A DNA stretch of 64,000 bases from positions 96,001 through 160,000 of IMG/VR virus record IMGVR_UViG_3300028735_000004. One strand, given 5' to 3'. This document shows, one piece after another, positions 1-64,000 of the stretch; the stretch's first letter is position 1, and each line of letters opens with the position of its first letter. The DNA comes from a virus. Taxonomy: Duplodnaviria; Caudoviricetes. The position numbers and the translations under genes were made by a program. Under the pieces are notes generated by a model, which did not search any database, was not told the DNA's origin, and saw only the letters and a program-made list of their open reading frames with translations.

Positions 1-285
1 ATTTAATACCGGAGTAAAAAATTTATATAGCATTAAAAATGGCGCAAATTGACTTAATAAACTAACTACACCATCTAATATATTTTTGGAAAAAGTTGCG
101 CTTAATGATGGTTTTAATATTCCCGGAGGTAATATTACATCTAAAGCATTAAAAACTTCTAATAAATCTTCAAAGGGTAAGGCCGGAAAAGGTATATTAA
201 TTGCTAATGGCTGATGGGCAAAACCAGTAATACCAGGTATAGTTGGTGTTGTAATTTTGGTTTTATCTAACGGTTGGCAAGGCAT
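1..285 (-). CDS. Hypothetical baseplate-region protein, 5' part (runs off the left edge)
   Basis: ATG at 285, open to position 1: MPCQPLDKTKITTPTIPGITGFAHQPLAINIPFP...; lies directly downstream of the spike gene. Confidence 0.7.
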   Translation of the reverse strand, partial: MPCQPLDKTKITTPTIPGITGFAHQPLAINIPFPALPFEDLLEVFNALDVILPPGILKPSLSATFSKNILDGVVSLLSQFAPFLMLYKFFTPVLN

Positions 286-319
286 TATTAAATCTTTCTT
301 TTAATATATATCAAAATAT

Positions 320-2359
320 TTAAATACTTCCTGCACCGGTATCTCTTATTACAAGTCTTCCTTGTAATTTTAATACTTCTGCTTCTAAATTCATTTCACC
401 CTTAGATCTTAAGAAAACATCTTGATTAGAGTACATAACAATTCTTCCGGGAGTACTTACTGTTAAGCCTTCATTATCTATTCTGAAAACAGTAATTTCA
501 TTGGTATTATTATTAAATACCCTAATATCTACCGCTCCAGAAATATGTGCAGTATTTTTGCCTTCAAATCTGGAATCTTTAGATGGAGTTGTGCCTCCGC
601 TTTGAATAATAATTTCTCCATCACAATCTAATGCTACGCTAATATTATTTCTTAAATCTCTGCCTACATTGCTAATAATTGCTCCCTGAGTATCTAACCA
701 CAATGAATGTCGATCTACTGTATTAGCTCCTATATTAACTTCTAAAGATCCGTCAAAATTTAAACTACCAGATCTACCGCCTGCATTAGCATTTGGTCCA
801 GAAACTATTATATTAGGGCTAACTATATCTTTTTTATATGGAATTAAATTTAATTGAATTTTAGTAGTTGCTTCATATTCATTTACGGTCCAATTTTTAC
901 CTTCCTGAAATGTCCAACAAGTATCCGCTATGTTATGATATACTGTGCCGTGCTTAATATGTATTGGATTATTAGTTGAAAATCTATCAATTGGAGCTAC
1001 ATTGATGCCTTTATCGTCAATTAATGAAATAACAGCATTTTCTTCTGGAGAAAATCTATCTAATAGAATATCAACATTATTATCATTTGATACGAAGTCA
1101 TTTGGATTCTTAGTATCATCTTTAGGGTTAATTGTTGAATAATTTTCATACCTTGTTAAGAGAGGAATATTGCCGGTCTCACTGGATGCGGGAACATTTA
1201 GTTTTAATTGACCCTCTTTATCTATATCTAAGAAAAATCTGCTTCTATCTCTGGAGTAATTTTTTGTCGCTATTTCTTGATCATTTGTTTCTGGAGGTCC
1301 TAATAAATCTTTTCTGGCGTTAATTTCAAAATGGTATGCTAAAGTTTTTCGTTCCAATCTTTTAATATTTAAATAAACATTACTTCCGTCATCTGGATTT
1401 GAAGATGTTTTTTTGATTAACTTAATAGAAGTTTCGTTATCTTTACCAATAGGAACTATATTTCTATTTAAATCTAATAAATTACCATAAATATCAACGC
1501 CGGTTCCTTGAATTGATTCAATTAAATAATTTGGCTCGACTAAACTTAAACTAAACGCGTCCGATCTACTAATTCGTCTATTATAATTGTTAGAACTAAC
1601 TATATTTTCATTTCTGGAATATGATAATAGCTCTTTATCATTACTGGAGACATTAAAAGATTTTGCAAATTCATAAACTATTTCTCTTTTTTCAACTCTT
1701 GAAGGATTTTTAGTATGATTTTCATAATTAGAATAATCTAATTTTACTGTTGGATCTAACGCCACAACCTCCATTGTGTCATTATATGATAAATCAGTAT
1801 CTCTTAATGAAGTGGCATAATTTTTATTTGGATTTTTGTCTCTTAAAATAATACCATCGATTAATCTGCTGGATTCAGTAAAAGAATAAAAATTATCAAA
1901 AGTATTACTTAATACTGTTCGTTTTGTATCTAAATTTAAAGAGTTGTTGGGTTCTCCAATTAAAATACCAGTTTTTTTATTTAAAATAATAGTATTGTTA
2001 TCATCAGATTTAATTTCAAGTTGGCCTGGAATTAAATCCGGTATAATTGCCGGTTTATTTGATGTAGATAGACCCGGATGATTTGCGAAAAATGATAAAA
2101 TAAACCAAACATTACCTTCTCCCTGACATATAATAACAGGAGTGCCATTTTCCGGATATCCACCTATAAAAGACCCCGATGATCCCAGAAAAGATATTGG
2201 TAATTGAACATTTTTTATTTTTTCAGAACCAGGAGTAATTCGATCTCCAACCTGCACATCGACAGATAAGGTCTCAGGATCAAAACCAACTATTACCCCG
2301 GTTTTTAATAACCCAATTGGTTTTTGAATATTGGTTGTAGTAATACCTTTATTTATCAT
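320..2359 (-). CDS. Baseplate central spike, gp5/gpV/VgrG-like
   Basis: 679 aa. N-terminal OB-fold-like segment (GVIVGFDPETLSVDVQVG...GGYPENGTPVII), C-terminal beta-strand repeats; follows the hub gene. Confidence 0.6.
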   Translation of the reverse strand: MINKGITTTNIQKPIGLLKTGVIVGFDPETLSVDVQVGDRITPGSEKIKNVQLPISFLGSSGSFIGGYPENGTPVIICQGEGNVWFILSFFANHPGLSTSNKPAIIPDLIPGQLEIKSDDNNTIILNKKTGILIGEPNNSLNLDTKRTVLSNTFDNFYSFTESSRLIDGIILRDKNPNKNYATSLRDTDLSYNDTMEVVALDPTVKLDYSNYENHTKNPSRVEKREIVYEFAKSFNVSSNDKELLSYSRNENIVSSNNYNRRISRSDAFSLSLVEPNYLIESIQGTGVDIYGNLLDLNRNIVPIGKDNETSIKLIKKTSSNPDDGSNVYLNIKRLERKTLAYHFEINARKDLLGPPETNDQEIATKNYSRDRSRFFLDIDKEGQLKLNVPASSETGNIPLLTRYENYSTINPKDDTKNPNDFVSNDNNVDILLDRFSPEENAVISLIDDKGINVAPIDRFSTNNPIHIKHGTVYHNIADTCWTFQEGKNWTVNEYEATTKIQLNLIPYKKDIVSPNIIVSGPNANAGGRSGSLNFDGSLEVNIGANTVDRHSLWLDTQGAIISNVGRDLRNNISVALDCDGEIIIQSGGTTPSKDSRFEGKNTAHISGAVDIRVFNNNTNEITVFRIDNEGLTVSTPGRIVMYSNQDVFLRSKGEMNLEAEVLKLQGRLVIRDTGAGSI

Positions 2360-5300
2360 TATGAGACCGAGGAATTTTTAACTTCTTTAAAATAAACCCA
2401 ACAATCAACTATATAATTATATATAACTTGATCTATATTTTTTGCATTAACATCATCTTCTGAACTTCTATTGTTAATTATCTGTCTTGCTAAAGCATAT
2501 GCTTGTCTAGAAGGATATCTAAAATCCTTCTTTTTGGGACTTGTATCTACTGTTTGAACTTGAACTTTAGCTTCCTTTAATGATGGTGATATCAACGGTT
2601 TTAATGAATCTGTCAACATTAAAGCATTACCTTTTAACAACTTTTCTACTTCACTGGCTATGCTATTTGCCGTTGAAGAAACTGTTTTGTATTCTGTACG
2701 ATAGCTATTATAAAATATTCTTAATTCTAAAATTACTTTGGTAGTATCTGATGTTAGCGGAACTGTTGATTTTGCTGATTCAATGATTTTTTGTAAATTA
2801 TAAATATTAGATGAAGCAAAAATATTTTTAGTTAAAATATCAGATGGATTATTTGAATCAAAAGATCCTACAATTGTTCCAACATACTCTTGATTATTAA
2901 CATCATCTTGACGATTATGAATAAACTTAGTAATTTCTTTATTTTTATATAGAGTTTTGCCTATAATATCAAATTTAGTTGGAATATATTCTCCAACATT
3001 ATGACCATAAGATAAATTTAAATTAGTGGTAAAATTACCAAAACTAAAAGTATGTGACACACTTTCAACATAAAATAAAAGATCTTTATCTTCTATATAA
3101 ATTACTTCTCCTGGTTGCATATATTCATTACCAGCAATTGTTAAAGATCCTTTTAAAATTTCTTTTCTTGCTTTATTTAATAAGGCAACCGCAAATGGAG
3201 CACATTGAGTTTCGGCATTATGTAAATAAGGAGCAGAAACGCTTTGCGGAATTTTTATACCATACATTCTCCATAAATCATAATCTACTGCCGCAGCTGT
3301 TGACAACCCGCTGGAAGTTGTATTAAATGCAGTTAAAGATGGTTCTTCTAATAATAAATCCATTCTGCCTTCAACTTCAACCGCGGTATATGGCGGCGAC
3401 TCTTCATAAATTTCCATATTAATAATTTGATGGTTTTTAATTACATATCTTTTGCCAGCATCAGGTCCATAATCATCAAAATCTTCATATTCTATCATAT
3501 GTTGGAATGATTCTGGGATAGCAGAAGAGTTAATATTAGGGGCCAACATTTTATTAGCAAAATCTTCTTTATTAGAAGATAACGCTGTCGCTTCTTTTAA
3601 ATGTCTTAATGATTTTGATGCAATTTTTAATAATTTCTGTCTTTCTGATATTCTGATTGAAATTTGTTGAAATATTTCTAATAAATCAGAATTTGAAACT
3701 TGATTTGTCGTTTTATTAATATTATTTTTTTGATTTATAAACTGCTTAATATCAAAATATTGTCCTGTTTTTGAAAATAATCTATTTTTAATTTTTTCTT
3801 CTAAAGCGCTTGAATCTATTTGTTTAAATCCAACCCTTTCATATTTAAAGTCATTATCTCCAATTTTATAAACATAAAAATCTTTTGATAATAAATTATA
3901 TTTATTTACAGTATTAAACACTGATGATAATTGAGATTGCTGATTAATTGTGTCTAATTTACCTCCTTGAATTAAATAATCGGGATCTGATGATTTTTTA
4001 AATGCATCCAAATTAGGCACATATCCTTCATACGAAACAAATTTAAACTTTACATCTCCTCCGTTAATACCGTTTTCCGAATTAATATATTCCTCTAAAT
4101 CTTTATCAGATCCTTTACCAAACATTAATCCAAATAATCTAATTTCATCTTCTATTACTTCAATTTTGCTTAATAAACCAGTAATTTGTGTAGAATATAA
4201 ATCTTCTAAAAATTTTGGATATAATTCTATCCCAAAATCATTTTTTAATCTAATCATTCTATAAAATACACTGCTGGGTATTTTATTATATTGAGGAGGT
4301 CTAACTTGAATATTTCCTTGAGTATCAGCAAAAATTTCTAAATCTAATAGTGCCGCAACAGTTCTAATTTTTTCACCAACAGTAGCATATTCACTTTTCC
4401 ATATTTCTGGACTGCTGATAAAAGATGTCTCAAAAGCTTGAATATCATAATCTTTATCATAAATATCATCTACAATAAAAAGATTGATATCTTCATTACT
4501 TCTAACTCTCCAGGCCAATCTTCTTGTTAGTAAATTATTTTTTCTAATAAGTTCTTTATAACGCTCTGAACTTAATCTATTTTTATCATCATTTTCAAAA
4601 GTATCATAATCAAAAACAACTTCATTACCAATTAAATCAATATATGGTCTTCCTGTAGAAGATTGAGCTGATGATATTGATTTTAAAATATCACTTTGTA
4701 ATTTTTGAATTTCTTCATCCAATTTTTGAATTTGAATTGCTAAAGTATTTGCATTATTTTTATCTTCAGCATTGCTTGATGCTATCATAGCGTCTGATAA
4801 ACTTGCTCTTTCTTTTAATTTATCATTCAATTGATTATTAAAATTATCTACGGTTAATTTTGAAATAACCATATTTTTATAAGCATCTTGATTAATAGTT
4901 AATTTTTTAAAGGGAATGAAATTTCCATAAATTAAATTTCTATATTTTAAGCTTGACTCTAATGTTTTATAATAAGAAACTGATGGATCTTGTTGGGTAT
5001 TAGGATCTCTGGAGTAGCTATCAACTTGAGAAGCTGCGTCATAATAAGTGATAAAATTATATGGCTGTCCAGTAATTAATAATGACAAAACATTCATTAC
5101 ATCTTGTCCGGCAAATTCATCTTTAGTTAAGGTTATTCCAGATATATCGTTTGGATTTTTGTCAGAATACTCTCTCCCGCTTAAAGTTAAAGATCCTATA
5201 CCCTCTTTCCATTTATAAACAAATCCATCAGGATCATAATAAACTTTATTTACAACATTATTTTTAATTTTTTTAGCATCTTGTTGAAAGTTTTTTTCCG

Positions 5301-7164
5301 TTGGTATTCTTCCCACATAAGCTCCACTTTTATATTTAATAAAAGCAGAGTTTAATATTTTTTTATTTTCATCCAATAGCTGAGGGTCATCTTGAGGAAC
5401 TCCAGTAATTGAGTCAAATTGCAAATCAAATGGCGTCAACGGATCATATAAAGACCCATTAAAAACATCTACGGATGGTTTAAAATTAACTATACCAAAA
5501 TTAAAATAAGATGTATTATCTTGGCAGGATACGCTTACTCTTGAGAAACCTCCGCTATAAGTTGCTTTCGCTTGAGAAACAACACCCGCAAATACATGTG
5601 TTCCAGAGGCATCCTTAACAAATTGGTTTCTTAACATCATCCATAACCAATTTGGAAAATCATTACCAACAAATACCGATTTTTCAATAGAATGATCTTC
5701 TAATATATCAAATGAATTTCTTAAATCAGCAACAATATTATCTGCTGTTTGCAAAAATCCTAATGCATTGAATGCTGATTTTAATCCACCAGTAATTTTA
5801 TCATCAACCTTAGATTTAGATTCCATATATATATGCACAACATCCATTGGTTGAATAATTAATTTATTACCATAATGTAATCTTAATTTATTTCTAACAT
5901 ATTTAATTTTTGGATCTTGATTAAAATCTTTAATTTCAGATTTGGAATTTGCTTGAATTTGCATAAGATTAAAATATAAAGCAACTAATTGAGAAAATAT
6001 TGCTATTTCATTTTCATTCAATCCATCATTACCTAAAAGCTCACTATTAAGTTTAGCAGATGCATCTAAATTTAAACTACTACCACTACTATCGGTTCCT
6101 ATAGCGGCAGCAATAGCGGTTCCAATATCACCGTTTGTTTCGGAAAAAGGCCCATAATTAAATAGAATTTCTTGACCCCTAATATCGACTAATGCTCTTA
6201 ATCTTTTATCTAATAAAGCATCTGGATTAGCAATAAAAATAATTTTATTTGCGCCCCTCGCTTTCCTACTTTGATTTAAAAGAGTTGTTGTATTTTGAAT
6301 GGTTTCTTGAATTGCATCTGTTCCTAATTGAACTACGCCTCTATTATAAAAAATATTTGTTGCATCAGCAAGCGCTTTATCTATATCTATATTAGTAATT
6401 GTCATTAAATTATAAGGATCTTCTATTGTTAATGAACAATTACCTTGACCAAAATTAGTAGATACAGTTGTGTTTATATTAGTAATATTTGTTAATTCGA
6501 TAACACCGGTACCCTCACCAAAATTAGTTTTAAACATATTTTGAACATTGGTAATCCAAGTAGATGTTTTAGCAACTTGAGATAAAGATACTATTTGTCT
6601 TACACGGTCAGTTATGTTTTTAAATTTTCCAAATGCACTTTGAACAGATGGAGATAATAAAGATAATCCCGAATTTATAGCATCGGTTGCTTCAAAAATA
6701 ATTGGTAATAAATTATAATCAACTCTGCCTAATTCACTTGATATTGATTCAATTTTTGTTAATTTCTCAAATGCTGCAATTTGATTTGTTTTATTTTGAA
6801 ATAAAATTTTAGTTGCCCTAATAAACAATCTTTCTTTTTCATCAGATAAATCTATTCGATAATTTTCGGCTAAAGAAGAAAAAGCTCGTTTTTTTACAAA
6901 AACGGTAGCGGTAGGTTCTTGCATTAAAACTTCTAAATTATTTGATTTTATATTGAATTGATCTAAACGACTATACCCAGCTTCTAACCACTGACGATCT
7001 GCAGATTGATCTATACGATCTGCAAAATCTCCTAATTTCCCATATTTTTGAAAATGGCCGTCTTGAGATAAATTCAAATTATCTAATTTATTTTCACCAA
7101 TGAGGAATTGTTGTTCTAACATTCCTCCCAAATTTGACATAAAATTATCAACTTCTTTACTCAT
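2359..7164 (-). CDS. Large baseplate hub protein (gp27/gp44-like)
   Basis: 1601 aa. Hub-type segments (LDLEIFADTQGNIQVRPPQY; GSLTIAGNEYMQPGEVIYI...YVESVSHTF); position between tape measure and spike. Confidence 0.6.
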   Translation of the reverse strand: MSKEVDNFMSNLGGMLEQQFLIGENKLDNLNLSQDGHFQKYGKLGDFADRIDQSADRQWLEAGYSRLDQFNIKSNNLEVLMQEPTATVFVKKRAFSSLAENYRIDLSDEKERLFIRATKILFQNKTNQIAAFEKLTKIESISSELGRVDYNLLPIIFEATDAINSGLSLLSPSVQSAFGKFKNITDRVRQIVSLSQVAKTSTWITNVQNMFKTNFGEGTGVIELTNITNINTTVSTNFGQGNCSLTIEDPYNLMTITNIDIDKALADATNIFYNRGVVQLGTDAIQETIQNTTTLLNQSRKARGANKIIFIANPDALLDKRLRALVDIRGQEILFNYGPFSETNGDIGTAIAAAIGTDSSGSSLNLDASAKLNSELLGNDGLNENEIAIFSQLVALYFNLMQIQANSKSEIKDFNQDPKIKYVRNKLRLHYGNKLIIQPMDVVHIYMESKSKVDDKITGGLKSAFNALGFLQTADNIVADLRNSFDILEDHSIEKSVFVGNDFPNWLWMMLRNQFVKDASGTHVFAGVVSQAKATYSGGFSRVSVSCQDNTSYFNFGIVNFKPSVDVFNGSLYDPLTPFDLQFDSITGVPQDDPQLLDENKKILNSAFIKYKSGAYVGRIPTEKNFQQDAKKIKNNVVNKVYYDPDGFVYKWKEGIGSLTLSGREYSDKNPNDISGITLTKDEFAGQDVMNVLSLLITGQPYNFITYYDAASQVDSYSRDPNTQQDPSVSYYKTLESSLKYRNLIYGNFIPFKKLTINQDAYKNMVISKLTVDNFNNQLNDKLKERASLSDAMIASSNAEDKNNANTLAIQIQKLDEEIQKLQSDILKSISSAQSSTGRPYIDLIGNEVVFDYDTFENDDKNRLSSERYKELIRKNNLLTRRLAWRVRSNEDINLFIVDDIYDKDYDIQAFETSFISSPEIWKSEYATVGEKIRTVAALLDLEIFADTQGNIQVRPPQYNKIPSSVFYRMIRLKNDFGIELYPKFLEDLYSTQITGLLSKIEVIEDEIRLFGLMFGKGSDKDLEEYINSENGINGGDVKFKFVSYEGYVPNLDAFKKSSDPDYLIQGGKLDTINQQSQLSSVFNTVNKYNLLSKDFYVYKIGDNDFKYERVGFKQIDSSALEEKIKNRLFSKTGQYFDIKQFINQKNNINKTTNQVSNSDLLEIFQQISIRISERQKLLKIASKSLRHLKEATALSSNKEDFANKMLAPNINSSAIPESFQHMIEYEDFDDYGPDAGKRYVIKNHQIINMEIYEESPPYTAVEVEGRMDLLLEEPSLTAFNTTSSGLSTAAAVDYDLWRMYGIKIPQSVSAPYLHNAETQCAPFAVALLNKARKEILKGSLTIAGNEYMQPGEVIYIEDKDLLFYVESVSHTFSFGNFTTNLNLSYGHNVGEYIPTKFDIIGKTLYKNKEITKFIHNRQDDVNNQEYVGTIVGSFDSNNPSDILTKNIFASSNIYNLQKIIESAKSTVPLTSDTTKVILELRIFYNSYRTEYKTVSSTANSIASEVEKLLKGNALMLTDSLKPLISPSLKEAKVQVQTVDTSPKKKDFRYPSRQAYALARQIINNRSSEDDVNAKNIDQVIYNYIVDCWVYFKEVKNSSVS

Positions 7165-7171
7165 TTAAACC

Positions 7172-8029
7172 TTAATAAGTTAATCTACCATCAAATGTTA
7201 ATTCTGGACCGGTACCATTAGGATCGTTATTGCTTGGACCCTGAGTAGCACTTCTATGCCACGGAAGATAATTAGTTCTATAACCTCTTTTTTGAGTTAC
7301 TACAAAATTCATAATATAATCAAAAAGTCCTAATTTATCAGCAGCTTCAGTAAATTGAAAATCTTTAAAATAACCTCTAAATACCCATCCAGAATAAAAA
7401 ATTTCTACACCGAACGCTAATGATCCTAAAGTTGGTATATTTCTTGGTAAAACATTTTGAGTAACAGGATTTAAGCCAAATAAACCACCAGTCGCTTCTC
7501 CAACTGTATTACCAAAAACATTAGAAACTAAATCCCCTAATCCAGATATAGATGCCGCTGATGCTACAGTTAAACCAATTGAATCAAATGTATATTGTTC
7601 TGCTCTATAAACTTCATATAAAACATTTAAACCCTCTACTCCAGAACTTCCAGTATGTCCGCTAATAGTAAGGGTAGGTAATTCTTCTCCCCAATACTGA
7701 AGTATATAACCGCCTTTTGTTCTTTGTTGATCAATAACCTTATCAAATCTATATTGAATATTTTGCGGATTAATATACATATTAACTACACCAACTTGAG
7801 GAACAAAAAAATGTACTATATTTCTAACATTTTGTGCTTTAAGGCCAGCTGGTATTTTGGAAGATGGTAATCCAGAACGATCTGCGGATGGAGTTGGCGG
7901 TAAAGTAAATCCACTTTGAGCATAAGAAGAATTTTGTGCTTGATTTACTTTTTGATCAAAATCAGACCCACCATTTAATATATTTGCAAACTGTTCAGAT
8001 TTTTGTATTATAGATACCATATTTACCAC
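7172..8029 (-). CDS. Baseplate / tail-tube initiator-like protein
   Basis: 285 aa. INPQNIQY...QRTKGGYILQYWGEELPTLTISG...VFRGYFKDFQFTE pattern; directly after tape measure. Confidence 0.55.
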   Translation of the reverse strand: MVNMVSIIQKSEQFANILNGGSDFDQKVNQAQNSSYAQSGFTLPPTPSADRSGLPSSKIPAGLKAQNVRNIVHFFVPQVGVVNMYINPQNIQYRFDKVIDQQRTKGGYILQYWGEELPTLTISGHTGSSGVEGLNVLYEVYRAEQYTFDSIGLTVASAASISGLGDLVSNVFGNTVGEATGGLFGLNPVTQNVLPRNIPTLGSLAFGVEIFYSGWVFRGYFKDFQFTEAADKLGLFDYIMNFVVTQKRGYRTNYLPWHRSATQGPSNNDPNGTGPELTFDGRLTY

Positions 8030-8031
8030 CG

Positions 8032-9978
8032 TTATTGAACTATAACATTAACTCCTGAACCAGTATAATCTTGAACCGTTGCTTTGGTGCCAGGATCTGC
8101 TTGTAATTTAATAGTTATTTCAGATTTTACAGTTTGAGGCTCTTGTTTAGATACTGCTACTGCAGCTTTTGTTTCTTGTATTCCCACTTCAACATTTTTT
8201 TGTAATGATTGATTTTTAACTTCATCAACTAAACTTTTAGAAAAAGCAGTAAAATCTTGAAACATTGATTTCATATTTTGAGTTAAATCACCTATAGATG
8301 TTGTTCCTATATTAACTGCATCTTTAAAAAAATCTTTTATTGCTAATGCGTTTGTTTTAGCTAAGTCAGCTTCATTTCTGCCTATTATTGGAGTTTCGGC
8401 TGCCGCCTTATTCATACTTTCTGATAATTCGATATTTTTATTTGCATATAAATTTGAAATTTTCGCTAATTCTCCAGCACCAAAAGATATCATTTGAGAG
8501 GTATTTGCTTCTATTTTTGATAACAAAGAAGTATGTTGTTGTTGGACATCAAGGCCCTTTGCAAATATATCAACAACAGCGCTATTAGCCTCTTTTATTG
8601 CAGTTGCACCAGTTCCCTTTTGCAAAGCTTCTAATAATTTTGTGGCCTGGTCTTCATCTAACCTTTTAAAACCTAAAGCCCCACTCTGTAATAACATTCT
8701 TTGACGCATAAATTGAAATGCTGCTTCTGGGCTTTGTGTTGCTTCTTCACGAGTATAAATTCTACCTCCAAATTGACGCTTTAGATTACTAATCATCATA
8801 TTAGCAACTTCATCAGTTTTTCCCTGAGCAATCATCTGCTCTATTCTAAAAGCGCCCTGTAATCCTCCTGGGCCACCAGAACGGGCAGAAATAAGTGCCT
8901 TGGTTCCTATCTCTAAACCTTTAACACTTGAAATCATATTTTTAATTACATCAATAGAAGCGGTAGTTGTTAATCCGGTACTACGAAGAGCATTCATAAA
9001 ATTACCAAGCATTTTGGTAGCAGCTTCGGTATTATCACCCATATTCTTAAATTCAACTGAAACATCAGTTAAGAATTTTTTCGTATCATTAAATCTAATA
9101 TTTAGTGTATTAGATGCTTCAGACATCATTGAAAATAATTTAAAACCTTTTTCAATACTATCATTAACTGTTCCGGTAGCATTACCTAAATTATCATAAG
9201 CGGTTTCTAATGTTCTAGTGATTTCTTCAACACTGACATGTGCTCCGGCCGCTAATCTCAATGATGCAGTCAAAGCATTAGTTCCACCAACCAATTTATT
9301 TCCAGATTCAAAATTTTTATCTAATAAACCTGGAATTGTGCCTAATGTAGATGCATATCTGGATACCTCATTAGTTGTTAAACCGGTTGCCTTAGCGGTG
9401 TTTGTAAATGAAGTTCCCATTTCTTGAGCCATATCAGTAATATTAGAAATAATATGACCTTGTTGATCAAAAAATTTATTTAAATTTCCGGTTGATGCAG
9501 CCAAATTCATCATTTCAGCTTGCACTTTCTTATTTAAATCCAACATTTCAAAATAATTTCTAACAGCGCCTTTACCCATATTAATTACACGGCTCTCAAC
9601 TCCCATAGCTGCTGCTGCCGTTTTAAAATTACCTAATCTTTCGGACAAAGTATCAAAATGACCAACGAGAGTAGATACTGCCGCTCCGCCTTGAGCATCA
9701 AAAGATTTAAAAGGATTATTGTTAGCTATTAATGCAAAAATTTTTGATGTTTGACCCCCAACTTTAACAAAACTGTCTCCGATTCCGGAAACATCAGAAG
9801 TCATTTTTTTAAAAGCATTAGATATATCTATAAATTGTGTTCCAATTTTCTTAATTGCTTCAGCGCTTCCGCCGGCTTGATTTGTAAACCAAGTCCAAAA
9901 ATCTTCAAAATTAGCTTTTGCTATTTCTGCAGCTTCTTTAGTACTTTTATCAACTGCATCTTTGATTCCATCAACCAT
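8032..9978 (-). CDS. Tail tape measure protein
   Basis: 648 aa, Ala/Gly/Ser/Thr-rich and helical; canonical position after tube and chaperone genes. Confidence 0.7.
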   Translation of the reverse strand: MVDGIKDAVDKSTKEAAEIAKANFEDFWTWFTNQAGGSAEAIKKIGTQFIDISNAFKKMTSDVSGIGDSFVKVGGQTSKIFALIANNNPFKSFDAQGGAAVSTLVGHFDTLSERLGNFKTAAAAMGVESRVINMGKGAVRNYFEMLDLNKKVQAEMMNLAASTGNLNKFFDQQGHIISNITDMAQEMGTSFTNTAKATGLTTNEVSRYASTLGTIPGLLDKNFESGNKLVGGTNALTASLRLAAGAHVSVEEITRTLETAYDNLGNATGTVNDSIEKGFKLFSMMSEASNTLNIRFNDTKKFLTDVSVEFKNMGDNTEAATKMLGNFMNALRSTGLTTTASIDVIKNMISSVKGLEIGTKALISARSGGPGGLQGAFRIEQMIAQGKTDEVANMMISNLKRQFGGRIYTREEATQSPEAAFQFMRQRMLLQSGALGFKRLDEDQATKLLEALQKGTGATAIKEANSAVVDIFAKGLDVQQQHTSLLSKIEANTSQMISFGAGELAKISNLYANKNIELSESMNKAAAETPIIGRNEADLAKTNALAIKDFFKDAVNIGTTSIGDLTQNMKSMFQDFTAFSKSLVDEVKNQSLQKNVEVGIQETKAAVAVSKQEPQTVKSEITIKLQADPGTKATVQDYTGSGVNVIVQ

Positions 9979-10265
9979 TATGATCCTTTAATTTTCTTTT
10001 TGCGGCGCCTTTTCGGTTTTTCTGTTTCTATATTATTATTATGTTTTAATACCATCTCAAATGATTTTTCAAAATCTTCATCTGTTGTAGATACTGTATT
10101 TGTTTCAAGTATTTTTTTAACCATTTCTGGATTAATGAAAGATCCTATTAAATAAGATAAATTTTTATTTACCTCAACCTGTTCATTATAATCTTCTATC
10201 CAATTAGAAAACATCCACATTCTAACAAACGGATCCATTTCTTCCAGCTCAGGATCATCTGGCAT
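9978..10265 (-). CDS. Tail assembly chaperone, C-terminal (gpT-like) portion
   Basis: 95 aa ORF whose frame stays open upstream to the slippery site at the end of the 211 aa ORF. Confidence 0.7.
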   Translation of the reverse strand: MPDDPELEEMDPFVRMWMFSNWIEDYNEQVEVNKNLSYLIGSFINPEMVKKILETNTVSTTDEDFEKSFEMVLKHNNNIETEKPKRRRKKKIKGS

Positions 10266-10285
10266 TTTACGAAAAGTTTTACATA

Positions 10286-10331
10286 GGAACCAAAGAAACC
10301 GTGTCTCTGGGTCCTTTGTTATTTTTTTAAA
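10286..10331 (-). other. Putative programmed -1 ribosomal frameshift signal (slippery heptamer plus hairpin)
   Basis: Minus strand reads T TTA AAA AAA TAA. A 7-nt spacer is followed by the hairpin GGA-C-CCAGAGA/CACGGTT/TCTTTGG-T-TCC. The -1 frame is open into the next ORF. Confidence 0.75.
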
Positions 10332-10954
10332 TTTTCAATCACCTCCTTTGCATCATCCGAATTTTTAATAGCAAATTGAGAGGCGGCCTGATTTCTTAAT
10401 TCTTCATATGCACTGTATAAAACATTTGTTATAGTTTCTTCTAATTCATCAATAAATTTTAATTTTGATTCTAACGAATTAGAACCTAAAATCATTTCTA
10501 TCTCAATACCATCTATTTGAAAAACAGATCTTGCCAAAACCTGTCTTCTAATCTCAAATCCAAGCTCCATATCATTTGTAGAAGTTTTAAGAGCACTTAA
10601 TGATATTTCTTTATTTTCTTTATTTTTCAAAGTTCTTAATGCAAAAACCGAATTACCTAAAGTGATTTCTTTAGTTAATCTACCTATATTAGCCAAATAA
10701 TTAATTCTTTCTTTTAAAGAATTATTAACCATATTATTATTTTGTTGCGCTTTTCTAAGTCTGGCTAACTCTTCTATTTCAGCTGGAGATAATTGTCTTT
10801 GCTGAAATTGTTCTTGAACTTGTCCCTGTTGATTAAATGGAAAGGTAGGATCTTCAAAATCAGGATCACTAACTGTAAATTGTTTTAATGGTTTTTCTGT
10901 TTGCGGTTGGCTGGTAAATGATTTTTTAGAGATGGGGCTATCAAAATTAGACAT
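10319..10954 (-). CDS. Tail assembly chaperone (gpG-like)
   Basis: 211 aa between tube and tape measure genes; AGGAG RBS; ends at the slippery site. Confidence 0.7.
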   Translation of the reverse strand: MSNFDSPISKKSFTSQPQTEKPLKQFTVSDPDFEDPTFPFNQQGQVQEQFQQRQLSPAEIEELARLRKAQQNNNMVNNSLKERINYLANIGRLTKEITLGNSVFALRTLKNKENKEISLSALKTSTNDMELGFEIRRQVLARSVFQIDGIEIEMILGSNSLESKLKFIDELEETITNVLYSAYEELRNQAASQFAIKNSDDAKEVIENLKK

Positions 10955-11023
10955 TAAAAAACTCCTAATATTATATTACTATTAATAATATATCATCAGG
11001 AGTTAAATATTATTTTTAAATTA

Positions 11024-11650
11024 TTAGAAATTACCAAAAACTGCGTTAATTAAGTTTGGAGCATCTAAGGCGCCTCTACGAACACCACGATCTGCTTGTC
11101 TTTCAATGCCTAAAGTATCTGTTTGTAATACAAGATTACGAGCTCCACCTGTAGCAGCATTAGCTCCTTGAATTGTACTATAAATATCTTCGGCTTGCCA
11201 TCCCATTTCATCTGCTATAATAAAATTATCAGCACCATATGAATAAGAAATTGATTCTATCCAAACATTTTTGATAGTCGTGATGATCATACTTTCTCCA
11301 TCACCGGCCCATTTATCATAAATATCTATATCAAATGGAATGCGTTGAGATTTGGCGTGTAAGAATCCTCTACTAAAAGCTTCTGACACACGAAGACGAT
11401 CAAATCTAATGCGACGGCAGTTACCAGAAATATCAGCAGATTTACTTGGAGCACTATCAATATGACCATCAGTTCCAACTTCATCAATCATAGTAATACT
11501 TCTACGCTCATTAATCGATAGTGTTTGAACCGCACCTACTGGATTAGGACCTACACGAATAACAATGTTAGTTGAAAGTGCGGTACCAGTACGGTTGCTT
11601 CCATTGGGATTTTCTATGATCGAACCTGTCTGTGGTGTTAAAATAGCCAT
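11024..11650 (-). CDS. Tail tube protein
   Basis: 208 aa downstream of sheath; VGAVQTLSINERR...RIPFDIDIYD...TIKNVWIESISYSY tube-fold pattern. Confidence 0.8.
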   Translation of the reverse strand: MAILTPQTGSIIENPNGSNRTGTALSTNIVIRVGPNPVGAVQTLSINERRSITMIDEVGTDGHIDSAPSKSADISGNCRRIRFDRLRVSEAFSRGFLHAKSQRIPFDIDIYDKWAGDGESMIITTIKNVWIESISYSYGADNFIIADEMGWQAEDIYSTIQGANAATGGARNLVLQTDTLGIERQADRGVRRGALDAPNLINAVFGNF

Positions 11651-11687
11651 TATTTTATCCTATCCAAAAAGAAATATTTTATTATAA

Positions 11688-11695
11688 TATATCAA
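11688..11695 (-). promoter_or_regulatory. Candidate phage promoter element TTGATATA
   Basis: Exact copies on the coding strand in intergenic gaps at 307-314, 11688-11695, 35892-35899, 43414-43421, 60401-60408 and 63113-63120, mostly 10-40 nt before starts. Confidence 0.4.
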
Positions 11696-11724
11696 TATTT
11701 CTTATTTTATACAAAAATATTACA

Positions 11725-12141
11725 TTATTTTTTAGTATGTCTTATTTTTCTGCATCCATCTAATATGTTTTGTTTTGCAGAGTAAGATCGTAGATTCTCA
11801 AGAGCCCAACACTTCTTAAAATTTTCATCATCTAAAGATTCATACTTTAATTCACTTTGAGGTATAATATGATCGATATTCCAAGTCCAAGTAGCGGGAT
11901 TATTATCATCCCAAGTTTTAGAATTATATTTTTTCCAATTATCCCAGTTCATCCAAGGCTCAAATTGTTTTTCAAGATGTTGTTTTAATTCCTCGGAAGA
12001 GTAGCCTAATTTTTTTCATAATTTACTATAATTGGTATTAGAATTACCATTTTTAATAGTGAATAGAATTTTTGATTTTATAACAGGTTTTAATTTAAAA
12101 AAAGGATCGTTTTGAGTTCTTTTTTTAATTCTTTCATAAGC
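11725..12141 (-). pseudogene. Degenerate HNH homing endonuclease (paralogue of 15069..15806)
   Basis: Frame reads ...NYSKL*KKLGYSSEELKQHLEKQFEPWMNWD...IDHIIPQ...CWALENLR, with an in-frame TGA at 12016-12018 and no clear N-terminus. Confidence 0.8.
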
Positions 12142-12187
12142 CTGCCATATTGAACTATATAACAGCGCCAAGAGTGTTAAATTATGA

Positions 12188-14986
12188 TTATAAAGTTCCG
12201 ATACCAACTTTAATATAAATCCAGTTGATAGGATATACGGGGGCCACTCTTACTGCAATATTCCATTGACGAGGATCAACTTCATCACGCTTAACTACAA
12301 GATCTCTCCAATCTGTAATTAATTTCTGTGTAATGAAGGATCTTAACAATCCGACTGCACGAGCGGTAAGCATTGGAATTGTATCGAGATCTTCTGGCAA
12401 GCCAATAAACCCGGCGAAACCAGCTCGCATTGATTTGGCTATACGATCTCTAATGAATACAATTGAAATTTCTTCTTCTTCTGGGAAACCACTTTGTGTA
12501 GTTGTTTTGCCCCAAATTACTCTTCCGCCACCAGCAACTGGTTGTAATACAGATACGCCAGCAGTTGCTAATGATTCTAATGTGCTTTGTGGTAATTGTT
12601 TATCACGAAGGATTGTGAAGCCACTTAACACTTTATTAGTAATAGGCATTGATATTAATGCTGTTCCAGAGAAGAAACCACCGGCTGCAGCTGCAAGATA
12701 GAAGCCATCGATTAATTGATTTTCTCCACCAACATTAACAACTATTTCGTCTGGATAGAAGTAGGCACATCTGTAAGTTGTACCAAATGCATCTGGAACT
12801 GAATAATTAGTTAAATCTTCAGTTGTTCCGGCTAATACTTCTGTTACTTCATCGCCTTGAATTCCTTCTAACACTCCTATATCTTCTACTGCTGCTAATT
12901 TAGCTCCAGTTAAATTATCTGGAATTAATCCTTTAATTGCACCAGTGAACAATACTCTTTCGCGTTTATTACGAATATTACTCATTGTCTTACAGTGTGT
13001 TAGTGCATTTTGGAAAATAACAGAATAGGTTTGGTTAGGAAGTGGAACTAAGATGTCTAATTCAAATGCCTCTAATGTTTGGAATGCGGTTTGCCATCCA
13101 GCATCATAGAAAGAAGCATCTTTAGTATCTATAAGAGTTACACGCAATGAATGACCATCTGGCATAACATTGTGATTTAATACAATATAGCTGCTTGTGT
13201 CAGCAGGATCTAATACTTCAAATTTAAGATTTGCTTCTGACACAAATGATTTAGCTATTGTTAAAACATCTCCAATTGGATTATAACTTATGATATCAAA
13301 AGTACCTAAATTGGTTGCTGTTGCGGATGCGGTAATTTTGATTTTCATACTTGTTAAGTTAGAAACTGCACCAAAATTAATTGCTACGCTGGAGAATGTT
13401 CCAGTTGCACTTGATGGAATGGCTGTTAAGATACCATCAGTTCCAGTAGTGCCTGCAATTGTAGTGCCGGTATTTGGATTAATCAAGTGGAAATAAACTC
13501 CGGTATCATTAACATAGTCAGAGAATGGCGGCGACGCGGATGCTTTAACAATTAATTTACCATTGCTGACTCCAACGATATCAAATGTTCCATTATTTGC
13601 TAAGTTAGTTGCATCAAAGATTTTTAGTTTTTTGCCAATATAACTTAAATCAAATGTAGCAGTACCAGTACTAAATGTACCTAACACTTGAGATGTTAAA
13701 CTACGATTTAAATATCCATCTGTTGCAAAATTTAATGCGGCTTGCCTTTGAACAACTGTATAGTAGAAAGAATATCCACCAGGAGCAGGTGTATCATCAA
13801 AAACAAATGAATTAGTTGTTGGATAACCTGCTGTATCTAAAGTATAGTAAGTTAATTTGTTTGGTAATAATTGTGTTTCTACGCCAGTTACAGGATTAGT
13901 TGCAAAAAAGTGAATAGATGAATTAACATCTGGTACTACACCGTATGGAAGTGGTATAATGAAATCATCAACATTTGTAGAAAGAGCATCAAAACTGTCT
14001 AATAAGTTATATGATGTTCTTCTTGGTAATGGAGGTGCCGCTTGCATTGCTAATACACCAGGAGTACCGTTATCAAATGCTAATTGAGCTCCTAATGATA
14101 AAGTATTATCTAAACTAACTGCACCATGTTTCTTTGTTAAACTATCCATTTCGGTGAAGAATACCGGATCGTTTATATCAGTAGAAGCAATATAAGTTGC
14201 AGTTAAAGTATCATTTTTAATTAAAGCACCACCTTTAACTTTAATTGTAAAATAATCTCCTTCTCTAAAAGGTGATATAGAATTTCCGCTACCATCTTTT
14301 GTTTCAGAAATGGCAAAACTTAAGATACCATTATTATATTCTTGACCATTAGCAATCCAAACTGAAGGATTACCATTTGCGTCTAATATATTTCCTGAAA
14401 CAGAACCGAAAGCAATAAATTTGGCTGTATTTTGAATTGGTTGATTAAAAGCATTTCTTTGAACAGATACACATTTAATAGACCAAGTTTCTGTTGGAGC
14501 ATTAGCATCTAAAAGTTTAATACCTGTAGCATTATAACCATCAATTGTACCAACACCTATATTGGTTGCGCCAGATGAATAATAAGAACCGCCTAAATCA
14601 ACTAATGCAGCAGTTTGTAATTCAATTCTTCCGGTTGCGGGATCTATACGATAATCATATTTGTTAGAGAATTTATTTGCGTTTATCTGCTCTTCTAATC
14701 CTACTAATGGAACTCCGTTTTTATATAAAGTAGTTCTATTATTTACAAGAGGAAAAAGCGATAGTTTGAAATGTCTTCCATCACTACCGTTTGTAGAAGT
14801 ATATGTGGAATTAAATCCATCTTTACCATTACCTAAAGCAGATGAAACAATTACTTCAGATCTTGAGCCTAAACCTACTATTGATAAAACTCTTATTCCA
14901 CCCGGTACGGAAACACCGCGGGATTGGGTAACAACATCGGTATATACTCCGGGTAAAACTCCTGAAGCGCCTGGTATATTAGCCAT
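12188..14986 (-). CDS. Contractile tail sheath protein with inserted domains
   Basis: 932 aa. N-terminal LPGVYTDV; C-terminal GGRVIWGKTT...EEISIVFIRDRI...IAVRVAPVYPINWIYI sheath signature. Confidence 0.9.
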   Translation of the reverse strand: MANIPGASGVLPGVYTDVVTQSRGVSVPGGIRVLSIVGLGSRSEVIVSSALGNGKDGFNSTYTSTNGSDGRHFKLSLFPLVNNRTTLYKNGVPLVGLEEQINANKFSNKYDYRIDPATGRIELQTAALVDLGGSYYSSGATNIGVGTIDGYNATGIKLLDANAPTETWSIKCVSVQRNAFNQPIQNTAKFIAFGSVSGNILDANGNPSVWIANGQEYNNGILSFAISETKDGSGNSISPFREGDYFTIKVKGGALIKNDTLTATYIASTDINDPVFFTEMDSLTKKHGAVSLDNTLSLGAQLAFDNGTPGVLAMQAAPPLPRRTSYNLLDSFDALSTNVDDFIIPLPYGVVPDVNSSIHFFATNPVTGVETQLLPNKLTYYTLDTAGYPTTNSFVFDDTPAPGGYSFYYTVVQRQAALNFATDGYLNRSLTSQVLGTFSTGTATFDLSYIGKKLKIFDATNLANNGTFDIVGVSNGKLIVKASASPPFSDYVNDTGVYFHLINPNTGTTIAGTTGTDGILTAIPSSATGTFSSVAINFGAVSNLTSMKIKITASATATNLGTFDIISYNPIGDVLTIAKSFVSEANLKFEVLDPADTSSYIVLNHNVMPDGHSLRVTLIDTKDASFYDAGWQTAFQTLEAFELDILVPLPNQTYSVIFQNALTHCKTMSNIRNKRERVLFTGAIKGLIPDNLTGAKLAAVEDIGVLEGIQGDEVTEVLAGTTEDLTNYSVPDAFGTTYRCAYFYPDEIVVNVGGENQLIDGFYLAAAAGGFFSGTALISMPITNKVLSGFTILRDKQLPQSTLESLATAGVSVLQPVAGGGRVIWGKTTTQSGFPEEEEISIVFIRDRIAKSMRAGFAGFIGLPEDLDTIPMLTARAVGLLRSFITQKLITDWRDLVVKRDEVDPRQWNIAVRVAPVYPINWIYIKVGIGTL

Positions 14987-15068
14987 AATTTATTCCTTTA
15001 ACAAATTGATTCATTCCTAACCAATAAAATATCAAAATATTATTAGTTCTCACTTTATATTATTAATT

Positions 15069-15806
15069 TTATACCTTTTTATGCCGAGTTCTTCTTGTTC
15101 CGTCTAAAATATTCTGTTTTGCTGAATAAGGTCTTAAATTTTCAAGAGCCCAACATTTTTTAAAATCTTCATCATTTGGAGATGTGTAATTAAAGGTTGA
15201 ATGTGGTATAATATGATCTAATTGCCACTTCCAAGTTAATGGATTATTATCGTCCCACTTGTTAGCGTCATATTGACCATAATTTTCCCAGCTCATCCAA
15301 GATTCAAATTGTTTTTCAAGATGTTGCTTTAATTCTAATTCAGAATAACCAAGCATATTAAATATCAATCTATACTTGCCATTTTTTCCGAGTATTTCGT
15401 GAATAGACTTGGATACATTTCTTCTTAATTTATTGGATGGTATTTGCCTTTTTTCTTTAGCTTGTTCTCTTCTTCTTTGTTTATTTATTGGATTGGCGTT
15501 ATATTGTTTAATTTTTTCAATATTTTTAATATATCTTTCTTGCCGATATTTTCTTTTTTTATCAGCATATATCGGATCTTTTAATTTTTCTTTCTCCCAA
15601 TTTAATTTTCTTTGTCTCACATTCTCTCTTGCATTATATTTTTTATTATAATCATTTTTAAACCTTTGCTCTTTTGCCTTAATTTTATCACATTCTTTAC
15701 AATAAATTTTATAATATTGTTTTTTACTGCCATCACGCATTTTTCTCATATATAAGTAATATTCTGAAAGATCTTTTTCTACTTTACATTTAGTACACAT
15801 CTTCAT
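15069..15806 (-). CDS. HNH homing endonuclease
   Basis: 245 aa. N-terminal CTKC...YCKEC zinc ribbon; C-terminal WQLDHIIPH...CWALENLRPYSAKQN. Confidence 0.85.
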   Translation of the reverse strand: MKMCTKCKVEKDLSEYYLYMRKMRDGSKKQYYKIYCKECDKIKAKEQRFKNDYNKKYNARENVRQRKLNWEKEKLKDPIYADKKRKYRQERYIKNIEKIKQYNANPINKQRRREQAKEKRQIPSNKLRRNVSKSIHEILGKNGKYRLIFNMLGYSELELKQHLEKQFESWMSWENYGQYDANKWDDNNPLTWKWQLDHIIPHSTFNYTSPNDEDFKKCWALENLRPYSAKQNILDGTRRTRHKKV

Positions 15807-15819
15807 ATTTAGAAATATA

Positions 15820-16611
15820 TCATAAATTAGTTATAATTTCAGTTAGATTCATATTAGTCTTAATTCTTAGATTTAATGCATCTTGGTAATTTGGAACATC
15901 AACTCTACCAAATTCAACTATCATATTTATAATTTCTATTATATTGCCGATAGGTATCATTCTTCTCCATTCTGATCTAATTTGCAATGTTATTGTTTGT
16001 TTAAATAACATATCAGTTCTATCTAATGTTTCTGAAGGAGAGGATATTGAAACACCTTTTATTACTATGCCTTCTTTTTGCAAATCATTAAAGGCAATAT
16101 CTGTAAATAATAAAGATACTAGTTCGGTCAAATCATCTCTGGCACGCAAATCTCTCGCCAATACATCAACGGAAATAGAACCTTCCCAAGCGCCAGCAAA
16201 AATAAAAAATTTAGGAACTTTATAAGCTTTAGAATTCCCATAACCGTCTTCATAAACCACATAATCCCATTGTACTGATCCGGTTTCTCTGTTCATAGAA
16301 ATTGGTACATAATTAGAACCGCCAAATCTAACTATAATGGCTGGGTAATAAACGATATCATACCTAAATGCTTCTCCAATAAAAACTCTGGTGGTTAAAT
16401 TATCATTTAATCCAGCTGTTCTATCTAAATCTGTATGATCTGGAGTTTCAGGAAAACCAAACACATCTGTGGCAAAATGATACCAACTATCGCGAGAAAA
16501 AAAATCTCGTAAAGTTGCTATTACCATTTCTTTAGGATGCATAATCATAGCGTTTTGAACTATGTTATGTATCCTTGGTAAATCTGATCTGATAATATTA
16601 TTTGATACCAT
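15820..16611 (-). CDS. Tail completion / terminator-like neck protein
   Basis: 263 aa upstream of sheath; YYPAIIVR...WEGSISVDVLARDLRARDDL pattern. Confidence 0.5.
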   Translation of the reverse strand: MVSNNIIRSDLPRIHNIVQNAMIMHPKEMVIATLRDFFSRDSWYHFATDVFGFPETPDHTDLDRTAGLNDNLTTRVFIGEAFRYDIVYYPAIIVRFGGSNYVPISMNRETGSVQWDYVVYEDGYGNSKAYKVPKFFIFAGAWEGSISVDVLARDLRARDDLTELVSLLFTDIAFNDLQKEGIVIKGVSISSPSETLDRTDMLFKQTITLQIRSEWRRMIPIGNIIEIINMIVEFGRVDVPNYQDALNLRIKTNMNLTEIITNL

Positions 16612-17706
16612 TTAAATCCATCTGTATTTGATGCGAATTGGTGATATTCTCATAAAAGCATAATGAGCTGCAATTATAGAAGAAACATTAAAATATACAG
16701 TAAAATATAATCTTATATTACTGGAATATGAATTAATATATGTATTAATAGAAGGTGTAACGCTTATCGGATAATTTACTGTCGTAAGAGCATTAGTTCC
16801 GGTTTTATTATGATCTAAAGCCGCATCTCCTCCAGATTCCATTAAAACACTATCACTTGTAACAGTAGCGGGGCTCATTACAGAAGACGAATCTCTTTTA
16901 ATTATTCTAATAAATGCATCTCCAGAATATGTTATAGATGATGCTACAACAGAGCCGGTTGCCTGACAATTAGTGGCAATATTAACCATAGCGTTTAATA
17001 TTTGAACATTTTTAGGCAAAACTGTATCTAAATCTATCATTTTACCAAAATGTACCATACCATCATTACCAATGGTATTAGTTGATAATTCAAGAAATGC
17101 AAGATAATTTGTATTATTGGGAGTTGCTAAAGATACACCTGCTCTTTTAGAAGTATTAGCATTAAATGTCAAAGGATCTGTATAATAATCCATATTATGA
17201 ACATCTAACTGATATCTGTTGTCTTTCATAGGATAAGCGGGATCAGGAAGATGTTGAACAGTATAATACGGATTGTGTTTTAATCCGTCGTGATTTAACA
17301 AACTATAAAATGCATACGCAGTTTGATTGACATTTCTTTCGTAAATAGTACCTTCTGTATTATTTTTTACTAAATTTTCATCGGTTCCATCTACTGTGGC
17401 TTGATCAAAAGCATTTTCTGTTATTACGGAATTTTTTGTGCCGGCGGGTTTAAAATATATATATGCTAATATATTTGAATTACCTCTTGTAAAAGTATTT
17501 TTTGTAATATGAGATCTTGTGTCATTTACAAAAACCATAGATTTAGTAACATCATCTTTTATACCAGCAAAAAAATTATTTACTACAACTACATCTGCAT
17601 CAATATGTAAAATACGATCGTAAGTATAGGTAGTAGTTGTAGTACCGTTTGTGGTAATACCATAGTCTGTATGATTACCATCAATTATAAAATTACCATA
17701 TACCAT
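16612..17706 (-). CDS. Putative virion fibre/spike-associated protein
   Basis: 364 aa, beta-helix-like N-terminus; TAATG-coupled to the 1488 aa gene. Confidence 0.45.
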   Translation of the reverse strand: MVYGNFIIDGNHTDYGITTNGTTTTTYTYDRILHIDADVVVVNNFFAGIKDDVTKSMVFVNDTRSHITKNTFTRGNSNILAYIYFKPAGTKNSVITENAFDQATVDGTDENLVKNNTEGTIYERNVNQTAYAFYSLLNHDGLKHNPYYTVQHLPDPAYPMKDNRYQLDVHNMDYYTDPLTFNANTSKRAGVSLATPNNTNYLAFLELSTNTIGNDGMVHFGKMIDLDTVLPKNVQILNAMVNIATNCQATGSVVASSITYSGDAFIRIIKRDSSSVMSPATVTSDSVLMESGGDAALDHNKTGTNALTTVNYPISVTPSINTYINSYSSNIRLYFTVYFNVSSIIAAHYAFMRISPIRIKYRWI

Positions 17707-20700
17707 TATGAACCCTCTACTCTTTGAGCAACAAGTGCGTAATTAAGTGCATTGCTTGATTGATTAACATAATTTAATAATATTGATGAATCAGAAGCAA
17801 ATAACTTGTTATTTCTAATAATACAAACTCCCATAGGTTCTCTAAAGAAATTTGGCAATTTTGCTGACACTTGTATCCAACTAACAGTATTATTAATTAT
17901 TTCTACTGAACTGGTGAATAATCCGCTCGCCAATAATAATCCTACTTTGGAACTTCCGGAAGTATTATCATATTTACCTTTGTTGTCGCCACAGTAAATA
18001 TATTTGCAGTAATTTCCATCAATTATAAGTCTATCCTCTTTATCTAATATTACTAAAGAATTAACTGTATTAAACGGTTGAGATCTTCTAACAAGATAAT
18101 TAATTGATCCGCATATATTATCTGAAATATATACATTAATTGGAGATATTGCATTTAATACATTTCCGCTAACACCATCTACAGAAGAAGTAATTGCAAT
18201 CATTTGATTTCTGTTGCAAATATTTTCTGATATTGCACAATTAATTAACTTAGGTGCATTATAATCATTGACGGGGGGAGATACAGATGGTCCAACAAAT
18301 GCAACTGCAGCACTTAAATCATCTCCGCCTCCAACGAATGTAGATATAAATTGATTTCTTTTAATGAAAATATTTTGTCCGAAACTTGAATTAGAAGTTA
18401 AACTTGCTCCAATAAATGCGAAGTGATTTGCATATGGGGTTTTAAAAGTACAATCTTCTATTGTAATATTTTTTGCGCCAGATGAACCTATATTCATATT
18501 AATACAAGATTTACCTATATTAATTAATGAAGAAGATGCAAATAATGGATCAGATGTAGCATCATAAATATAATTAAATGTTATATTTTTGAATTCAATA
18601 TTATTTCCTATATTAAATCCAGTACCAACTGAAATATCAAATGTTCCGTTATCTCCAACAAATTCTACTTTGTTATTATAATTAAATGTTAGTGTAGAAG
18701 TAATTGGGAATGTACCTTTAACTAATACTTTAGCTCCTATTAAATTAAGTACATTTTGAGCAGATCTTAATCCATTTAAATTAACCATCCAATTATTTAA
18801 AGCTTCTACGCTTCTAAAACTTCCATCTGGACTTAATACAAACGGGTGATCCATTCCGATATATCCGTTTGATACATATCTTCTTAAATCAGTAATTGTT
18901 GATGTTGTTACAGCGTATTTACCATTAACAATTCCAACAGTTGCTGATATGGTATATAAAGGAACAAGATCTCTCCATTTAACATAAAGATTTTGTAAAT
19001 ATGTTCCTCTTACATTATATGGAGTTGGTGAGATAGCGTTTGGATTTTTAACATAAAATAATCTATTGTGATCTAAAGATCCATATATTCCTGATAAGCT
19101 TAAATCATAATCTGTTGATGCCACTAATTCTATTTCAGATTTATCATTAACACAAACAAACCAAGTAATAGTATTTACATTGGTAGTAAATGTTGGCGAT
19201 AAAGTTTCTTGTAAAATAGGTATAATATTAGTTGTTTCATTCATATATACCAATTTACCATTTACTAATACAACTCCACCTGTTAACGATAAAACATTTT
19301 GTGGAGTTCCGCCTATAATTTCAAAACCTCTAACAACACCATTTTCGTGAATTAATTTATCTGATGCAGAAATATAATCTAAAGCAGAAGAAGATAAATG
19401 TTTTTCGCTTATATTACCAAAAGTTCTTCCGTCTCTAATATATTTTATTGTTTTATTTGAATCATTAACTTGACAACTTCCTATAAAGAATTTTTCTTCA
19501 TCTAACATTAATGATGGGTAAAGCTGAATATCTATACCTTTATTAACAAAAGAAGAAATTGTGTCATCAAAACTAAAAATTATATCAATATAATCTATAT
19601 TAGATTCGTCATAAAATCTAACTTTTTCACCTTTTTTACCAGTTGTAGTTGGTCCAAAATTTGTATAACTTACACCATCGAACTTACAAAGATATCCGTT
19701 AAATACTCCAGTTGTTCCATCAAAATCAGTAATAAATAAATGAATTTTACGATAAACTAATGATTTATATCCTCTTAATTTAGGAGATATTTCATAAATA
19801 TTAAGATGCTGCATTTCAGTAGTAGCATATAATGTAAATGAATTTGCTGCATCTACCAAAACATTTGAGCCAGAAATTGAAAATCTTGCTCTTTCGTGAG
19901 AAAATACTTTACCATCAGTATTTACAAGAATTTCGAAATGTCTCTTAAACGGTATTACAGATACTGAATTTCCAACATTTTCTGAATTAAACGATACTGA
20001 ATCATCACAGAAATATAAATTAACCCCAGTGCCTACATTTGCTGATTGGTATGGAGATGTGCCGGTACCGTGGATCGCATCATATACAGTAATATATGTT
20101 TCTGGATTTGGTCCGGGGCAATTATTAAATACAACATTACTAATTAAAAATCTACCATAATCAACAAAGTTAGATAAAGCTGGTGAAGCATTTGGATAAA
20201 CAACAATTGTCTTACCTTTTTTCAAACCAGATGTAGAAAGATCATATGGAACCATATATGTTATTTCTACACGATTACCAAGAATAGTTTTATTATTTAT
20301 TGTAGCTGGCCAATAACCATCTCCAAATGTATCTTCAGAAGTAAATATTTCTTTATTTAATAAATCTTTTTCAGTTCCATTTACATAGAAGAATTTTCTT
20401 TTTTGTGGAGCTAAAATAACAGTTGGTACTTGAGCTACTATTGGATTTGTATATGAGGTAGAATATGGTGGACTTGCGACACCGGAACCGTTAGGACCAA
20501 ACCCAAGAGCATCCAAATTATTATATCCGTCAATAACATTAAATGGGTAGGAACTTAATGAACCAGAATAATAATTTCCTGAAGAATCTAATGTTCCACT
20601 GATTATGGAAAAACTAGCATTATTATAGTGATCGGCCAGCATTATACCGAATTCACCTTTATATGAATATGCTATAAATCTATAATTATATCCAGTTTGT

Positions 20701-22172
20701 CTAAACGCATTATTTGTTGAATCTACTAAACTATCTAAAGTATATTTTCCTGGAGTAGAACCTTTATTACCGGTAATATCTATAGGCGGTAAATTAATAG
20801 ATTTTTCTAATGGATTACCGGTTGGATAAAATGTTAAATATAAATTATAATGAGTTGAATCTATTTTTTCAGGATTAAAACCTATACCTAAAGCAGAAGC
20901 CGATCTTGGATGAGCTACAATTAAACTATCTTGTTCGCTAAATTGATTATGTGCTCTGGCCATTGCCAAAACACCGTATTTATTTTCAGTAAAAAATGAT
21001 TTATAAATATTAACTGTTGCGGTAGATGAAGAAAATAAATTTTTACCATTAATTCTAACGGCATAAGTTCTATTAGGACCATTAATAATAGCCTTAGTTG
21101 AATCTATAGTGAATGCAACAGAGCTTGTAGCATTACCATAATCTACTACTATTATATCTCCCGGTTTTACTAAAGCGAAATCAGCATCAAAAGTATTATT
21201 ATTTAATACCGTTGATGATGGATTTAATAAAATAACATCATCACCATTACTAAAATTATCCACTGGGACATTTGATCCGCTAAATAATAAATAAGTAGTC
21301 GCAGGAGATGTTAAAATAAACTGTCCTCCATTATCACTTAATAATGAAGTTGCCCTTGCGCTTCTTGATACACCGTTAGAAAATAAAGTTTGGGTTTTTG
21401 TTCCCAATAATAATAAGCTGGAATTATCAACAAATTCTGCAAAACTTTGTACATCTTCTACTGTTGATGGAATTGTTGCAAAGTTAGCAGAATTGACATA
21501 AACTCCAGCCGCCATATGTGCATAATTTTCTGGAGGTATAGTTCCGCCTAATGATGCCGATGTAATTGGATTTCCATCTGCTTTTTGGTGAATAGTTAAT
21601 TCATCACTGATATCTTGTAATAATGTTTGACCATTTGTAATATCTCTTGATACAACTGCGGACCCAGGAGATGAAACATTTGGAATTGGCGCGGGTTTAA
21701 CATAAGAAGCGGAAGTATCAATATCTAAATGAGAGAATTTATGACGATAAGCAGTACCCGCAATATGAGGTTCTACTTTAATTCCGGTAATACTTAGAAA
21801 GCCATTAAGTACATCAACTGAATTTTTTAAATTTTGATAAAGATTATAAAGATATTGGGTACTATAATTTAATTGTAATTTAGATTCTTGTATTCCAGCA
21901 ATAGCGGATACTTGAGAATCAGTAATTGGTAATACAACTAAACCCAAACCAGTTAATGCAGATGCTTTTATAGTACCATCTTGGTTTAATGATTGATCTA
22001 ATCTGTCAGCAATAGAGGCTTTACTACCATTTGCCAAAATTCCTATATTAGATTGAATAGCAAAAACAGCAGATCTTAAAGCATTTAATAATTCTTCGCC
22101 TATTTCAGTAAGATTATTATTTACTGGCGGCAATACATTATCATCATCTAATTGATTTGGGAAGTTTGACAT
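17706..22172 (-). CDS. Large virion structural/fibre protein with C-terminal beta-helix
   Basis: 1488 aa. N-terminal anchor-like SNFPNQLDD...LNALRSAVFAIQSNIG; ITDSQVSAIAGIQESKL motif; parallel beta-helix repeats at the C-terminus. Confidence 0.55.
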   Translation of the reverse strand: MSNFPNQLDDDNVLPPVNNNLTEIGEELLNALRSAVFAIQSNIGILANGSKASIADRLDQSLNQDGTIKASALTGLGLVVLPITDSQVSAIAGIQESKLQLNYSTQYLYNLYQNLKNSVDVLNGFLSITGIKVEPHIAGTAYRHKFSHLDIDTSASYVKPAPIPNVSSPGSAVVSRDITNGQTLLQDISDELTIHQKADGNPITSASLGGTIPPENYAHMAAGVYVNSANFATIPSTVEDVQSFAEFVDNSSLLLLGTKTQTLFSNGVSRSARATSLLSDNGGQFILTSPATTYLLFSGSNVPVDNFSNGDDVILLNPSSTVLNNNTFDADFALVKPGDIIVVDYGNATSSVAFTIDSTKAIINGPNRTYAVRINGKNLFSSSTATVNIYKSFFTENKYGVLAMARAHNQFSEQDSLIVAHPRSASALGIGFNPEKIDSTHYNLYLTFYPTGNPLEKSINLPPIDITGNKGSTPGKYTLDSLVDSTNNAFRQTGYNYRFIAYSYKGEFGIMLADHYNNASFSIISGTLDSSGNYYSGSLSSYPFNVIDGYNNLDALGFGPNGSGVASPPYSTSYTNPIVAQVPTVILAPQKRKFFYVNGTEKDLLNKEIFTSEDTFGDGYWPATINNKTILGNRVEITYMVPYDLSTSGLKKGKTIVVYPNASPALSNFVDYGRFLISNVVFNNCPGPNPETYITVYDAIHGTGTSPYQSANVGTGVNLYFCDDSVSFNSENVGNSVSVIPFKRHFEILVNTDGKVFSHERARFSISGSNVLVDAANSFTLYATTEMQHLNIYEISPKLRGYKSLVYRKIHLFITDFDGTTGVFNGYLCKFDGVSYTNFGPTTTGKKGEKVRFYDESNIDYIDIIFSFDDTISSFVNKGIDIQLYPSLMLDEEKFFIGSCQVNDSNKTIKYIRDGRTFGNISEKHLSSSALDYISASDKLIHENGVVRGFEIIGGTPQNVLSLTGGVVLVNGKLVYMNETTNIIPILQETLSPTFTTNVNTITWFVCVNDKSEIELVASTDYDLSLSGIYGSLDHNRLFYVKNPNAISPTPYNVRGTYLQNLYVKWRDLVPLYTISATVGIVNGKYAVTTSTITDLRRYVSNGYIGMDHPFVLSPDGSFRSVEALNNWMVNLNGLRSAQNVLNLIGAKVLVKGTFPITSTLTFNYNNKVEFVGDNGTFDISVGTGFNIGNNIEFKNITFNYIYDATSDPLFASSSLINIGKSCINMNIGSSGAKNITIEDCTFKTPYANHFAFIGASLTSNSSFGQNIFIKRNQFISTFVGGGDDLSAAVAFVGPSVSPPVNDYNAPKLINCAISENICNRNQMIAITSSVDGVSGNVLNAISPINVYISDNICGSINYLVRRSQPFNTVNSLVILDKEDRLIIDGNYCKYIYCGDNKGKYDNTSGSSKVGLLLASGLFTSSVEIINNTVSWIQVSAKLPNFFREPMGVCIIRNNKLFASDSSILLNYVNQSSNALNYALVAQRVEGS

Positions 22173-22290
22173 CTAATTTCCATTCTGGTTTATCATTATA
22201 ATACCAAAAAATAGATATTTTGATATTTATAAGGATAAATAAAGTTTGAATAATTACTTAATATTAGATATAACCGATAAATATTATTAT

Positions 22291-22626
22291 TTACGGATCT
22301 TCTGGTAATGTATCTTTAGATTTTATAATACTTTTAATTGTGCGATAAACATTTCCACCAAGCATACCGGCTACAACGCCAAATATCACTCTTCCACTTA
22401 AAGATTTAACATCGGCTGGGTAAGGATACATTTTTGCAACCAATCCAATTAATCCACCAAATATTATAGGCATTATTGGTAATAAAAGATCTCTCCACCA
22501 TTTTGTTGCATTTGCTTTAGACCAAAAATGTTCTACAACTTTTCTAACAACAAAAACAAAAGCTGCGGTCATTATACAAAACATTACAAAAGAAAAACTT
22601 AATAATATATTAATTATGTTATCCAT
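22291..22626 (-). CDS. Small membrane protein, holin-like
   Basis: 111 aa with three hydrophobic segments and a charged C-tail. Confidence 0.45.
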   Translation of the reverse strand: MDNIINILLSFSFVMFCIMTAAFVFVVRKVVEHFWSKANATKWWRDLLLPIMPIIFGGLIGLVAKMYPYPADVKSLSGRVIFGVVAGMLGGNVYRTIKSIIKSKDTLPEDP

Positions 22627-22635
22627 TTAAACCTC

Positions 22636-23526
22636 TTAAGAAACCCAAATTATCCATAGTATTCCGGGAGCACCATCTCCACCATTACCACCATTTCCTC
22701 CGGTACCAGCTCCTGCACCGGCTCCTCCTCCGCCTCCTCCACCAGATCCATATCCAGTAGCTGAAGCTCCACCAACACCGTCTCCTCCGGCTCCAAAGGC
22801 ATTACCATTTCCACCATTACCACCATCACCAGCTGTAGATATAGGATAATTACTAAGGGCCCCTCCACCTCCAGCACCACCGCCATCTTTACCAGTATCC
22901 GGAGTTCCGTCTATCCCCTGTTCTCCAACGGCACCGCCAGTTTGAGTATATCCAAATAACGGAACACCTGTAAAAGCAGCATTTAAACCTGTGGCTCCGT
23001 ATCTGGCACCATTTCCACCTTGTCCAGGAAGTGTTGGCTGAACAGAAGTTGCTAAAACCGTACCATTAGATCTGACTGATCCAACTCTTTGAAGAAATCT
23101 TGTTGGAGCCCCCCCTAAACTAATTGATTGAGAAGTGGAAAGACCCACATTACTTCCTCCGGCACCACCTGCGGCTCCAACAAAAGTAAATAATGATGTT
23201 ATAACTGTACTACCACCATTACCACCATTACTTCCAGCATTTGGTATTGTTAATCCAGAAACTGCAGTTCCGCCAGAACCTCCGGTACCACCCGTTCCAA
23301 TAGTAATAGTATAAGTTGTTCCTGGAGAAACATTTACAACTGCAAAATTCATCATTGCGGCTCCACCACCGCCTCCACCATCTCCAGAAATTGAATCTCC
23401 GTGGCTTCCAGAACCTCCGCCACCTCCACCGCCTCCACCACAGCCATATAATATAACTGTCTTAACGCCAGCGGGAGCCGTCCAAGTACCATTAGAAGTA
23501 AAAACTTTATATGTTATTTTAGCCAT
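22636..23526 (-). CDS. Glycine-rich virion protein (fibre tip / adhesin-like)
   Basis: 296 aa. FTSNGTWTAPAGVKTVILYGCGGGGGGGGG...GGDGAPGILWIIW, a typical phage Gly-rich domain. Confidence 0.7.
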   Translation of the reverse strand: MAKITYKVFTSNGTWTAPAGVKTVILYGCGGGGGGGGGSGSHGDSISGDGGGGGGAAMMNFAVVNVSPGTTYTITIGTGGTGGSGGTAVSGLTIPNAGSNGGNGGSTVITSLFTFVGAAGGAGGSNVGLSTSQSISLGGAPTRFLQRVGSVRSNGTVLATSVQPTLPGQGGNGARYGATGLNAAFTGVPLFGYTQTGGAVGEQGIDGTPDTGKDGGGAGGGGALSNYPISTAGDGGNGGNGNAFGAGGDGVGGASATGYGSGGGGGGGAGAGAGTGGNGGNGGDGAPGILWIIWVS

Positions 23527-23535
23527 TATTAACCT

Positions 23536-25173
23536 TTAAATAAACCACCAACTATCAACACCATTACTAACTATAGTCCAAGATCCATAATCAGTATTTA
23601 AAATATAATTGGCTGCAAGTCCCTCAATATTTCCGGTACCACCATTTCGTGATAAAGTAATATTATTTGTGCTTGCTAATCCATATATATCTTTGATTAT
23701 AATTTTCCTACCAGCAGTTGCGGAAGAATGAGCTGGTAAATTAATTGTTTTAGCACTGGAAGTATCTACAAATAACAACACATCAGGATAAATATCACTA
23801 TCGACAGTATATGGTGTTGTAGTAATAGTAAGAGGGTTGTATCTTACTGCTCCATAAAATCCAACGCCATATTGATCTACTAAAAATCTGGGTCTGTTAG
23901 AATTTGCAGTTATAGAAAAAACATTATCATTTCTAAAATTATTTCCAAATAATAATGATGTTAATTTAGAAGAAACATTTGTAATAGAAGGGTTAAATCC
24001 CAAAAATAAAAATGTATTATTTACTGATGTGTCTCCTCTATCAACTGTAAAATTATTGTTAGTAATTAAAATTCTACTATAAGATTGAAGCGGTACAGAT
24101 CCGGCAATAGCACTTTCTATATATACAAATAGGGCAACTGTAGTATCATAGCCTAAAATGAAATTATTAGAAGCATTTATATTTGCGGCCGATAATCTTA
24201 ATACGCAATTATTTTCGGGATTAACAAAATCTGAATTTAAATATCCATAAGCTCTCACATAATTGTTTTCAAAATTTAAATAATCTAATACTCCGGTAGA
24301 AGTTGTAGTTCTTACTGGTACAGCGAACCCGTCAATGAAGCAATTTTTAACATTAATAATTGTTCCAGTAGTAGATGGTATAGTTGAATCAGTTGCAATT
24401 GCGTAAGCAGAAACATTTGTTAAAACACTTCCGGAATAAGTTGTTTTACCTATAAATTTAACATATTCACAGGAGAAATGACATCCTTCTTCTACGGAAA
24501 CTAACGCAGTTGGAGTTGCAGTTGCTGTATTTTTAGGAGTTAAATATGCGGTATCTCCCAAAAATCTTGGTTGAATAAAATTATCCGCTATAGTTAAATC
24601 TACAAATTTAGTTTCTTTAGAAAACATAAATCTACCATTAATAGAATCAATATTATCTTCTAATCTGGTAGCGTTTGCCTTTATCTTGAACAATGGTTTA
24701 GGTGTAGAAATAGCGTTAATTATTTTTGTACCAAATCCCTCGCCAACTATAGTTATGCCAGCCGGAACATTAACTGTATCAATAAATTTATAAGTTCCAG
24801 ATTTAATAACTATCACTCCTCCATTTTTAATACGATCGTGTAATGGATTAGAGGTATTATTTAATAAATCATCTAAGTAAAAATTGAACGCTGGAACGGA
24901 TCCATCATAAGGATTATTTGGATCTATCAAATAATTTTTATAAGTATCGTATCCATCACCTACTGATAAAAATGTGCCAGTGAAATTAGATACAAAACCA
25001 GATACTGCATAAAGAAGATCGTATAAATTATTATAATCTGTTGCACGGAAACTTATTGGAGGTAATACATCTATACCATCTGCATTATGACGAAAATCGT
25101 ATCCATCAATATGATTTTGAAAATCGAACCTGTCTGTGGATAATCTTCCCGATCCTCTTTTGAAATTAACCAT
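23536..25173 (-). CDS. Tailspike/fibre protein with pectate-lyase-like beta-helix
   Basis: 545 aa. GGVIVIKSGTYKFIDTVNVPAGITIVGEG head motif; C-terminal TINLPAHSSATAGRKIIIKD fibre motif. Confidence 0.65.
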   Translation of the reverse strand: MVNFKRGSGRLSTDRFDFQNHIDGYDFRHNADGIDVLPPISFRATDYNNLYDLLYAVSGFVSNFTGTFLSVGDGYDTYKNYLIDPNNPYDGSVPAFNFYLDDLLNNTSNPLHDRIKNGGVIVIKSGTYKFIDTVNVPAGITIVGEGFGTKIINAISTPKPLFKIKANATRLEDNIDSINGRFMFSKETKFVDLTIADNFIQPRFLGDTAYLTPKNTATATPTALVSVEEGCHFSCEYVKFIGKTTYSGSVLTNVSAYAIATDSTIPSTTGTIINVKNCFIDGFAVPVRTTTSTGVLDYLNFENNYVRAYGYLNSDFVNPENNCVLRLSAANINASNNFILGYDTTVALFVYIESAIAGSVPLQSYSRILITNNNFTVDRGDTSVNNTFLFLGFNPSITNVSSKLTSLLFGNNFRNDNVFSITANSNRPRFLVDQYGVGFYGAVRYNPLTITTTPYTVDSDIYPDVLLFVDTSSAKTINLPAHSSATAGRKIIIKDIYGLASTNNITLSRNGGTGNIEGLAANYILNTDYGSWTIVSNGVDSWWFI

Positions 25174-25271
25174 AATATCTCCGTGCTAATATTATGCATT
25201 ATTATTATTAAAAATATTTTTTTCAATTATTATAATAACTTTTATTTATATCTATAAATAGGTATTTTAAT

Positions 25272-26705
25272 ATGCAATCCGGATATAATTATTTACCTGT
25301 TGATAATAAATCAAGGTTTATTGTCAAAATATTACAAATAAGGTAATAATTGTATTCGGTATGCCAATTGCGCCTAATAATTCTTATAATTTAATGGCTA
25401 TTCCAGAAGTATCAGAAGCAATCATTAAACATTCATTATTAAAAGGAGAATTAAAACAAGCATTAAGTAGTGCTAAAATACAAATAACATTAACTGATAT
25501 AGATTTAACTACATTTAATATAGATGCTCTTACTGATTTTACAAATTATGGTTTAAGTAATAGTATATATGACGGCACAATATCTGTATTTTCTTTAAAT
25601 AATTTACCACCACCAGTTGATGGATACATTACATTAAGTAATAAAATTTATATATTTTATGGAACTGTAGATATTGGTTTAAATACATATTATTAATTAA
25701 TGATGGAAGCATTCTTATAGGAAGAAGTTCTACTTATGATAAACTTATAGGTAATAGCAATAAACCGTTAATTTTAGTAAATACCCACGAAATTTTTACT
25801 CTTAATAATTTGCAGCTAAATAATCCTTCCGGAATTGGCTTATATATAAATGGGAATTCTACCGGTATATCAACAATAAGTAAAATAAGCGTAATAAATT
25901 GTAAAACATGTATATTTGCAACTGATTATCAATTTCATATTGGACTTCATTAAATATAAATAATTGTTTAACTGGAATTAAATATGATGGATATTGCGAT
26001 TCTTTTTATTTGAATGAAACATTATTTAATAATTTTCAATATAATGGAACTATGCTTGATATTAATTCAAATACATTAAATATTAATAATATTTTTATTA
26101 ATAGTTTATTTATAACAACTAACAGTACTCATAAAGCAATATTATGGTCTGGCGCTAATTTATCTCGTGGATTTTTGGAATCAAATACTTTTAGTGGTCC
26201 AGGATCTTATATTAATTTTCAAAAATCAAATATTTATTGGCACATCGATTCTAACAATGGAATAGTAGACGGGGCAATAGTTGCTGACTTAAGATATACG
26301 GCCATTACTCCAGTTGGATGGACTAACCTTGGACAAAATAATTGGGTAGATATTCCTGGTACCTTTGCATTATCTCCTGTTACAGAAAGATTCATTCAAT
26401 ATGTACCCAATACCGGAGAGCTTCAGTATATAGGTTTAGAAGATATTGAAATAATGATTACCGGTTTAGCCGCAGTAGAGGCAAGTAGCGGAAATCCAAT
26501 ATTTGGAATATGTGTAGCAATTAACGATGCGGAACAGGCTAACTCAGAAATAATAGCTTAGTTAGCCAATCAATCTCGAATTTTATCTATATCTTATATA
26601 ATTCAAATCAAGAAAAATGATAGAATTAAATTAAGATTAAGAAATAGAACGAGTGCTTCAAATGCATCGGTTCATTCCGCTATGTTAATGACACATAGAT
26701 TATAA
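25272..26705 (+). pseudogene. Disrupted virion decoration/fibre gene (N-domain paralogous to 58445..59044; beta-helix; C1q/BclA-like C-terminus)
   Basis: One protein can be reconstructed from ATG 25272 to TAA 26705 across three single-base deletions (~25326, ~25688, ~25932) and an in-frame TAG at 26559-26561; includes track ORFs 25361..25696 and 26010..26561. Confidence 0.75.
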
Positions 26706-28025
26706 TTATTGTAAATTATTTTTAAATGCTGTTAATAATGGATTTTTGTCTTGCGCTCCGGATAAATAACCTTGATTGATAGTCCAAATCATTGCTCCGC
26801 CAAGATTATTTTGTTTTATATACTGTGATTTAAGAGCAATAGATTGTGGATCTTCATAACTTATGTAAGAGCATCCGTTTGGACCTAACGCTGTATTAAA
26901 CGAAAGATAAGGAACATATGCGTTATTATCCCATTTAAGAGCATTTTGATTATAATATAAATTCATAATATTTGTATATGACATATCATTATCGCCAGCC
27001 ACTATCCAAGAACCGTTTAAATCTTGTAACGGCGCAGTTACTGGAGGAGAATAACATAAACCATAAAATCCAGAACCAACTCCAATCTTTTTAGACGGTA
27101 ATCCTTTATTTAAATAATATTTAACAGAGCCATCTATTGACATTGGTGTTGATAAACTTTGATGATATAAGGCACTTGAATGCCAGGTTTTCCAACCATC
27201 ATAAGGACCAGCCATACCATAAGACATAATATTAAATTGATCTACATATGGTATCATTGGTGGATATGATGCAACCTGCTCTCCCAAATTAACATTAATA
27301 GAATTAACTGGTACTGTAATAATAGCATTAGGGTGGGCGAGTTTAATTTGTTGAACAATTTCTAATAACATTGGGGCATCAACATCATATGCCGGTTCCC
27401 AATCTAAATCAATACCATCGTAATTATATTTAGTAATAAGATTATTTATATTACTAATGAATTTAACTTTATTATTTGTCATAGCATAAACAAATCCCGC
27501 TCTTGTTCCAGCACCACCAATAGATGCCAATGCTTTTTTATTATTTGAATGAGCAGCCTGGGTGATTGAATTTGCTAAAGCCGGTCCATTTACATTATCA
27601 ATAAATAATGATTCATCTAAAGTTCCATCATTTTTTGGTAAATAAAATGCGACAGCTAAATGAGTTAAAGATGACCAATCTATAGCATTAACTGGATAAA
27701 TCCAAGTTTGATAACCAGCATAATATCCAGTAATCCAGTAATTGGAGGTACCAGAATCAATTGGTAAAACATCTGACGAACTATCTATTAAAACATCTGT
27801 TGAGGCGTCTGATAAAGAACTATCACTTGTGTCCGACATTACATCTAAAGATGAATCGTAAATAACAGAAGAATCTAAAACAGTTCCAGCATCTTTCCTT
27901 CTTCTAATTTTATGTGCATCTATAGTATTTTCTGAATCAGAAACAACTGGTCCTGCACAAGCACCAATTAAACCAAATGCAAAAATGAATGGAAGAGCTG
28001 AAATATAAAATGATTTTCTTAACAT
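26706..28025 (-). CDS. GH18 glycoside hydrolase (chitinase-like) with lipoprotein-type signal and Asp/Ser-rich linker
   Basis: Catalytic DGIDLDWE (DxxDxDxE) intact; SIGG, MSYG and GGAMIW motifs; hydrophobic N-terminus ending LIGAC. Confidence 0.9.
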   Translation of the reverse strand: MLRKSFYISALPFIFAFGLIGACAGPVVSDSENTIDAHKIRRRKDAGTVLDSSVIYDSSLDVMSDTSDSSLSDASTDVLIDSSSDVLPIDSGTSNYWITGYYAGYQTWIYPVNAIDWSSLTHLAVAFYLPKNDGTLDESLFIDNVNGPALANSITQAAHSNNKKALASIGGAGTRAGFVYAMTNNKVKFISNINNLITKYNYDGIDLDWEPAYDVDAPMLLEIVQQIKLAHPNAIITVPVNSINVNLGEQVASYPPMIPYVDQFNIMSYGMAGPYDGWKTWHSSALYHQSLSTPMSIDGSVKYYLNKGLPSKKIGVGSGFYGLCYSPPVTAPLQDLNGSWIVAGDNDMSYTNIMNLYYNQNALKWDNNAYVPYLSFNTALGPNGCSYISYEDPQSIALKSQYIKQNNLGGAMIWTINQGYLSGAQDKNPLLTAFKNNLQ

Positions 28026-28087
28026 TATTTCTCCTAAGTTGAATTCGAAATCTACTATAACAGTAGATAGAAGAAATAATTATAATA

Positions 28088-29689
28088 TTATATAATCAAA
28101 GCGTGTGTATGACCTAATTCTGGCTCTACCCTTAAAATACCAGATATAGGATCTCGACTAACCACATGCGAATGTCCTTGATCTTGACTTGTTATTTGGG
28201 CAAAAGTAATAGGATTTTTTTCATTTACAACTATAGTATGTGTGTGAGGAGGAATGCCAGGAATTGCTGAGCCTGAACCAGTCGTAATGGTATTTGGAAA
28301 CATTGCTGTATTTCTAAATACTTTAATTTGATAAGCAGGATCTGTTTTACGAATTCTTTGTAAAGTAAGTTTTTGCGAACCAGAATAACTGTTTAAAAGT
28401 TTATTTCTATTGACCGAAATAACTTCATATCTAAATTCATCGTTATCAATTTCATCAAATCTAACAATAATATCTCTACTTTTAATAGCCGGGATAACGA
28501 GCGTCCAAGATCGTGCATTAAATTCACTTTCCATACCATTTTCGGTTGTTTTAACTTGATCTTCAGCCGGCTCAAATCTCATCATTATACGACTGTCAGA
28601 TCTTCTTGGATTAAAATATTGCTGATATCCTACAACCATACCTGTTCCATAACATTTAATACATCTATTTTCTGGATATTCTCGTCCAGGAATGTAGCAA
28701 TCACAAGTTATACCGGTCCAAACTCTTTTAATCAATACTACGGGCTCACCAGTTAAATCTAATAATTGCTCTTGGCGTTGAGTATTAATGTCTTGTAAAT
28801 TCATTCCTCTCAAAATTCTACCGACTCCATCATAACCATCGGCACAATAATATTCTCCTCCAATATAACTACCTACGCATTCTCCGTTTAATAAAGCAAC
28901 CGGATCTGTTCTGTGCCATCCACTATAATCGTAGGAGGGAAAATCTGCATTAGAGGTATCACTGGCTGACAAATCGGTATTTAATAAATCTTTTGTTTTT
29001 TGATGATATCCATCCGCAATAGTAAATGAATAATTTCCAGAATCAAATCTATTTTGTGATTCATATACTACTGTGTTTTGATCTTCATCGAAAACTGGCC
29101 AAAAAACAACTTTAGGATCCCAATAAGTATAACCATCATAACCGTCAATGTTATGGATAGCTACAGTTGTATCAGAATAACCTCTTTGAGCAGAGCTTAT
29201 TAATACTAAATTATTTCCAGATACATAAGAATAATTGATTAATTCGCCACCAATTTTAACTGTTCCCCCAGATATCGGAAATAAATCTGCATCAATTAAA
29301 GGTACAATTAAATCATTTTCTAAAATATTAGCCGCCAATAAACTTTCTGGATAAAATCTTAAACCATTAAAAGTTTGTGGTAAATTTTGTAAATCAAAAA
29401 AAGTAGAATTATATTCAACAGCTCTAACTGCAAAATGATATAAATATCCTGGGGTTAAATCTAATATGGTAGCAGTTGTTGCTGTACCTATAGAAATAAA
29501 AGAAGGTGTTTTATTAAAATAGTCAGTTTCAAAAACAAAAGGTTCTGTATCTACATAAATGTGATACGCTATGGAGTTGCTGCGATTTGATGGATAAGCA
29601 CTATACCACTCTAATTTTATAGAATATCCATCTCCTAAAGACTGAACTCTTTTTAATCCTGCATTTACCGGGTTTAAATAATAAACCAT
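28088..29689 (-). CDS. Head-tail joining / neck protein with Fn3-like N-domain
   Basis: 533 aa. YHFAVRAVE (Fn3-like); TGEPVVLIKR...CDC...CIKCYGTG head-closure-like region; three C-terminal HxH motifs. Confidence 0.55.
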   Translation of the reverse strand: MVYYLNPVNAGLKRVQSLGDGYSIKLEWYSAYPSNRSNSIAYHIYVDTEPFVFETDYFNKTPSFISIGTATTATILDLTPGYLYHFAVRAVEYNSTFFDLQNLPQTFNGLRFYPESLLAANILENDLIVPLIDADLFPISGGTVKIGGELINYSYVSGNNLVLISSAQRGYSDTTVAIHNIDGYDGYTYWDPKVVFWPVFDEDQNTVVYESQNRFDSGNYSFTIADGYHQKTKDLLNTDLSASDTSNADFPSYDYSGWHRTDPVALLNGECVGSYIGGEYYCADGYDGVGRILRGMNLQDINTQRQEQLLDLTGEPVVLIKRVWTGITCDCYIPGREYPENRCIKCYGTGMVVGYQQYFNPRRSDSRIMMRFEPAEDQVKTTENGMESEFNARSWTLVIPAIKSRDIIVRFDEIDNDEFRYEVISVNRNKLLNSYSGSQKLTLQRIRKTDPAYQIKVFRNTAMFPNTITTGSGSAIPGIPPHTHTIVVNEKNPITFAQITSQDQGHSHVVSRDPISGILRVEPELGHTHALII

Positions 29690-29701
29690 TTAGCCTCAAA
29701 G

Positions 29702-29714
29702 AAATGCGATATTA

Positions 29715-29717
<3 letters not shown>
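29702..29717 (-). promoter_or_regulatory. 16-bp upstream element TAATAATATCGCATTT (copy 1)
   Basis: Identical to 33925..33940; both lie 12-18 nt before a minus-strand ATG; variant near 36833-36850. Confidence 0.45.
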
Positions 29718-30309
<592 letters not shown>

Positions 30310-30310
<1 letters not shown>

Positions 30311-33300
30311 TATACGCCTAATATTATTCTTCTTAATTGCCTAATAAATGATTGTTTTAATTGCTCTGTTTGTTGAGGTATTATCTCGTCCTTAAGAGCA
30401 GTTGTATCAAATTTGGGGGATAATAAATCAATGCTGCTTTTTTCATTAAAATCTGTATAAAAATTTCTTTTGGAAGGAGTTAAAACTCTTTTATCAAAAT
30501 ATCTTGGATCTTGACCATCTATTTTATATGTTTTAAATTTATTTCCTTCTTTATCTATTTTAGAATAACCTTTACCTGATAAGAAATATTTAACTTTTAA
30601 TTTATTTTTTGCATTTTGAGCAAGATATGCATAAGCCTTATCTAAATCTACGCGACTATTTCTAACATTTAATGCATTTTCTTCAACATTATCTAATATA
30701 TAACTATTATCTTCTGGAACATAATAAAAATAACTTTGAGATAAAAGTTTCCATTGACCTTCTGGATTTTTGTATTCTAAGATAAGAACTCCAGCTAAAG
30801 GATTAATAAAGGAATCCCGAGCTGCAACTTCTCCGTATCCGCCAATTCTTTGACAACAATTTGTCTCTATACCTACTCTTAACATTCTCGGATCTTTATC
30901 TTTTAAAACTCTAAATCTTAAATTATCAAATATTTGAAGATCTAATTTAAATAGTTGTTTATTTTTTGGTTTATAGTCTGCCAAAAATTCTTTAATCACA
31001 TTAGCATTTTCTAATGTTTCAAGGTCGGTTTCAAATGTCGCCACCGCTTCTTTAATCTTATTAAAATCAGGATCTTATAAAGATAAAATACGATTTTCAT
31101 TACCTATTTTTTCAATTAATAATAAATTTTCTTTAAAATTTTGACTTATATATTTTTTTCTTTTCAATTCTGTTAATAATGTACCTAAATCTTTAATTAA
31201 TTTTTTAGAGCCGCCTTTATTCATTATTCCAAGATAAGCATTTAAAAATTTTGCAACTATATCTAAAGATTTTCTATTTATAAAATTTTTACTTTTAATA
31301 ATTTTTATAATAATATTTTTATCAACATTTCCAAATTTATTATGTATATCAGATATAAAACTCTGTAAAGAACCAGTATCTTTAGCAAGAGTATCTAAAC
31401 TTCTGATAACAGATAGGTAAATATCGATAGTATCATCTTCATTGTTACTAAAATCTAAATCTTCTTGAATTTTGTAACAGAATCGAAAATTATATCAAAA
31501 TTCTCTTCACATAAATTAACAAAACTATTATTATTTAATTTGCCAAATTTTTCTAATAATTTTACTATTATTTTAAAAGTAGTAATTTGAAAAGAACTTG
31601 GATTTGTAATAATTGATATTTTGTCTAAATCATAATTTTTATATAAATTTTTAATTAAAAATAATAATAAATCTTTTGGAATAAAAGATAATTTTTCTTG
31701 AGATATTTTTAAAATATTTTCTATATTTAATTTTGGCACGCTTGAGACAATATTGAAAATTTTATTAATTTTATTTTTAGGATGCTCCATATATCTACAT
31801 CCTTCAATTCTGGAATAATCATTTGCTGAAGGAAAAGATTCTCGAAAAATTATAGCCACATTTTGTGCAGCAAGATTGTCAAGATATTGGGTTGTTATTT
31901 TGTTATAATCATCTAATTGTAAATAATAAGGTAATCTTATTTTTGTGGTTGGATAAGCTAAATTATAAAATAAGTTTTTTAATAAAAGCAATATGTATTT
32001 ATAATAAAAAACAATAGCGGTATTATTTTCTGGGTTGGCGGGATTTTCTTGAAAGTTTCTGTCTGGATATTCCTGCTGAAACATTCTTTTAATTGTAATT
32101 AAATATGATTTTAAATCTATCCCAGCAAATTTTTTATATATAGGATCTAAAGAGGCAATAATAGAATTTATTTCCTGATCTAATTGTAGAAGGTATTTTT
32201 CATCATCTTCAAAATGAAATTGATCTAAATCTTTACTTTTTTTATATTTAGGTATGGCTAATATTTTTTTACTTAATTGTTCGGTATCTTTAAATTTTTC
32301 TAAATCTAATCTAATTAATTTTAACCTATTAGATATTTTTTCATCTAATATATCATCTGCTTCTTTCCTAAGATTAGTTTCAAGTTTGTCGAGAATATGG
32401 TGCTTGACTTTAAAAGTGGCGGCAAGCCCCGCTTTCTCATAAATCTCCTTATATGTTTTAATTTTTTCAATTTCAGATACATCGAAACCTAACCCGCCCC
32501 TGACATATCCATTTTCTACATTTTGAATTTTATTTATTATTTCATATACTAATTCGCGTTTTTGATCAGCGGCATTTTCATCCATAAATTTTAAAAATTT
32601 TTGATTTTCTTCATCAGATAAAAATTCATCCATTGATTTTTTAATAAATTTTTCTAAATATGGTAATAATTTTTTGCGTTTATCATAATCTTCAATTATA
32701 TTATTGAATTGAGAAATTAAATTAGTAATTTTGTTTATTTTTTCATCAAAATTTAAAGCATTAATATTAAATAAAGATAATTTTAAATCAAATCCATAAG
32801 TATATGCTTTAGTTCCAAAAAAGTATCCTATTTTTTTAGAAACTGACTTAACAATTAATTCAGCAATATTTTTAAATAACTGTTCATATGTTAAATTATC
32901 GTAATTAAAATTAATGTCCGTTGATGCTAATTCGTTTGCTTCTTTATATTTTTGATAGAACACTTTACCAATTTCTTGAAGCTCTTTATATTTATTTATT
33001 ATTTGATCTTTCAGATCATCTGACAAATTTTCATCTATTTTAAGTATGTTTTTATATTTCTCAATTTTTTTTTTGATTATAAGTACTATAATTATAATAA
33101 CTATAATAATTTTGACTATTTCTTATATTTTTTTGATGCTCAATTTCTTCTTGTAATTTTTGTTTTCTTTCTTCTGGTATTTTATTTAATTTTATGTGTT
33201 CTTTCTCAATGTCTGGAAAATTTAAATTTAACTCTTCAGGTTTTTTTGGAAGCTTTTCATATTTTTCATAAGAACTTGGTATTTTACTAACAGTTTGGTT

Positions 33301-33405
33301 AGTGTCATAATCTACTTTATCTACAAATAATAAACCTTGCTGACTATTATTATAAGGAGTTAATTTCTCATCTAATTTGGTGTGCTGTGATACTTTTTTA
33401 ATCAT
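30310..33405 (-). pseudogene. ~1030-aa hypothetical protein split into four pieces
   Basis: Track ORFs of 114, 523 and 244 aa plus 31078-31470 join across an A10 frameshift (33065-33074), an A4 frameshift (31470-31473) and an in-frame TAA (31075-31077); C-domain has ETNCCQRIGG. Confidence 0.75.
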
Positions 33406-33907
33406 CTAATCTTTCCATTAAAACTTGTTCTTTGTCTTTTCGCTCTTTACCATTAAATTTGTGATGATCTAATAAATGATCAACATATTTTTGAGCCTCA
33501 TTTTCGCCAAATTGCTCATCAATATATTCTATTTGATGTTTAAATGCTTCTTCTTCATATGGATTATCCAGATAATTACCATCATCTGCACTTTGCGTTG
33601 GTTTATCAGAATAAAGCTGCTGATGATGATGAATTAATTCGTGCTGTAAATAATGTATATCTTTAAAAAAATCACCATCAATTAATAATTTATAATTTAA
33701 GGTAATTACTCCTTTTTCGGTTCTTGCGGAAACCGGCAAATCACCAAACTTTACCGGAACTAAATCAATAAAATCTTCTTCTAAATTATTTTCTTTACAA
33801 AAATCTTTATAACTATCTTGTTTTTTAAGATATTCCTTGGCTCTATTAATTAAAGATAATAAAACCTTTGGCGGCAATTTTTTAACAGTTTCTAAAGATA
33901 ATTTCAT
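33398..33907 (-). CDS. Zincin-like metallopeptidase domain protein
   Basis: 169 aa; HELIH plus downstream YLDNPYEEEAF. Confidence 0.65.
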   Translation of the reverse strand: MKLSLETVKKLPPKVLLSLINRAKEYLKKQDSYKDFCKENNLEEDFIDLVPVKFGDLPVSARTEKGVITLNYKLLIDGDFFKDIHYLQHELIHHHQQLYSDKPTQSADDGNYLDNPYEEEAFKHQIEYIDEQFGENEAQKYVDHLLDHHKFNGKERKDKEQVLMERLDD

Positions 33908-33924
33908 CGCACACTTCTACATAT

Positions 33925-33940
33925 AAATGCGATATTATTA
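33925..33940 (-). promoter_or_regulatory. 16-bp upstream element TAATAATATCGCATTT (copy 2)
   Basis: Identical to 29702..29717. Confidence 0.45.
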
Positions 33941-33950
33941 AATGCTTAAA

Positions 33951-34886
33951 TTAAAAATTTATCTTTTTATTTATTTCATTCCAGAAAACTTTAACTGCTT
34001 TTTGATATCTTTCTGGATCGTGATTTTTTAATTTCATAAAAAATGGTCTTATTGAATATACTACCTGAGCTGGTTCTTGTTTTGCGGTATCTAATAAATG
34101 TTGTTTTAACTTATTATACATATTTTCAGAACCTATCCATAATTTAGCTAATTGTTCTTTCATTTTAGGGGTTCTTTCATAATTAGCAAAAAATAAATAA
34201 TCATTAACTTCATCTGTTAAATTGGTATAAAACTCTATATCTCTTAACATATGATGAGTATCTGGCATTGATTTAGTTTTATCTTTTCTTCCGTATAAAT
34301 CAATATCTTTTTTTCTAACATTTTTAGGAGGCAATCCGGCAATATTTTTTTTTCTATCTAATCTTGTTAATTTAGTTAATATAAATTGTAATGCGTGAAT
34401 TAATTCGTGTTTTGCTGTAGTTTGATTTATATGTAATCCATATTTAAATTGGTTTAAATACGCAACATCATATTTATGTATCGCTACTTCCATTATATTG
34501 GTTTCAAAATTATACATTCCAAAAACAGAAGGATCTGCTGATAAAGCATTAATTCTTACCTCAATACTATCTTCGATTAATTCTTCTTTAAACCACTGGT
34601 ATAATAGTTTCTTTTTTTCTGGAGTTAAATATTTCCAATTAGATAATAGAAGCGGCAATCTAAACACTAATGTTTCGCCTTTAGGATCTCTTGGAATACT
34701 GGTATATTTTAAACATTCTTCTATTATTCTATCACTATGGCTTAAATCTTCGCCTTTTTCTGCTCTGCGACGCCTATTTCTTTGATGTAAAAATAACACT
34801 ACTCCTGCATAATATTCAGATACTTTTCTATTCAAAATATCTAACATTTCTTGCGGTGGTTCAAATAATCCAGATATTTTAAGCAT
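33951..34886 (-). CDS. Zincin-like HExxH protein
   Basis: 311 aa; VFGMY...TAKHELIHALQ...RDIEFY. Confidence 0.55.
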   Translation of the reverse strand: MLKISGLFEPPQEMLDILNRKVSEYYAGVVLFLHQRNRRRRAEKGEDLSHSDRIIEECLKYTSIPRDPKGETLVFRLPLLLSNWKYLTPEKKKLLYQWFKEELIEDSIEVRINALSADPSVFGMYNFETNIMEVAIHKYDVAYLNQFKYGLHINQTTAKHELIHALQFILTKLTRLDRKKNIAGLPPKNVRKKDIDLYGRKDKTKSMPDTHHMLRDIEFYTNLTDEVNDYLFFANYERTPKMKEQLAKLWIGSENMYNKLKQHLLDTAKQEPAQVVYSIRPFFMKLKNHDPERYQKAVKVFWNEINKKINF

Positions 34887-34887
34887 A

Positions 34888-35772
34888 TTATCCTATTGAT
34901 TGATAAAACATTATTATTTTATTTATAAAAAGTATATATTTTTTAAATATTTTATCTCGTTGTTCTTTATTATCAGTATCAATATCAAAATATTCTCGAT
35001 TTAATAATTCGTTTTCTTCTTTAAAATAATCAATATTGTTTTTAATTAATGAATAAAATTGTCGTATTTTATTTAATTGTTTTGAATGTTTAGCGTTATC
35101 TAACATCTCATATATGTAATGTATAAATGCATCTAAAACATCTGAAACCTTTATGGGATGAAATTTAAATTGTAAATCAAGCGTATCAAAAGGTTCAGAA
35201 CTATTTAAGGCTTTTTTTAATTCATCTATATATTTATAACAATAATTAATACTTGAAAGCATATCTTTTTTTAATCTGATTTTAGCTAATTCAAAATCTT
35301 TTTCAGATTCAGAATAATATCTTTTATCATTTCTAATTTTAGTAGTCCAATCTTTAAAGCTATGAATATCTCCGCTTTCAGTTAAAATATCTTCTACTTC
35401 TTTATAAACATCAATTGGATCAATAAGTTCTTTTGCATCCATTAATCTTTTAATTTTATTAAATTTGCCTGGTCCAAAAGAACCGGTATGATCTTTTTCA
35501 AATACATTGATAGGTTTTAATGTATATTCAAGTCGTTCTCTGGCGTGTCTTAATTCATTTAAAACCGCTCTAACCCCATACCTGACCAAATCGTCAAGTC
35601 CCTCGGTAGCGGCTTTTAATGCTTTATAATCAACAATTCCTGAAGTATGATATATTTCTGTAGGTATTGCTAAACTTGGAATAATGCTATACATTATTCT
35701 TTTAGCCATCTCGTGCTTAATATCAGCATCACAAAATTTAAAATAATTATCTATATTATAAAATAAATTCAC
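34888..35772 (-). CDS. Hypothetical protein
   Basis: 294 aa ORF with GTG start, co-oriented and tightly packed. Confidence 0.6.
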   Translation of the reverse strand: MNLFYNIDNYFKFCDADIKHEMAKRIMYSIIPSLAIPTEIYHTSGIVDYKALKAATEGLDDLVRYGVRAVLNELRHARERLEYTLKPINVFEKDHTGSFGPGKFNKIKRLMDAKELIDPIDVYKEVEDILTESGDIHSFKDWTTKIRNDKRYYSESEKDFELAKIRLKKDMLSSINYCYKYIDELKKALNSSEPFDTLDLQFKFHPIKVSDVLDAFIHYIYEMLDNAKHSKQLNKIRQFYSLIKNNIDYFKEENELLNREYFDIDTDNKEQRDKIFKKYILFINKIIMFYQSIG

Positions 35773-35916
35773 ATATATATGCTATTTAATTAGATATTTA
35801 ATTATAAATATTTTCTTTCAAAATAAATTGTAGTATCTTTATATAAGAAATTAACTATATTAGAAAGAACTCTATTGCCACCATATTCTATTATATCAAT
35901 AATTAATATGATATAT

Positions 35917-36813
35917 TTATAAAATTTGTCGTTCTCTAAGAAACCGCAGGCGCATCAAACTTGGAGATGCATTTAGTGGTCTCAAAGTTCCAACGCCAAA
36001 TGGAGCTGGGCGCATATTGTTCTTAATAAACTTCAATTTCTCAAAATAATTATTTAATAAAGTGCTATATTGGGTATTTAACATTTCTGCAATAGACGGT
36101 GGGGTAAAATTAACTCCATTATCTGTAATTTGAAACTCACGACCTCTTTCAATTAGTGCCTTAGATGCTAATGCCATTAATGTTGCGCCTTCTACTAAAA
36201 CATTATGAAACTGATCAATAATAGGAGTATCTTCAAAACTAAAAAATGTAAAAAATGGAATTTCGTTAAAAGCACTTAAAGAATCAGCAAGAAATGTGGT
36301 TAGCATATCTACACTAAAGATATCACAATCAACATAAATAATATTGCCGTAATTATCTTTGCTTTTTGATTTACCGCTGCTATTTAATCTTGCTCGCAAA
36401 GTTTTCATCAATTTATTAATATTAGCAATAGCATTTTGAGAATAATTAAATCCAGGATCATCTCCTAAATGAATATAACCGTCAGTATTTAAAGCTGGAG
36501 TTTGGGTAAAATGTACAACAAAATTAAAACTGGCTTCTATACGAAAACCGTCCATATGTCCAATCCAAGTATCATTCCATACTCCAAATGGACCCTCAAA
36601 ACCTATTGGGAACAAATACTCATATGTACCAGTGCTAATTTGAGATACACCCGAACTTGTAGGACCAGCAACTAATAATCCGCTTGGTTGCCTAATGCTA
36701 ACCTGAGGAAAAGCATCAAGATCTTTTGCTTGACCAAAACCATCTTTAAAAGTAGCTCTTAAAGATACTGTATCTTTTGGCCCAATAAATTCTCCGCGCA
36801 TTTTTACTGTCAT
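35917..36813 (-). CDS. Head-tail adaptor / neck protein with N-terminal Ig-like domain
   Basis: 298 aa; VLVEGATLMALASKALIERGREFQITDNGVNF...LNTQY adaptor-like helical region. Confidence 0.55.
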   Translation of the reverse strand: MTVKMRGEFIGPKDTVSLRATFKDGFGQAKDLDAFPQVSIRQPSGLLVAGPTSSGVSQISTGTYEYLFPIGFEGPFGVWNDTWIGHMDGFRIEASFNFVVHFTQTPALNTDGYIHLGDDPGFNYSQNAIANINKLMKTLRARLNSSGKSKSKDNYGNIIYVDCDIFSVDMLTTFLADSLSAFNEIPFFTFFSFEDTPIIDQFHNVLVEGATLMALASKALIERGREFQITDNGVNFTPPSIAEMLNTQYSTLLNNYFEKLKFIKNNMRPAPFGVGTLRPLNASPSLMRLRFLRERQIL

Positions 36814-36857
36814 TTAGTTAGTCCTTGTTATATAAATGCGGCAATAATAATATAATA

Positions 36858-37412
36858 TTATTGTGTTTTAGGCTTGCTGTAATATATTTTCTTTATATGA
36901 TCTGGCACATCACCTTCTAATCTTTGCGTAAATTTATTTTCTTTATTGATTTTAGGTGGTGGTTCTGAAGCTGGTTGAATCAAAATCAATTCTTTAATGC
37001 TTTCGTCAGTTAAGAAATCTGTTGCTTTTGCTAAATTTGGAAAAACTTTTGATGTTATTTGTCTGGCGCCTCTTGCTTTATAAATAACTCTATATGGTTG
37101 AGTTTCAGATGCGGTGGCTTGTTTAAATTTAGTTTTTAAATGCTCTGAAATAAGTATGGGTATAACTTTATTAATATCTAATTTTTCTGCTTCAATTGCA
37201 CGACGAAGTTTGGCAAAAGCTTTACCTTCAGCAACATTATGTCCGTAAGGTTTATCATAATATCCCATATGACTTGGATATTTGCTTGATAATTCATTAT
37301 ATTTTCATATAATTTTTTAAATGTTTCCCAAACCTCAGGAGCAATTTAATGGTGCAGCAAATTTTGCAAGATTATAATACAAATAAGATGATTTTAGTAA
37401 ATTAAAATACAT
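36858..37412 (-). pseudogene. Hypothetical protein with two 5' frameshifts (track ORF 36858..37268 is its 3' part)
   Basis: An ATG at 37412 abuts the upstream stop; restoring one A at ~37346 and one at ~37303 gives MYFNLLKSSYLYYNLAKFAAPLKIAPEVWETFKKLYEKYNELSSKYPSHMGYYDK... Confidence 0.6.
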
Positions 37413-37748
37413 TTATCCTGGACTAACGCTATACTGACCAAATGGAGCGGAAACAACAATTTGGTATGTTTCAGTTTTAGTATAAGTTCCAGAAGGTTCA
37501 ATATAAGAAACGCTAATTAAATAAGTTCCAACCGCAGATGATCCTGAGGGTAAAATAAATGAATGATAATATAATCCAGTATCGTATTTGGTCATTGATA
37601 TTGGATAAGCCAAAGATAATGATAAATTAGGTAGTATTACTTTATCAACTACAGGAACAGTATATCCATCAGATGCAACTCCATTAGCATCTACTACTTG
37701 TAAATAAAATAAAACAGTTTGTCCAGGACTATAAGATAAAGTAATCAT
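37413..37748 (-). CDS. Small Ig-like virion protein
   Basis: 111 aa, all-beta; resembles the N-domain of 35917..36813 (GLYYHSFILP...GTYLISV). Confidence 0.55.
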   Translation of the reverse strand: MITLSYSPGQTVLFYLQVVDANGVASDGYTVPVVDKVILPNLSLSLAYPISMTKYDTGLYYHSFILPSGSSAVGTYLISVSYIEPSGTYTKTETYQIVVSAPFGQYSVSPG

Positions 37749-37797
37749 TTTTCTCTAAATTAATGTTAAAATATTAATAAAAGCATATTATATTGTA

Positions 37798-38193
37798 ATG
37801 TATGGTAAAAAATCAAAAGAAGAGTTGTGGGTAAGTAATATATCTAATACAGATGTTAGTTTATCTGATTTAGGTATTACTATTCAAAAATACACAACCG
37901 TTGATTTATTTAATTTTAAAAAATATCCTTTTTTAAATAAACAATTAGTTATCCAATCTATCCAAACCGGCTCAATCTCAAAAAGACCAAATAAATTAAT
38001 CATTAGACTATTACCTCCAGAAAAGAAAAAAATAAAAAATTTACCAGTAAGTGATAAACCTTTAACCGGCTCATTATATCAAAAAAATGCCGTTAAAGTC
38101 GATAAAGAAGTGTTTGAAGAATTAGATTTGCCAGATGAAGTTTATGCAGAAGAAAACGCAGATTTTGCCGAATTTGATAGGAACAAGAAATGA
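37798..38193 (+). CDS. Hypothetical protein
   Basis: 131 aa, first of a divergent three-gene unit. Confidence 0.65.
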   Translation: MYGKKSKEELWVSNISNTDVSLSDLGITIQKYTTVDLFNFKKYPFLNKQLVIQSIQTGSISKRPNKLIIRLLPPEKKKIKNLPVSDKPLTGSLYQKNAVKVDKEVFEELDLPDEVYAEENADFAEFDRNKK

Positions 38194-38321
38194 AACAACA
38201 AGTAAAAACCGTTAAAAATGTTGAAGAAAAAGATTTACTTCAAGAATATGATGAGTTAGATAAAAAAATAGAAGAAACAATTAAAAAAATAAAAAGTAAA
38301 AAAATAAAAGCAGTAAAATAA
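38190..38321 (+). CDS. Small Lys-rich hypothetical protein (43 aa)
   Basis: ATGA overlap with the upstream stop; MKQQVKTVKNVEEKDLLQEYDELDKKIEETIKKIKSKKIKAVK. Confidence 0.5.
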   Translation: MKQQVKTVKNVEEKDLLQEYDELDKKIEETIKKIKSKKIKAVK

Positions 38322-38330
38322 AGGTTTAAG

Positions 38331-38789
38331 ATGACCGACAAAAAAGATACCGGAATAACATCTTCCGAATTGCAATATATTTTAGATATTAATAAAAAAG
38401 CAATAGAGATCTATATTGAGGTCGAAAAACAAAATGAAGAAGTGTTGCATAATATCAATGAATTTAAAGAAAAAGTAGAAAATATTACTTTAAATTTAAG
38501 TGATTTAAATCATATTAATGACAAGATAGAAGATAAAATAGAGTTAAATAATAAAAAAATACAAGAAAATGAAGAAAAAATATTAAAAGAATTAGAGGAA
38601 TTTAAAAAAACTACTGTTGAAACTTTAGATAAATTAGATAAAAGTGTATCTGGTATTAAAACAGATACACAAAAACAATTACAAGATTTAGATAAGAATT
38701 TTTTTAGATTACTTATTGTACTTGGAACTATCGGTGGTGGAACTATCCTAACTATAATAAAACAAGTTATAGATATTATTAAACATTAA
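38331..38789 (+). CDS. Coiled-coil protein with C-terminal transmembrane helix
   Basis: 152 aa heptad pattern, then FFRLLIVLGTIGGGTILTII. Confidence 0.65.
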   Translation: MTDKKDTGITSSELQYILDINKKAIEIYIEVEKQNEEVLHNINEFKEKVENITLNLSDLNHINDKIEDKIELNNKKIQENEEKILKELEEFKKTTVETLDKLDKSVSGIKTDTQKQLQDLDKNFFRLLIVLGTIGGGTILTIIKQVIDIIKH

Positions 38790-38800
38790 TTATTTAAATA

Positions 38801-40711
38801 TTAAGTGGCTATAATTTTGGCTGCCATTAACTTAGCTAATAAATTATTAAAATCAGATTTTAAACTATTTAAGTCAACAGCTGTAGAATCAGATTGACTT
38901 TACCCCATAGCAGGCAATGGTTCTAAGAAATTAAGGCTGTATCCCAACACTCCCATAATCCACCATTATCTGAAACTGTGTTTCCTACCACAGTAGGCCA
39001 AGTGGGTTCAATTAATCCGGTGGTTATTTCTTGTTTAGATCTATAAATATAACCATTTGGAGTAGTAGGAATAATGACACTTCCTGTTAAATATGAAATA
39101 GATGCCGTCCAAGTTGTAGGTCTTCCCCCAAGCCCAAGGAATACCTCCTGGCCTAACAACTCTCCATCCCCAATTCAAAATAATCAACCGCTCCGCCCTC
39201 TTGCGTTTTGAATTTTCTAAGAGCAACTGATGCCACTTGTGTCTCTGCTCCTAATTGGATTGGATATTGTGATGGTTATGGTGTTATTACAGTAAATCCA
39301 AAATTAAAAAATGAATTTGAGGTAATTGATTTTGGTTTTATAGCAAATGGATTAGATCAATATGCTCAACAAAATAGTTTTGCGTTAAATACAGTTATGC
39401 AAAAAGTATCTTCTGGTGATATAATTAAATTATCAAGTGGTACGGCAAAAATATCTTCTCAATGGTTGATTGATAAAGGTGTTATAATTGAAGGCTCTGG
39501 CGGATTCGTAGGCAGTACATTAATAGCGATGAGTAATGCTAGTGATTATGGTATAATTATAGATTCAGAGACAATTAAATCTATTATATTATTTATTGGA
39601 GCATATACAGGAGATTATTGTGGATTACCTAATGCTGAAGTCGATTGGGCCAGAATTTCTGATGTACAAGTGCAATCTGGATCTTATCGATCTGGAAATT
39701 TAATTGATGGTATTGCCGTTTTTGGTCATGGTATTAAAATAGATAAATGTCATGTTTACTCTATGGCTCAACACGGAATCAGAGTTGAAGGTCCAGTAAA
39801 TGCTAATGCAAATAATTGTGTTGTATCTGATTGTAGAGTTGCAAATTGTGGTGGAGATGGTATTAGAGTTGGTGGGTATGACGGTAATGCTTGTATTATT
39901 GAAAAATGTGATTGCACAAATAATGGAAATGCTCAATATAGGGATTTTTCTTTTTTAGGAAATACATTTATATCTTGCCACGCCGATGCTGCAACAGGGG
40001 AGTGGGGATATTATGCAAATAGATACGGCTCACCAACAACTTCTGTTTATATAGGATGTTATTCAGAAGCAAATGCGCCAAGTTATTTCTATGGAAGCAT
40101 AGCTATTAGGGGTGGGGCTATAGGAAATGTAACAAGAAACAGTATTTTTGTTGGAGAAACTTATGGTAGAGGTGGATATATGGTATCTAGACCTCAAACT
40201 TTTTCTTCAGATTTTTTAAATAAACAAGAATTATGGAGAAATCATACATATAGCACCAATGATATTATAGGTTATAATGGGTATATATATACTGTTACAG
40301 CCGGTGGTAAAACAGCTGATGTTCAACATAATTTACCAGTAATTAATGGTCAAACAGTTGTTGATGGAACTGCTACTTTAAGATGTGATGGCGCTAATAC
40401 TACGGAAAGAGATCCTACAATTGTTCATGTAGGAGGTATACCAGGTACAGAAAGAATAGGCGTGTTAGCTTTCGCAGGTACTCCTGAACTATTTGAACCT
40501 ACGGCACAAGCATATACATCACCAAGATTAAATGATGATTTAGGTATAATTTCACCAGTAAAATAAACATCTATATTATTTGACGAAGTACTTGGATAAG
40601 AATAAGTATCTGATGACGGATTTATTATAATAAATTAAATTCTTTATTTCTTAAATTTGTAGTAGCTGCAATTAACTGATTATTATTAACTCTAAAAATT
40701 TTTGCCGACAT
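38801..40711 (-). pseudogene. Tailspike/head-fibre gene disrupted by an internal inversion plus frameshifts
   Basis: N-terminus (MSAKIFRVN...) on the minus strand from 40711; middle on the plus strand (track ORF 39208..40566, beta-helix); C-terminus on the minus strand (CBM-like module, then QSDSTAVDLNSLKSDFNNLLAKLMAAKII). Confidence 0.8.
39236..40510. other. Inverted 1.27 kb segment bounded by 6-bp inverted repeats CTTGTG / CACAAG
   Basis: CTTGTG at 39236-39241 and CACAAG at 40505-40510; re-inversion gives in-frame junctions ...GDVYAC|VSAPNWIG... and ...FEPTAQ|VASVALRK... Confidence 0.8.
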
Positions 40712-42891
40712 TATTCAATCCTTATAGCATTAGTGCCATCACTTATAATTTGATATGCTTTACTTCCTGGAACAACTACCCCTGTATCGCCAACAGAAGC
40801 TTTAATTGTAGCAGGATATCCGGTATTATTCCAAAAAACTCTTGTCCAACCATTAACTCCAAATTGCGCTACAACAATAAAAGATGCAACTGGAGAGCCG
40901 GTTAGTTTAATTCTATCATTATTCATCTGATAATCATTTAATGTAATAGTTCCTCCAGCGGTGCAATTTACTGATACAATACCAGAAGATTGTAAGGGTT
41001 CTAGTGCCCACTGATTGGCCGGAACATCTAAATCTAATAAACAACTCCAAGTTAAATGATTATCTACGGTATTATATCCAACAGATGTTCCCCAAGATGG
41101 TTCAGAAGCTCCACTAATTCTGCTAAAAGAATTATCTGGTGCTCCGCTTTCATATCCAGCTAATCTGTAAACATAACCATTTGCTACGGTGGGTTTTATT
41201 AATGTACCTATTGCATAGTGAGTATTTGCTGACCAAGTAGTTGCTAATGCTGCTCTTCCACAAGCGATTTTAACAGTCCATCCTGGCCCACCAGATCTTT
41301 GATAAGGAGATCCTGATTGAGCTCCATTTAATATTAAATCTCCTGGACGATACCAATTGAAGTATCCGGCACGACCAGTAAATGGAGTATCTTGAACTAC
41401 TTGTGCTATTCTTCGCTCATCACCATATGAACCGTGCCAAACATCAGATAACATAATTTGGCCTGGTGCCGGACCAGATTCATATCCGGTTAACCAATAG
41501 CCAAATGTTTGAACACCTCCAGCTAAACCTACCAACCATCTTTCTGTTACACCTGTATATGCGCTTTTTTTAGCCATCCAATAAGGAGGTGTTGCTCCAG
41601 AAGGTTTTTGCCATCCAAGAGACCATCCTTCAGAAGTACCACCTCCTATCGTATGAAAAACCTCTACTGGTTGAGTATAAGTTCCTTCACATCTCCAAAC
41701 TAATCCTTCATATTCTGATACTGTTTGACCAACTACTGTAGGCCATACAGGAGGTAATTCTCCACCGGGATGATATGTTCCATAAGTTCTTCCTGAACTT
41801 AAAGCTTTATAATAATATCCATTATTTGGTTGATAATAATCATTTTGTGCAATAAAAATTCCGTACCCTGCACCTTGTCCAGGATAACCTCTTACTGATG
41901 AATATCTATTTCTAACACTTAATGAAGATGGCCCTGCACTTGCTGGTGCAAAACCCCAAAACGAAGAATCATTATGAATATAAGCTAAATCACCACCAAC
42001 AACTGCTATATTACCTTTAAATATAGATGGTGCATCCTGTTCGGCATAACATCCAAAAAATGAAGAAAATGTAGGAGAAGATATTCGATCACAATCATAA
42101 TTTAATCTTCTATTAGCGGAAGTATGACATCCTACCCATGTACATCCCAAAAAAGAATGATCATAAATGCCAGTATCCCAATTACCAGATGCGTCTATAT
42201 TTATTCCAAGGCATACATTAGAGTCATCTCCTATTAAAGTAATACCATTTCTGCCATTATTACTTAAAACAAGATCTCTAAATTGAGTATTATTTCCATT
42301 TACCTGTGGAGTAAATGTTGGAGGATAACTTGCATATAAGATGATACCATCTCTTGGAAAACCTAATACATGTATTTCTCTAAAAATGGAGCCGTGAGAC
42401 ATAACCCTGATTCCATCCATATTTGCAGGTCCGCCGGGAAAAGTAGGACCTCCGTTTGATTGGCTGTTTTTAAGAAAAAATCCTTCAACCACACACCAAT
42501 CAGCTTTACCTCTTGCAGGGCTCATTGCTTGTCCGATCCAATATCCTGTTACGGCTATAGCGCAATATACAGTTTCTCCACCAACTGTGGGAATGCCGGT
42601 CGCTGTAGTTAAATTAAAATTACCAGTTGCAGTGTCAGCAGTAATAGTGGTATTGCCGTTTGCGAAGCCGGCTCCCCTAAATGTAATACTTTTTGATATA
42701 ACAATTGGTCTTGTTATTCGATAATTTCCGGGAGGTAAAAATACAATCGCCCCATCATTTAAAGGATCATTTGAGTGTGGATTTACTACGGCATCAATTG
42801 CCGCTTGAATAGCATATCCATCATCATTAATTCCGTCGCCTTTTGCACCGAAATCTCTTACATCATAAGTTGGAATTTTTACATAGGATAT
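40711..42891 (-). CDS. Tailspike-like protein (pectate-lyase-like head, beta-helix, CBM-like repeats); apparent start is ATA
   Basis: Frame is open 122 codons beyond the track start: SYVKIPTYDVRDFGAKGDGINDDGYAIQAAIDA...VFLPPGNYRI; AGGT lies 5 nt before ATA at 42891; 726 aa. Confidence 0.75.
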   Translation of the reverse strand: MSYVKIPTYDVRDFGAKGDGINDDGYAIQAAIDAVVNPHSNDPLNDGAIVFLPPGNYRITRPIVISKSITFRGAGFANGNTTITADTATGNFNLTTATGIPTVGGETVYCAIAVTGYWIGQAMSPARGKADWCVVEGFFLKNSQSNGGPTFPGGPANMDGIRVMSHGSIFREIHVLGFPRDGIILYASYPPTFTPQVNGNNTQFRDLVLSNNGRNGITLIGDDSNVCLGINIDASGNWDTGIYDHSFLGCTWVGCHTSANRRLNYDCDRISSPTFSSFFGCYAEQDAPSIFKGNIAVVGGDLAYIHNDSSFWGFAPASAGPSSLSVRNRYSSVRGYPGQGAGYGIFIAQNDYYQPNNGYYYKALSSGRTYGTYHPGGELPPVWPTVVGQTVSEYEGLVWRCEGTYTQPVEVFHTIGGGTSEGWSLGWQKPSGATPPYWMAKKSAYTGVTERWLVGLAGGVQTFGYWLTGYESGPAPGQIMLSDVWHGSYGDERRIAQVVQDTPFTGRAGYFNWYRPGDLILNGAQSGSPYQRSGGPGWTVKIACGRAALATTWSANTHYAIGTLIKPTVANGYVYRLAGYESGAPDNSFSRISGASEPSWGTSVGYNTVDNHLTWSCLLDLDVPANQWALEPLQSSGIVSVNCTAGGTITLNDYQMNNDRIKLTGSPVASFIVVAQFGVNGWTRVFWNNTGYPATIKASVGDTGVVVPGSKAYQIISDGTNAIRIE

Positions 42892-42928
42892 TATTTACCT
42901 AAAATAATATCCTTTTATTAATAAAATA

Positions 42929-43147
42929 TTATTTAATAATTTTTACATTAATGGCTTTAGGATCGCCTTTTATATTTTGGCCGACCTCAAATTCAACTTC
43001 CGCATCTTTTGGTACAGTTTTAAAACCATCAACTAAAATATCTGAATAATGCAAAAATATATCTTTTTGTTGCTTGCCTTCTTGTTCCCAAGAAATAAAA
43101 CCATAACCTTTTTTATTATTAAACCAACAAACTTTACCTTTAAACAT
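42929..43147 (-). CDS. cspA: Cold-shock domain protein
   Basis: GKVCWFNNKKGYGFI (RNP1) and DIFLHYSDI (RNP2). Confidence 0.95.
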   Translation of the reverse strand: MFKGKVCWFNNKKGYGFISWEQEGKQQKDIFLHYSDILVDGFKTVPKDAEVEFEVGQNIKGDPKAINVKIIK

Positions 43148-43158
43148 TCTTTTCTTCC

Positions 43159-43404
43159 TTATTTAATAATCTTACCATTTACCTCTATTGCATCTGCAGC
43201 TCCAAGTAATCTATTAATTTCTTGAGCCCCCATTGCCGCAATAGCTTCTCGTTCTTGTTGATTAGTACAATTTTTTAATAATTTATCATACTTATCGAAT
43301 ATTTTAAGCAAATCACCCTCAAAACCCCAAGCTCGACCGCTCTCTAATAATTTTTTACGAGTTTCTTGCTCATTTAAAAGTTTCTTACCATTAACTCTTT
43401 TCAT
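43159..43404 (-). CDS. Hypothetical protein
   Basis: 81 aa ORF in the operon. Confidence 0.6.
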   Translation of the reverse strand: MKRVNGKKLLNEQETRKKLLESGRAWGFEGDLLKIFDKYDKLLKNCTNQQEREAIAAMGAQEINRLLGAADAIEVNGKIIK

Positions 43405-43426
43405 AATTCTTTATATATCAAGCAAA

Positions 43427-43726
43427 TTATTGTTGTGCCCAAGCTTCAACAGAAACAACAGGATTAGTTCCAGATTTTACTCTAAACCATATTAAACATA
43501 TATTTCTATTTACAAAATTTAAAGTAGCTCTATTGGTACCATAATTTAATTCTCCGTGGACGGTTGTTCCATTGAAAGAATACTCTACAACTCCTGTGCC
43601 TTCAATATGAAAAACTGCTCCAGAAGTTTTAAAAGTAATAATCATATCCGGATTTGTACCAAATTGGGTGCTACTTACAGTTGTTTTTTGAAAAAAATTA
43701 AAATCTTGACCTTGGGTTTTAGCCAT
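43427..43726 (-). CDS. Hypothetical small beta protein
   Basis: 99 aa with AGGAG RBS. Confidence 0.65.
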   Translation of the reverse strand: MAKTQGQDFNFFQKTTVSSTQFGTNPDMIITFKTSGAVFHIEGTGVVEYSFNGTTVHGELNYGTNRATLNFVNRNICLIWFRVKSGTNPVVSVEAWAQQ

Positions 43727-43755
43727 AATAATCTCCTAAATAATATTCCTAAATA

Positions 43756-44619
43756 TTATATATTAGACATTACTAATTTTGCCTTATTATATCCCAAATC
43801 TATCATATCTCTTATTTTAACTGGATCAAAATCTAAAGAATTAGAAATAAGATTAGTATCTGGTCTAATTATGTTATATGTAATTACTTTTTTATCAGTT
43901 AATCCAGCTGCGGCTAATTTATTATACATTATTAACTTTTCTAAATCATTAGAAAGTATTTTATCAGTTGAAACATCAAAAGATCGGTGTAAAATATTAA
44001 AAACATTTGTCATCTCTATAACAGAATGATTTCTTTCTTCCGGAGAAGTAAAAAGTATATCTATATGAGTTGCACCATTTTCTATAGCGGTAGCAATTGG
44101 AGATAATGTTTTGCTACCACCGTCTGACCACCAAGACCCATCAAAATATATGGGTGATAACATTCCTGGAAATGAGGCGGATGCTATGACTGCATCAACA
44201 AAATTAGATGATGTTTGATCGAACACCATATATTTGCCAGAATTTAAATTAACCGTGCCGACACAAATTTTTTTACCACTTTGTTGAATTTTACCTAAAT
44301 CTAAATTTGATTTTAATAATTGATGTAATGGAGTGCTATCATACACAGAAGGTTTCCATAAAGCGGCCAACATTCCAAAATATTTCCAATTTTTATAAAT
44401 CTTTTTTGTATCTAATCTCAACCACCATTTTTCAAGAGTATCAGATGCTTCCTGTTCAAATCCTTGTTTAAACATTCCTAAAAAAGCAGCATTAATGGCG
44501 CCTACCGAAACTCCACAAATACAATCATAATGTATCTGTAAATCATAAAGAAGATGCTTTAAATTTCCAACACTAAAAGCTCCTCTTGATCCGCCTGCTG
44601 ATAATACTAATGCTCTCAT
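43756..44619 (-). CDS. Patatin-like phospholipase/acyl hydrolase
   Basis: SAGGSRG oxyanion loop, GVSVG nucleophile elbow, SDGG catalytic Asp. Confidence 0.92.
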   Translation of the reverse strand: MRALVLSAGGSRGAFSVGNLKHLLYDLQIHYDCICGVSVGAINAAFLGMFKQGFEQEASDTLEKWWLRLDTKKIYKNWKYFGMLAALWKPSVYDSTPLHQLLKSNLDLGKIQQSGKKICVGTVNLNSGKYMVFDQTSSNFVDAVIASASFPGMLSPIYFDGSWWSDGGSKTLSPIATAIENGATHIDILFTSPEERNHSVIEMTNVFNILHRSFDVSTDKILSNDLEKLIMYNKLAAAGLTDKKVITYNIIRPDTNLISNSLDFDPVKIRDMIDLGYNKAKLVMSNI

Positions 44620-44620
44620 T

Positions 44621-45475
44621 TTATTCTTTTAGTCTTTGCTCTATTTCATGTATAATAAACATAACATCATTTGTTAAATCTAATCCTATACGATAATCTT
44701 CTTTTCCATCTATTGCATCAAGGAAAACTTTAATAACATTAAATAATGGAGTTTGCTCATATTTATCTATAACGGGTAATCCATTAAATAATAATTTATT
44801 TTCAGATAAATCATCATAAATAAATGTATCTTTATGAGAAGATACAATAAATTTTCTCATTTTAGTAGGAAATCCATTTCCAAATCCAAGATCTGCTTTA
44901 AGCTCTCCTTTAATATTATCTTTTTCAATATTAAAAAATAAAGAAACATTGAAATTTTCAGCAATTTCTTCATTTAAACTTACTTGTTGTTTTTGAGCAG
45001 TGAACTTCTGTGGTCTACCTCTCATTATATCTAATGTCAAAGCAATATCGTGTGGACCATAATCGTATAATGAAGAGTAATTTCTTATAGGACCATTATT
45101 ATATCCGCAAGAATATAATGCTGTTATTGCGTTGTGATCGCAATTATTTTTTATAAACTGATAATAATCTGAAAATAAATGTATATGATTTACAATTATT
45201 GGTGATTTATATTTATTTAATAACTCTATATCTTCATAATTTAAAGATATAGGTTTTTCAATAATTACTGGTATATTTTTCTCTAAAGCCTCTATTGCAA
45301 TTTCAATATGACTTTCTGGAGGAGTGGAAATTATTATACCATCACATTTTTTATTAATTAAATCTTTCCAATCTTCTTTGCCAGCAACTAATAATTTACA
45401 ATTTTCAAAATTAGCAATTGTATTTATATAATTCCTTCCCCATTTGCCAGCACCGATTAATCCTAAAGTCTTCAT
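44621..45475 (-). CDS. Gfo/Idh/MocA-family oxidoreductase (probable NDP-sugar ketoreductase)
   Basis: GLIGAGKWG Rossmann motif; STPPESH; IIEKP; DYGPHDI. Confidence 0.88.
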   Translation of the reverse strand: MKTLGLIGAGKWGRNYINTIANFENCKLLVAGKEDWKDLINKKCDGIIISTPPESHIEIAIEALEKNIPVIIEKPISLNYEDIELLNKYKSPIIVNHIHLFSDYYQFIKNNCDHNAITALYSCGYNNGPIRNYSSLYDYGPHDIALTLDIMRGRPQKFTAQKQQVSLNEEIAENFNVSLFFNIEKDNIKGELKADLGFGNGFPTKMRKFIVSSHKDTFIYDDLSENKLLFNGLPVIDKYEQTPLFNVIKVFLDAIDGKEDYRIGLDLTNDVMFIIHEIEQRLKE

Positions 45476-46428
45476 TTTACATTATAAAACCAAGAATTAT
45501 TTTGATACCAATTAACACATTCTTTTAATCCTTTATCAAAACTAAATGTGGGTTGCCAACCTAATGATTTTATTTTTAAACAATCAACGGAATATCTAAA
45601 ATCATGTCCTGGCCTGTCTTTTACAAAAGATACTAAATCTTTTTTTACTTCAAGTATTTTAGAAATTTTCTCTACGATTTCCAAATTTGTAAATTCTATA
45701 CCTGAGCCTATATTATATACTTCATTTACATTACCTTTTTCCACTACTTTCATAATAGCAGAACAATGATCTTCAACATAAATCCATTCTCTTATTTGAG
45801 TTCCATTTCCGTGAATTGGAATTTTTTGATCATTTAATATACAAGTAATTACTTTAGGTATTAAATTTCTTGGAGGCTGACGCGGACCAAAGTTATTGCA
45901 GCATCTGGTAATGTTATATTTAAGCCCGTGAGTTTGGCTTGCAGCATGTACAATTAATTCACCGGCTGCTTTTGAAGCACTATACGGATTTCTTGGTTTA
46001 ACTACGGCTTCTTCAGTCCAAGATTTATCACCTAAACCAAGCTGACCATATACTTCATCAGTTGAAACATAAACGAATTTTTCTACTCCATATTTTACAG
46101 CCATATCGACCATAACTTGAGTTCCAACAACATTTGAATGTATAAATGGGCCCGCACTTCTAATACTATCATCTACGAAACTTTCTGCAGCTCCGTGAAT
46201 AATAATATCCGGACGTTCAACAGCGAAAACATTTTCCATAAATTGTTCATCAGCAATATCGCCCATATAAAAACTATGATCTTGATTTTCTTTTATATTA
46301 TAACGATTATATGAAGCAAGAACCTTATCAACACTAACAAATCTATAATTTAATTTTTCGCGCATCACTTTACGCATAAAATTTGAAAAAATAAAACCGG
46401 CAGAACCTGTTATCAATATTGTCTTCAT
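45472..46428 (-). CDS. rfbB: dTDP-glucose 4,6-dehydratase
   Basis: TGSAGFIFS, HGAAESFVD, STDEVYG, YSASK, NNFGPRQ, DRPGHDFRY. Confidence 0.92.
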   Translation of the reverse strand: MKTILITGSAGFIFSNFMRKVMREKLNYRFVSVDKVLASYNRYNIKENQDHSFYMGDIADEQFMENVFAVERPDIIIHGAAESFVDDSIRSAGPFIHSNVVGTQVMVDMAVKYGVEKFVYVSTDEVYGQLGLGDKSWTEEAVVKPRNPYSASKAAGELIVHAASQTHGLKYNITRCCNNFGPRQPPRNLIPKVITCILNDQKIPIHGNGTQIREWIYVEDHCSAIMKVVEKGNVNEVYNIGSGIEFTNLEIVEKISKILEVKKDLVSFVKDRPGHDFRYSVDCLKIKSLGWQPTFSFDKGLKECVNWYQNNSWFYNVK

Positions 46429-46844
46429 ACTTCCTCTAATTTTAGAATTTTTTTAATTAAATCATCAGCCTTACCTTCTAAAACTGCAGATTTATCAAAA
46501 TGATAATTTGCTCCCTGAATCATCATATTAACATTATTTTGCTCTACATCTGAAAATGTAATAATCGGAATTTTTCTATTATTGGCCTGAATCCACATAA
46601 TTAAATCAGAACCATTACCTTCTGGCATATCGTGATCTAAAATAATTAGATCAATTTTACAATATGTAATAAGTGCAGATGCGGCAAGTGCGCCTGGAAC
46701 AACACTAAATTGAACTATTCCTTGGGGCTCAAATACTTGTAAAAAATGATTTAAAATACCTGATTGATTAGTTAAATCATCTTCACATATTAAAATATGT
46801 TTTTGTGGATATTTTAATCTATTAACATGTCTAAATTGAAACAT
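46425..46844 (-). CDS. Stand-alone response regulator receiver domain
   Basis: ILICEDD, DLIILDHDMPEGNG, ITFS, FDK: all key receiver residues present; no output domain. Confidence 0.85.
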   Translation of the reverse strand: MFQFRHVNRLKYPQKHILICEDDLTNQSGILNHFLQVFEPQGIVQFSVVPGALAASALITYCKIDLIILDHDMPEGNGSDLIMWIQANNRKIPIITFSDVEQNNVNMMIQGANYHFDKSAVLEGKADDLIKKILKLEEV

Positions 46845-48064
46845 TATATTTCCTTATATTCTGGAAGCGGAATAATCCAAGTGCCTTTAAAATTAGAATT
46901 ATTTTTAATAATTGAGTCAGAAAAATTCCAAGCTCCAATAAAAATATAATCTACCGGATCTGTATTTATTTTATCTGGAGAAAATATTTGAATATGTTTT
47001 CCTGGCGAATATACATTTTGTTTATCATTAGATTGTTTTAATAATGCATCTTCAATTCCATATTTAATAATATTTTCATCTATATTAAATGTATAAGCAA
47101 GAGTTGTAAATTTTGCAGGTAATCCGTAAATCGCAATTGATTTTCCGGAATTATATATTTGCTGTAATCTACTGGAAATTTTATCTCTTAAGAAGAGAAC
47201 ATTATCACAAAATTGATCTATTTTGGTATTTATATTTTTTTCTAAATTTAAAATATCATATACTGACTGCTTAATTTCCCTTGTTCCAGCTTTACACATA
47301 TATGCCCTAAAGGAACCGCCGTGATTTGGTAATCTTTCTACATCAAAAATATCTAATTTAAATTTCTTAAAATATTTAACCAAAGGATCTATATGAAAAT
47401 GATGCATATGTTCGTGATACACCAAATCCAACAATCCTTTATCTAAAATATCTAATAGATAAGAATTTTCAATTATAAATACTCCATCATCAGATAATAA
47501 TTCTAAAACTCCTTCAACAATAGTATCTAAATCCTCATTATGTGCAAAGCAATTATTACAAGTTATGACTTTAGCTTTTCCATAATTATCAGATATATTT
47601 TTGGCTAAATCTTTATTAAAGAATTCTGGTATAGTAAATACGCCATCATCATTTGCTTGTTTAGCAATATTTTGTGCCGGATCTACCCCTATAACCTTAA
47701 TATTTTGATTTAAAAAGTTCTTAAGAAAACATCCATCGTTTGAAGCAATATCGCAAATAATATCTTTAGATGTTAAATTAAATTCATTTATTATTAAATC
47801 TGCATATGTTTTAAAATGTTCTACATTAACTTTGCTTGTGCTACTTACATAAAAGTAATTTCTATATAATCTTTCTTTACTTACTATACAATCTAATTGT
47901 ATATGATTACAAGATTGACATTGCATTAAATTTAATGGAAATAAATCTTGCTTATCTTTATTATAAATAAATTCATTGGCAAGTGGAGAATTAGCTAAAT
48001 GTAAAATTTCTTTTATACTTCCACCGCATAATAAACATTTATTTATAATTTTATAATCAGTCAT
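46844..48064 (-). CDS. NDP-hexose C-methyltransferase (TcaB9/TylC3/NovU-type)
   Basis: N-terminal CLLCG...CQSC Zn site; DIASNDG SAM motif; YHEH; C-terminal IAIYGLPAK...AWNF. Confidence 0.88.
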   Translation of the reverse strand: MTDYKIINKCLLCGGSIKEILHLANSPLANEFIYNKDKQDLFPLNLMQCQSCNHIQLDCIVSKERLYRNYFYVSSTSKVNVEHFKTYADLIINEFNLTSKDIICDIASNDGCFLKNFLNQNIKVIGVDPAQNIAKQANDDGVFTIPEFFNKDLAKNISDNYGKAKVITCNNCFAHNEDLDTIVEGVLELLSDDGVFIIENSYLLDILDKGLLDLVYHEHMHHFHIDPLVKYFKKFKLDIFDVERLPNHGGSFRAYMCKAGTREIKQSVYDILNLEKNINTKIDQFCDNVLFLRDKISSRLQQIYNSGKSIAIYGLPAKFTTLAYTFNIDENIIKYGIEDALLKQSNDKQNVYSPGKHIQIFSPDKINTDPVDYIFIGAWNFSDSIIKNNSNFKGTWIIPLPEYKEI

Positions 48065-48483
48065 TAAAAATTTACTCTCACTACTGAATTCTCATAATTT
48101 TCGTGATTTTTTTCAATTCCATTAATAGTAATAAATGTAGTATCTTCTAAAAATTCTAATTTATGAACAACATCTGGTTTAGAAAACACCATTTGTCCAG
48201 CAGTAAAAATTTTAGGCTCCTTAACATCTTTACCATCTAAACTTCTTTCATAATATTTTAAAGAGCCAGAAACAATATAACAAGCGTGCCAATCTTGTTT
48301 ATGATAATGATTTGCTCTAACGGATCCGGCTTTACTTGTAATTAAAGTAATACTACCAGATGGTCCGAGCCATAAATTTTGTATTGTTCCACGATCATCA
48401 ATAAAAGGTTTATCTAACGGAACTTCAACATTTTCTGGATATTCTGCATTATTAACTAACTCTACATATTTTTTATTATCCAT
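48064..48483 (-). CDS. Cupin, NDP-sugar epimerase/isomerase-like
   Basis: FIDDRG...GSVRANHYHK...PDVVHK (RmlC/FdtA/WxcM-type). Confidence 0.8.
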   Translation of the reverse strand: MDNKKYVELVNNAEYPENVEVPLDKPFIDDRGTIQNLWLGPSGSITLITSKAGSVRANHYHKQDWHACYIVSGSLKYYERSLDGKDVKEPKIFTAGQMVFSKPDVVHKLEFLEDTTFITINGIEKNHENYENSVVRVNF

Positions 48484-49657
48484 TTTTCTTACCTTTATAT
48501 TCTATAATTTTTTGCTCTAATTTAGAAACTGATTTTTCCCAGCTGTGCTCCAACGCAAATTTTCTACAACGATCTATAACATCATCTGCATATGCTTTAT
48601 CTGTTAGAGATTTTATTATTGAATTAGTATATTCTGGTAAATGGTCTTTGATTGGAGATGGGATTACAATACATCCGGAATCCTTATATATACTTCCTAA
48701 ACAATCTTTATCTGTAATTACTGGAACTGTATAACTTGCATGTGCTTCAAGAGTTGATACGGAAAAACCTTCAGAAAATGATACTGTATCACAAGTATAA
48801 CCAAATACACTGGCTTGACTAAATTCCTCGTTTATTTGTTGCCTACTAACAGAGCCTATATGTTCTACTCCAAAATCTTTTAATTTTTCTATTGCATTCT
48901 TAATATATCTTACTCTTTGACCCATTTCAACTATATGAAAATGATTATTTTTATCGTGAGGTTCGATATTAGGAATTGCTCCATAATTAAAATGATAAAA
49001 AATCTTTAAGGAAGCATAAGGAACTTCTTTTCTAATTTTTGGCCATTGAGATAATAACCAATGCAACCCACGATCTGCACTTGAGCACCAAATAACTCTT
49101 CCCGGAACTCTACGATCTTCATATACCTCTGGAGAGCATCCTAATGGCACCATATCCCATTTATCTGGTCTAATTGACCTTGCTTTTAAAATCTCCATAT
49201 GTTGATGACAAACACCTAAATATAAATCAACAAAGTCATCATAGTTAGGTCCGCAATAACTAAAGTCATTTAACATCTGCCAAACAATTCGTAATGGTTT
49301 GGTAGTAGAGTTAGATAAAAAACTAAAAACCTCCGGTTCATTTAATGAAATAACACAATCAAATGTATCATCGACAACATTTACAAGTTCATCAAAATTA
49401 TATAATTTTGCCCCGGCCCACATTTCCGGCTTATTATGAGGTTGAGCGTGAACCGTAAATAAATGAACTTCGTGTTGTTTTTTTGCAAATTCTTCTGCCA
49501 TTTTAACAAGACACAATTCAGTTCCAGTTAATCCTCTTGAACTAACCAAAATATTACTGTACCAAAAATCTAATGGACGAGAACCGATACTATATGGACC
49601 TAAAACAAGCGCTATTTTCATCAAATACCCTTTGGTGTAATATATAACATCGTGCAA
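48476..49657 (-). CDS. GT-B glycosyltransferase (GT4-like)
   Basis: GLTGTE; WCSSADRGL; EGFSVSTLEA acceptor-side motif. Confidence 0.85.
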   Translation of the reverse strand: MHDVIYYTKGYLMKIALVLGPYSIGSRPLDFWYSNILVSSRGLTGTELCLVKMAEEFAKKQHEVHLFTVHAQPHNKPEMWAGAKLYNFDELVNVVDDTFDCVISLNEPEVFSFLSNSTTKPLRIVWQMLNDFSYCGPNYDDFVDLYLGVCHQHMEILKARSIRPDKWDMVPLGCSPEVYEDRRVPGRVIWCSSADRGLHWLLSQWPKIRKEVPYASLKIFYHFNYGAIPNIEPHDKNNHFHIVEMGQRVRYIKNAIEKLKDFGVEHIGSVSRQQINEEFSQASVFGYTCDTVSFSEGFSVSTLEAHASYTVPVITDKDCLGSIYKDSGCIVIPSPIKDHLPEYTNSIIKSLTDKAYADDVIDRCRKFALEHSWEKSVSKLEQKIIEYKGKKNG

Positions 49658-50030
49658 GGATGTCTTTCTATTTCTTCAAAATTACAATCAAAAGATGATG
49701 TAATTAATTGTTTTACTCTATTAGAAATTTGAGGATCTAAAAAGTTATGACATTCTATAATCATATTTGTTTTAAATTTACTAATAGATTTTAATCCGCC
49801 TATAATTGCTTTTTCTTCCGCGCCTTCAACATCGATTTTAATCCAATTAATTTTATTAATTTTATATGTATCAACAACATTATCTAATGTTATCATATCA
49901 TATACTTTAGTTATTGTTTGAGAAGGCCAATGTGGAGCATAACTACTCTATAAAAAGAATATTCTGGATGAGTAGTACCTTTGATTACTTTAAATTCTTT
50001 ATTTTTAAAAGTTTGATTTTTAATTTGCAT
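49621..50030 (-). pseudogene. FkbM-family methyltransferase with internal deletion
   Basis: ATG at 50030 gives MQIKNQTFKNKEFKVIKGTTHPEYSFY, then a frame change to SSYAPHW...ITLD...IKIDVEGAE...IIECH; the SAM-binding motif I is absent. Confidence 0.75.
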
Positions 50031-51140
50031 TTAACACCAACCGTTTCCGTTTAAAATTTCAATATATTTATTTACATAAGATTTTGCCATCATTAATTTA
50101 TCAAATCTAATAACAGATTGATTTCTGCATTTTACCAAATCTATATAGTTAATTTTAGACAAAGCCTCTGAAAAATGTTTAATATTATTTTCACAAACAT
50201 ATCCGGTAATACCTTTATCAATTACTTCCGGCACCGATCCATAATTAGTGCCAATTACCGGAGTGCCGCAAGCCATCGCTTCAACTTGAGATAATCCAAA
50301 TGGTTCGTGAAATTGAACACTATATATAAGAGCCTTTGCTTTTCTATATAGATTTCTTTTAGCAATATGATGTTCAGGATCTTTTGGAAGCCACTCAAAA
50401 TGTATATTTGGTATATTTTTAGCATTATAAATCGCTTGTATAGCGCAATTTTTTTGATATTCAAATATTTCATCTTCCGGTCTGGTTCCCGCTATAACGA
50501 AATCATAATTTGGATTTGTTTTAGCCAAGTTAATCGCAAAATAATATCCTTTTGCTTCGTGCCATCGATTCATCCAAAGAAAAAAATTACTTTTTTCATA
50601 TGTTGGAGAATAATAATTAGTATCTATACCACCATAAACAACTTTTGCTTCTTTAACCTTATGCCCATTTGGTCCAGCTAAATCTGGAGTTGGAGTATTT
50701 TCATAATCAGTAGCTCCTCTTAAAACTCTATCTCTATGAGCATTTGACCAAACAATTAAATTATGGGGGCCGTAGTCATGCTTCCAACATCCACCCATTA
50801 AAGTAGAAATAACACTTGTTTTACCTAATTGAAATAAGTGTTCTGCAACCACTTTACATGTACTAAAATCGTGTATAATATCTAAATTTAATAAAATATT
50901 TTTATATTTATTTAAACAATCTAAAGCACAATCTACTGATGTTGGAGATGATTTTCCATATGTTGCCATAGTTGGATGTAAAATAGTTTTTTCAGGAGGA
51001 ACTGTTCCATCTGGAGCGAATAAATGAATTTCATGTCCTAAATCAATTAAAGATGATATTAAATCTAATATTACAACATCACCAGTATGTGTATGGTATG
51101 GTATTGGAAATGACAATGTTGAAACAATTCCTATTCTCAC
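50031..51140 (-). CDS. GT4 glycosyltransferase
   Basis: EPFGLSQVEAMACGTPVIGTNYGSVPEVI. Confidence 0.92.
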   Translation of the reverse strand: MRIGIVSTLSFPIPYHTHTGDVVILDLISSLIDLGHEIHLFAPDGTVPPEKTILHPTMATYGKSSPTSVDCALDCLNKYKNILLNLDIIHDFSTCKVVAEHLFQLGKTSVISTLMGGCWKHDYGPHNLIVWSNAHRDRVLRGATDYENTPTPDLAGPNGHKVKEAKVVYGGIDTNYYSPTYEKSNFFLWMNRWHEAKGYYFAINLAKTNPNYDFVIAGTRPEDEIFEYQKNCAIQAIYNAKNIPNIHFEWLPKDPEHHIAKRNLYRKAKALIYSVQFHEPFGLSQVEAMACGTPVIGTNYGSVPEVIDKGITGYVCENNIKHFSEALSKINYIDLVKCRNQSVIRFDKLMMAKSYVNKYIEILNGNGWC

Positions 51141-51865
51141 TTCACTGCCTCAACTATAAAACTATGTGATAAACCAGTATCAACTGCCTCTTCAGCTAAA
51201 ATTGGATTTACACTTTTATGGGGCTCATAATAAAAATAAACATCTTTAAAACCAGAGTTTAATAAACAATTTCTTATAGAAAATTTATTAAATATAAACA
51301 TATGACCTTCATAATTATTAAATGTGCAATTAGGTCCAGATGCACCAAACATTAGAAAACATAATTTTGAACCAGGATCTGCTAATTTATAAAATTCGGG
51401 TTGTTCAGGAGCAAATTTATCCATATCATTATTAAAATAAGCATTTAATAATAAATCTAAATCTGGAGTAGTAATTCTAATAACTCCACCTGGTTTTAAA
51501 ACTCTAAAGCATTCATTTAATACTTTAGGAACTTGATAAATTATATTTAAATGTTCTATAATTTGACCAAGATAAATAATATCTACGCTATTGTCTTGAT
51601 GTTGAGGTAATCCAGACATTATATCGTGCTTAATTATATTAGCGGAACCTCCATTAATAAAATAATTAACAACATTTCTTTGTTCCTTTGTCATATTATT
51701 AAATACATTTATATAATAAGGATTTGGCGGGTTAGATGTTAATCCTTCAACAACCAATTTAATATAGTAAAAATATTCATTTTGCTCATCGTGATCGTAA
51801 TTAGTCCATCCAGGATATGGGAAAATATTAGGACCGCACCCTATATTTAATTTAACTAAACTCAT
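51137..51865 (-). CDS. Class I SAM-dependent methyltransferase (probable sugar O-methyltransferase)
   Basis: LNIGCG, IIEHL, RVLKPGGVIRITTPD. Confidence 0.85.
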   Translation of the reverse strand: MSLVKLNIGCGPNIFPYPGWTNYDHDEQNEYFYYIKLVVEGLTSNPPNPYYINVFNNMTKEQRNVVNYFINGGSANIIKHDIMSGLPQHQDNSVDIIYLGQIIEHLNIIYQVPKVLNECFRVLKPGGVIRITTPDLDLLLNAYFNNDMDKFAPEQPEFYKLADPGSKLCFLMFGASGPNCTFNNYEGHMFIFNKFSIRNCLLNSGFKDVYFYYEPHKSVNPILAEEAVDTGLSHSFIVEAVK

Positions 51866-52788
51866 ATTTGACTCTTATAATAATTAATAACTTCTTTAAT
51901 TGATTTTGATTTTAAATTATCTAAATTAGCATACAATTGATCTACCCAAATATAAAACTCATCAGCATTTCTATCTAATTTTGCTTTATTACAAATATTG
52001 CAGCACGGAACTATATTTTCAATACTATGAGTACCATCATTATTTAATCTATCGAGCCCATTGTATTTATATGTATATAGATTATTATTTAATCTATTTT
52101 TATAATAATTAATTGCCGTATTAGACTTTTCTTCACCACAATAAAAACACTTTAATTGACTAATTTTTAGAAAATTATTAAAACTTATATCTTTATATAA
52201 CCTCTGCCAGACTCCTTTAGCGGCAGATAATTGATATTTATTAAAAACAATATCAGATTTATTTTCTATATTTTTAGAATTATTATTAAATTTAACTTTA
52301 TAAATCCAATTTATAAAGTCTTCATAAGATTTATTTAATTTTGCAGAATTACAATAACGACAACACGGAATTATATTATCTATAGTATGTCCTAAGTTAT
52401 TATTGACTCTATCTAAACCATTATAAATAAATTCTCCATTTATTTTTGCATCAGTGCTATTGTTATTAGCATAATATATGTGGCAATTCAATTTATTTAA
52501 TGGTTTAGATTTACAGTAATGACAATCCATTTGAGAATATTTTATAAAAACATTAAAATCACAATCCTTATATGTAGACCTCCAAGCTGCTTTTGCAGAA
52601 GTTTCCTTTGGATTATATTTTTGTTTTAAGCATCCACAAGATTTAATTTTATTAGCAATTAAATGATCGTATCTTATTGATTTTAATTTTCCGCATATGC
52701 ATTGACACAAATAATATTTTTTATAATTAGATATTTTATCTAATTTTAATATAGTTAAATTACCTATACTTTTATTAATCAAACTCAT
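51862..52788 (-). CDS. HNH homing endonuclease with duplicated HNH domain
   Basis: Two copies of CxYC...NGLDR.NN..GH..(D/E)NI.PCC..CN.AK; N-terminal LCQCICG. Confidence 0.85.
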   Translation of the reverse strand: MSLINKSIGNLTILKLDKISNYKKYYLCQCICGKLKSIRYDHLIANKIKSCGCLKQKYNPKETSAKAAWRSTYKDCDFNVFIKYSQMDCHYCKSKPLNKLNCHIYYANNNSTDAKINGEFIYNGLDRVNNNLGHTIDNIIPCCRYCNSAKLNKSYEDFINWIYKVKFNNNSKNIENKSDIVFNKYQLSAAKGVWQRLYKDISFNNFLKISQLKCFYCGEEKSNTAINYYKNRLNNNLYTYKYNGLDRLNNDGTHSIENIVPCCNICNKAKLDRNADEFYIWVDQLYANLDNLKSKSIKEVINYYKSQI

Positions 52789-55700
52789 CGATAACTTTCT
52801 GTAGGGTAATATGGGTTAAGTGGATTAATTTTTTTAATTTCTAACAATTGACGAAACATTTGAGACCATTCATTAGCTAAATCATCTAAACCAAAATGAG
52901 ATATTGCATATTGTTGTGATCTTATTCTATCACTATCATCATCATCAGTTAATGCTTTAACTGCTGCTTCAATAAAGGCATTTTTATAACTTTCACTTGT
53001 CCAATCTCCAGGTATCAAAACACCTCTATCACCAACTGTCTCATTAATTGCAGCAATTGAACTTCCAACAAATCGCAAACCTGCTGCTTGAGCTTCCATA
53101 CCACCTATATAACTCGTTTCTGAAAACCAAGTTGGATATAATATAACTCCAGATGATAAAAATTCATCTGCAAGTTGTTTTTGATTTACACGATCGTGAT
53201 AAACAACTCCTTGATTTTGTAATTCAAATATTTTATTTTTTAAATATTGAATTAAATTTTTATGCTCTGGATTAAATTGTGCCGAATATTCCCAATTTTT
53301 AAATCCATAAAACAAATGTAATTCTGCTTCTGGAACGCGCTCTTTTATTTTCGGCCAAATATCTAATAATACCGGCCAAGAACGATCTGGACTGCTGGAG
53401 TTAATTGCTTTAAATTTATTTCTTGGAAGTTTCTTATTAAATCTATTTAAATCAATACCATTTCTTGATACAATAATATGATCTGGATGAACATTATGAA
53501 CATTAATTAGATTTTGTTTATGCCAGTGAGATAGTGCTATAATACGATCTGCTTTTAACAATAATTCATTATTTGCATTTAAAGCAAATACATCGTGAAC
53601 CCAAAGTAATTTTAATTTAGCAGAAATATTATATCGATCTTCAAGCATATTAGCTTGTCTTGAAATAATTAATACATCGCATTCTAAATCTTGAAATTTA
53701 TTAGACTGATAATATTCAACTCCATCATAAATTCCTTCGCCGTGTTCTCCGCAGCTATTATAAAGTCTAACTCTGTGGCCACTTAATGCCAATCTTTTAG
53801 CCATTTCAAGAGCCATTAATTCACTACCACCAATACCAGTATTTCTAACAGTTAATGGGCTCCAAGTTTCCACGCCGTCTCCGCAATAAATAATAATATC
53901 TAATTTATTATTATTTGATGGTGATTGTAAATATCCTTCGGCCAAAATATTACCTTGATTTTCTACATCTTTGGCACCACTTGCTAAAGAAACAAAACTA
54001 TCTTTAACCCAGAATCCGGCTTTTCGCAAATTATCAGCTACCGTCCAAACAGTTGGCGCAACAATACGACTCTTTAAATGAGGAGTTAACCAATTTTTAC
54101 CTTCTTTTTCTAAATTCCAAGGATCGGCGAATTCAACATATTGACCTCGCATCCAAGCCCCATAAGGAGTGCATAATAAAATTTTACCATTAGATTTTAG
54201 CATTTTAGCAGCCGGAACTAACATATCATTAACCGGATCTATTAAATGCTCATATGTATCAGAACTTAAAACATAATCAAATTTATCTTGTATTTTTTGT
54301 TCCATATCTTTAAATAAAGAACATACATAAGTTGCATTTGTATTAAATTCTTCGGCTTTTCTTTTAGCAAGATCAATAGATGTTTGTATTGCATCGACAC
54401 CGACTACTTTATGTCCTAATAAACCGTATCTATTAGTGAAACTACCGTCCATACATCCAAGATCTAATATAAAACTATTTGGCTCTAATCTTGACGCCAT
54501 TATATGAAATCTTTGTCCTTCTTGAGTATCTAAACTTAAAGGAAATGGTAATAAAATTCCAGATTCTACATTTGGATTAATAGGTGTGTTTAAGGAGATA
54601 AATTTATCTTTATCATTATTCCAATCAAGATATTTTTTTGTCATTGATAATGCTTTTATTGTTTCAGCAGTATGTCTAACATAATATGGAGCATTTTCTA
54701 AAAACGAAATAGCAGATAATACCTCATCATTAACTATATATTGCTTCCAAATCATAAGTACAACGGCCTGCAATTGCTCTTTACTTAATTTTAATGGATA
54801 ACTTGAAAAATCATAAACATTAGGTATTTTCCAATCAAATTCAGATTTTCCAACTTTAGCAACTGGAAATTTATTTTCAAAAACAACACCTTCTTCTGGT
54901 AAAGGTTGATTATTAATAGCGGCTAAAATAACATTAATATTTTCTTTATTAATGGTATTATTGCTAACTAATGTATTTAGATTTTTAACAATTTCTTGAC
55001 GAGCCAAAAAATCTTCATAGATTTTTTTATTAGTTAAAAAATAAGGATCTTCTGGTTGAGCCTTCATACCAGTTAAAACACTTTCTAATGCGCCTTTAAC
55101 ATCACCTATTTTATTTAAAGCTAAATTTAAATATTTATGAATTTCGGCATCACGCTCAATTGGATTAATAAATAATAATGTTTTAGTTGGTGGTAATTTT
55201 AATCCAGTTTGAGCAAAATAAGCGCATCGTTCCCAGTTTCTTTGCTCATCATTACCGCCATTTAATGCAAGAAAATAAAAAGCTTTAGCAAGAGCAAAAT
55301 ATCCCTCTGCCCAATTTTCTTTAATTTCAATTGCTTTAAATCCCCATTTAATACATTCGTTATATTTTTTTAAATCAAAATAAATATCAACAAGTTTCAG
55401 ACAAGCCATAACGCGCTCATCTTCCCATCCAGAAACTTCTATATATTTTGTTAAATGTTCGATAGATTCATCAATCATTCCAACATTAGCATATTCTAAA
55501 CCCAAATAATATCTTTGTCTTGCATCAGTATCACCAATTTTTTCAAAATAGGCTTTTAAAATTCGTAAGTTTCTTCCAGATTCAAATGTTTTAGTGCTGT
55601 ATTGACGCTGATGTTTAAATACTAATTCTTCTCGTGGCACTAATGAAATTCTTTTATTATTGTCAGGAACTGCTACTTCGTGAACTGGATTGGTCCATTT

Positions 55701-56156
55701 AAATAAATTTTTATCTGAAAATAATCTTTCTCTGTAATGTTTGCAGGTGCATTGTCCTGCCGCATTATATGAATACTCATACGGAAATAAAAATGCAATT
55801 CCATCTAATTGAAAAACATCTTTATTTTTTTCATATTCTTCAACTATATTTTTTAATTTATCCATACCGTCAATAATATCATCACCATCTAACCACATTA
55901 CCCAAGATTTAGTGGCTAAATCAAATGATCTTTGACGAGCTTGAGAAAAATTTTCAATTAATCCTGTTTCTGGATTATTACAATCAGTATATACTTCAAA
56001 AATATCTGCATATTTTTTAGCTACTTCTTGCGTTCCATCCGTAGACCCGGTATCAACAATAACGATCTCTTCAACATAATCTCTAATTGATTTTAGACAT
56101 TTTTCTAAAAGTGGTTCATTTTTAACAATAATACAAGCTGATACTGGTGCTTTCAT
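52785..56156 (-). CDS. Multidomain GT2 - TPR - SAM methyltransferase - GT4 fusion
   Basis: 1123 aa. IVIVDTGSTDGT/WLDGDD (GT2); YYLGLEY and EGYFALAKAF (TPR); ILDLGCMDG (MTase); GIGGSE...SSPDRS...ETSYIGGMEAQA (GT-B). Confidence 0.9.
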   Translation of the reverse strand: MKAPVSACIIVKNEPLLEKCLKSIRDYVEEIVIVDTGSTDGTQEVAKKYADIFEVYTDCNNPETGLIENFSQARQRSFDLATKSWVMWLDGDDIIDGMDKLKNIVEEYEKNKDVFQLDGIAFLFPYEYSYNAAGQCTCKHYRERLFSDKNLFKWTNPVHEVAVPDNNKRISLVPREELVFKHQRQYSTKTFESGRNLRILKAYFEKIGDTDARQRYYLGLEYANVGMIDESIEHLTKYIEVSGWEDERVMACLKLVDIYFDLKKYNECIKWGFKAIEIKENWAEGYFALAKAFYFLALNGGNDEQRNWERCAYFAQTGLKLPPTKTLLFINPIERDAEIHKYLNLALNKIGDVKGALESVLTGMKAQPEDPYFLTNKKIYEDFLARQEIVKNLNTLVSNNTINKENINVILAAINNQPLPEEGVVFENKFPVAKVGKSEFDWKIPNVYDFSSYPLKLSKEQLQAVVLMIWKQYIVNDEVLSAISFLENAPYYVRHTAETIKALSMTKKYLDWNNDKDKFISLNTPINPNVESGILLPFPLSLDTQEGQRFHIMASRLEPNSFILDLGCMDGSFTNRYGLLGHKVVGVDAIQTSIDLAKRKAEEFNTNATYVCSLFKDMEQKIQDKFDYVLSSDTYEHLIDPVNDMLVPAAKMLKSNGKILLCTPYGAWMRGQYVEFADPWNLEKEGKNWLTPHLKSRIVAPTVWTVADNLRKAGFWVKDSFVSLASGAKDVENQGNILAEGYLQSPSNNNKLDIIIYCGDGVETWSPLTVRNTGIGGSELMALEMAKRLALSGHRVRLYNSCGEHGEGIYDGVEYYQSNKFQDLECDVLIISRQANMLEDRYNISAKLKLLWVHDVFALNANNELLLKADRIIALSHWHKQNLINVHNVHPDHIIVSRNGIDLNRFNKKLPRNKFKAINSSSPDRSWPVLLDIWPKIKERVPEAELHLFYGFKNWEYSAQFNPEHKNLIQYLKNKIFELQNQGVVYHDRVNQKQLADEFLSSGVILYPTWFSETSYIGGMEAQAAGLRFVGSSIAAINETVGDRGVLIPGDWTSESYKNAFIEAAVKALTDDDDSDRIRSQQYAISHFGLDDLANEWSQMFRQLLEIKKINPLNPYYPTESYR

Positions 56157-56225
56157 TCTTTAATTCCAATATGTTAAAATCTAACTTGTATATAACAAAA
56201 ACAATTTAGGTAAATTATTTTAATT

Positions 56226-58445
56226 TTAACCAATTAATTTCATATAGAAATAAGTGCCAGTTGGAGAGTAAGCAATGCCAGAACCGCCGCCGCCTTTAAT
56301 TTGTCCAGTAATACCAGGAATATCCAAGAAACGAGTGTAAGTTTCGATGCTGGTACCAGATGGAATATAAACAAGATAGTTTTGTGAAGCGCTTACATTT
56401 CTGGCACCAGTTGCAGCTGATAAATTAACATAAGTTACTGACTGATCAATAGGTGTTCCGCTACCATAACCACGCCTATCGTTTCCTCCAGTTGCACCAA
56501 GGAATTGTTGAATTTCAATGTTTACACCAGATGGTAATCCAGTGAAATTAATTTTTGTGCTAACTTCATAATAACCAGATTTATTAACTTGAATCCAGCC
56601 AGCAGCAGTTCCAACGCTTGTGGCAGATAAAGCGCCTGAACTATAAATTATTCCGTTATTCCATTTTATCATACCGCCAGAAGCACCGCCGGAAATAATG
56701 TTGGCACCAGTGATACCTACTTTAATAAAATGATTAAAATTATTAATGTTAACTGAATTTCCAGGACCAGTTGTGCCTTCTAACGCTCCATTTAAATTAA
56801 TAGTATTAAATGGTCCGAGTGTAAGTCCGTTATTTTGAATCCAAATAGTGCTGGCTCCGTTAACTCCAGCAGGCCCGATACTTCCGGTTGGTCCTACGGT
56901 TCCAGTTGGTCCGGCAGGTCCAGTTGGTCCGGCAGGTCCGGTTGGTCCGGCAGGTCCGGTTGGTCCAGGAGCACCGTTTGGAGCTTCATTCCAATATAAA
57001 TTACCGCTTCCATCAGTTAATAATACTGATCCAGATGCGCCGATATTTCCTGGTAAGCGTAAAGTAAATGATGCGACAGATGATCCTACTTGTAGATACA
57101 TCATACCGCTACCACGCACGGATCTTAATGCTACATATGGTCCGGCATCAACTGGATCTCTTCCGATTTCTGAAATAAATGTTGCAACGCCAGATGCGCT
57201 ATTAAAGAACTGTACTGATCCATAAAGATTTGCCGTTCCTGCTGGAGCTGGAATAGATAAAATAATATCTCCAGGTTGTCTATTATTACCAGTAGCACTT
57301 GCATTTGGTTCTTGGCTTTTAATTTCAATATTCCAGGTTTGAGCGTTTGATTGTACTGCTGATTTTGTAATTAAGAAGTGATTAGATGATACTATACCAT
57401 CGCCCTCACCTAATAATAAAGTATTATTTCCTGGATTTAATTTAATGCTTGCACCGTTATCAATACTTAATACTGTTGAATTAACGTCTTGTACAGCGAA
57501 GTGCCCTCCGAACTCTACCCAGGTTCCAGAAGTATTCGTATTTCCAAGTTTAATAACATCTATTGTAGATTGACGGCCATAACTTAACATTGGCCAAGGA
57601 TTTCCGCTATTATTCAAATAAGTAATAAATGGATATAAAACTTCCTGTTCAGGTCTTGGTAGTCTAATAAATCCAGATGGGGCGGCAGATGCTACGGTAT
57701 TATAGAATACAAGTCCTGCTGAAGGAACTGTAATAGCTCCACTTAATCCACCAAGATTGCTTATTCTTGGAGTCGTAGCGGTTGAGTTTGATCCTTGAAA
57801 ATCTCCATTTAATGCAATTAAGCCTGGAGTTGCGGAAGATGCGAAAGTTGCACCGCCGCCGACGACGCCGGGGCCGGGTGGACCTTGTGGTCCTGTAGCT
57901 CCTTGTGGTCCTGTGGCTCCTGTAACTCCTGGAGATCCCTGGGCTCCTTGAGGACCAGTAACTCCTTGTGGACCTTGAGGACCTGTAGCTCCTGTAACTC
58001 CTGGAGATCCCTGGGCTCCTTGAGGACCTGTAGCTCCTTGTGGACCCTGAGGACCAGTAGCTCCTGTAACTCCCGGAGATCCTTGAACTCCTTGAGGACC
58101 TTGTGGTCCTGTAGCTCCTGTAACTCCTGGGCTACCTTGAATTCCCTGTGGACCCTGAGGGCCAGTAGCTCCTGGAGATCCTTGAGGACCCACACTACCA
58201 GTTGGTCCCGGTGGTCCTCCAGCGGGTCCGGTTGGTCCCATAGGACCAGTTGGACCTACTCCACCAATAATATAAATATCAGCAATTGGACCTGTAGCAG
58301 ATCCGGTAACTCCAGGACCGTGAAAATTTAATCCTGTAAAATATCCTAAATCATAACCATCATTAGAAACAGAAATACCAGATCCTATCACACTACCGGA
58401 ACCTGTCATTACCCCTTTTATTTGTGATGGATTTATTTTACTCAT
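56226..58445 (-). CDS. Collagen-like virion fibre with C1q/BclA-like C-terminal domain
   Basis: 739 aa with two Gly-X-Y blocks rich in GxT; C-terminal [17 protein letters not shown] jelly-roll pattern. Confidence 0.88.
56905..56966. repeat. 18-bp tandem repeat encoding (GPAGPT)n
   Basis: Three copies of gttggtccggcaggtccr plus a partial copy. Confidence 0.85.
57880..58260. repeat. Collagen-coding imperfect tandem repeats ([16 protein letters not shown]..)
   Basis: Recurrent ctcctgtaactcctggagatcc / ccttgaggacc units. Confidence 0.85.
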
Positions 58446-59044
58446 TAGTTTTTAATATAATAATCAGCAGTTATTACATCTACGGGTGATGGTGTTGTTG
58501 ATGGAGGTGTTACCATAATAATTCCAGTATATCCAGTGCCGGGACCTCCGCCCTCAAAAATAAAATAATCATCTAAAAACATTTGCTTTACACCGTTTTT
58601 ATAAACAATTATTTTATGATCAGCATCTTGAACGAAAGTGCCAAAAGGAATTGTAAAAATATTATTTACACCATCTACAACTCCAACCAATTGAACATCT
58701 TCTTTTTTAATATACGATAATTGAGAAGTAGAAACAGTTGTGCCAAAATCAACACCACATGCTTTTAAAAAAGCTTTTTGGTCCTCATTAAATTGTAATA
58801 AATTAATATCACTAAAAACTATAGTAATTTCATTTGCTAATAATTTATTTAAAAGCTCTCCTTTTAATAAAGAAGCTCTTATATCTGATTCACTAACACC
58901 AGGAATTGCCAATAAATCTCTTTCCTTACCAACAGGAATTGGATAATTGAAAATTTTAATTTCTTTATTTGAATTAGAAATAATATTTTTAACTACAAAA
59001 GATGTATTTCTTTTTTGGAAAGGAGCAAATCCATTCATACCCAT
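58445..59044 (-). CDS. Putative virion protein, coupled to the collagen fibre gene
   Basis: 199 aa; N-domain shared with the 25272 pseudogene; C-terminal [11 protein letters not shown]...[11 protein letters not shown] fibre-type module. Confidence 0.6.
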
Positions 59045-59815
59045 TTAGTACCCCTTTTTAAATCTTTTATTTTTTTTATTTTTTTTCTTTTTATATGGAT
59101 ATGCTGCTTGAACCATTGGCATCATCATTGGCATAGGCATTGGCATCATCATTGGATACCCGTAAGGATGAGAGATATATTCATCTTCGTCATCATCTTC
59201 ATCGTCATCATCTTCAATAATTTTAGAATTAGATTGAAGTTGGATATTTTGATTATCGCTATGCTTGCTTAAATCTTGTTTATTATCGTATTTGCTATAT
59301 ATAGTTAATAACGATAATTTTTCGTCTTTGGATAATATTAAATCTCTAATTTATTTTTCGCTCATTTTTTGAATATCAGATGCAGTTAATCTATATCTTA
59401 AATATAACATTTCTTGCAAATAATTCATCTGTGGTTTAAAATAATCAAAATCTTTTTGATCTATTCTTAAAGTTCTATCCACTGCTGCGCTTAAAGTTCT
59501 ACAATAACTGTCAAGCCATTCTGGAGTACCTAAAAATTGTTCTTTAATATCATCAACAGCGGTTTTAACTTTAAAAAAAGTTTTTATTTGTTCAGATGTA
59601 TCCGTATCAATAAAAGGCTCGGACCTATGATAAAATTGTAAATTTCTTCTCGGATTAAACTCATTTTCTTGATTAATTCTACGAGTATCAAAAGCAACTT
59701 TTATCATTTTATTATTTAAAACAGATGCTCGTAATTCAAATATTTTTTTACGATTATCTATTTTATTTGATAATGAAGAAAGCGTATTATAAATATCTAT
59801 ATAATCAAATATCAT
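59045..59815 (-). pseudogene. Hypothetical protein interrupted by one in-frame TAA, with low-complexity C-tail
   Basis: After TAA 59351-59353 the frame continues 101 codons (IRDLILSKDEK...DDDDEDDDEDE...PMMMPMPMPMMMPM...KKKKNKKNKRFKKGY) to a TAA abutting the next ATG. Confidence 0.7.
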
Positions 59816-59872
59816 ATAAACCTACAAACTATTATTCTATAATATACTAAAATAATAGTATTATAAATTTAA

Positions 59873-60391
59873 TTAAATATCTAATTTCCAGTCCCAAATG
59901 CTAATTTTTTTAGTTCCAATATTATTTTGATTATAAATCGCCAATATACAGTCTTTTGGATATGGGGTAGTGCAGCCCTCAAAAGTTAATCTGCCTTTTA
60001 AAATTAAAGTATGTGAGAATGGATACACATAATCAATAAACCAATTAGATCCTACTGAAGCTGGAACTAAAAATGCTAAATAACGATCTGGATTTTTAAC
60101 AGCCCACATCGCACATTTATCCGACCAAGCAGATATATTTCCAAATGGAGGGTTTAACCATAAATTGCCGTCCAAATTATTCCAATCATATTCTAAAGAA
60201 TTTACATATAAAGCATTAGGATTGTTGCCAGGTTTAAAAGATAAATATTTATCTGTTTTAGCATTACCATCTTCTGCAGCTAAATCCCAAGATAATTTTC
60301 CAAATTTATTTTCTACGGCTTTAATTAAATCTTTTGGAGTTCCATAATTTTGTTTTGATTGACCTGGTTTTTGAATTGGCATTATTTTCAT
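59873..60391 (-). CDS. Phage-type DNA N6-adenine methyltransferase
   Basis: YGTPKDL, WDLAA, LWLNPPF, FLVPA, GRLTF. Confidence 0.85.
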   Translation of the reverse strand: MKIMPIQKPGQSKQNYGTPKDLIKAVENKFGKLSWDLAAEDGNAKTDKYLSFKPGNNPNALYVNSLEYDWNNLDGNLWLNPPFGNISAWSDKCAMWAVKNPDRYLAFLVPASVGSNWFIDYVYPFSHTLILKGRLTFEGCTTPYPKDCILAIYNQNNIGTKKISIWDWKLDI

Positions 60392-60414
60392 ATAAACTTT
60401 TATATCAATAAAGT

Positions 60415-62529
60415 TTATTTAATATTTTTAAAAATATAGATAGGTTCATATTTTTCTATACCAGCCGATTTATTTAAGTGAGATCTAACGGTTCTTAATT
60501 TAATCGTCTCTACTACCTCTCCAAAATAATCTTTAGTTATGTCTAACATTTTTTTATACTTATTAGTAATATTTAAGCCAAAATATCTGTTAGGTTTTAG
60601 CATATATTTAATATTACTTAATGTATTTTTCCAATAAGTATTATAAAAATAATCTTCTCCTTTATTATAAGCCTGCCTATCATCTTTAGAATAAACTTCT
60701 TGATCAAAATATGGCGGGCTGCTAAAACTGAAATCTATAGAGTTTTCATCTAATTTTACATTTTCAGAACCATCATTAATTAATGTAATATTCTCAAAAT
60801 TAAAATATTCTACTATTTTTTGAAGTTCATCAGTAGTCCAAGGATCGACACCAATATATTTCCTATTACAGCTTGCGGCCCCCAATAATCTGCCACCCCA
60901 TCCAGCCGAATAATCATAAACAATATCGCCCTCATTACTGTATTTCATATACATATATTTTGCTATATTTGGCTTAAATATAGATATACTTGGAACTAGT
61001 CTTGAAGATCTCATACCTTGAATTAACATACGAAAGCATATATTGAAAGTTTCATCATTATCTTCCTTATCCCACCAATCAAAGCCTAGCCTATTAATGA
61101 TTAATCTTTTAAGTTTAGCATCATCTTCAAAAACTTCTTTCATAGTTAATTTATTAAATTCTGTAGCATCGTAAAATTTATGACAAAAATATTTGCATAT
61201 ATCTGTGGCTAAAGAACTATTATTGAATAGTTCATTATTATTTAAATCTGGTTGCCATTGACATAATTTTTTATAACTATTATTGAGTTTTGATGGATTA
61301 TCAGGATATGTCCAGCCCTGCTTTCTAAAATATTCAAAAAGAGGCTCAACCAATGCCATTCTTTCATTATAATCTAATGTTTTAACATATTTAGAAGTTA
61401 TAGGCTTTCCATCAATTACTGCTATTTTTTCAAATAAATATTTACCATCTTTCATAATTTTGACCGCTGTTCTTGGGTAAATTGAATGATTTTTTGCTAT
61501 ATTTATAATGTTTTCATTATTATCAATTTTATTAATAATAATTTTCTTTTCCTCATCAGAAATTTTATATTCTTTTCTTGAAAATTTTCTATTATTTTGC
61601 TGCTCCATAAGATCGAGCATTTTTTGATATTTTCTATCTAATCTGGTATTAATTGTGGATGTATCATATAACCAATGCATTAATTTTAATACTTTTTCAT
61701 TACCATTAGATTCTAACTCATAAGTATTATTATTAGTTTTAGAAATGTAAGATAATCCAATATTAATATTTAATTGTTTAAAAATAATATCCTGTATTAC
61801 TAAACCACATTCTTTTGTAGTTGCTAATGACCATTTCCATTCATTATTTTCTCTTTTACAAATAGATCCATCTCCGTCAAACATACCTCTGATAAACGCA
61901 ATATTTAAATTTGCATCAAGCCATGATGGATATTTAATAATAAAACTTTTTGCTTGATGACAACCTAATTCATCTAATTTAGAAGACAAATGTTTACTAT
62001 ACATTTTAACAGTATAATATTCATATCCTTCTTTATTTTTAGTAAATGTTATCTTACTTTCTGGCAAATCTAAAAATTTAGATATCTTAATTAAATGATT
62101 TAAATCTAATGTTTGTAAAGATAGACTAACCGTATTGGTTTTGACACAATTATAAGCGTCTGCATATAAAAATCCTAACCAATAAGCCTTCTCTTCAGTA
62201 TCTATTTTATCAAATATATGCTGATTAAATTCAGTAAATCTATGAGAATCATTTTTTGATCTTAATTTTCCTGTTTTATCTACCCATTTTTGAATTCTTC
62301 TTTTATCAATTGAAAATTTAATTCCTAAATTTTTAGCCGAAACACCTTTATTATATAATTCACAAATATAATTTATTTTATCTTCATTGAACTCTTCTTT
62401 TAAAATACTCCAGTTATTTTGACCCAATACATCATTTATATATTGTATTGGTATATTTAATATTTTTGATATTCGTCTAATGGCAAAACCACTTTCAATC
62501 ATATGTTTGATTTGTAAATTATCCATCAT
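60415..62529 (-). CDS. LAGLIDADG endonuclease fused to an amino-DNA methyltransferase
   Basis: KAYWLGFLYADA and AFIRGMFDGDGS (two LAGLIDADG motifs); YDYSAGWGGRLLGA (SAM motif) and FSSPPYF (catalytic motif). Confidence 0.88.
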   Translation of the reverse strand: MMDNLQIKHMIESGFAIRRISKILNIPIQYINDVLGQNNWSILKEEFNEDKINYICELYNKGVSAKNLGIKFSIDKRRIQKWVDKTGKLRSKNDSHRFTEFNQHIFDKIDTEEKAYWLGFLYADAYNCVKTNTVSLSLQTLDLNHLIKISKFLDLPESKITFTKNKEGYEYYTVKMYSKHLSSKLDELGCHQAKSFIIKYPSWLDANLNIAFIRGMFDGDGSICKRENNEWKWSLATTKECGLVIQDIIFKQLNINIGLSYISKTNNNTYELESNGNEKVLKLMHWLYDTSTINTRLDRKYQKMLDLMEQQNNRKFSRKEYKISDEEKKIIINKIDNNENIINIAKNHSIYPRTAVKIMKDGKYLFEKIAVIDGKPITSKYVKTLDYNERMALVEPLFEYFRKQGWTYPDNPSKLNNSYKKLCQWQPDLNNNELFNNSSLATDICKYFCHKFYDATEFNKLTMKEVFEDDAKLKRLIINRLGFDWWDKEDNDETFNICFRMLIQGMRSSRLVPSISIFKPNIAKYMYMKYSNEGDIVYDYSAGWGGRLLGAASCNRKYIGVDPWTTDELQKIVEYFNFENITLINDGSENVKLDENSIDFSFSSPPYFDQEVYSKDDRQAYNKGEDYFYNTYWKNTLSNIKYMLKPNRYFGLNITNKYKKMLDITKDYFGEVVETIKLRTVRSHLNKSAGIEKYEPIYIFKNIK

Positions 62530-63110
62530 TCAATATTATTTAATTTTAAATAAACCCTATTAATCCATTCTTTAAATTCTGAAAAACTTCTTTCTCGTTT
62601 AGCATAATTACAATATTTACAACAAGCAACGCAGTTTTCTTTTGAATGATTTTTACTATTATCTATTCTATCTAAACCATTATAGATAAAATCTCCATTT
62701 TGTTTCATATTTTGAGAAGAAAATTTAGTTGAAGCATTTTGAATATTTGCTGGTAAATTTCCGCAATAAAAACAATTATTTTGAGATATTAAATAAAAAT
62801 CTTCAAATGGCATTTCTTTATATCTATTTTTCCATACTTTTCTCGCAGAAGCTTCAGCTGGAGAATATTTAATTTTTTTAGAATACATTTTATCAGCTCT
62901 TAAAGATCTTTGTTTATTATTCAAACAGCCGCAAGACTTGGTTCCAGAGCTTCTTAATTCTTCTGTTTTTATAACTTTAAAGTTACCGCAATCACACTTG
63001 CACAACCAGGCGGATCTTCCATTAATTGGATCTGCATAGTCGATTACAGATAATTGATTATATTTTTGATTAATAAGATTTAATCTCTTCATACAAAGAA
63101 GATATATCAA
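62526..63110 (-). CDS. HNH homing endonuclease
   Basis: WLCKCDCGN...SCGC; CFYCG...NGLDRIDNSKNHSKENCVACCKYCN; real start probably MKRLNL. Confidence 0.85.
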   Translation of the reverse strand: MIYLLCMKRLNLINQKYNQLSVIDYADPINGRSAWLCKCDCGNFKVIKTEELRSSGTKSCGCLNNKQRSLRADKMYSKKIKYSPAEASARKVWKNRYKEMPFEDFYLISQNNCFYCGNLPANIQNASTKFSSQNMKQNGDFIYNGLDRIDNSKNHSKENCVACCKYCNYAKRERSFSEFKEWINRVYLKLNNIE

Positions 63111-63147
63111 GCAATTTATTATTTGGGTTCAATAAATTAAAATAAAA

Positions 63148-63176
63148 GAAAAAGGCCGGATAAACCGACCTTTTTC
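63148..63176 (-). terminator. Intrinsic terminator after the capsid gene
   Basis: Minus strand GGTCGG-TTTAT-CCGGCC followed by TTTTTCTTTT. Confidence 0.8.
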
Positions 63177-63198
63177 ATATCTTATTAGTTATTTACGC

Positions 63199-64000
63199 TC
63201 AGGCGCCGATAACTACTGATTTATTACCCTTTGCAACTCCGCGTGGATTTACGATGCCAATGCCGATGATTTCATTGACTACCCATCCTAATTTTAATTG
63301 TTTTGGTTCGTCAGCTGGTAATACTTCGATGTCTTGACGAATTGGCATTACGCCTACGAAATCTGGATCTGCAGCGGCATATACTGTTCCTGGTGGAACG
63401 ATTTTGCTTACAAGGATATCTGCGCCCCAGATACGAGCATAAAGACCTGTTTGGAGGATTTCGCGTTGTGTGACTGGATCTACATCGCCGCCACCTACGC
63501 CTTGACCACCACCAGAACCCCATTGGAGAATATCGTTGAATTCATTGATATTCATAAAGAATTTGCTGGTTACTAAGTCCCAACGATCTACTTGGCGTTT
63601 GAGAGCCGCTAAATCGCGTTTTAATAGACCTGAATCAGCAATATCTTGTGCTGTATTTTCGATACCAGCAGCTGCATCAACGGCCGCGAAGACGTTAGCA
63701 TCTTCTTGAGCCATAATTTCTTGACGAGCTTTTTGAACTGCACGGTCGATTACATTGAATCTGCGACGTTTTACTTCTGCTAAACGAACTGTTGGATTTG
63801 AGTAAAGTTCGAATTCTGGAACTGTTACGCGATCACCAAAAACGCGGCTTTCTGGGCCTGAACCGTTTGAGGAAATAACGACGGCAGTTACATCAATATC
63901 GCGATCGTAAACTGGAAGCGCGCCTTGCGCTAATGGATCAACCGTTAACATTTTACGAGCAATTCCATGATAATCTAAGTTTCTACGAATTGGATTTGCC
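63199..64000 (-). CDS. Major capsid protein (HK97-type), 5' end outside the window
   Basis: Frame open to 64000 (ANPIRRNLDYHGIARKMLTVDP...); RAVQKARQEIMAQEDANVF, GLYARIWGADILVSKIVP, LGWVVNEIIGIGIVNP. Confidence 0.88.
   Translation of the reverse strand, partial: ANPIRRNLDYHGIARKMLTVDPLAQGALPVYDRDIDVTAVVISSNGSGPESRVFGDRVTVPEFELYSNPTVRLAEVKRRRFNVIDRAVQKARQEIMAQEDANVFAAVDAAAGIENTAQDIADSGLLKRDLAALKRQVDRWDLVTSKFFMNINEFNDILQWGSGGGQGVGGGDVDPVTQREILQTGLYARIWGADILVSKIVPPGTVYAAADPDFVGVMPIRQDIEVLPADEPKQLKLGWVVNEIIGIGIVNPRGVAKGNKSVVIGA

Follow-up and report, generated by a model that had tools for sequence, protein, structure and literature searches.

Introduction

Inversion of tail-fibre segments is a known phage strategy. 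In systems of the Gin/Cin/Hin/Pin type, the crossover sites are ~26-34 bp long, a serine invertase is encoded adjacent to the invertible segment, alternative C-terminal segments are exchanged, and both orientations work. For a described Mu-like invertible tail-fibre case, the inverted-repeat sites are 34 bp in SfMu and Mu (PMC4406740). The locus analysed in this study resembles the Gin/Cin/Pin systems, such as the G segment of Mu and the C segment of P1, in that an inversion lies within a phage receptor-binding gene and both orientations occur in nature; unlike them, it has no repeats, no invertase seen in the analysed DNA and no alternative exon, and the gene appears to be dead when inverted.

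A further comparison is with the beta-helix tailspikes and depolymerases (PF12708/PF13229), including those of Sf6, CBA120, Fri1 and phiAB6. Like these, the spike studied here is predicted to form a right-handed parallel beta-helix behind a conserved ~90-aa N-terminal anchor common to spikes with different bodies; tandem co-directional spike genes are found in relatives (contig L001), and structural genes adjoin. Unlike them, the spike carries extra 'NGYxY...EPxWPxxxGxTVxDGxxxWxC' modules and a short tail similar to that of the phi29 head fibre, and its copy is broken.

Here we report the reconstruction of this gene, of the exact joints of its inverted interior and of the further lesions in its flanks, based on assembled contigs from four sequencing runs and on alignments with homologous and paralogous spikes. 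We conclude that a single homology-independent inversion of the central 1257 bp very probably broke the second tailspike gene of a tandem, and that this gene is now a pseudogene.

The phage and the samples

The window, that is, the whole stretch of 64,000 nucleotides that was analysed, is part of a 243,008-bp contig of a ~243-kb, myovirus-like, uncultured giant phage from a microbial mat. Almost all of its genes are carried by the minus strand; tail sheath and collagen-like tail-fibre genes are present, and the spike gene lies beside structural genes. Three plus-strand ORFs (131, 43 and 152 aa) at 37798-38789 form an island amid the minus-strand structural genes that converges on the end of the spike gene. 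The 152-aa ORF has the look of a coiled coil with a hydrophobic stretch at its end, and none of the ORFs of this island has a family match. A scan for promoters and terminators gave counts at the level of shuffled sequences and was uninformative on plus-strand expression.

The INPHARED phage collection contained neither a near nor a distant DNA match to the window, and no relatives of the locus of ORF 39208..40566 were found in the viral-contig or metagenome-contig sets. The un-inverted junction likewise gave no match as an exact pattern in the viral contigs or as a degenerate pattern in the metagenome contigs. A word-seeded protein search with the whole ORF returned only the ORF itself and one match at 31% identity, and a search with a 158-aa fragment of the ORF, aimed at fragments of the X2 allele on short contigs, found nothing.

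Logan contigs, as distinct from raw reads, from four runs were aligned to positions 36500-43200: X1, the probable source run of the window; X2 (freshwater, 2024); X4 (hot spring, 2025); and X6 (microbial mat, 2025), the last three from different studies. A contig was counted as bridging a joint when it extended at least 31 nt on each side. In this region, pieces with 95-100% identity occur in the contigs from the freshwater sample, the hot spring and the other mat, the studies dating from 2019-2025. The phage lineage is therefore widespread, with at least two alleles at the spike locus.

The spike gene and its parts

The original prediction held that the lone plus-strand ORF 39208..40566 is the interior of a minus-strand gene in reversed orientation. 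The X2 and X6 contigs, the neighbouring paralogue and the homologues all agree with this, and the gene spans 40711..38801. Its parts and surroundings are as follows.

40711..42891, minus strand: upstream paralogous spike (PF12708, E = 9e-17), without anchor domain, used as a colinearity reference
40475..40711, minus strand: N-terminal flank, ~79 codons, virion-anchor domain; homologues have 40-52% identity to 40708->40461
39218..40474, plus strand: inverted block of 1257 bp, still open; it codes for the last part of the anchor motif, for the right-handed beta-helix and for the first 'NGYxY...WxC' module
38801..39217, minus strand: C-terminal flank; after a short linker come the second 'NGYIY...WECW' module and then the tail 'DSTA..DFNxLLAKLxAAxIIA'
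39208..40566, plus strand: chimeric ORF of 452 codons, in which 3.3 antisense codons from the C-flank precede the block and 30 antisense codons from the N-flank follow it
39236..39241, plus strand: CTTGTG, with the partner CACAAG at 40505-40510; a chance match, not a breakpoint

The original start codon, ATG at 40711..40709, overlaps the stop codon of the upstream spike as TAATG and is preceded by AGGA 7 nt upstream; we regard the spike gene as the second of a translationally coupled tandem. The natural stop codon, TAA at 38803..38801, follows the tail '...DFNNLLAKLMAAKIIAT', which is conserved in the homologues P0003 and P0004. The second module in the C-terminal flank matches phrog_20658. 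The head-fibre-type C-terminus proposed earlier is weakly reflected in a match of P0003 and P0004 to the 34 C-terminal positions of the model for the phi29 head fibre (PF11133), below the cut-off.

In the chimeric ORF, TTG is the only start codon and has no Shine-Dalgarno motif. The ORF matches PF13229 (Beta_helix) with 30.3 bits against a cut-off of 25.9, and PF12708 occurs in homologues as well as in the paralogue. Its AlphaFold2 model has a mean pLDDT of 80, with values above 90 over most of residues 40-310 and below 50 at residues 1-8 and 398-452; the latter stretch, which includes the 30 antisense-derived residues, is predicted to be disordered. Foldseek searches with the model retrieved phage tailspikes, AlgE epimerases and the RbmB lyase (E = 1e-5 to 1e-7), the matches including Fri1, Sf6, phiAB6, CBA120 and Klebsiella depolymerases as well as polysaccharide lyases and epimerases. 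PHROG tail-spike families match the paralogue and the homologues. The anchor motif (alignment A2) is conserved in P0009, P0021, P0030, P0056, P0133, P0135, P0151 and P0004, and the bodies of these proteins differ. The close homologues are all metagenomic 'hypothetical proteins', and identity to anything named is low. On these sequence and model comparisons, the gene is a predicted beta-helix tailspike, a receptor-binding protein resembling polysaccharide depolymerases.

Neighbouring spikes

The upstream paralogue was called as ORF 40711..42525, and its frame is open to 42894. At the head of this open frame there is no ATG, GTG or TTG. The codon 42891..42889 is ATA in the window, and a T>C difference at 42889 makes it ATG in X2, so that either the paralogue has lost its start codon or ATA is used as a start. 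If the start was lost, a second spike has been struck in the same lineage. The paralogue begins at a pectate-lyase-like domain; its closest homologues, P0004 and P0021/P0153, carry a ~90-aa N-terminal anchor. Speculatively, its attachment to the virion may have depended on the anchored spike that is now broken. On a related Logan contig (L001:4634-12392), three spike genes of 882, 877 and 826 aa follow one another in one direction; all have the anchor motif, and TAATG links the last two, those of 877 and 826 aa, as it links the spike pair of the window.

Colinearity with homologues and the paralogue

An exhaustive HMMER search yielded 729 matches, in many of which residues 4-64 of the plus-strand ORF correspond to homologue positions ~86-150; the homologues thus have ~85-90 extra N-terminal residues. 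Alignment of the re-inverted gene with homologues had been proposed as a check, and it proved colinear, running from N to C terminus through 40708->40467 on the minus strand, 39217->40437 on the plus strand and 39172->38807 on the minus strand. In tblastn comparisons, P0009, P0021, P0030, P0056 and P0151 follow the minus strand from 40601 to ~40467, then the plus strand from 39217, then the minus strand from 39129 to 38944, switching strand at 39217 and ~40467. The three spike genes of L001 (877, 826 and 882 aa) show the same minus/plus/minus mapping, and in the case of the 877-aa gene the match further includes 40708->40637, the stretch that precedes the first frameshift.

With the upstream paralogue as a query against 38700-40800, residues 36-324 fall on the plus-strand ORF and residues 419-495 on the minus strand at 39147..38947, a pattern that is colinear only with the ORF flipped. 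Alignment A2 shows the two pieces of the window meeting within a single codon (Val) of the motif 'FNLGDGYACAVGxNSSGxxVRATDxxCVSAPNWIGYCDGYG', and the re-joined window sequence '...NSSGVP-V-RATDATC...' equals 'NSSGVPVRATD' of P0030 across the true joint.

The inversion and its exact joints

The arrangement of the window is found identically in X1, in a single 22-kb contig with a depth of 26. In X2 and X6, three contigs from two independent studies change strand and present the reciprocal, un-inverted joints. The joint of 39217 to 40474, on opposite strands, is covered by one X2 contig with 46 nt on its shorter side, and that of 39218 to 40475 by two contigs, one from X2 (101 nt) and one from X6 (140 and 145 nt). 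These reciprocal joints define the flipped block as 39218..40474, 1257 bp or 419 codons. Re-inversion at the true joints gives '...DVYACAVGSNSSGVP' joined to 'VRATDATCVSAPNW...' and '...ERIGVLAF' joined to 'GKFKTQEGG...', both in frame. Each break separates the first base of a codon from the second, so the block consists of whole codons in a still open plus-strand frame, and what remains of the gene is three pieces that alternate between the strands.

The junctions had been placed at 39236 and 40510, at the ends of the inverted pair CTTGTG (39236-39241) and CACAAG (40505-40510). According to the un-inverted contigs, the true joints are 39217/39218 and 40474/40475, which are 18 and 36 nt away. 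Flipping 39236..40510 does yield the in-frame peptides quoted for it, so the inversion itself was correctly seen; as actual junctions, these positions do not hold. The first of them, YAC joined to VSAPNW, would remove the conserved 'AVGSNSSGVPVRATDATC', 18 residues of the anchor motif, and the second would add 19 residues translated from antisense DNA.

The CTTGTG/CACAAG pair is present in the sequence; its supposed role as a bounding repeat is not borne out, as it is at chance level and had no part in the rearrangement. Within 60 nt on either side of the true joints, four inverted 6-mer pairs are seen and 4.1 are expected from shuffled sequences, the probability of at least one being 0.96, and 6-mers are the longest inverted matches in this range. 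Exact inverted matches between 38800-39700 and 40000-40720 reach at most 10 nt, and the one of this length is not at the joints. At the true joints, the number of letters common to both breakpoints is zero, so that the microhomology inversion proposed as one of two possible origins is not borne out either.

Each of these runs presents one orientation (X1 inverted, X2 and X6 un-inverted) in its contigs, which drop minority variants; a minority orientation in the source sample would thus be invisible in them. Orientation covaries with the other lineage differences at 40516, 40632 and 38942.

Further lesions in the flanks

Additional lesions had been predicted at ~40628, 39170-39140 and ~38940, and all three are real according to an X2 contig and the homologue alignments. 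The list below gives the lesions, with P0003, P0004, the L001 genes and the paralogue as references.

40632/40633, minus strand: loss of 1 nt; X2 has an extra C after 40632, and the window is frameshifted
39171/39172, minus strand: out-of-frame break; X2 continues for more than 255 letters unlike the window left of 39172
39125-39129, minus strand: extra G in a C5/G5 run; frame shift seen against P0003
38942, minus strand: loss of 1 nt; X2 has an extra C after 38942
38902..38900, minus strand: premature TAA in the conserved C-terminal tail; P0003 and P0004 align through it

Restoring the C after 40632 gives one uninterrupted frame that begins at the ATG, crosses the block and reaches 39172. The X2 sequence that continues left of 39172 has no counterpart elsewhere in the window; translated, it opens with '..ELQRSGHPSSY', similar to 'YQRSGGPGW' of the paralogue. 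At 39171/39172, P0003, P0004 and the paralogue have ~75-95 residues where the window has none, with a change of frame, and the distance between the modules is ~95 residues in the neighbouring paralogue versus ~30 in the window. From these alignments, the break is probably an out-of-frame deletion of at least 274 bp, the X2 contig ending inside the extra sequence. This probable deletion, at a distance of 46 nt from one joint, could stem from the inversion event.

At the extra G, 'WGWRVVRPGGIPWAWG' in one frame and 'RPTTWTASISY...' in the next together match 'WAWRVVRPGGIPSFGPSLTWTPNTAY' of P0003. With the C restored after 38942, the window reads 'WECWGYSLNFLEPLP', like 'WECWGYTTDFLEPLP' of P0003; P0003 and P0004 align across three frames of the C-flank. 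The nonsense codon in the tail had been assigned to 38910-38912, and the stop is actually at 38900-38902. Together with the inversion, the five lesions make six disabling events, and at least two of the five are absent from the un-inverted allele of X2.

The 654 nt of the flanks contain all five lesions, and the 1257-nt block is free of them (P ~0.005 under a uniform distribution, 0.014 without the deletion), and homopolymer runs are no rarer in the block than in the flanks. Between the window and X2, 3 of 732 nt differ in the block, compared with 1.1-3% in the neighbouring pieces. The freedom of the block from lesions and its lower divergence may reflect chance, selection on the plus-strand ORF or a more recent origin of the block. 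At 40328, within the block, the window encodes His, in contrast to Pro in X2 and P0003; this derived, non-synonymous change affects the 'xxPxxP' part of the small module.

Discussion

The arrangement of the spike locus is best explained by an accident in one lineage of the phage. Two breaks in the spike gene would have been rejoined blunt with the middle reversed, by end-joining or a topoisomerase-type reaction, a mechanism suggested solely by the lack of homology at the joints. The flipped block would have kept its open plus-strand frame, leaving the gene in three pieces on alternating strands, and the un-inverted flanks carry two 1-nt losses, the gain of one G, a probable deletion and a nonsense codon. 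We infer that the un-inverted form is ancestral, that the repair of the breaks was illegitimate and homology-free, that the inversion is fixed in its lineage and is not switching, and that the gene is non-functional. The leaning of the original prediction towards fixation and decay is thus upheld by the reality of the inversion and by the five further disabling lesions, at least two of them missing from the X2 allele. Like known illegitimate rearrangements followed by pseudogene decay, the locus combines blunt joints, a probable deletion nearby, frameshifts and a nonsense codon; unlike them, its lesions avoid the inverted block, a distribution that simple neutral decay does not predict, and its breakpoints could be placed to the nucleotide by comparison with the intact allele, which other samples still carry.

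Both orientations exist in nature, as they would if a recombinase with its gene in another part of the phage genome actively and reversibly switched the receptor-binding gene ON and OFF, and a switch of this kind with a very short core had been put forward. We consider it highly unlikely. The pair of hexamers proposed as its core lies off the breakpoints, no inverted repeat is present at the joints, and each sample shows one orientation that is tied to lineage differences. In agreement with the earlier statement that the window lacks a recombinase, a Pfam scan of the 48 window ORFs of at least 100 aa, covering 64 of ~243 kb, gave no Resolvase, Recombinase or integrase family among the 25 families listed of 27. 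No alternative C-terminal exons were found at the spike locus, where the block is the middle of the gene, its beta-helix. With five disabling lesions in the flanks, flipping back would restore no gene. The lack of Gin-type features, the single orientation per run and the disabled flanks together indicate a one-off illegitimate inversion that became fixed. An assembly artefact, in which the inversion exists only in the assembled contig, appears very improbable as well: the window does stem from a metagenome assembly and was checked by contigs, not by raw reads, but the independent Logan assembly of X1 has the same arrangement, and the joints contain no repeats that could mislead an assembler. 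As a hint only, an X4 contig (40465-40615, no differences) crosses the right joint in the arrangement of the window; with 10 nt on one side, it was not counted as bridging.

Alternatively, the flipped block might live on as an anchor-less, free beta-helix enzyme made from the plus strand, or might be a recent backwards patch from an intact relative; we hold this to be unlikely. In a domain salvage of this kind, to which we assign a similarly small probability, selection would keep the block as a free depolymerase co-expressed with its plus-strand neighbours, while the orphan anchor and C-terminal pieces decay. Such a course is favoured by the absence of the other lesions from the block, in which homopolymers are no rarer, by its low divergence from X2, by the confidently folded beta-helix core of the ORF model and by the shared direction of the ORF and the upstream plus-strand genes at 37798..38789. 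The ORF, however, depends on a sole TTG start with no Shine-Dalgarno motif; neither the anchor nor the second module nor the conserved C-terminal tail is left in it, and its 30 antisense-derived end residues are predicted to be disordered. Moreover, the one visible non-synonymous change in the block, His for Pro at 40328, is derived and lies at a motif position, and the lesion statistic is post hoc and based on five events.

The homology-free inversion reveals no new switching mechanism. It documents cleanly, in a natural setting, how an inversion without homology inactivates a gene for phage receptor binding. With the neighbouring spike, which has probably lost its ATG as well, it shows accessory spikes being shed in a giant phage. 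It is also a warning that frames apparently restored at a short inverted repeat may be so by coincidence.

Follow-up and report, generated by a model that had tools for sequence, protein, structure and literature searches.

Sugar gene clusters in jumbo phages are by default read as modifying the host surface (PMC7824862, PMC7029224). The phage described here, a phage-G-like jumbo phage from a microbial mat, carries such a cluster directly behind a collagen-like fibre gene, which raises the question of what its sugar is attached to. A preliminary description of the window (the whole 64-kb stretch of DNA analysed) had suggested that a branched, methylated deoxysugar of the phage's own making decorates its fibres or capsid; transfer of such a sugar to a virion fibre is predicted here, and is consistent with all of our computational tests. 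Since a collagen-like fibre gene is followed by enzymes for a rare methyl-branched sugar and for attaching sugars, the phage probably sugar-coats its own fibre, in a way that recalls the coated spore hairs of Bacillus and Clostridium. The explanation that we favour, and hold to be fairly probable as a whole, is that this presumably late-expressed module putatively O-glycosylates the collagen-like virion fibre in the host cytoplasm.

Organization of the locus

Profile searches of positions 43756-58445 recovered all eight enzyme types named in the preliminary description, on the minus strand (Table 1), and their assignments hold in profile comparison (Pfam, TIGR01181 and PDB profiles) and, for the cupin, in structure prediction (AF2/Foldseek). 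Catalytic motifs are intact in the enzymes inspected (the fusion, the C-methyltransferase and RmlB). As described, the run lies inside the morphogenesis module, with the collagen-like gene directly upstream; it stands between the genes for the major head protein and the tail sheath (12188-14986). The major head protein is 52% identical to gp27 of Bacillus phage G and 81-88% identical to its counterparts in 80 IMG/VR loci. The genes are co-oriented with the fibre gene and most overlap stop-to-start: junctions from o199 to the patatin gene are overlaps of -1, -4 or -8 except at three places: +69 behind the collagen gene, +134 and -37 on the two sides of the FkbM remnant, and a single nucleotide separating the Gfo/Idh/MocA and patatin genes. 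Upstream, homologs of o154 are 236-286 aa long in relatives, and homology runs on beyond its in-frame stop; family searches with o154 gave no assignment. Nearby (59873-62529) lie DNA methyltransferase genes that are joined to homing endonucleases by fusion or coupling and are missing from many relatives.

Table 1. Features of the locus, in the order of the minus strand
Feature	Position	Strand	Evidence or remark
Major head protein	63199..63951	-	start of late structural run; phrog_2522, 1.2e-63
o154	59045..59815	-	conserved; lies between capsid and fibre genes; interrupted by a single in-frame TAA (59351-59353)
o199	58445..59044	-	predicted trimeric adaptor for fibre; 1-nt overlap with collagen start
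Collagen-like fibre protein, 739 aa	56226..58445	-	PF01391, E 3.7e-21
Four-module fusion, 1123 aa	52785..56156	-	Pfam: GT2, TPR, SAM-methyltransferase, GT4
HNH homing endonuclease	51862..52788	-	phrog_1035, 6.4e-23; inserted in cassette
SAM-dependent methyltransferase	51137..51865	-	PF08241, 9.2e-09
GT4 glycosyltransferase a	50031..51140	-	PF00534, 1e-22
FkbM methyltransferase remnant	49621..49896	-	C-terminal part only; PF05050 positions 100-171 of 173
GT4 glycosyltransferase b	48476..49657	-	core cassette member; PF13692/PF00534
Cupin, putative NDP-4-keto-6-deoxyhexose 3-epimerase or 3,4-ketoisomerase	48064..48483	-	CapF cupin domain 1.5e-06 (profile vs PDB)
NDP-hexose 3-C-methyltransferase	46844..48064	-	PF08421 and PF08484; MtmC/TcaB9-like
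Stand-alone receiver (REC) domain protein	46425..46844	-	PF00072, 1e-11
RmlB, dTDP-glucose 4,6-dehydratase	45472..46428	-	TIGR01181, 364.0 bits; curated cut-off 365.1
Gfo/Idh/MocA oxidoreductase	44621..45475	-	PF01408; profile vs PDB 3c1a 2e-39
Patatin-like phospholipase	43756..44619	-	PF01734, 1.8e-24

The preliminary gene list was right for the enzymes and missed three other genes. The first, an HNH homing endonuclease and ruled out as a sugar gene, is absent from this position in relatives. The second is a remnant of an FkbM gene that is intact in L114 (225 aa) and fused to a GT4 in L113; the copy here lacks residues ~28-104. The third is the REC gene, whose G002 and G005 orthologs span 303-305 aa; a scan of the G002 ortholog identified its additional C-terminal portion as a dual-specificity phosphatase domain, and L113 and L115 also contain REC genes. 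The last gene of the run fell within the range given for the cluster and proved to encode a patatin; in L002, L005 and L028, none of which has sugar genes there, it comes immediately behind the capsid region, and it is a backbone gene flanking the cassette, outside it.

Predicted enzymes for a branched sugar and its attachment

RmlB scores 1.1 bits below the curated cut-off of its dTDP-glucose model (the CDP-glucose and GDP-mannose dehydratase models give 97.7 and 37.1 bits) and has the GxxGxxG, TDE and YxxxK motifs. The C-methyltransferase, with CxxC...CxxC and YHEH motifs, shares its zinc-binding and C-terminal domains with MtmC (4rv9, E 1.9e-66), TcaB9 (3.4e-54) and the sugar 3-C-methyltransferase 5t64 (4.5e-51). 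The cupin model (pLDDT 94.7) finds CapF, the FdtA/QdtA/FdtD/WlaR ketoisomerases and RmlC/ChmJ/StrM as top Foldseek matches, and H59, H61, H66 and H107 are invariant; it is of the sugar type and could be either an epimerase or a ketoisomerase. The Gfo/Idh/MocA enzyme, encoded in every cassette compared and invariant in its GxG and EKP motifs, is probably an NDP-ketosugar reductase. Neither a 2,3-dehydratase nor an aminotransferase is encoded in the cassette, so that the substrate would be a 2-hydroxy 4-keto-6-deoxyhexose.

The 64-kb window holds no RmlA gene, as had been reported. Strict autonomy within the window does not hold for the cassette, of which the preliminary description had spoken as a candidate autonomous system. 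The suggestion made there that host dTDP-glucose is used is probably incorrect once the entire phage is considered: an NTP_transferase gene lies elsewhere in the genomes of relatives G001, G002, G003 and G009, and the G002 copy, when checked, was RmlA, adjoining an RmlD-like reductase.

The fusion comprises GT2 (residues 6-115), TPR (213-385, weak matches below Pfam cut-offs), SAM-methyltransferase (555-689) and GT4 (857-1066) modules, with a GT2 DGD at 90-92, methyltransferase motif I at 565 and a GT4 E-x7-E at 1013-1021. The nearest solved relatives of its GT2 domain are the protein/peptide glycosyltransferases GmaR (1.5e-18) and SunS (5.5e-08), with which the GT2-TPR module groups by sequence. 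Among 721 homologs of the fusion (E<=1e-10), many lie on contigs of 240-480 kb. Residues 1-400 share 28-33% identity with clostridial TPR-GT2 proteins of 356 aa (E around 1e-30 to 1e-34), and one of the matched genes directly follows a GPT/GAT collagen-like gene. Other family members occur in cell-wall polysaccharide settings, some among Wzz/LytR/CpsB genes; homolog locus L112 has Wzz/LytR genes too, and no nearby collagen gene was found at L111.

The free SAM-methyltransferase, probably a sugar O-methyltransferase, has 46-51% identical orthologs at the same position in L096 and L114. GT4a is 48-49% identical to its L114 and L113 orthologs, and GT4b 48-60% to those in G001, G002, G003 and G005; the position of GT4b is taken by a gene of 372-381 aa in L108, L109, L110, L113 and L114, and by a 605-aa GT4-methyltransferase gene in L115.

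The fibre begins with a predicted docking peptide (residues 1-11, conserved in relatives), followed by GXY blocks (61-193 and 491-532), a spacer domain and a C-terminal head (540-739). Thr occupies the Y position in 20 of its 58 triplets. The head model (pLDDT 74.5) matches RANKL/TNF/LIGHT at TMt 0.65-0.75, indicating a TNF/C1q-like fold. In a complex prediction, this N-terminal peptide docks on a trimer of o199, whose gene is always the upstream neighbour of the collagen gene in relatives. The complex of o199 residues 149-190 with the peptide scored 0.77 (best control 0.00), with three runs agreeing in at least 95% of contacts and partner pLDDT of at least 67; of 78 solved complexes, 51 attain the docking mark, as do 2 of 108 mismatched pairs, counts that are only rough for a 3+3 job.

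Linkage to collagen genes and alternative targets

Conservation of the cluster beside collagen genes in related jumbo phages, a check that the preliminary description had proposed, was found in ten further loci (G001, G002, G003, G004/G005, L108, L109, L110, L113, L114 and L115). There the order o199, collagen protein, fusion, GT4, cupin, C-methyltransferase, dehydratase and Gfo/Idh/MocA recurs, at protein identities of only 30-75% and with 167-691 GXY triplets per collagen protein. Cassette and collagen-like gene are strictly linked in all eleven loci; these belong to related phages and so are not fully independent. Near-complete relatives with the cassette (n=2) have large collagen genes alongside, and those without it (n=3) have no collagen gene or one 246-aa gene; G009 has a small collagen-like gene and no cassette. 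Mapped onto the capsid tree, the module requires four or more gains or losses, through which fibre and kit remain linked. As part of the favoured explanation, and with the same fair probability, we suggest that they move jointly, as an exchangeable module that occupies a variable slot behind the capsid genes.

Could the target be another virion protein (capsid, decoration or tail), with the collagen gene a mere neighbour? The module follows the major head gene within ~5-20 kb, several glycosyltransferases could act on several substrates, and the glycans of mycobacteriophages are carried by the C-termini of capsid and tail-tube proteins, as far as Freeman et al. 2023 (Cell Host Microbe) is relayed in PMC12619734. 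However, relatives whose capsid proteins are 81-88% identical do without the cassette, so it is dispensable for the capsid; it follows collagen genes rather than the capsid gene, and both the domain make-up of the GT2-TPR module and the gene neighbourhood of one homolog recall the collagen-directed SgtA type. We consider this alternative unlikely.

It is also quite unlikely that the cassette acts during infection on a polymer of the host surface (capsule, teichoic acid, S-layer or spore glycan), altering it to block superinfection or change host behaviour. This is how sugar clusters of jumbo phages and pelagimyophages have been read (PMC7824862, PMC7029224), members of the GT4 and GT2 families are frequent in the synthesis of envelope polysaccharides, and the Wzz/LytR/CpsB settings of some TPR-GT2 homologs fit it. 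Yet the cluster encodes no flippase, polymerase or initiating lipid-carrier transferase, and none of its proteins has a transmembrane-like stretch, which argues for a cytoplasmic protein target; moreover, the sugar genes are coupled to fibre genes within the structural run and strictly linked to collagen-like genes. Hypermodification of phage DNA against restriction is highly improbable: phage glycosyltransferases often act on DNA (10.1101/2023.12.21.572611) and DNA methyltransferase genes lie nearby, but the latter are tied to homing endonucleases and missing in many relatives, the cluster has no hydroxymethyl-pyrimidine synthesis genes, and the GT2 domain is nearest to enzymes acting on proteins or peptides.

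A proposed pathway and its relation to known systems

The fibre is probably O-glycosylated by a self-contained system, which would build a C-methyl 6-deoxyhexose glycan. RmlB would turn dTDP-glucose, supplied by an RmlA encoded elsewhere as in relatives or otherwise by the host, into dTDP-4-keto-6-deoxyglucose; the MtmC/TcaB9-type enzyme would add the C-methyl group to the ketosugar, the CapF/FdtA-like cupin would alter configuration or keto position, and the Gfo/Idh/MocA enzyme would reduce the keto group to give a dTDP-C-methyl-6-deoxyhexose, for which we propose no stereochemistry. The SgtA-like GT2-TPR module could then initiate a glycan on Thr/Ser of G-X-T triplets, to be extended by the fused and free GT4s and O-methylated by the fused and free SAM-methyltransferases. 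Finally, the trimeric fibre with its TNF/C1q-like head is predicted by the complex model to insert its N-terminal peptide into the virion o199 trimer.

Mimivirus collagen is modified via hydroxylysine and is not known to depend on an SgtA-like Thr glycosyltransferase. Like the phage, Mimivirus and chloroviruses encode nucleotide-sugar synthesis and glycosyltransferases that decorate capsid fibres, and have collagen-like proteins, but their hosts are eukaryotic and their enzymes and sugars are others (PMC9614988). Mycobacteriophages likewise keep glycosyltransferases among structural genes and target virion proteins, using host nucleotide sugars, according to the account of Freeman et al. 2023 in PMC12619734. 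The phage here differs in its dedicated branched-sugar pathway, multi-domain enzyme and collagen-like candidate target.

The cereose/cillose operon reportedly combines a 4,6-dehydratase with a C-methyltransferase and a reductase to make a 3-C-methyl-6-deoxyhexose, with which a collagen protein is decorated. Unlike that operon, the phage has a dehydratase scoring as dTDP-glucose rather than CDP-glucose type (364 vs 98 bits), a Gfo/Idh/MocA rather than an SDR reductase, and an added cupin. BclA of B. cereus/anthracis shares with the fibre a collagen stalk, Thr-rich triplets and a TNF/C1q-like trimeric head, and its collagen regions bear anthrose- or cereose-containing O-glycans (PMC12357932); it docks on exosporium, whereas the fibre is predicted to dock on a phage protein. 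That docking parallels the F-BclA tip fibrillum of F-ENA endospore appendages, TNF-headed and collagen-like, in which a short N-terminal peptide docks onto a small trimeric beta protein (PMC12357932), although for a likeness of o199 to DUF4183 there is just an Atlas lead (0.80), with no Pfam match at E<=0.05. Antibiotic deoxysugar pathways offer full-length homologs of the C-methyltransferase (MtmC, TcaB9 and 5t64; PDB 4rv9, 3ndi, 5t64), but the cassette has no 2,3-dehydratase, aminotransferase or aglycone pathway.

C. difficile SgtA, a soluble 358-aa GT-A plus TPR enzyme encoded beside bclA3, puts GlcNAc onto Thr of GPT repeats (PMC7157674). The fusion is soluble too and has the same GT-A/GT2-then-TPR order beside a Thr-rich collagen-like gene; the likeness considered is one of make-up, and the 356-aa clostridial matches have the same domains as SgtA and near-equal length. 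Unlike SgtA, the module shares a single 1123-aa protein with a methyltransferase and a GT4, and it is phage-encoded, with its own deoxysugar pathway. As read here, the system is probably a form of virus-encoded virion glycosylation unlike those known.

Setting and content of the cassette

The window has a G+C content of about 30%, and its genes lie nearly all on the minus strand. It belongs to a contig of 243,941 bp, which matches a metagenome run from a microbial mat. The nearest cultured relative of its major head protein is gp27 of Bacillus phage G (52% identity). At least 340 loci in IMG/VR carry related capsid genes, the best 80 of which encode proteins 81-88% identical to that of the window, and several of these loci sit on contigs of 400-480 kb. 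Taken together, the head protein, the tail sheath and the relatives (phage G and the large contigs) place the cassette among the structural genes of an uncultured jumbo phage resembling phage G. The cluster is not syntenic with phage G, which lacks all of these genes after gp27.

Features of the window (residue and triplet counts refer to the encoded proteins)
Feature	Position	Strand	Remarks
Tail sheath	12188-14986		
Plus-strand ORF	39208-40566	+	452 aa; no family match
Patatin-like phospholipase	43756-44619	-	
Gfo/Idh/MocA enzyme (GFO)	44621-45475	-	
RmlB	45472-46428	-	
Receiver-domain protein (REC)	46425-46844	-	
C-methyltransferase	46844-48064	-	
Cupin	48064-48483	-	
GT4b	48476-49657	-	
FkbM methyltransferase remnant	49621-49896	-	91 aa
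GT4a	50031-51140	-	
HNH homing endonuclease	51862-52788	-	
Four-module fusion	52785-56156	-	1123 aa; GT2, TPR, SAM-methyltransferase, GT4
Collagen-like protein	56226-58445	-	739 aa; 58 G-X-Y triplets, blocks 61-193 and 491-532
o199	58445-59044	-	199 aa
o154	59045-59815	-	
Major head protein	63199-63951	-	phrog_2522, E 1.2e-63

Domain and family profile searches recovered every enzyme named in the preliminary description. The fusion gene is followed by a SAM-methyltransferase, two GT4 genes, the cupin, the C-methyltransferase, RmlB and the Gfo/Idh/MocA enzyme. The packing is as tight as had been claimed, with junctions from o199 to the patatin gene that are mostly overlaps of 1, 4 or 8 nt. Four genes had been missed: the HNH homing endonuclease, the FkbM remnant, the receiver-domain gene and the patatin gene. 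The run read as one of sugar and fibre genes does hold the enzymes, but its first gene encodes a phospholipase, which we do not count as a cassette member because it is found in relatives without sugar genes. Viral glycosyltransferases and sugar-nucleotide enzymes lie among structural genes, the arrangement looked for in virus-encoded virion glycosylation.

The FkbM fragment is not the frameshifted N-terminus of GT4b, since GT4b aligns with its ortholog in the large contig G002 from residue 2, and the match of the fragment is confined to the C-terminal portion of intact FkbM genes. In the related locus L114, where the accessory order is exactly that of the window (MT, GT4a, FkbM, GT4b), FkbM is intact at 225 aa; the copy in the window is therefore decayed. 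The receiver-domain gene keeps only its REC part, with the usual DD, D and K positions present. Its counterparts in G002 (L092 18862-19779) and G005 (L095 7293-8204) are 303-305 aa long, and the one that was scanned, from G002, is a REC domain fused to a dual-specificity phosphatase domain (PF00782).

Between the capsid gene and o154, the stretch 59873-63110 (-) encodes an HNH endonuclease, a 704-aa LAGLIDADG-like and DNA methyltransferase protein, and a Dam-like methyltransferase. Such endonuclease genes differ in number and order in nearly every relative, which marks this stretch as a mobile-element hot spot. The o154 gene has a single in-frame TAA at 59351-59353 (context GAA AAA TAA ATT), beyond which the frame stays open for 101 further codons, to the start of o199, and homology to relatives of 236-286 aa extends beyond the stop. 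Nonsense mutation, misassembly and readthrough are all candidate explanations of the stop. Neither o154 nor o199 has a match in PHROGs, Pfam or NCBIfam, and o154 has none in the Atlas either. A lone plus-strand ORF lies within the otherwise minus-strand structural run and adjoins a 604-aa minus-strand ORF without a family match. A scan for sigma-70 promoters and terminators did not beat shuffled sequences.

The collagen-like fibre and its linkage to the cassette

The collagen-like protein carries Thr at the Y position in 20 of its 58 triplets. Its C-terminal 200 residues have 48 representative homologs, in which this region is nearly always C-terminal in proteins of many lengths. A model of residues 540-739, built on 26 homologs (pLDDT 74.5), matches the TNF-family ligands RANKL, LIGHT and TNF, with TM-scores by target of 0.65-0.75. 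BclA is absent among the best 50 structural matches listed for this head; the TNF/C1q-like fold class is the one reported of the heads of BclA and F-BclA (PMC12357932). By sequence and model, the protein would have a BclA-like make-up, with a Thr-rich collagen region and a C-terminal TNF/C1q-like head.

The o199 gene overlaps the start of the fibre gene, and it precedes the collagen gene in every related locus. In a 3+3 complex prediction, fibre residues 1-11 lie in a groove formed by o199 residues 149-190, with a score of 0.77 versus 0.00 for the best control. The mark set for this score was reached by 51 of 78 solved complexes and two of 108 mismatched pairs, a calibration that is only rough for a 3+3 job. 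At least 95% of contacts agreed between runs, with a partner pLDDT of at least 67. The collagen genes of most relatives start with the N-terminal pattern M-S-K-I/V-N-x-x-Q-I-K-G. From these predictions we read o199 as the probable adaptor of the fibre, located at either the head or the tail. In the Atlas, o199 gave only sub-threshold leads (DUF4183 and T7 tail-fibre N-terminal clusters), and we therefore did not adopt a DUF4183 assignment.

Relatives of the cassette were reached through the capsid protein: proteins of the window were compared with IMG/VR loci, and five contigs were then extended. A megablast of the cluster against 50,697 phage records gave no match, a peptide-pattern scan of IMG/VR with the C-methyltransferase gave no relative, and the sole match of a contig scan with one pattern from the fusion alignment was an unrelated Shewanella methyltransferase. 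Conservation beside collagen genes in related jumbo phages, a check suggested by the preliminary description, is borne out at ten related loci. In the large contigs G001, G002, G003 and G004/G005, the common order is capsid, o154, o199, collagen-like protein, often a small glycine-rich protein, and the fusion with a variable methyltransferase module. It continues with GT4b, cupin, C-methyltransferase, sometimes REC, RmlB, GFO, patatin, o99 and o81. The collagen proteins of these contigs span 1005 to 2572 aa and 167 to 691 triplets, and the o154-to-o81 block of G001 has the opposite orientation with respect to the capsid gene. The relatives' proteins are 30-75% identical to those of the window, which argues for conserved linkage rather than one recent copy.

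Homologs of the fusion with E<=1e-10 number 721, many of them on contigs of 240-480 kb. Six of these, at 45-63% identity, were examined with their neighbours (L108, L109, L110, L113, L114 and L115), and all six loci have the same cassette after collagen-like giants of 194-392 triplets, with Thr at Y in 31-63% of triplets where counted. In some relatives, the collagen gene is separated from the fusion by genes for one or two glycine-rich proteins (L092 11853-12632, L110 9066-9836, L108 3033-5635); the window has none at this position. The copies of G002, L108 and L110 are very rich in glycine (31-36% in L108 and L110), and the one scanned, from G002, belongs to PF21722 (Gly_rich_2).

In three other loci (L002, L005 and L028), the capsid region is followed immediately by patatin, o99 and o81, and both fibre and sugar genes are absent. 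The fusion together with an orthologous C-methyltransferase occurs in only five of the 16 large relatives screened, those with a collagen gene after o199; G012 and a second site in G001 have only a distant C-methyltransferase copy (26-27% identity). Among relatives at least 95% complete, G001 and G004 carry the cassette beside large collagen genes, G006 and G008 carry neither, and G009 has only one 246-aa collagen-like ORF. On the capsid-protein tree, the collagen/GT label must change at least four times across well-supported branches, a count to be read knowing that the phages compared are kin, the tree is short and the loci are not independent samples. By this pattern of presence and absence, with its repeated changes, the module is accessory and can be replaced, although fibre and kit remain linked. 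The target of the cassette may instead be among other virion proteins, but relatives with nearly identical capsids do without it. We favor the fibre as the likelier substrate.

The fusion enzyme and the proposed sugar pathway

The GT2 domain of the fusion matches PF00535 at 63.8 bits, with a DXD motif at D90-G-D92. Residues 213-385 give TPR_11, TPR_1 and TPR_P4H matches, all below Pfam cut-offs, and they are followed by SAM-methyltransferase motif I at 565 and the GT4 motif E1013-x7-E1021. The solved structures nearest to the GT2 domain are GmaR (1.5e-18), which we take to be the Listeria flagellin O-GlcNAc transferase, and the peptide S-glycosyltransferases SunS (5.5e-08) and 7msk (1.9e-04); all three act on proteins or peptides. 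Searched alone, residues 1-400 match stand-alone proteins of about 356 aa at 28-33% identity (E about 1e-30 to 1e-34). These come from Peptostreptococcaceae, Romboutsia and other Clostridia, carry annotations as GT2 enzymes with TPRs and are homologous over their full length. Some longer homologs of the whole fusion (P0095, P0101, P0104 and P0121), of 1450-1530 aa, match the intein/homing-endonuclease families PF14528, PF13403 and PF14890 and appear to host inteins.

SgtA of C. difficile is a 358-aa GT-A and TPR enzyme whose gene adjoins bclA3, and it transfers beta-O-GlcNAc onto Thr in GPT repeats (PMC7157674). The same arrangement is seen for the homolog P0238, directly after a 272-aa gene with GPT/GAT repeats. 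However, the homolog P0252 has no collagen neighbour and the contig of P0238 also bears capsule-type genes, so the context of the TPR-GT2 family is suggestive, not uniform. The fusion gene starts 69 nt after the collagen gene in the window, and it follows collagen genes in ten related loci. By sequence, the fusion would combine the two SgtA-type features, a GT-A domain with a DXD motif and a neighbouring gene for a G-X-T collagen-like protein.

No hydrophobic stretch resembling a membrane span was found in the cluster proteins, and no flippase, polymerase or lipid-carrier transferase in the cluster, so that the cluster fits cytoplasmic modification of a protein more readily than the synthesis of an envelope polysaccharide. 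For sugar clusters in large phages, published readings favor remodelling of the host surface or DNA modification (PMC7824862, PMC7029224). We consider it unlikely that the cassette remodels the host surface, since this would explain neither the missing export machinery nor the strict linkage to collagen genes. DNA modification, beyond its place among those published readings, has little in its favor.

Under the preferred reading, in which the fibre is glycosylated, the cassette would also supply the sugar. RmlB scores 364.0 bits on TIGR01181 (curated equivalog cut-off 365.1) and far lower on the models for GalE (146), CDP-glucose dehydratase (98) and GDP-mannose dehydratase (37 bits), and a CDP- or GDP-sugar pathway is rejected on these scores. 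Its translation contains GSAGFIFS (GxxGxxG), presumably the N-terminal motif, and STDEVYG (TDE) and YSASK (YxxxK), which we take to be the catalytic motifs of extended SDR enzymes. The product of the RmlB family is dTDP-4-keto-6-deoxyglucose. The C-methyltransferase matches PF08421 at 47.4 bits (cut-off 31.3) and PF08484 at 94.2 bits (cut-off 23.5), contains CxxC...CxxC, and has full-length matches to MtmC (4rv9, 1.9e-66), TcaB9 (3ndi, 3.4e-54) and the sugar 3-C-methyltransferase 5t64 (4.5e-51). It would thus have the zinc-binding, SAM-binding and C-terminal domains of the TylC3/TcaB9/MtmC type. With no 2,3-dehydratase or aminotransferase in the cassette, it would act on a 2-hydroxy ketosugar, as in the cereose and virenose routes.

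The resemblance of the cupin model (pLDDT 94.7) is to sugar-nucleotide cupins alone. CapF, 3,4-ketoisomerases and the dTDP-sugar epimerase StrM fill the top 33 Foldseek rows, with RmlC and ChmJ also among the best 50 rows listed; no Pfam FdtA or RmlC match was found. Cues to its reaction are split: sequence favors CapF, whose cupin domain comes first (profile E 1.5e-06), whereas size and TM-scores (0.6-0.7) favor the FdtA/QdtA/FdtD/WlaR 3,4-ketoisomerases. The GxG and EKP motifs of the Gfo/Idh/MocA enzyme are invariant. By sequence and model, the cupin may catalyse 3-epimerisation, 3,5-epimerisation or 3,4-ketoisomerisation, and reduction by GFO may occur at C4 or C3. We therefore describe the predicted product as a dTDP-activated C-methyl-branched 6-deoxyhexose of unspecified configuration, which the fused and free methyltransferases would O-methylate.

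RmlA is indeed lacking from the window, but the proposal that dTDP-glucose comes from the host needs correction, because a gene for an NTP_transferase of about 250 aa lies at a great distance from the cassette in G001, G002, G003 and G009. The G002 copy matches the glucose-1-phosphate thymidylyltransferase 3hl3 (3.8e-54) and adjoins an RmlD-like reductase. An unassigned gene precedes this RmlA copy, and an IS200-like Y1 transposase (PF01797, 3.3e-39; L102 257-655, G002:C1:2663-3061) lies about 100 nt upstream of that gene. A second RmlB lies beyond the cassette in G001 (48% identity) and G002 (53%; G002:C1:166370-167308), and the distant C-methyltransferase copies sit beside extra SDR genes (G001:C1:295967-300119, G012:C1:105049-109424). 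Such further sugar-nucleotide genes in several relatives suggest that these phages have more than one glycan cassette.

A candidate virion glycosylation system and its known counterparts

Drawing on sequence, structure prediction and comparative genomics, a substrate, an anchoring partner, an initiating transferase, enzymes of extension and methylation, and a branched-deoxysugar pathway appear to form one unit in widespread huge environmental phages. As one joint reading, put forward tentatively and with rather less than even confidence, many such jumbo phages would carry a mobile fibre and glycosylation kit that builds a hairy virion coat like that of BclA and the exosporium. Long TNF-headed collagen fibres, hooked by their N-termini into a phage adaptor, would be O-glycosylated via an SgtA-like initiator that is fused to the other modules of an assembly-line enzyme. 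The sugar, made by the phage itself, would be an O-methylated, C-methyl-branched 6-deoxyhexose similar to cereose. The system would have arisen by convergence with Firmicute spore-surface biology or by capture from it, and would be the first case of a tailed phage placing a self-synthesised rare sugar on a virion protein.

If true, this would extend autonomous protein glycosylation to tailed phages and offer a tractable model for collagen O-glycosylation of the BclA/SgtA type. It would also provide new enzymes for C-methyl sugars and for the glyco-engineering of collagen-like materials, and bear on the adherence, persistence or escape from recognition of phage particles in microbial mats.

In the literature searched, we found no account of a tailed phage that couples a collagen fibre to a cassette of deoxysugar and glycosyltransferase genes. 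The nearest known counterparts are SgtA/BclA3, the anthrose and cereose glycans of BclA, the glycosylation of mycobacteriophage virions and that of giant-virus fibres. Glycosylation of virions by enzymes of the virus itself is well established in giant eukaryotic viruses, to which some mycobacteriophages were added in 2023. Whereas the mycobacteriophage systems use host sugars, the cassette in the window encodes a branched-deoxysugar pathway.
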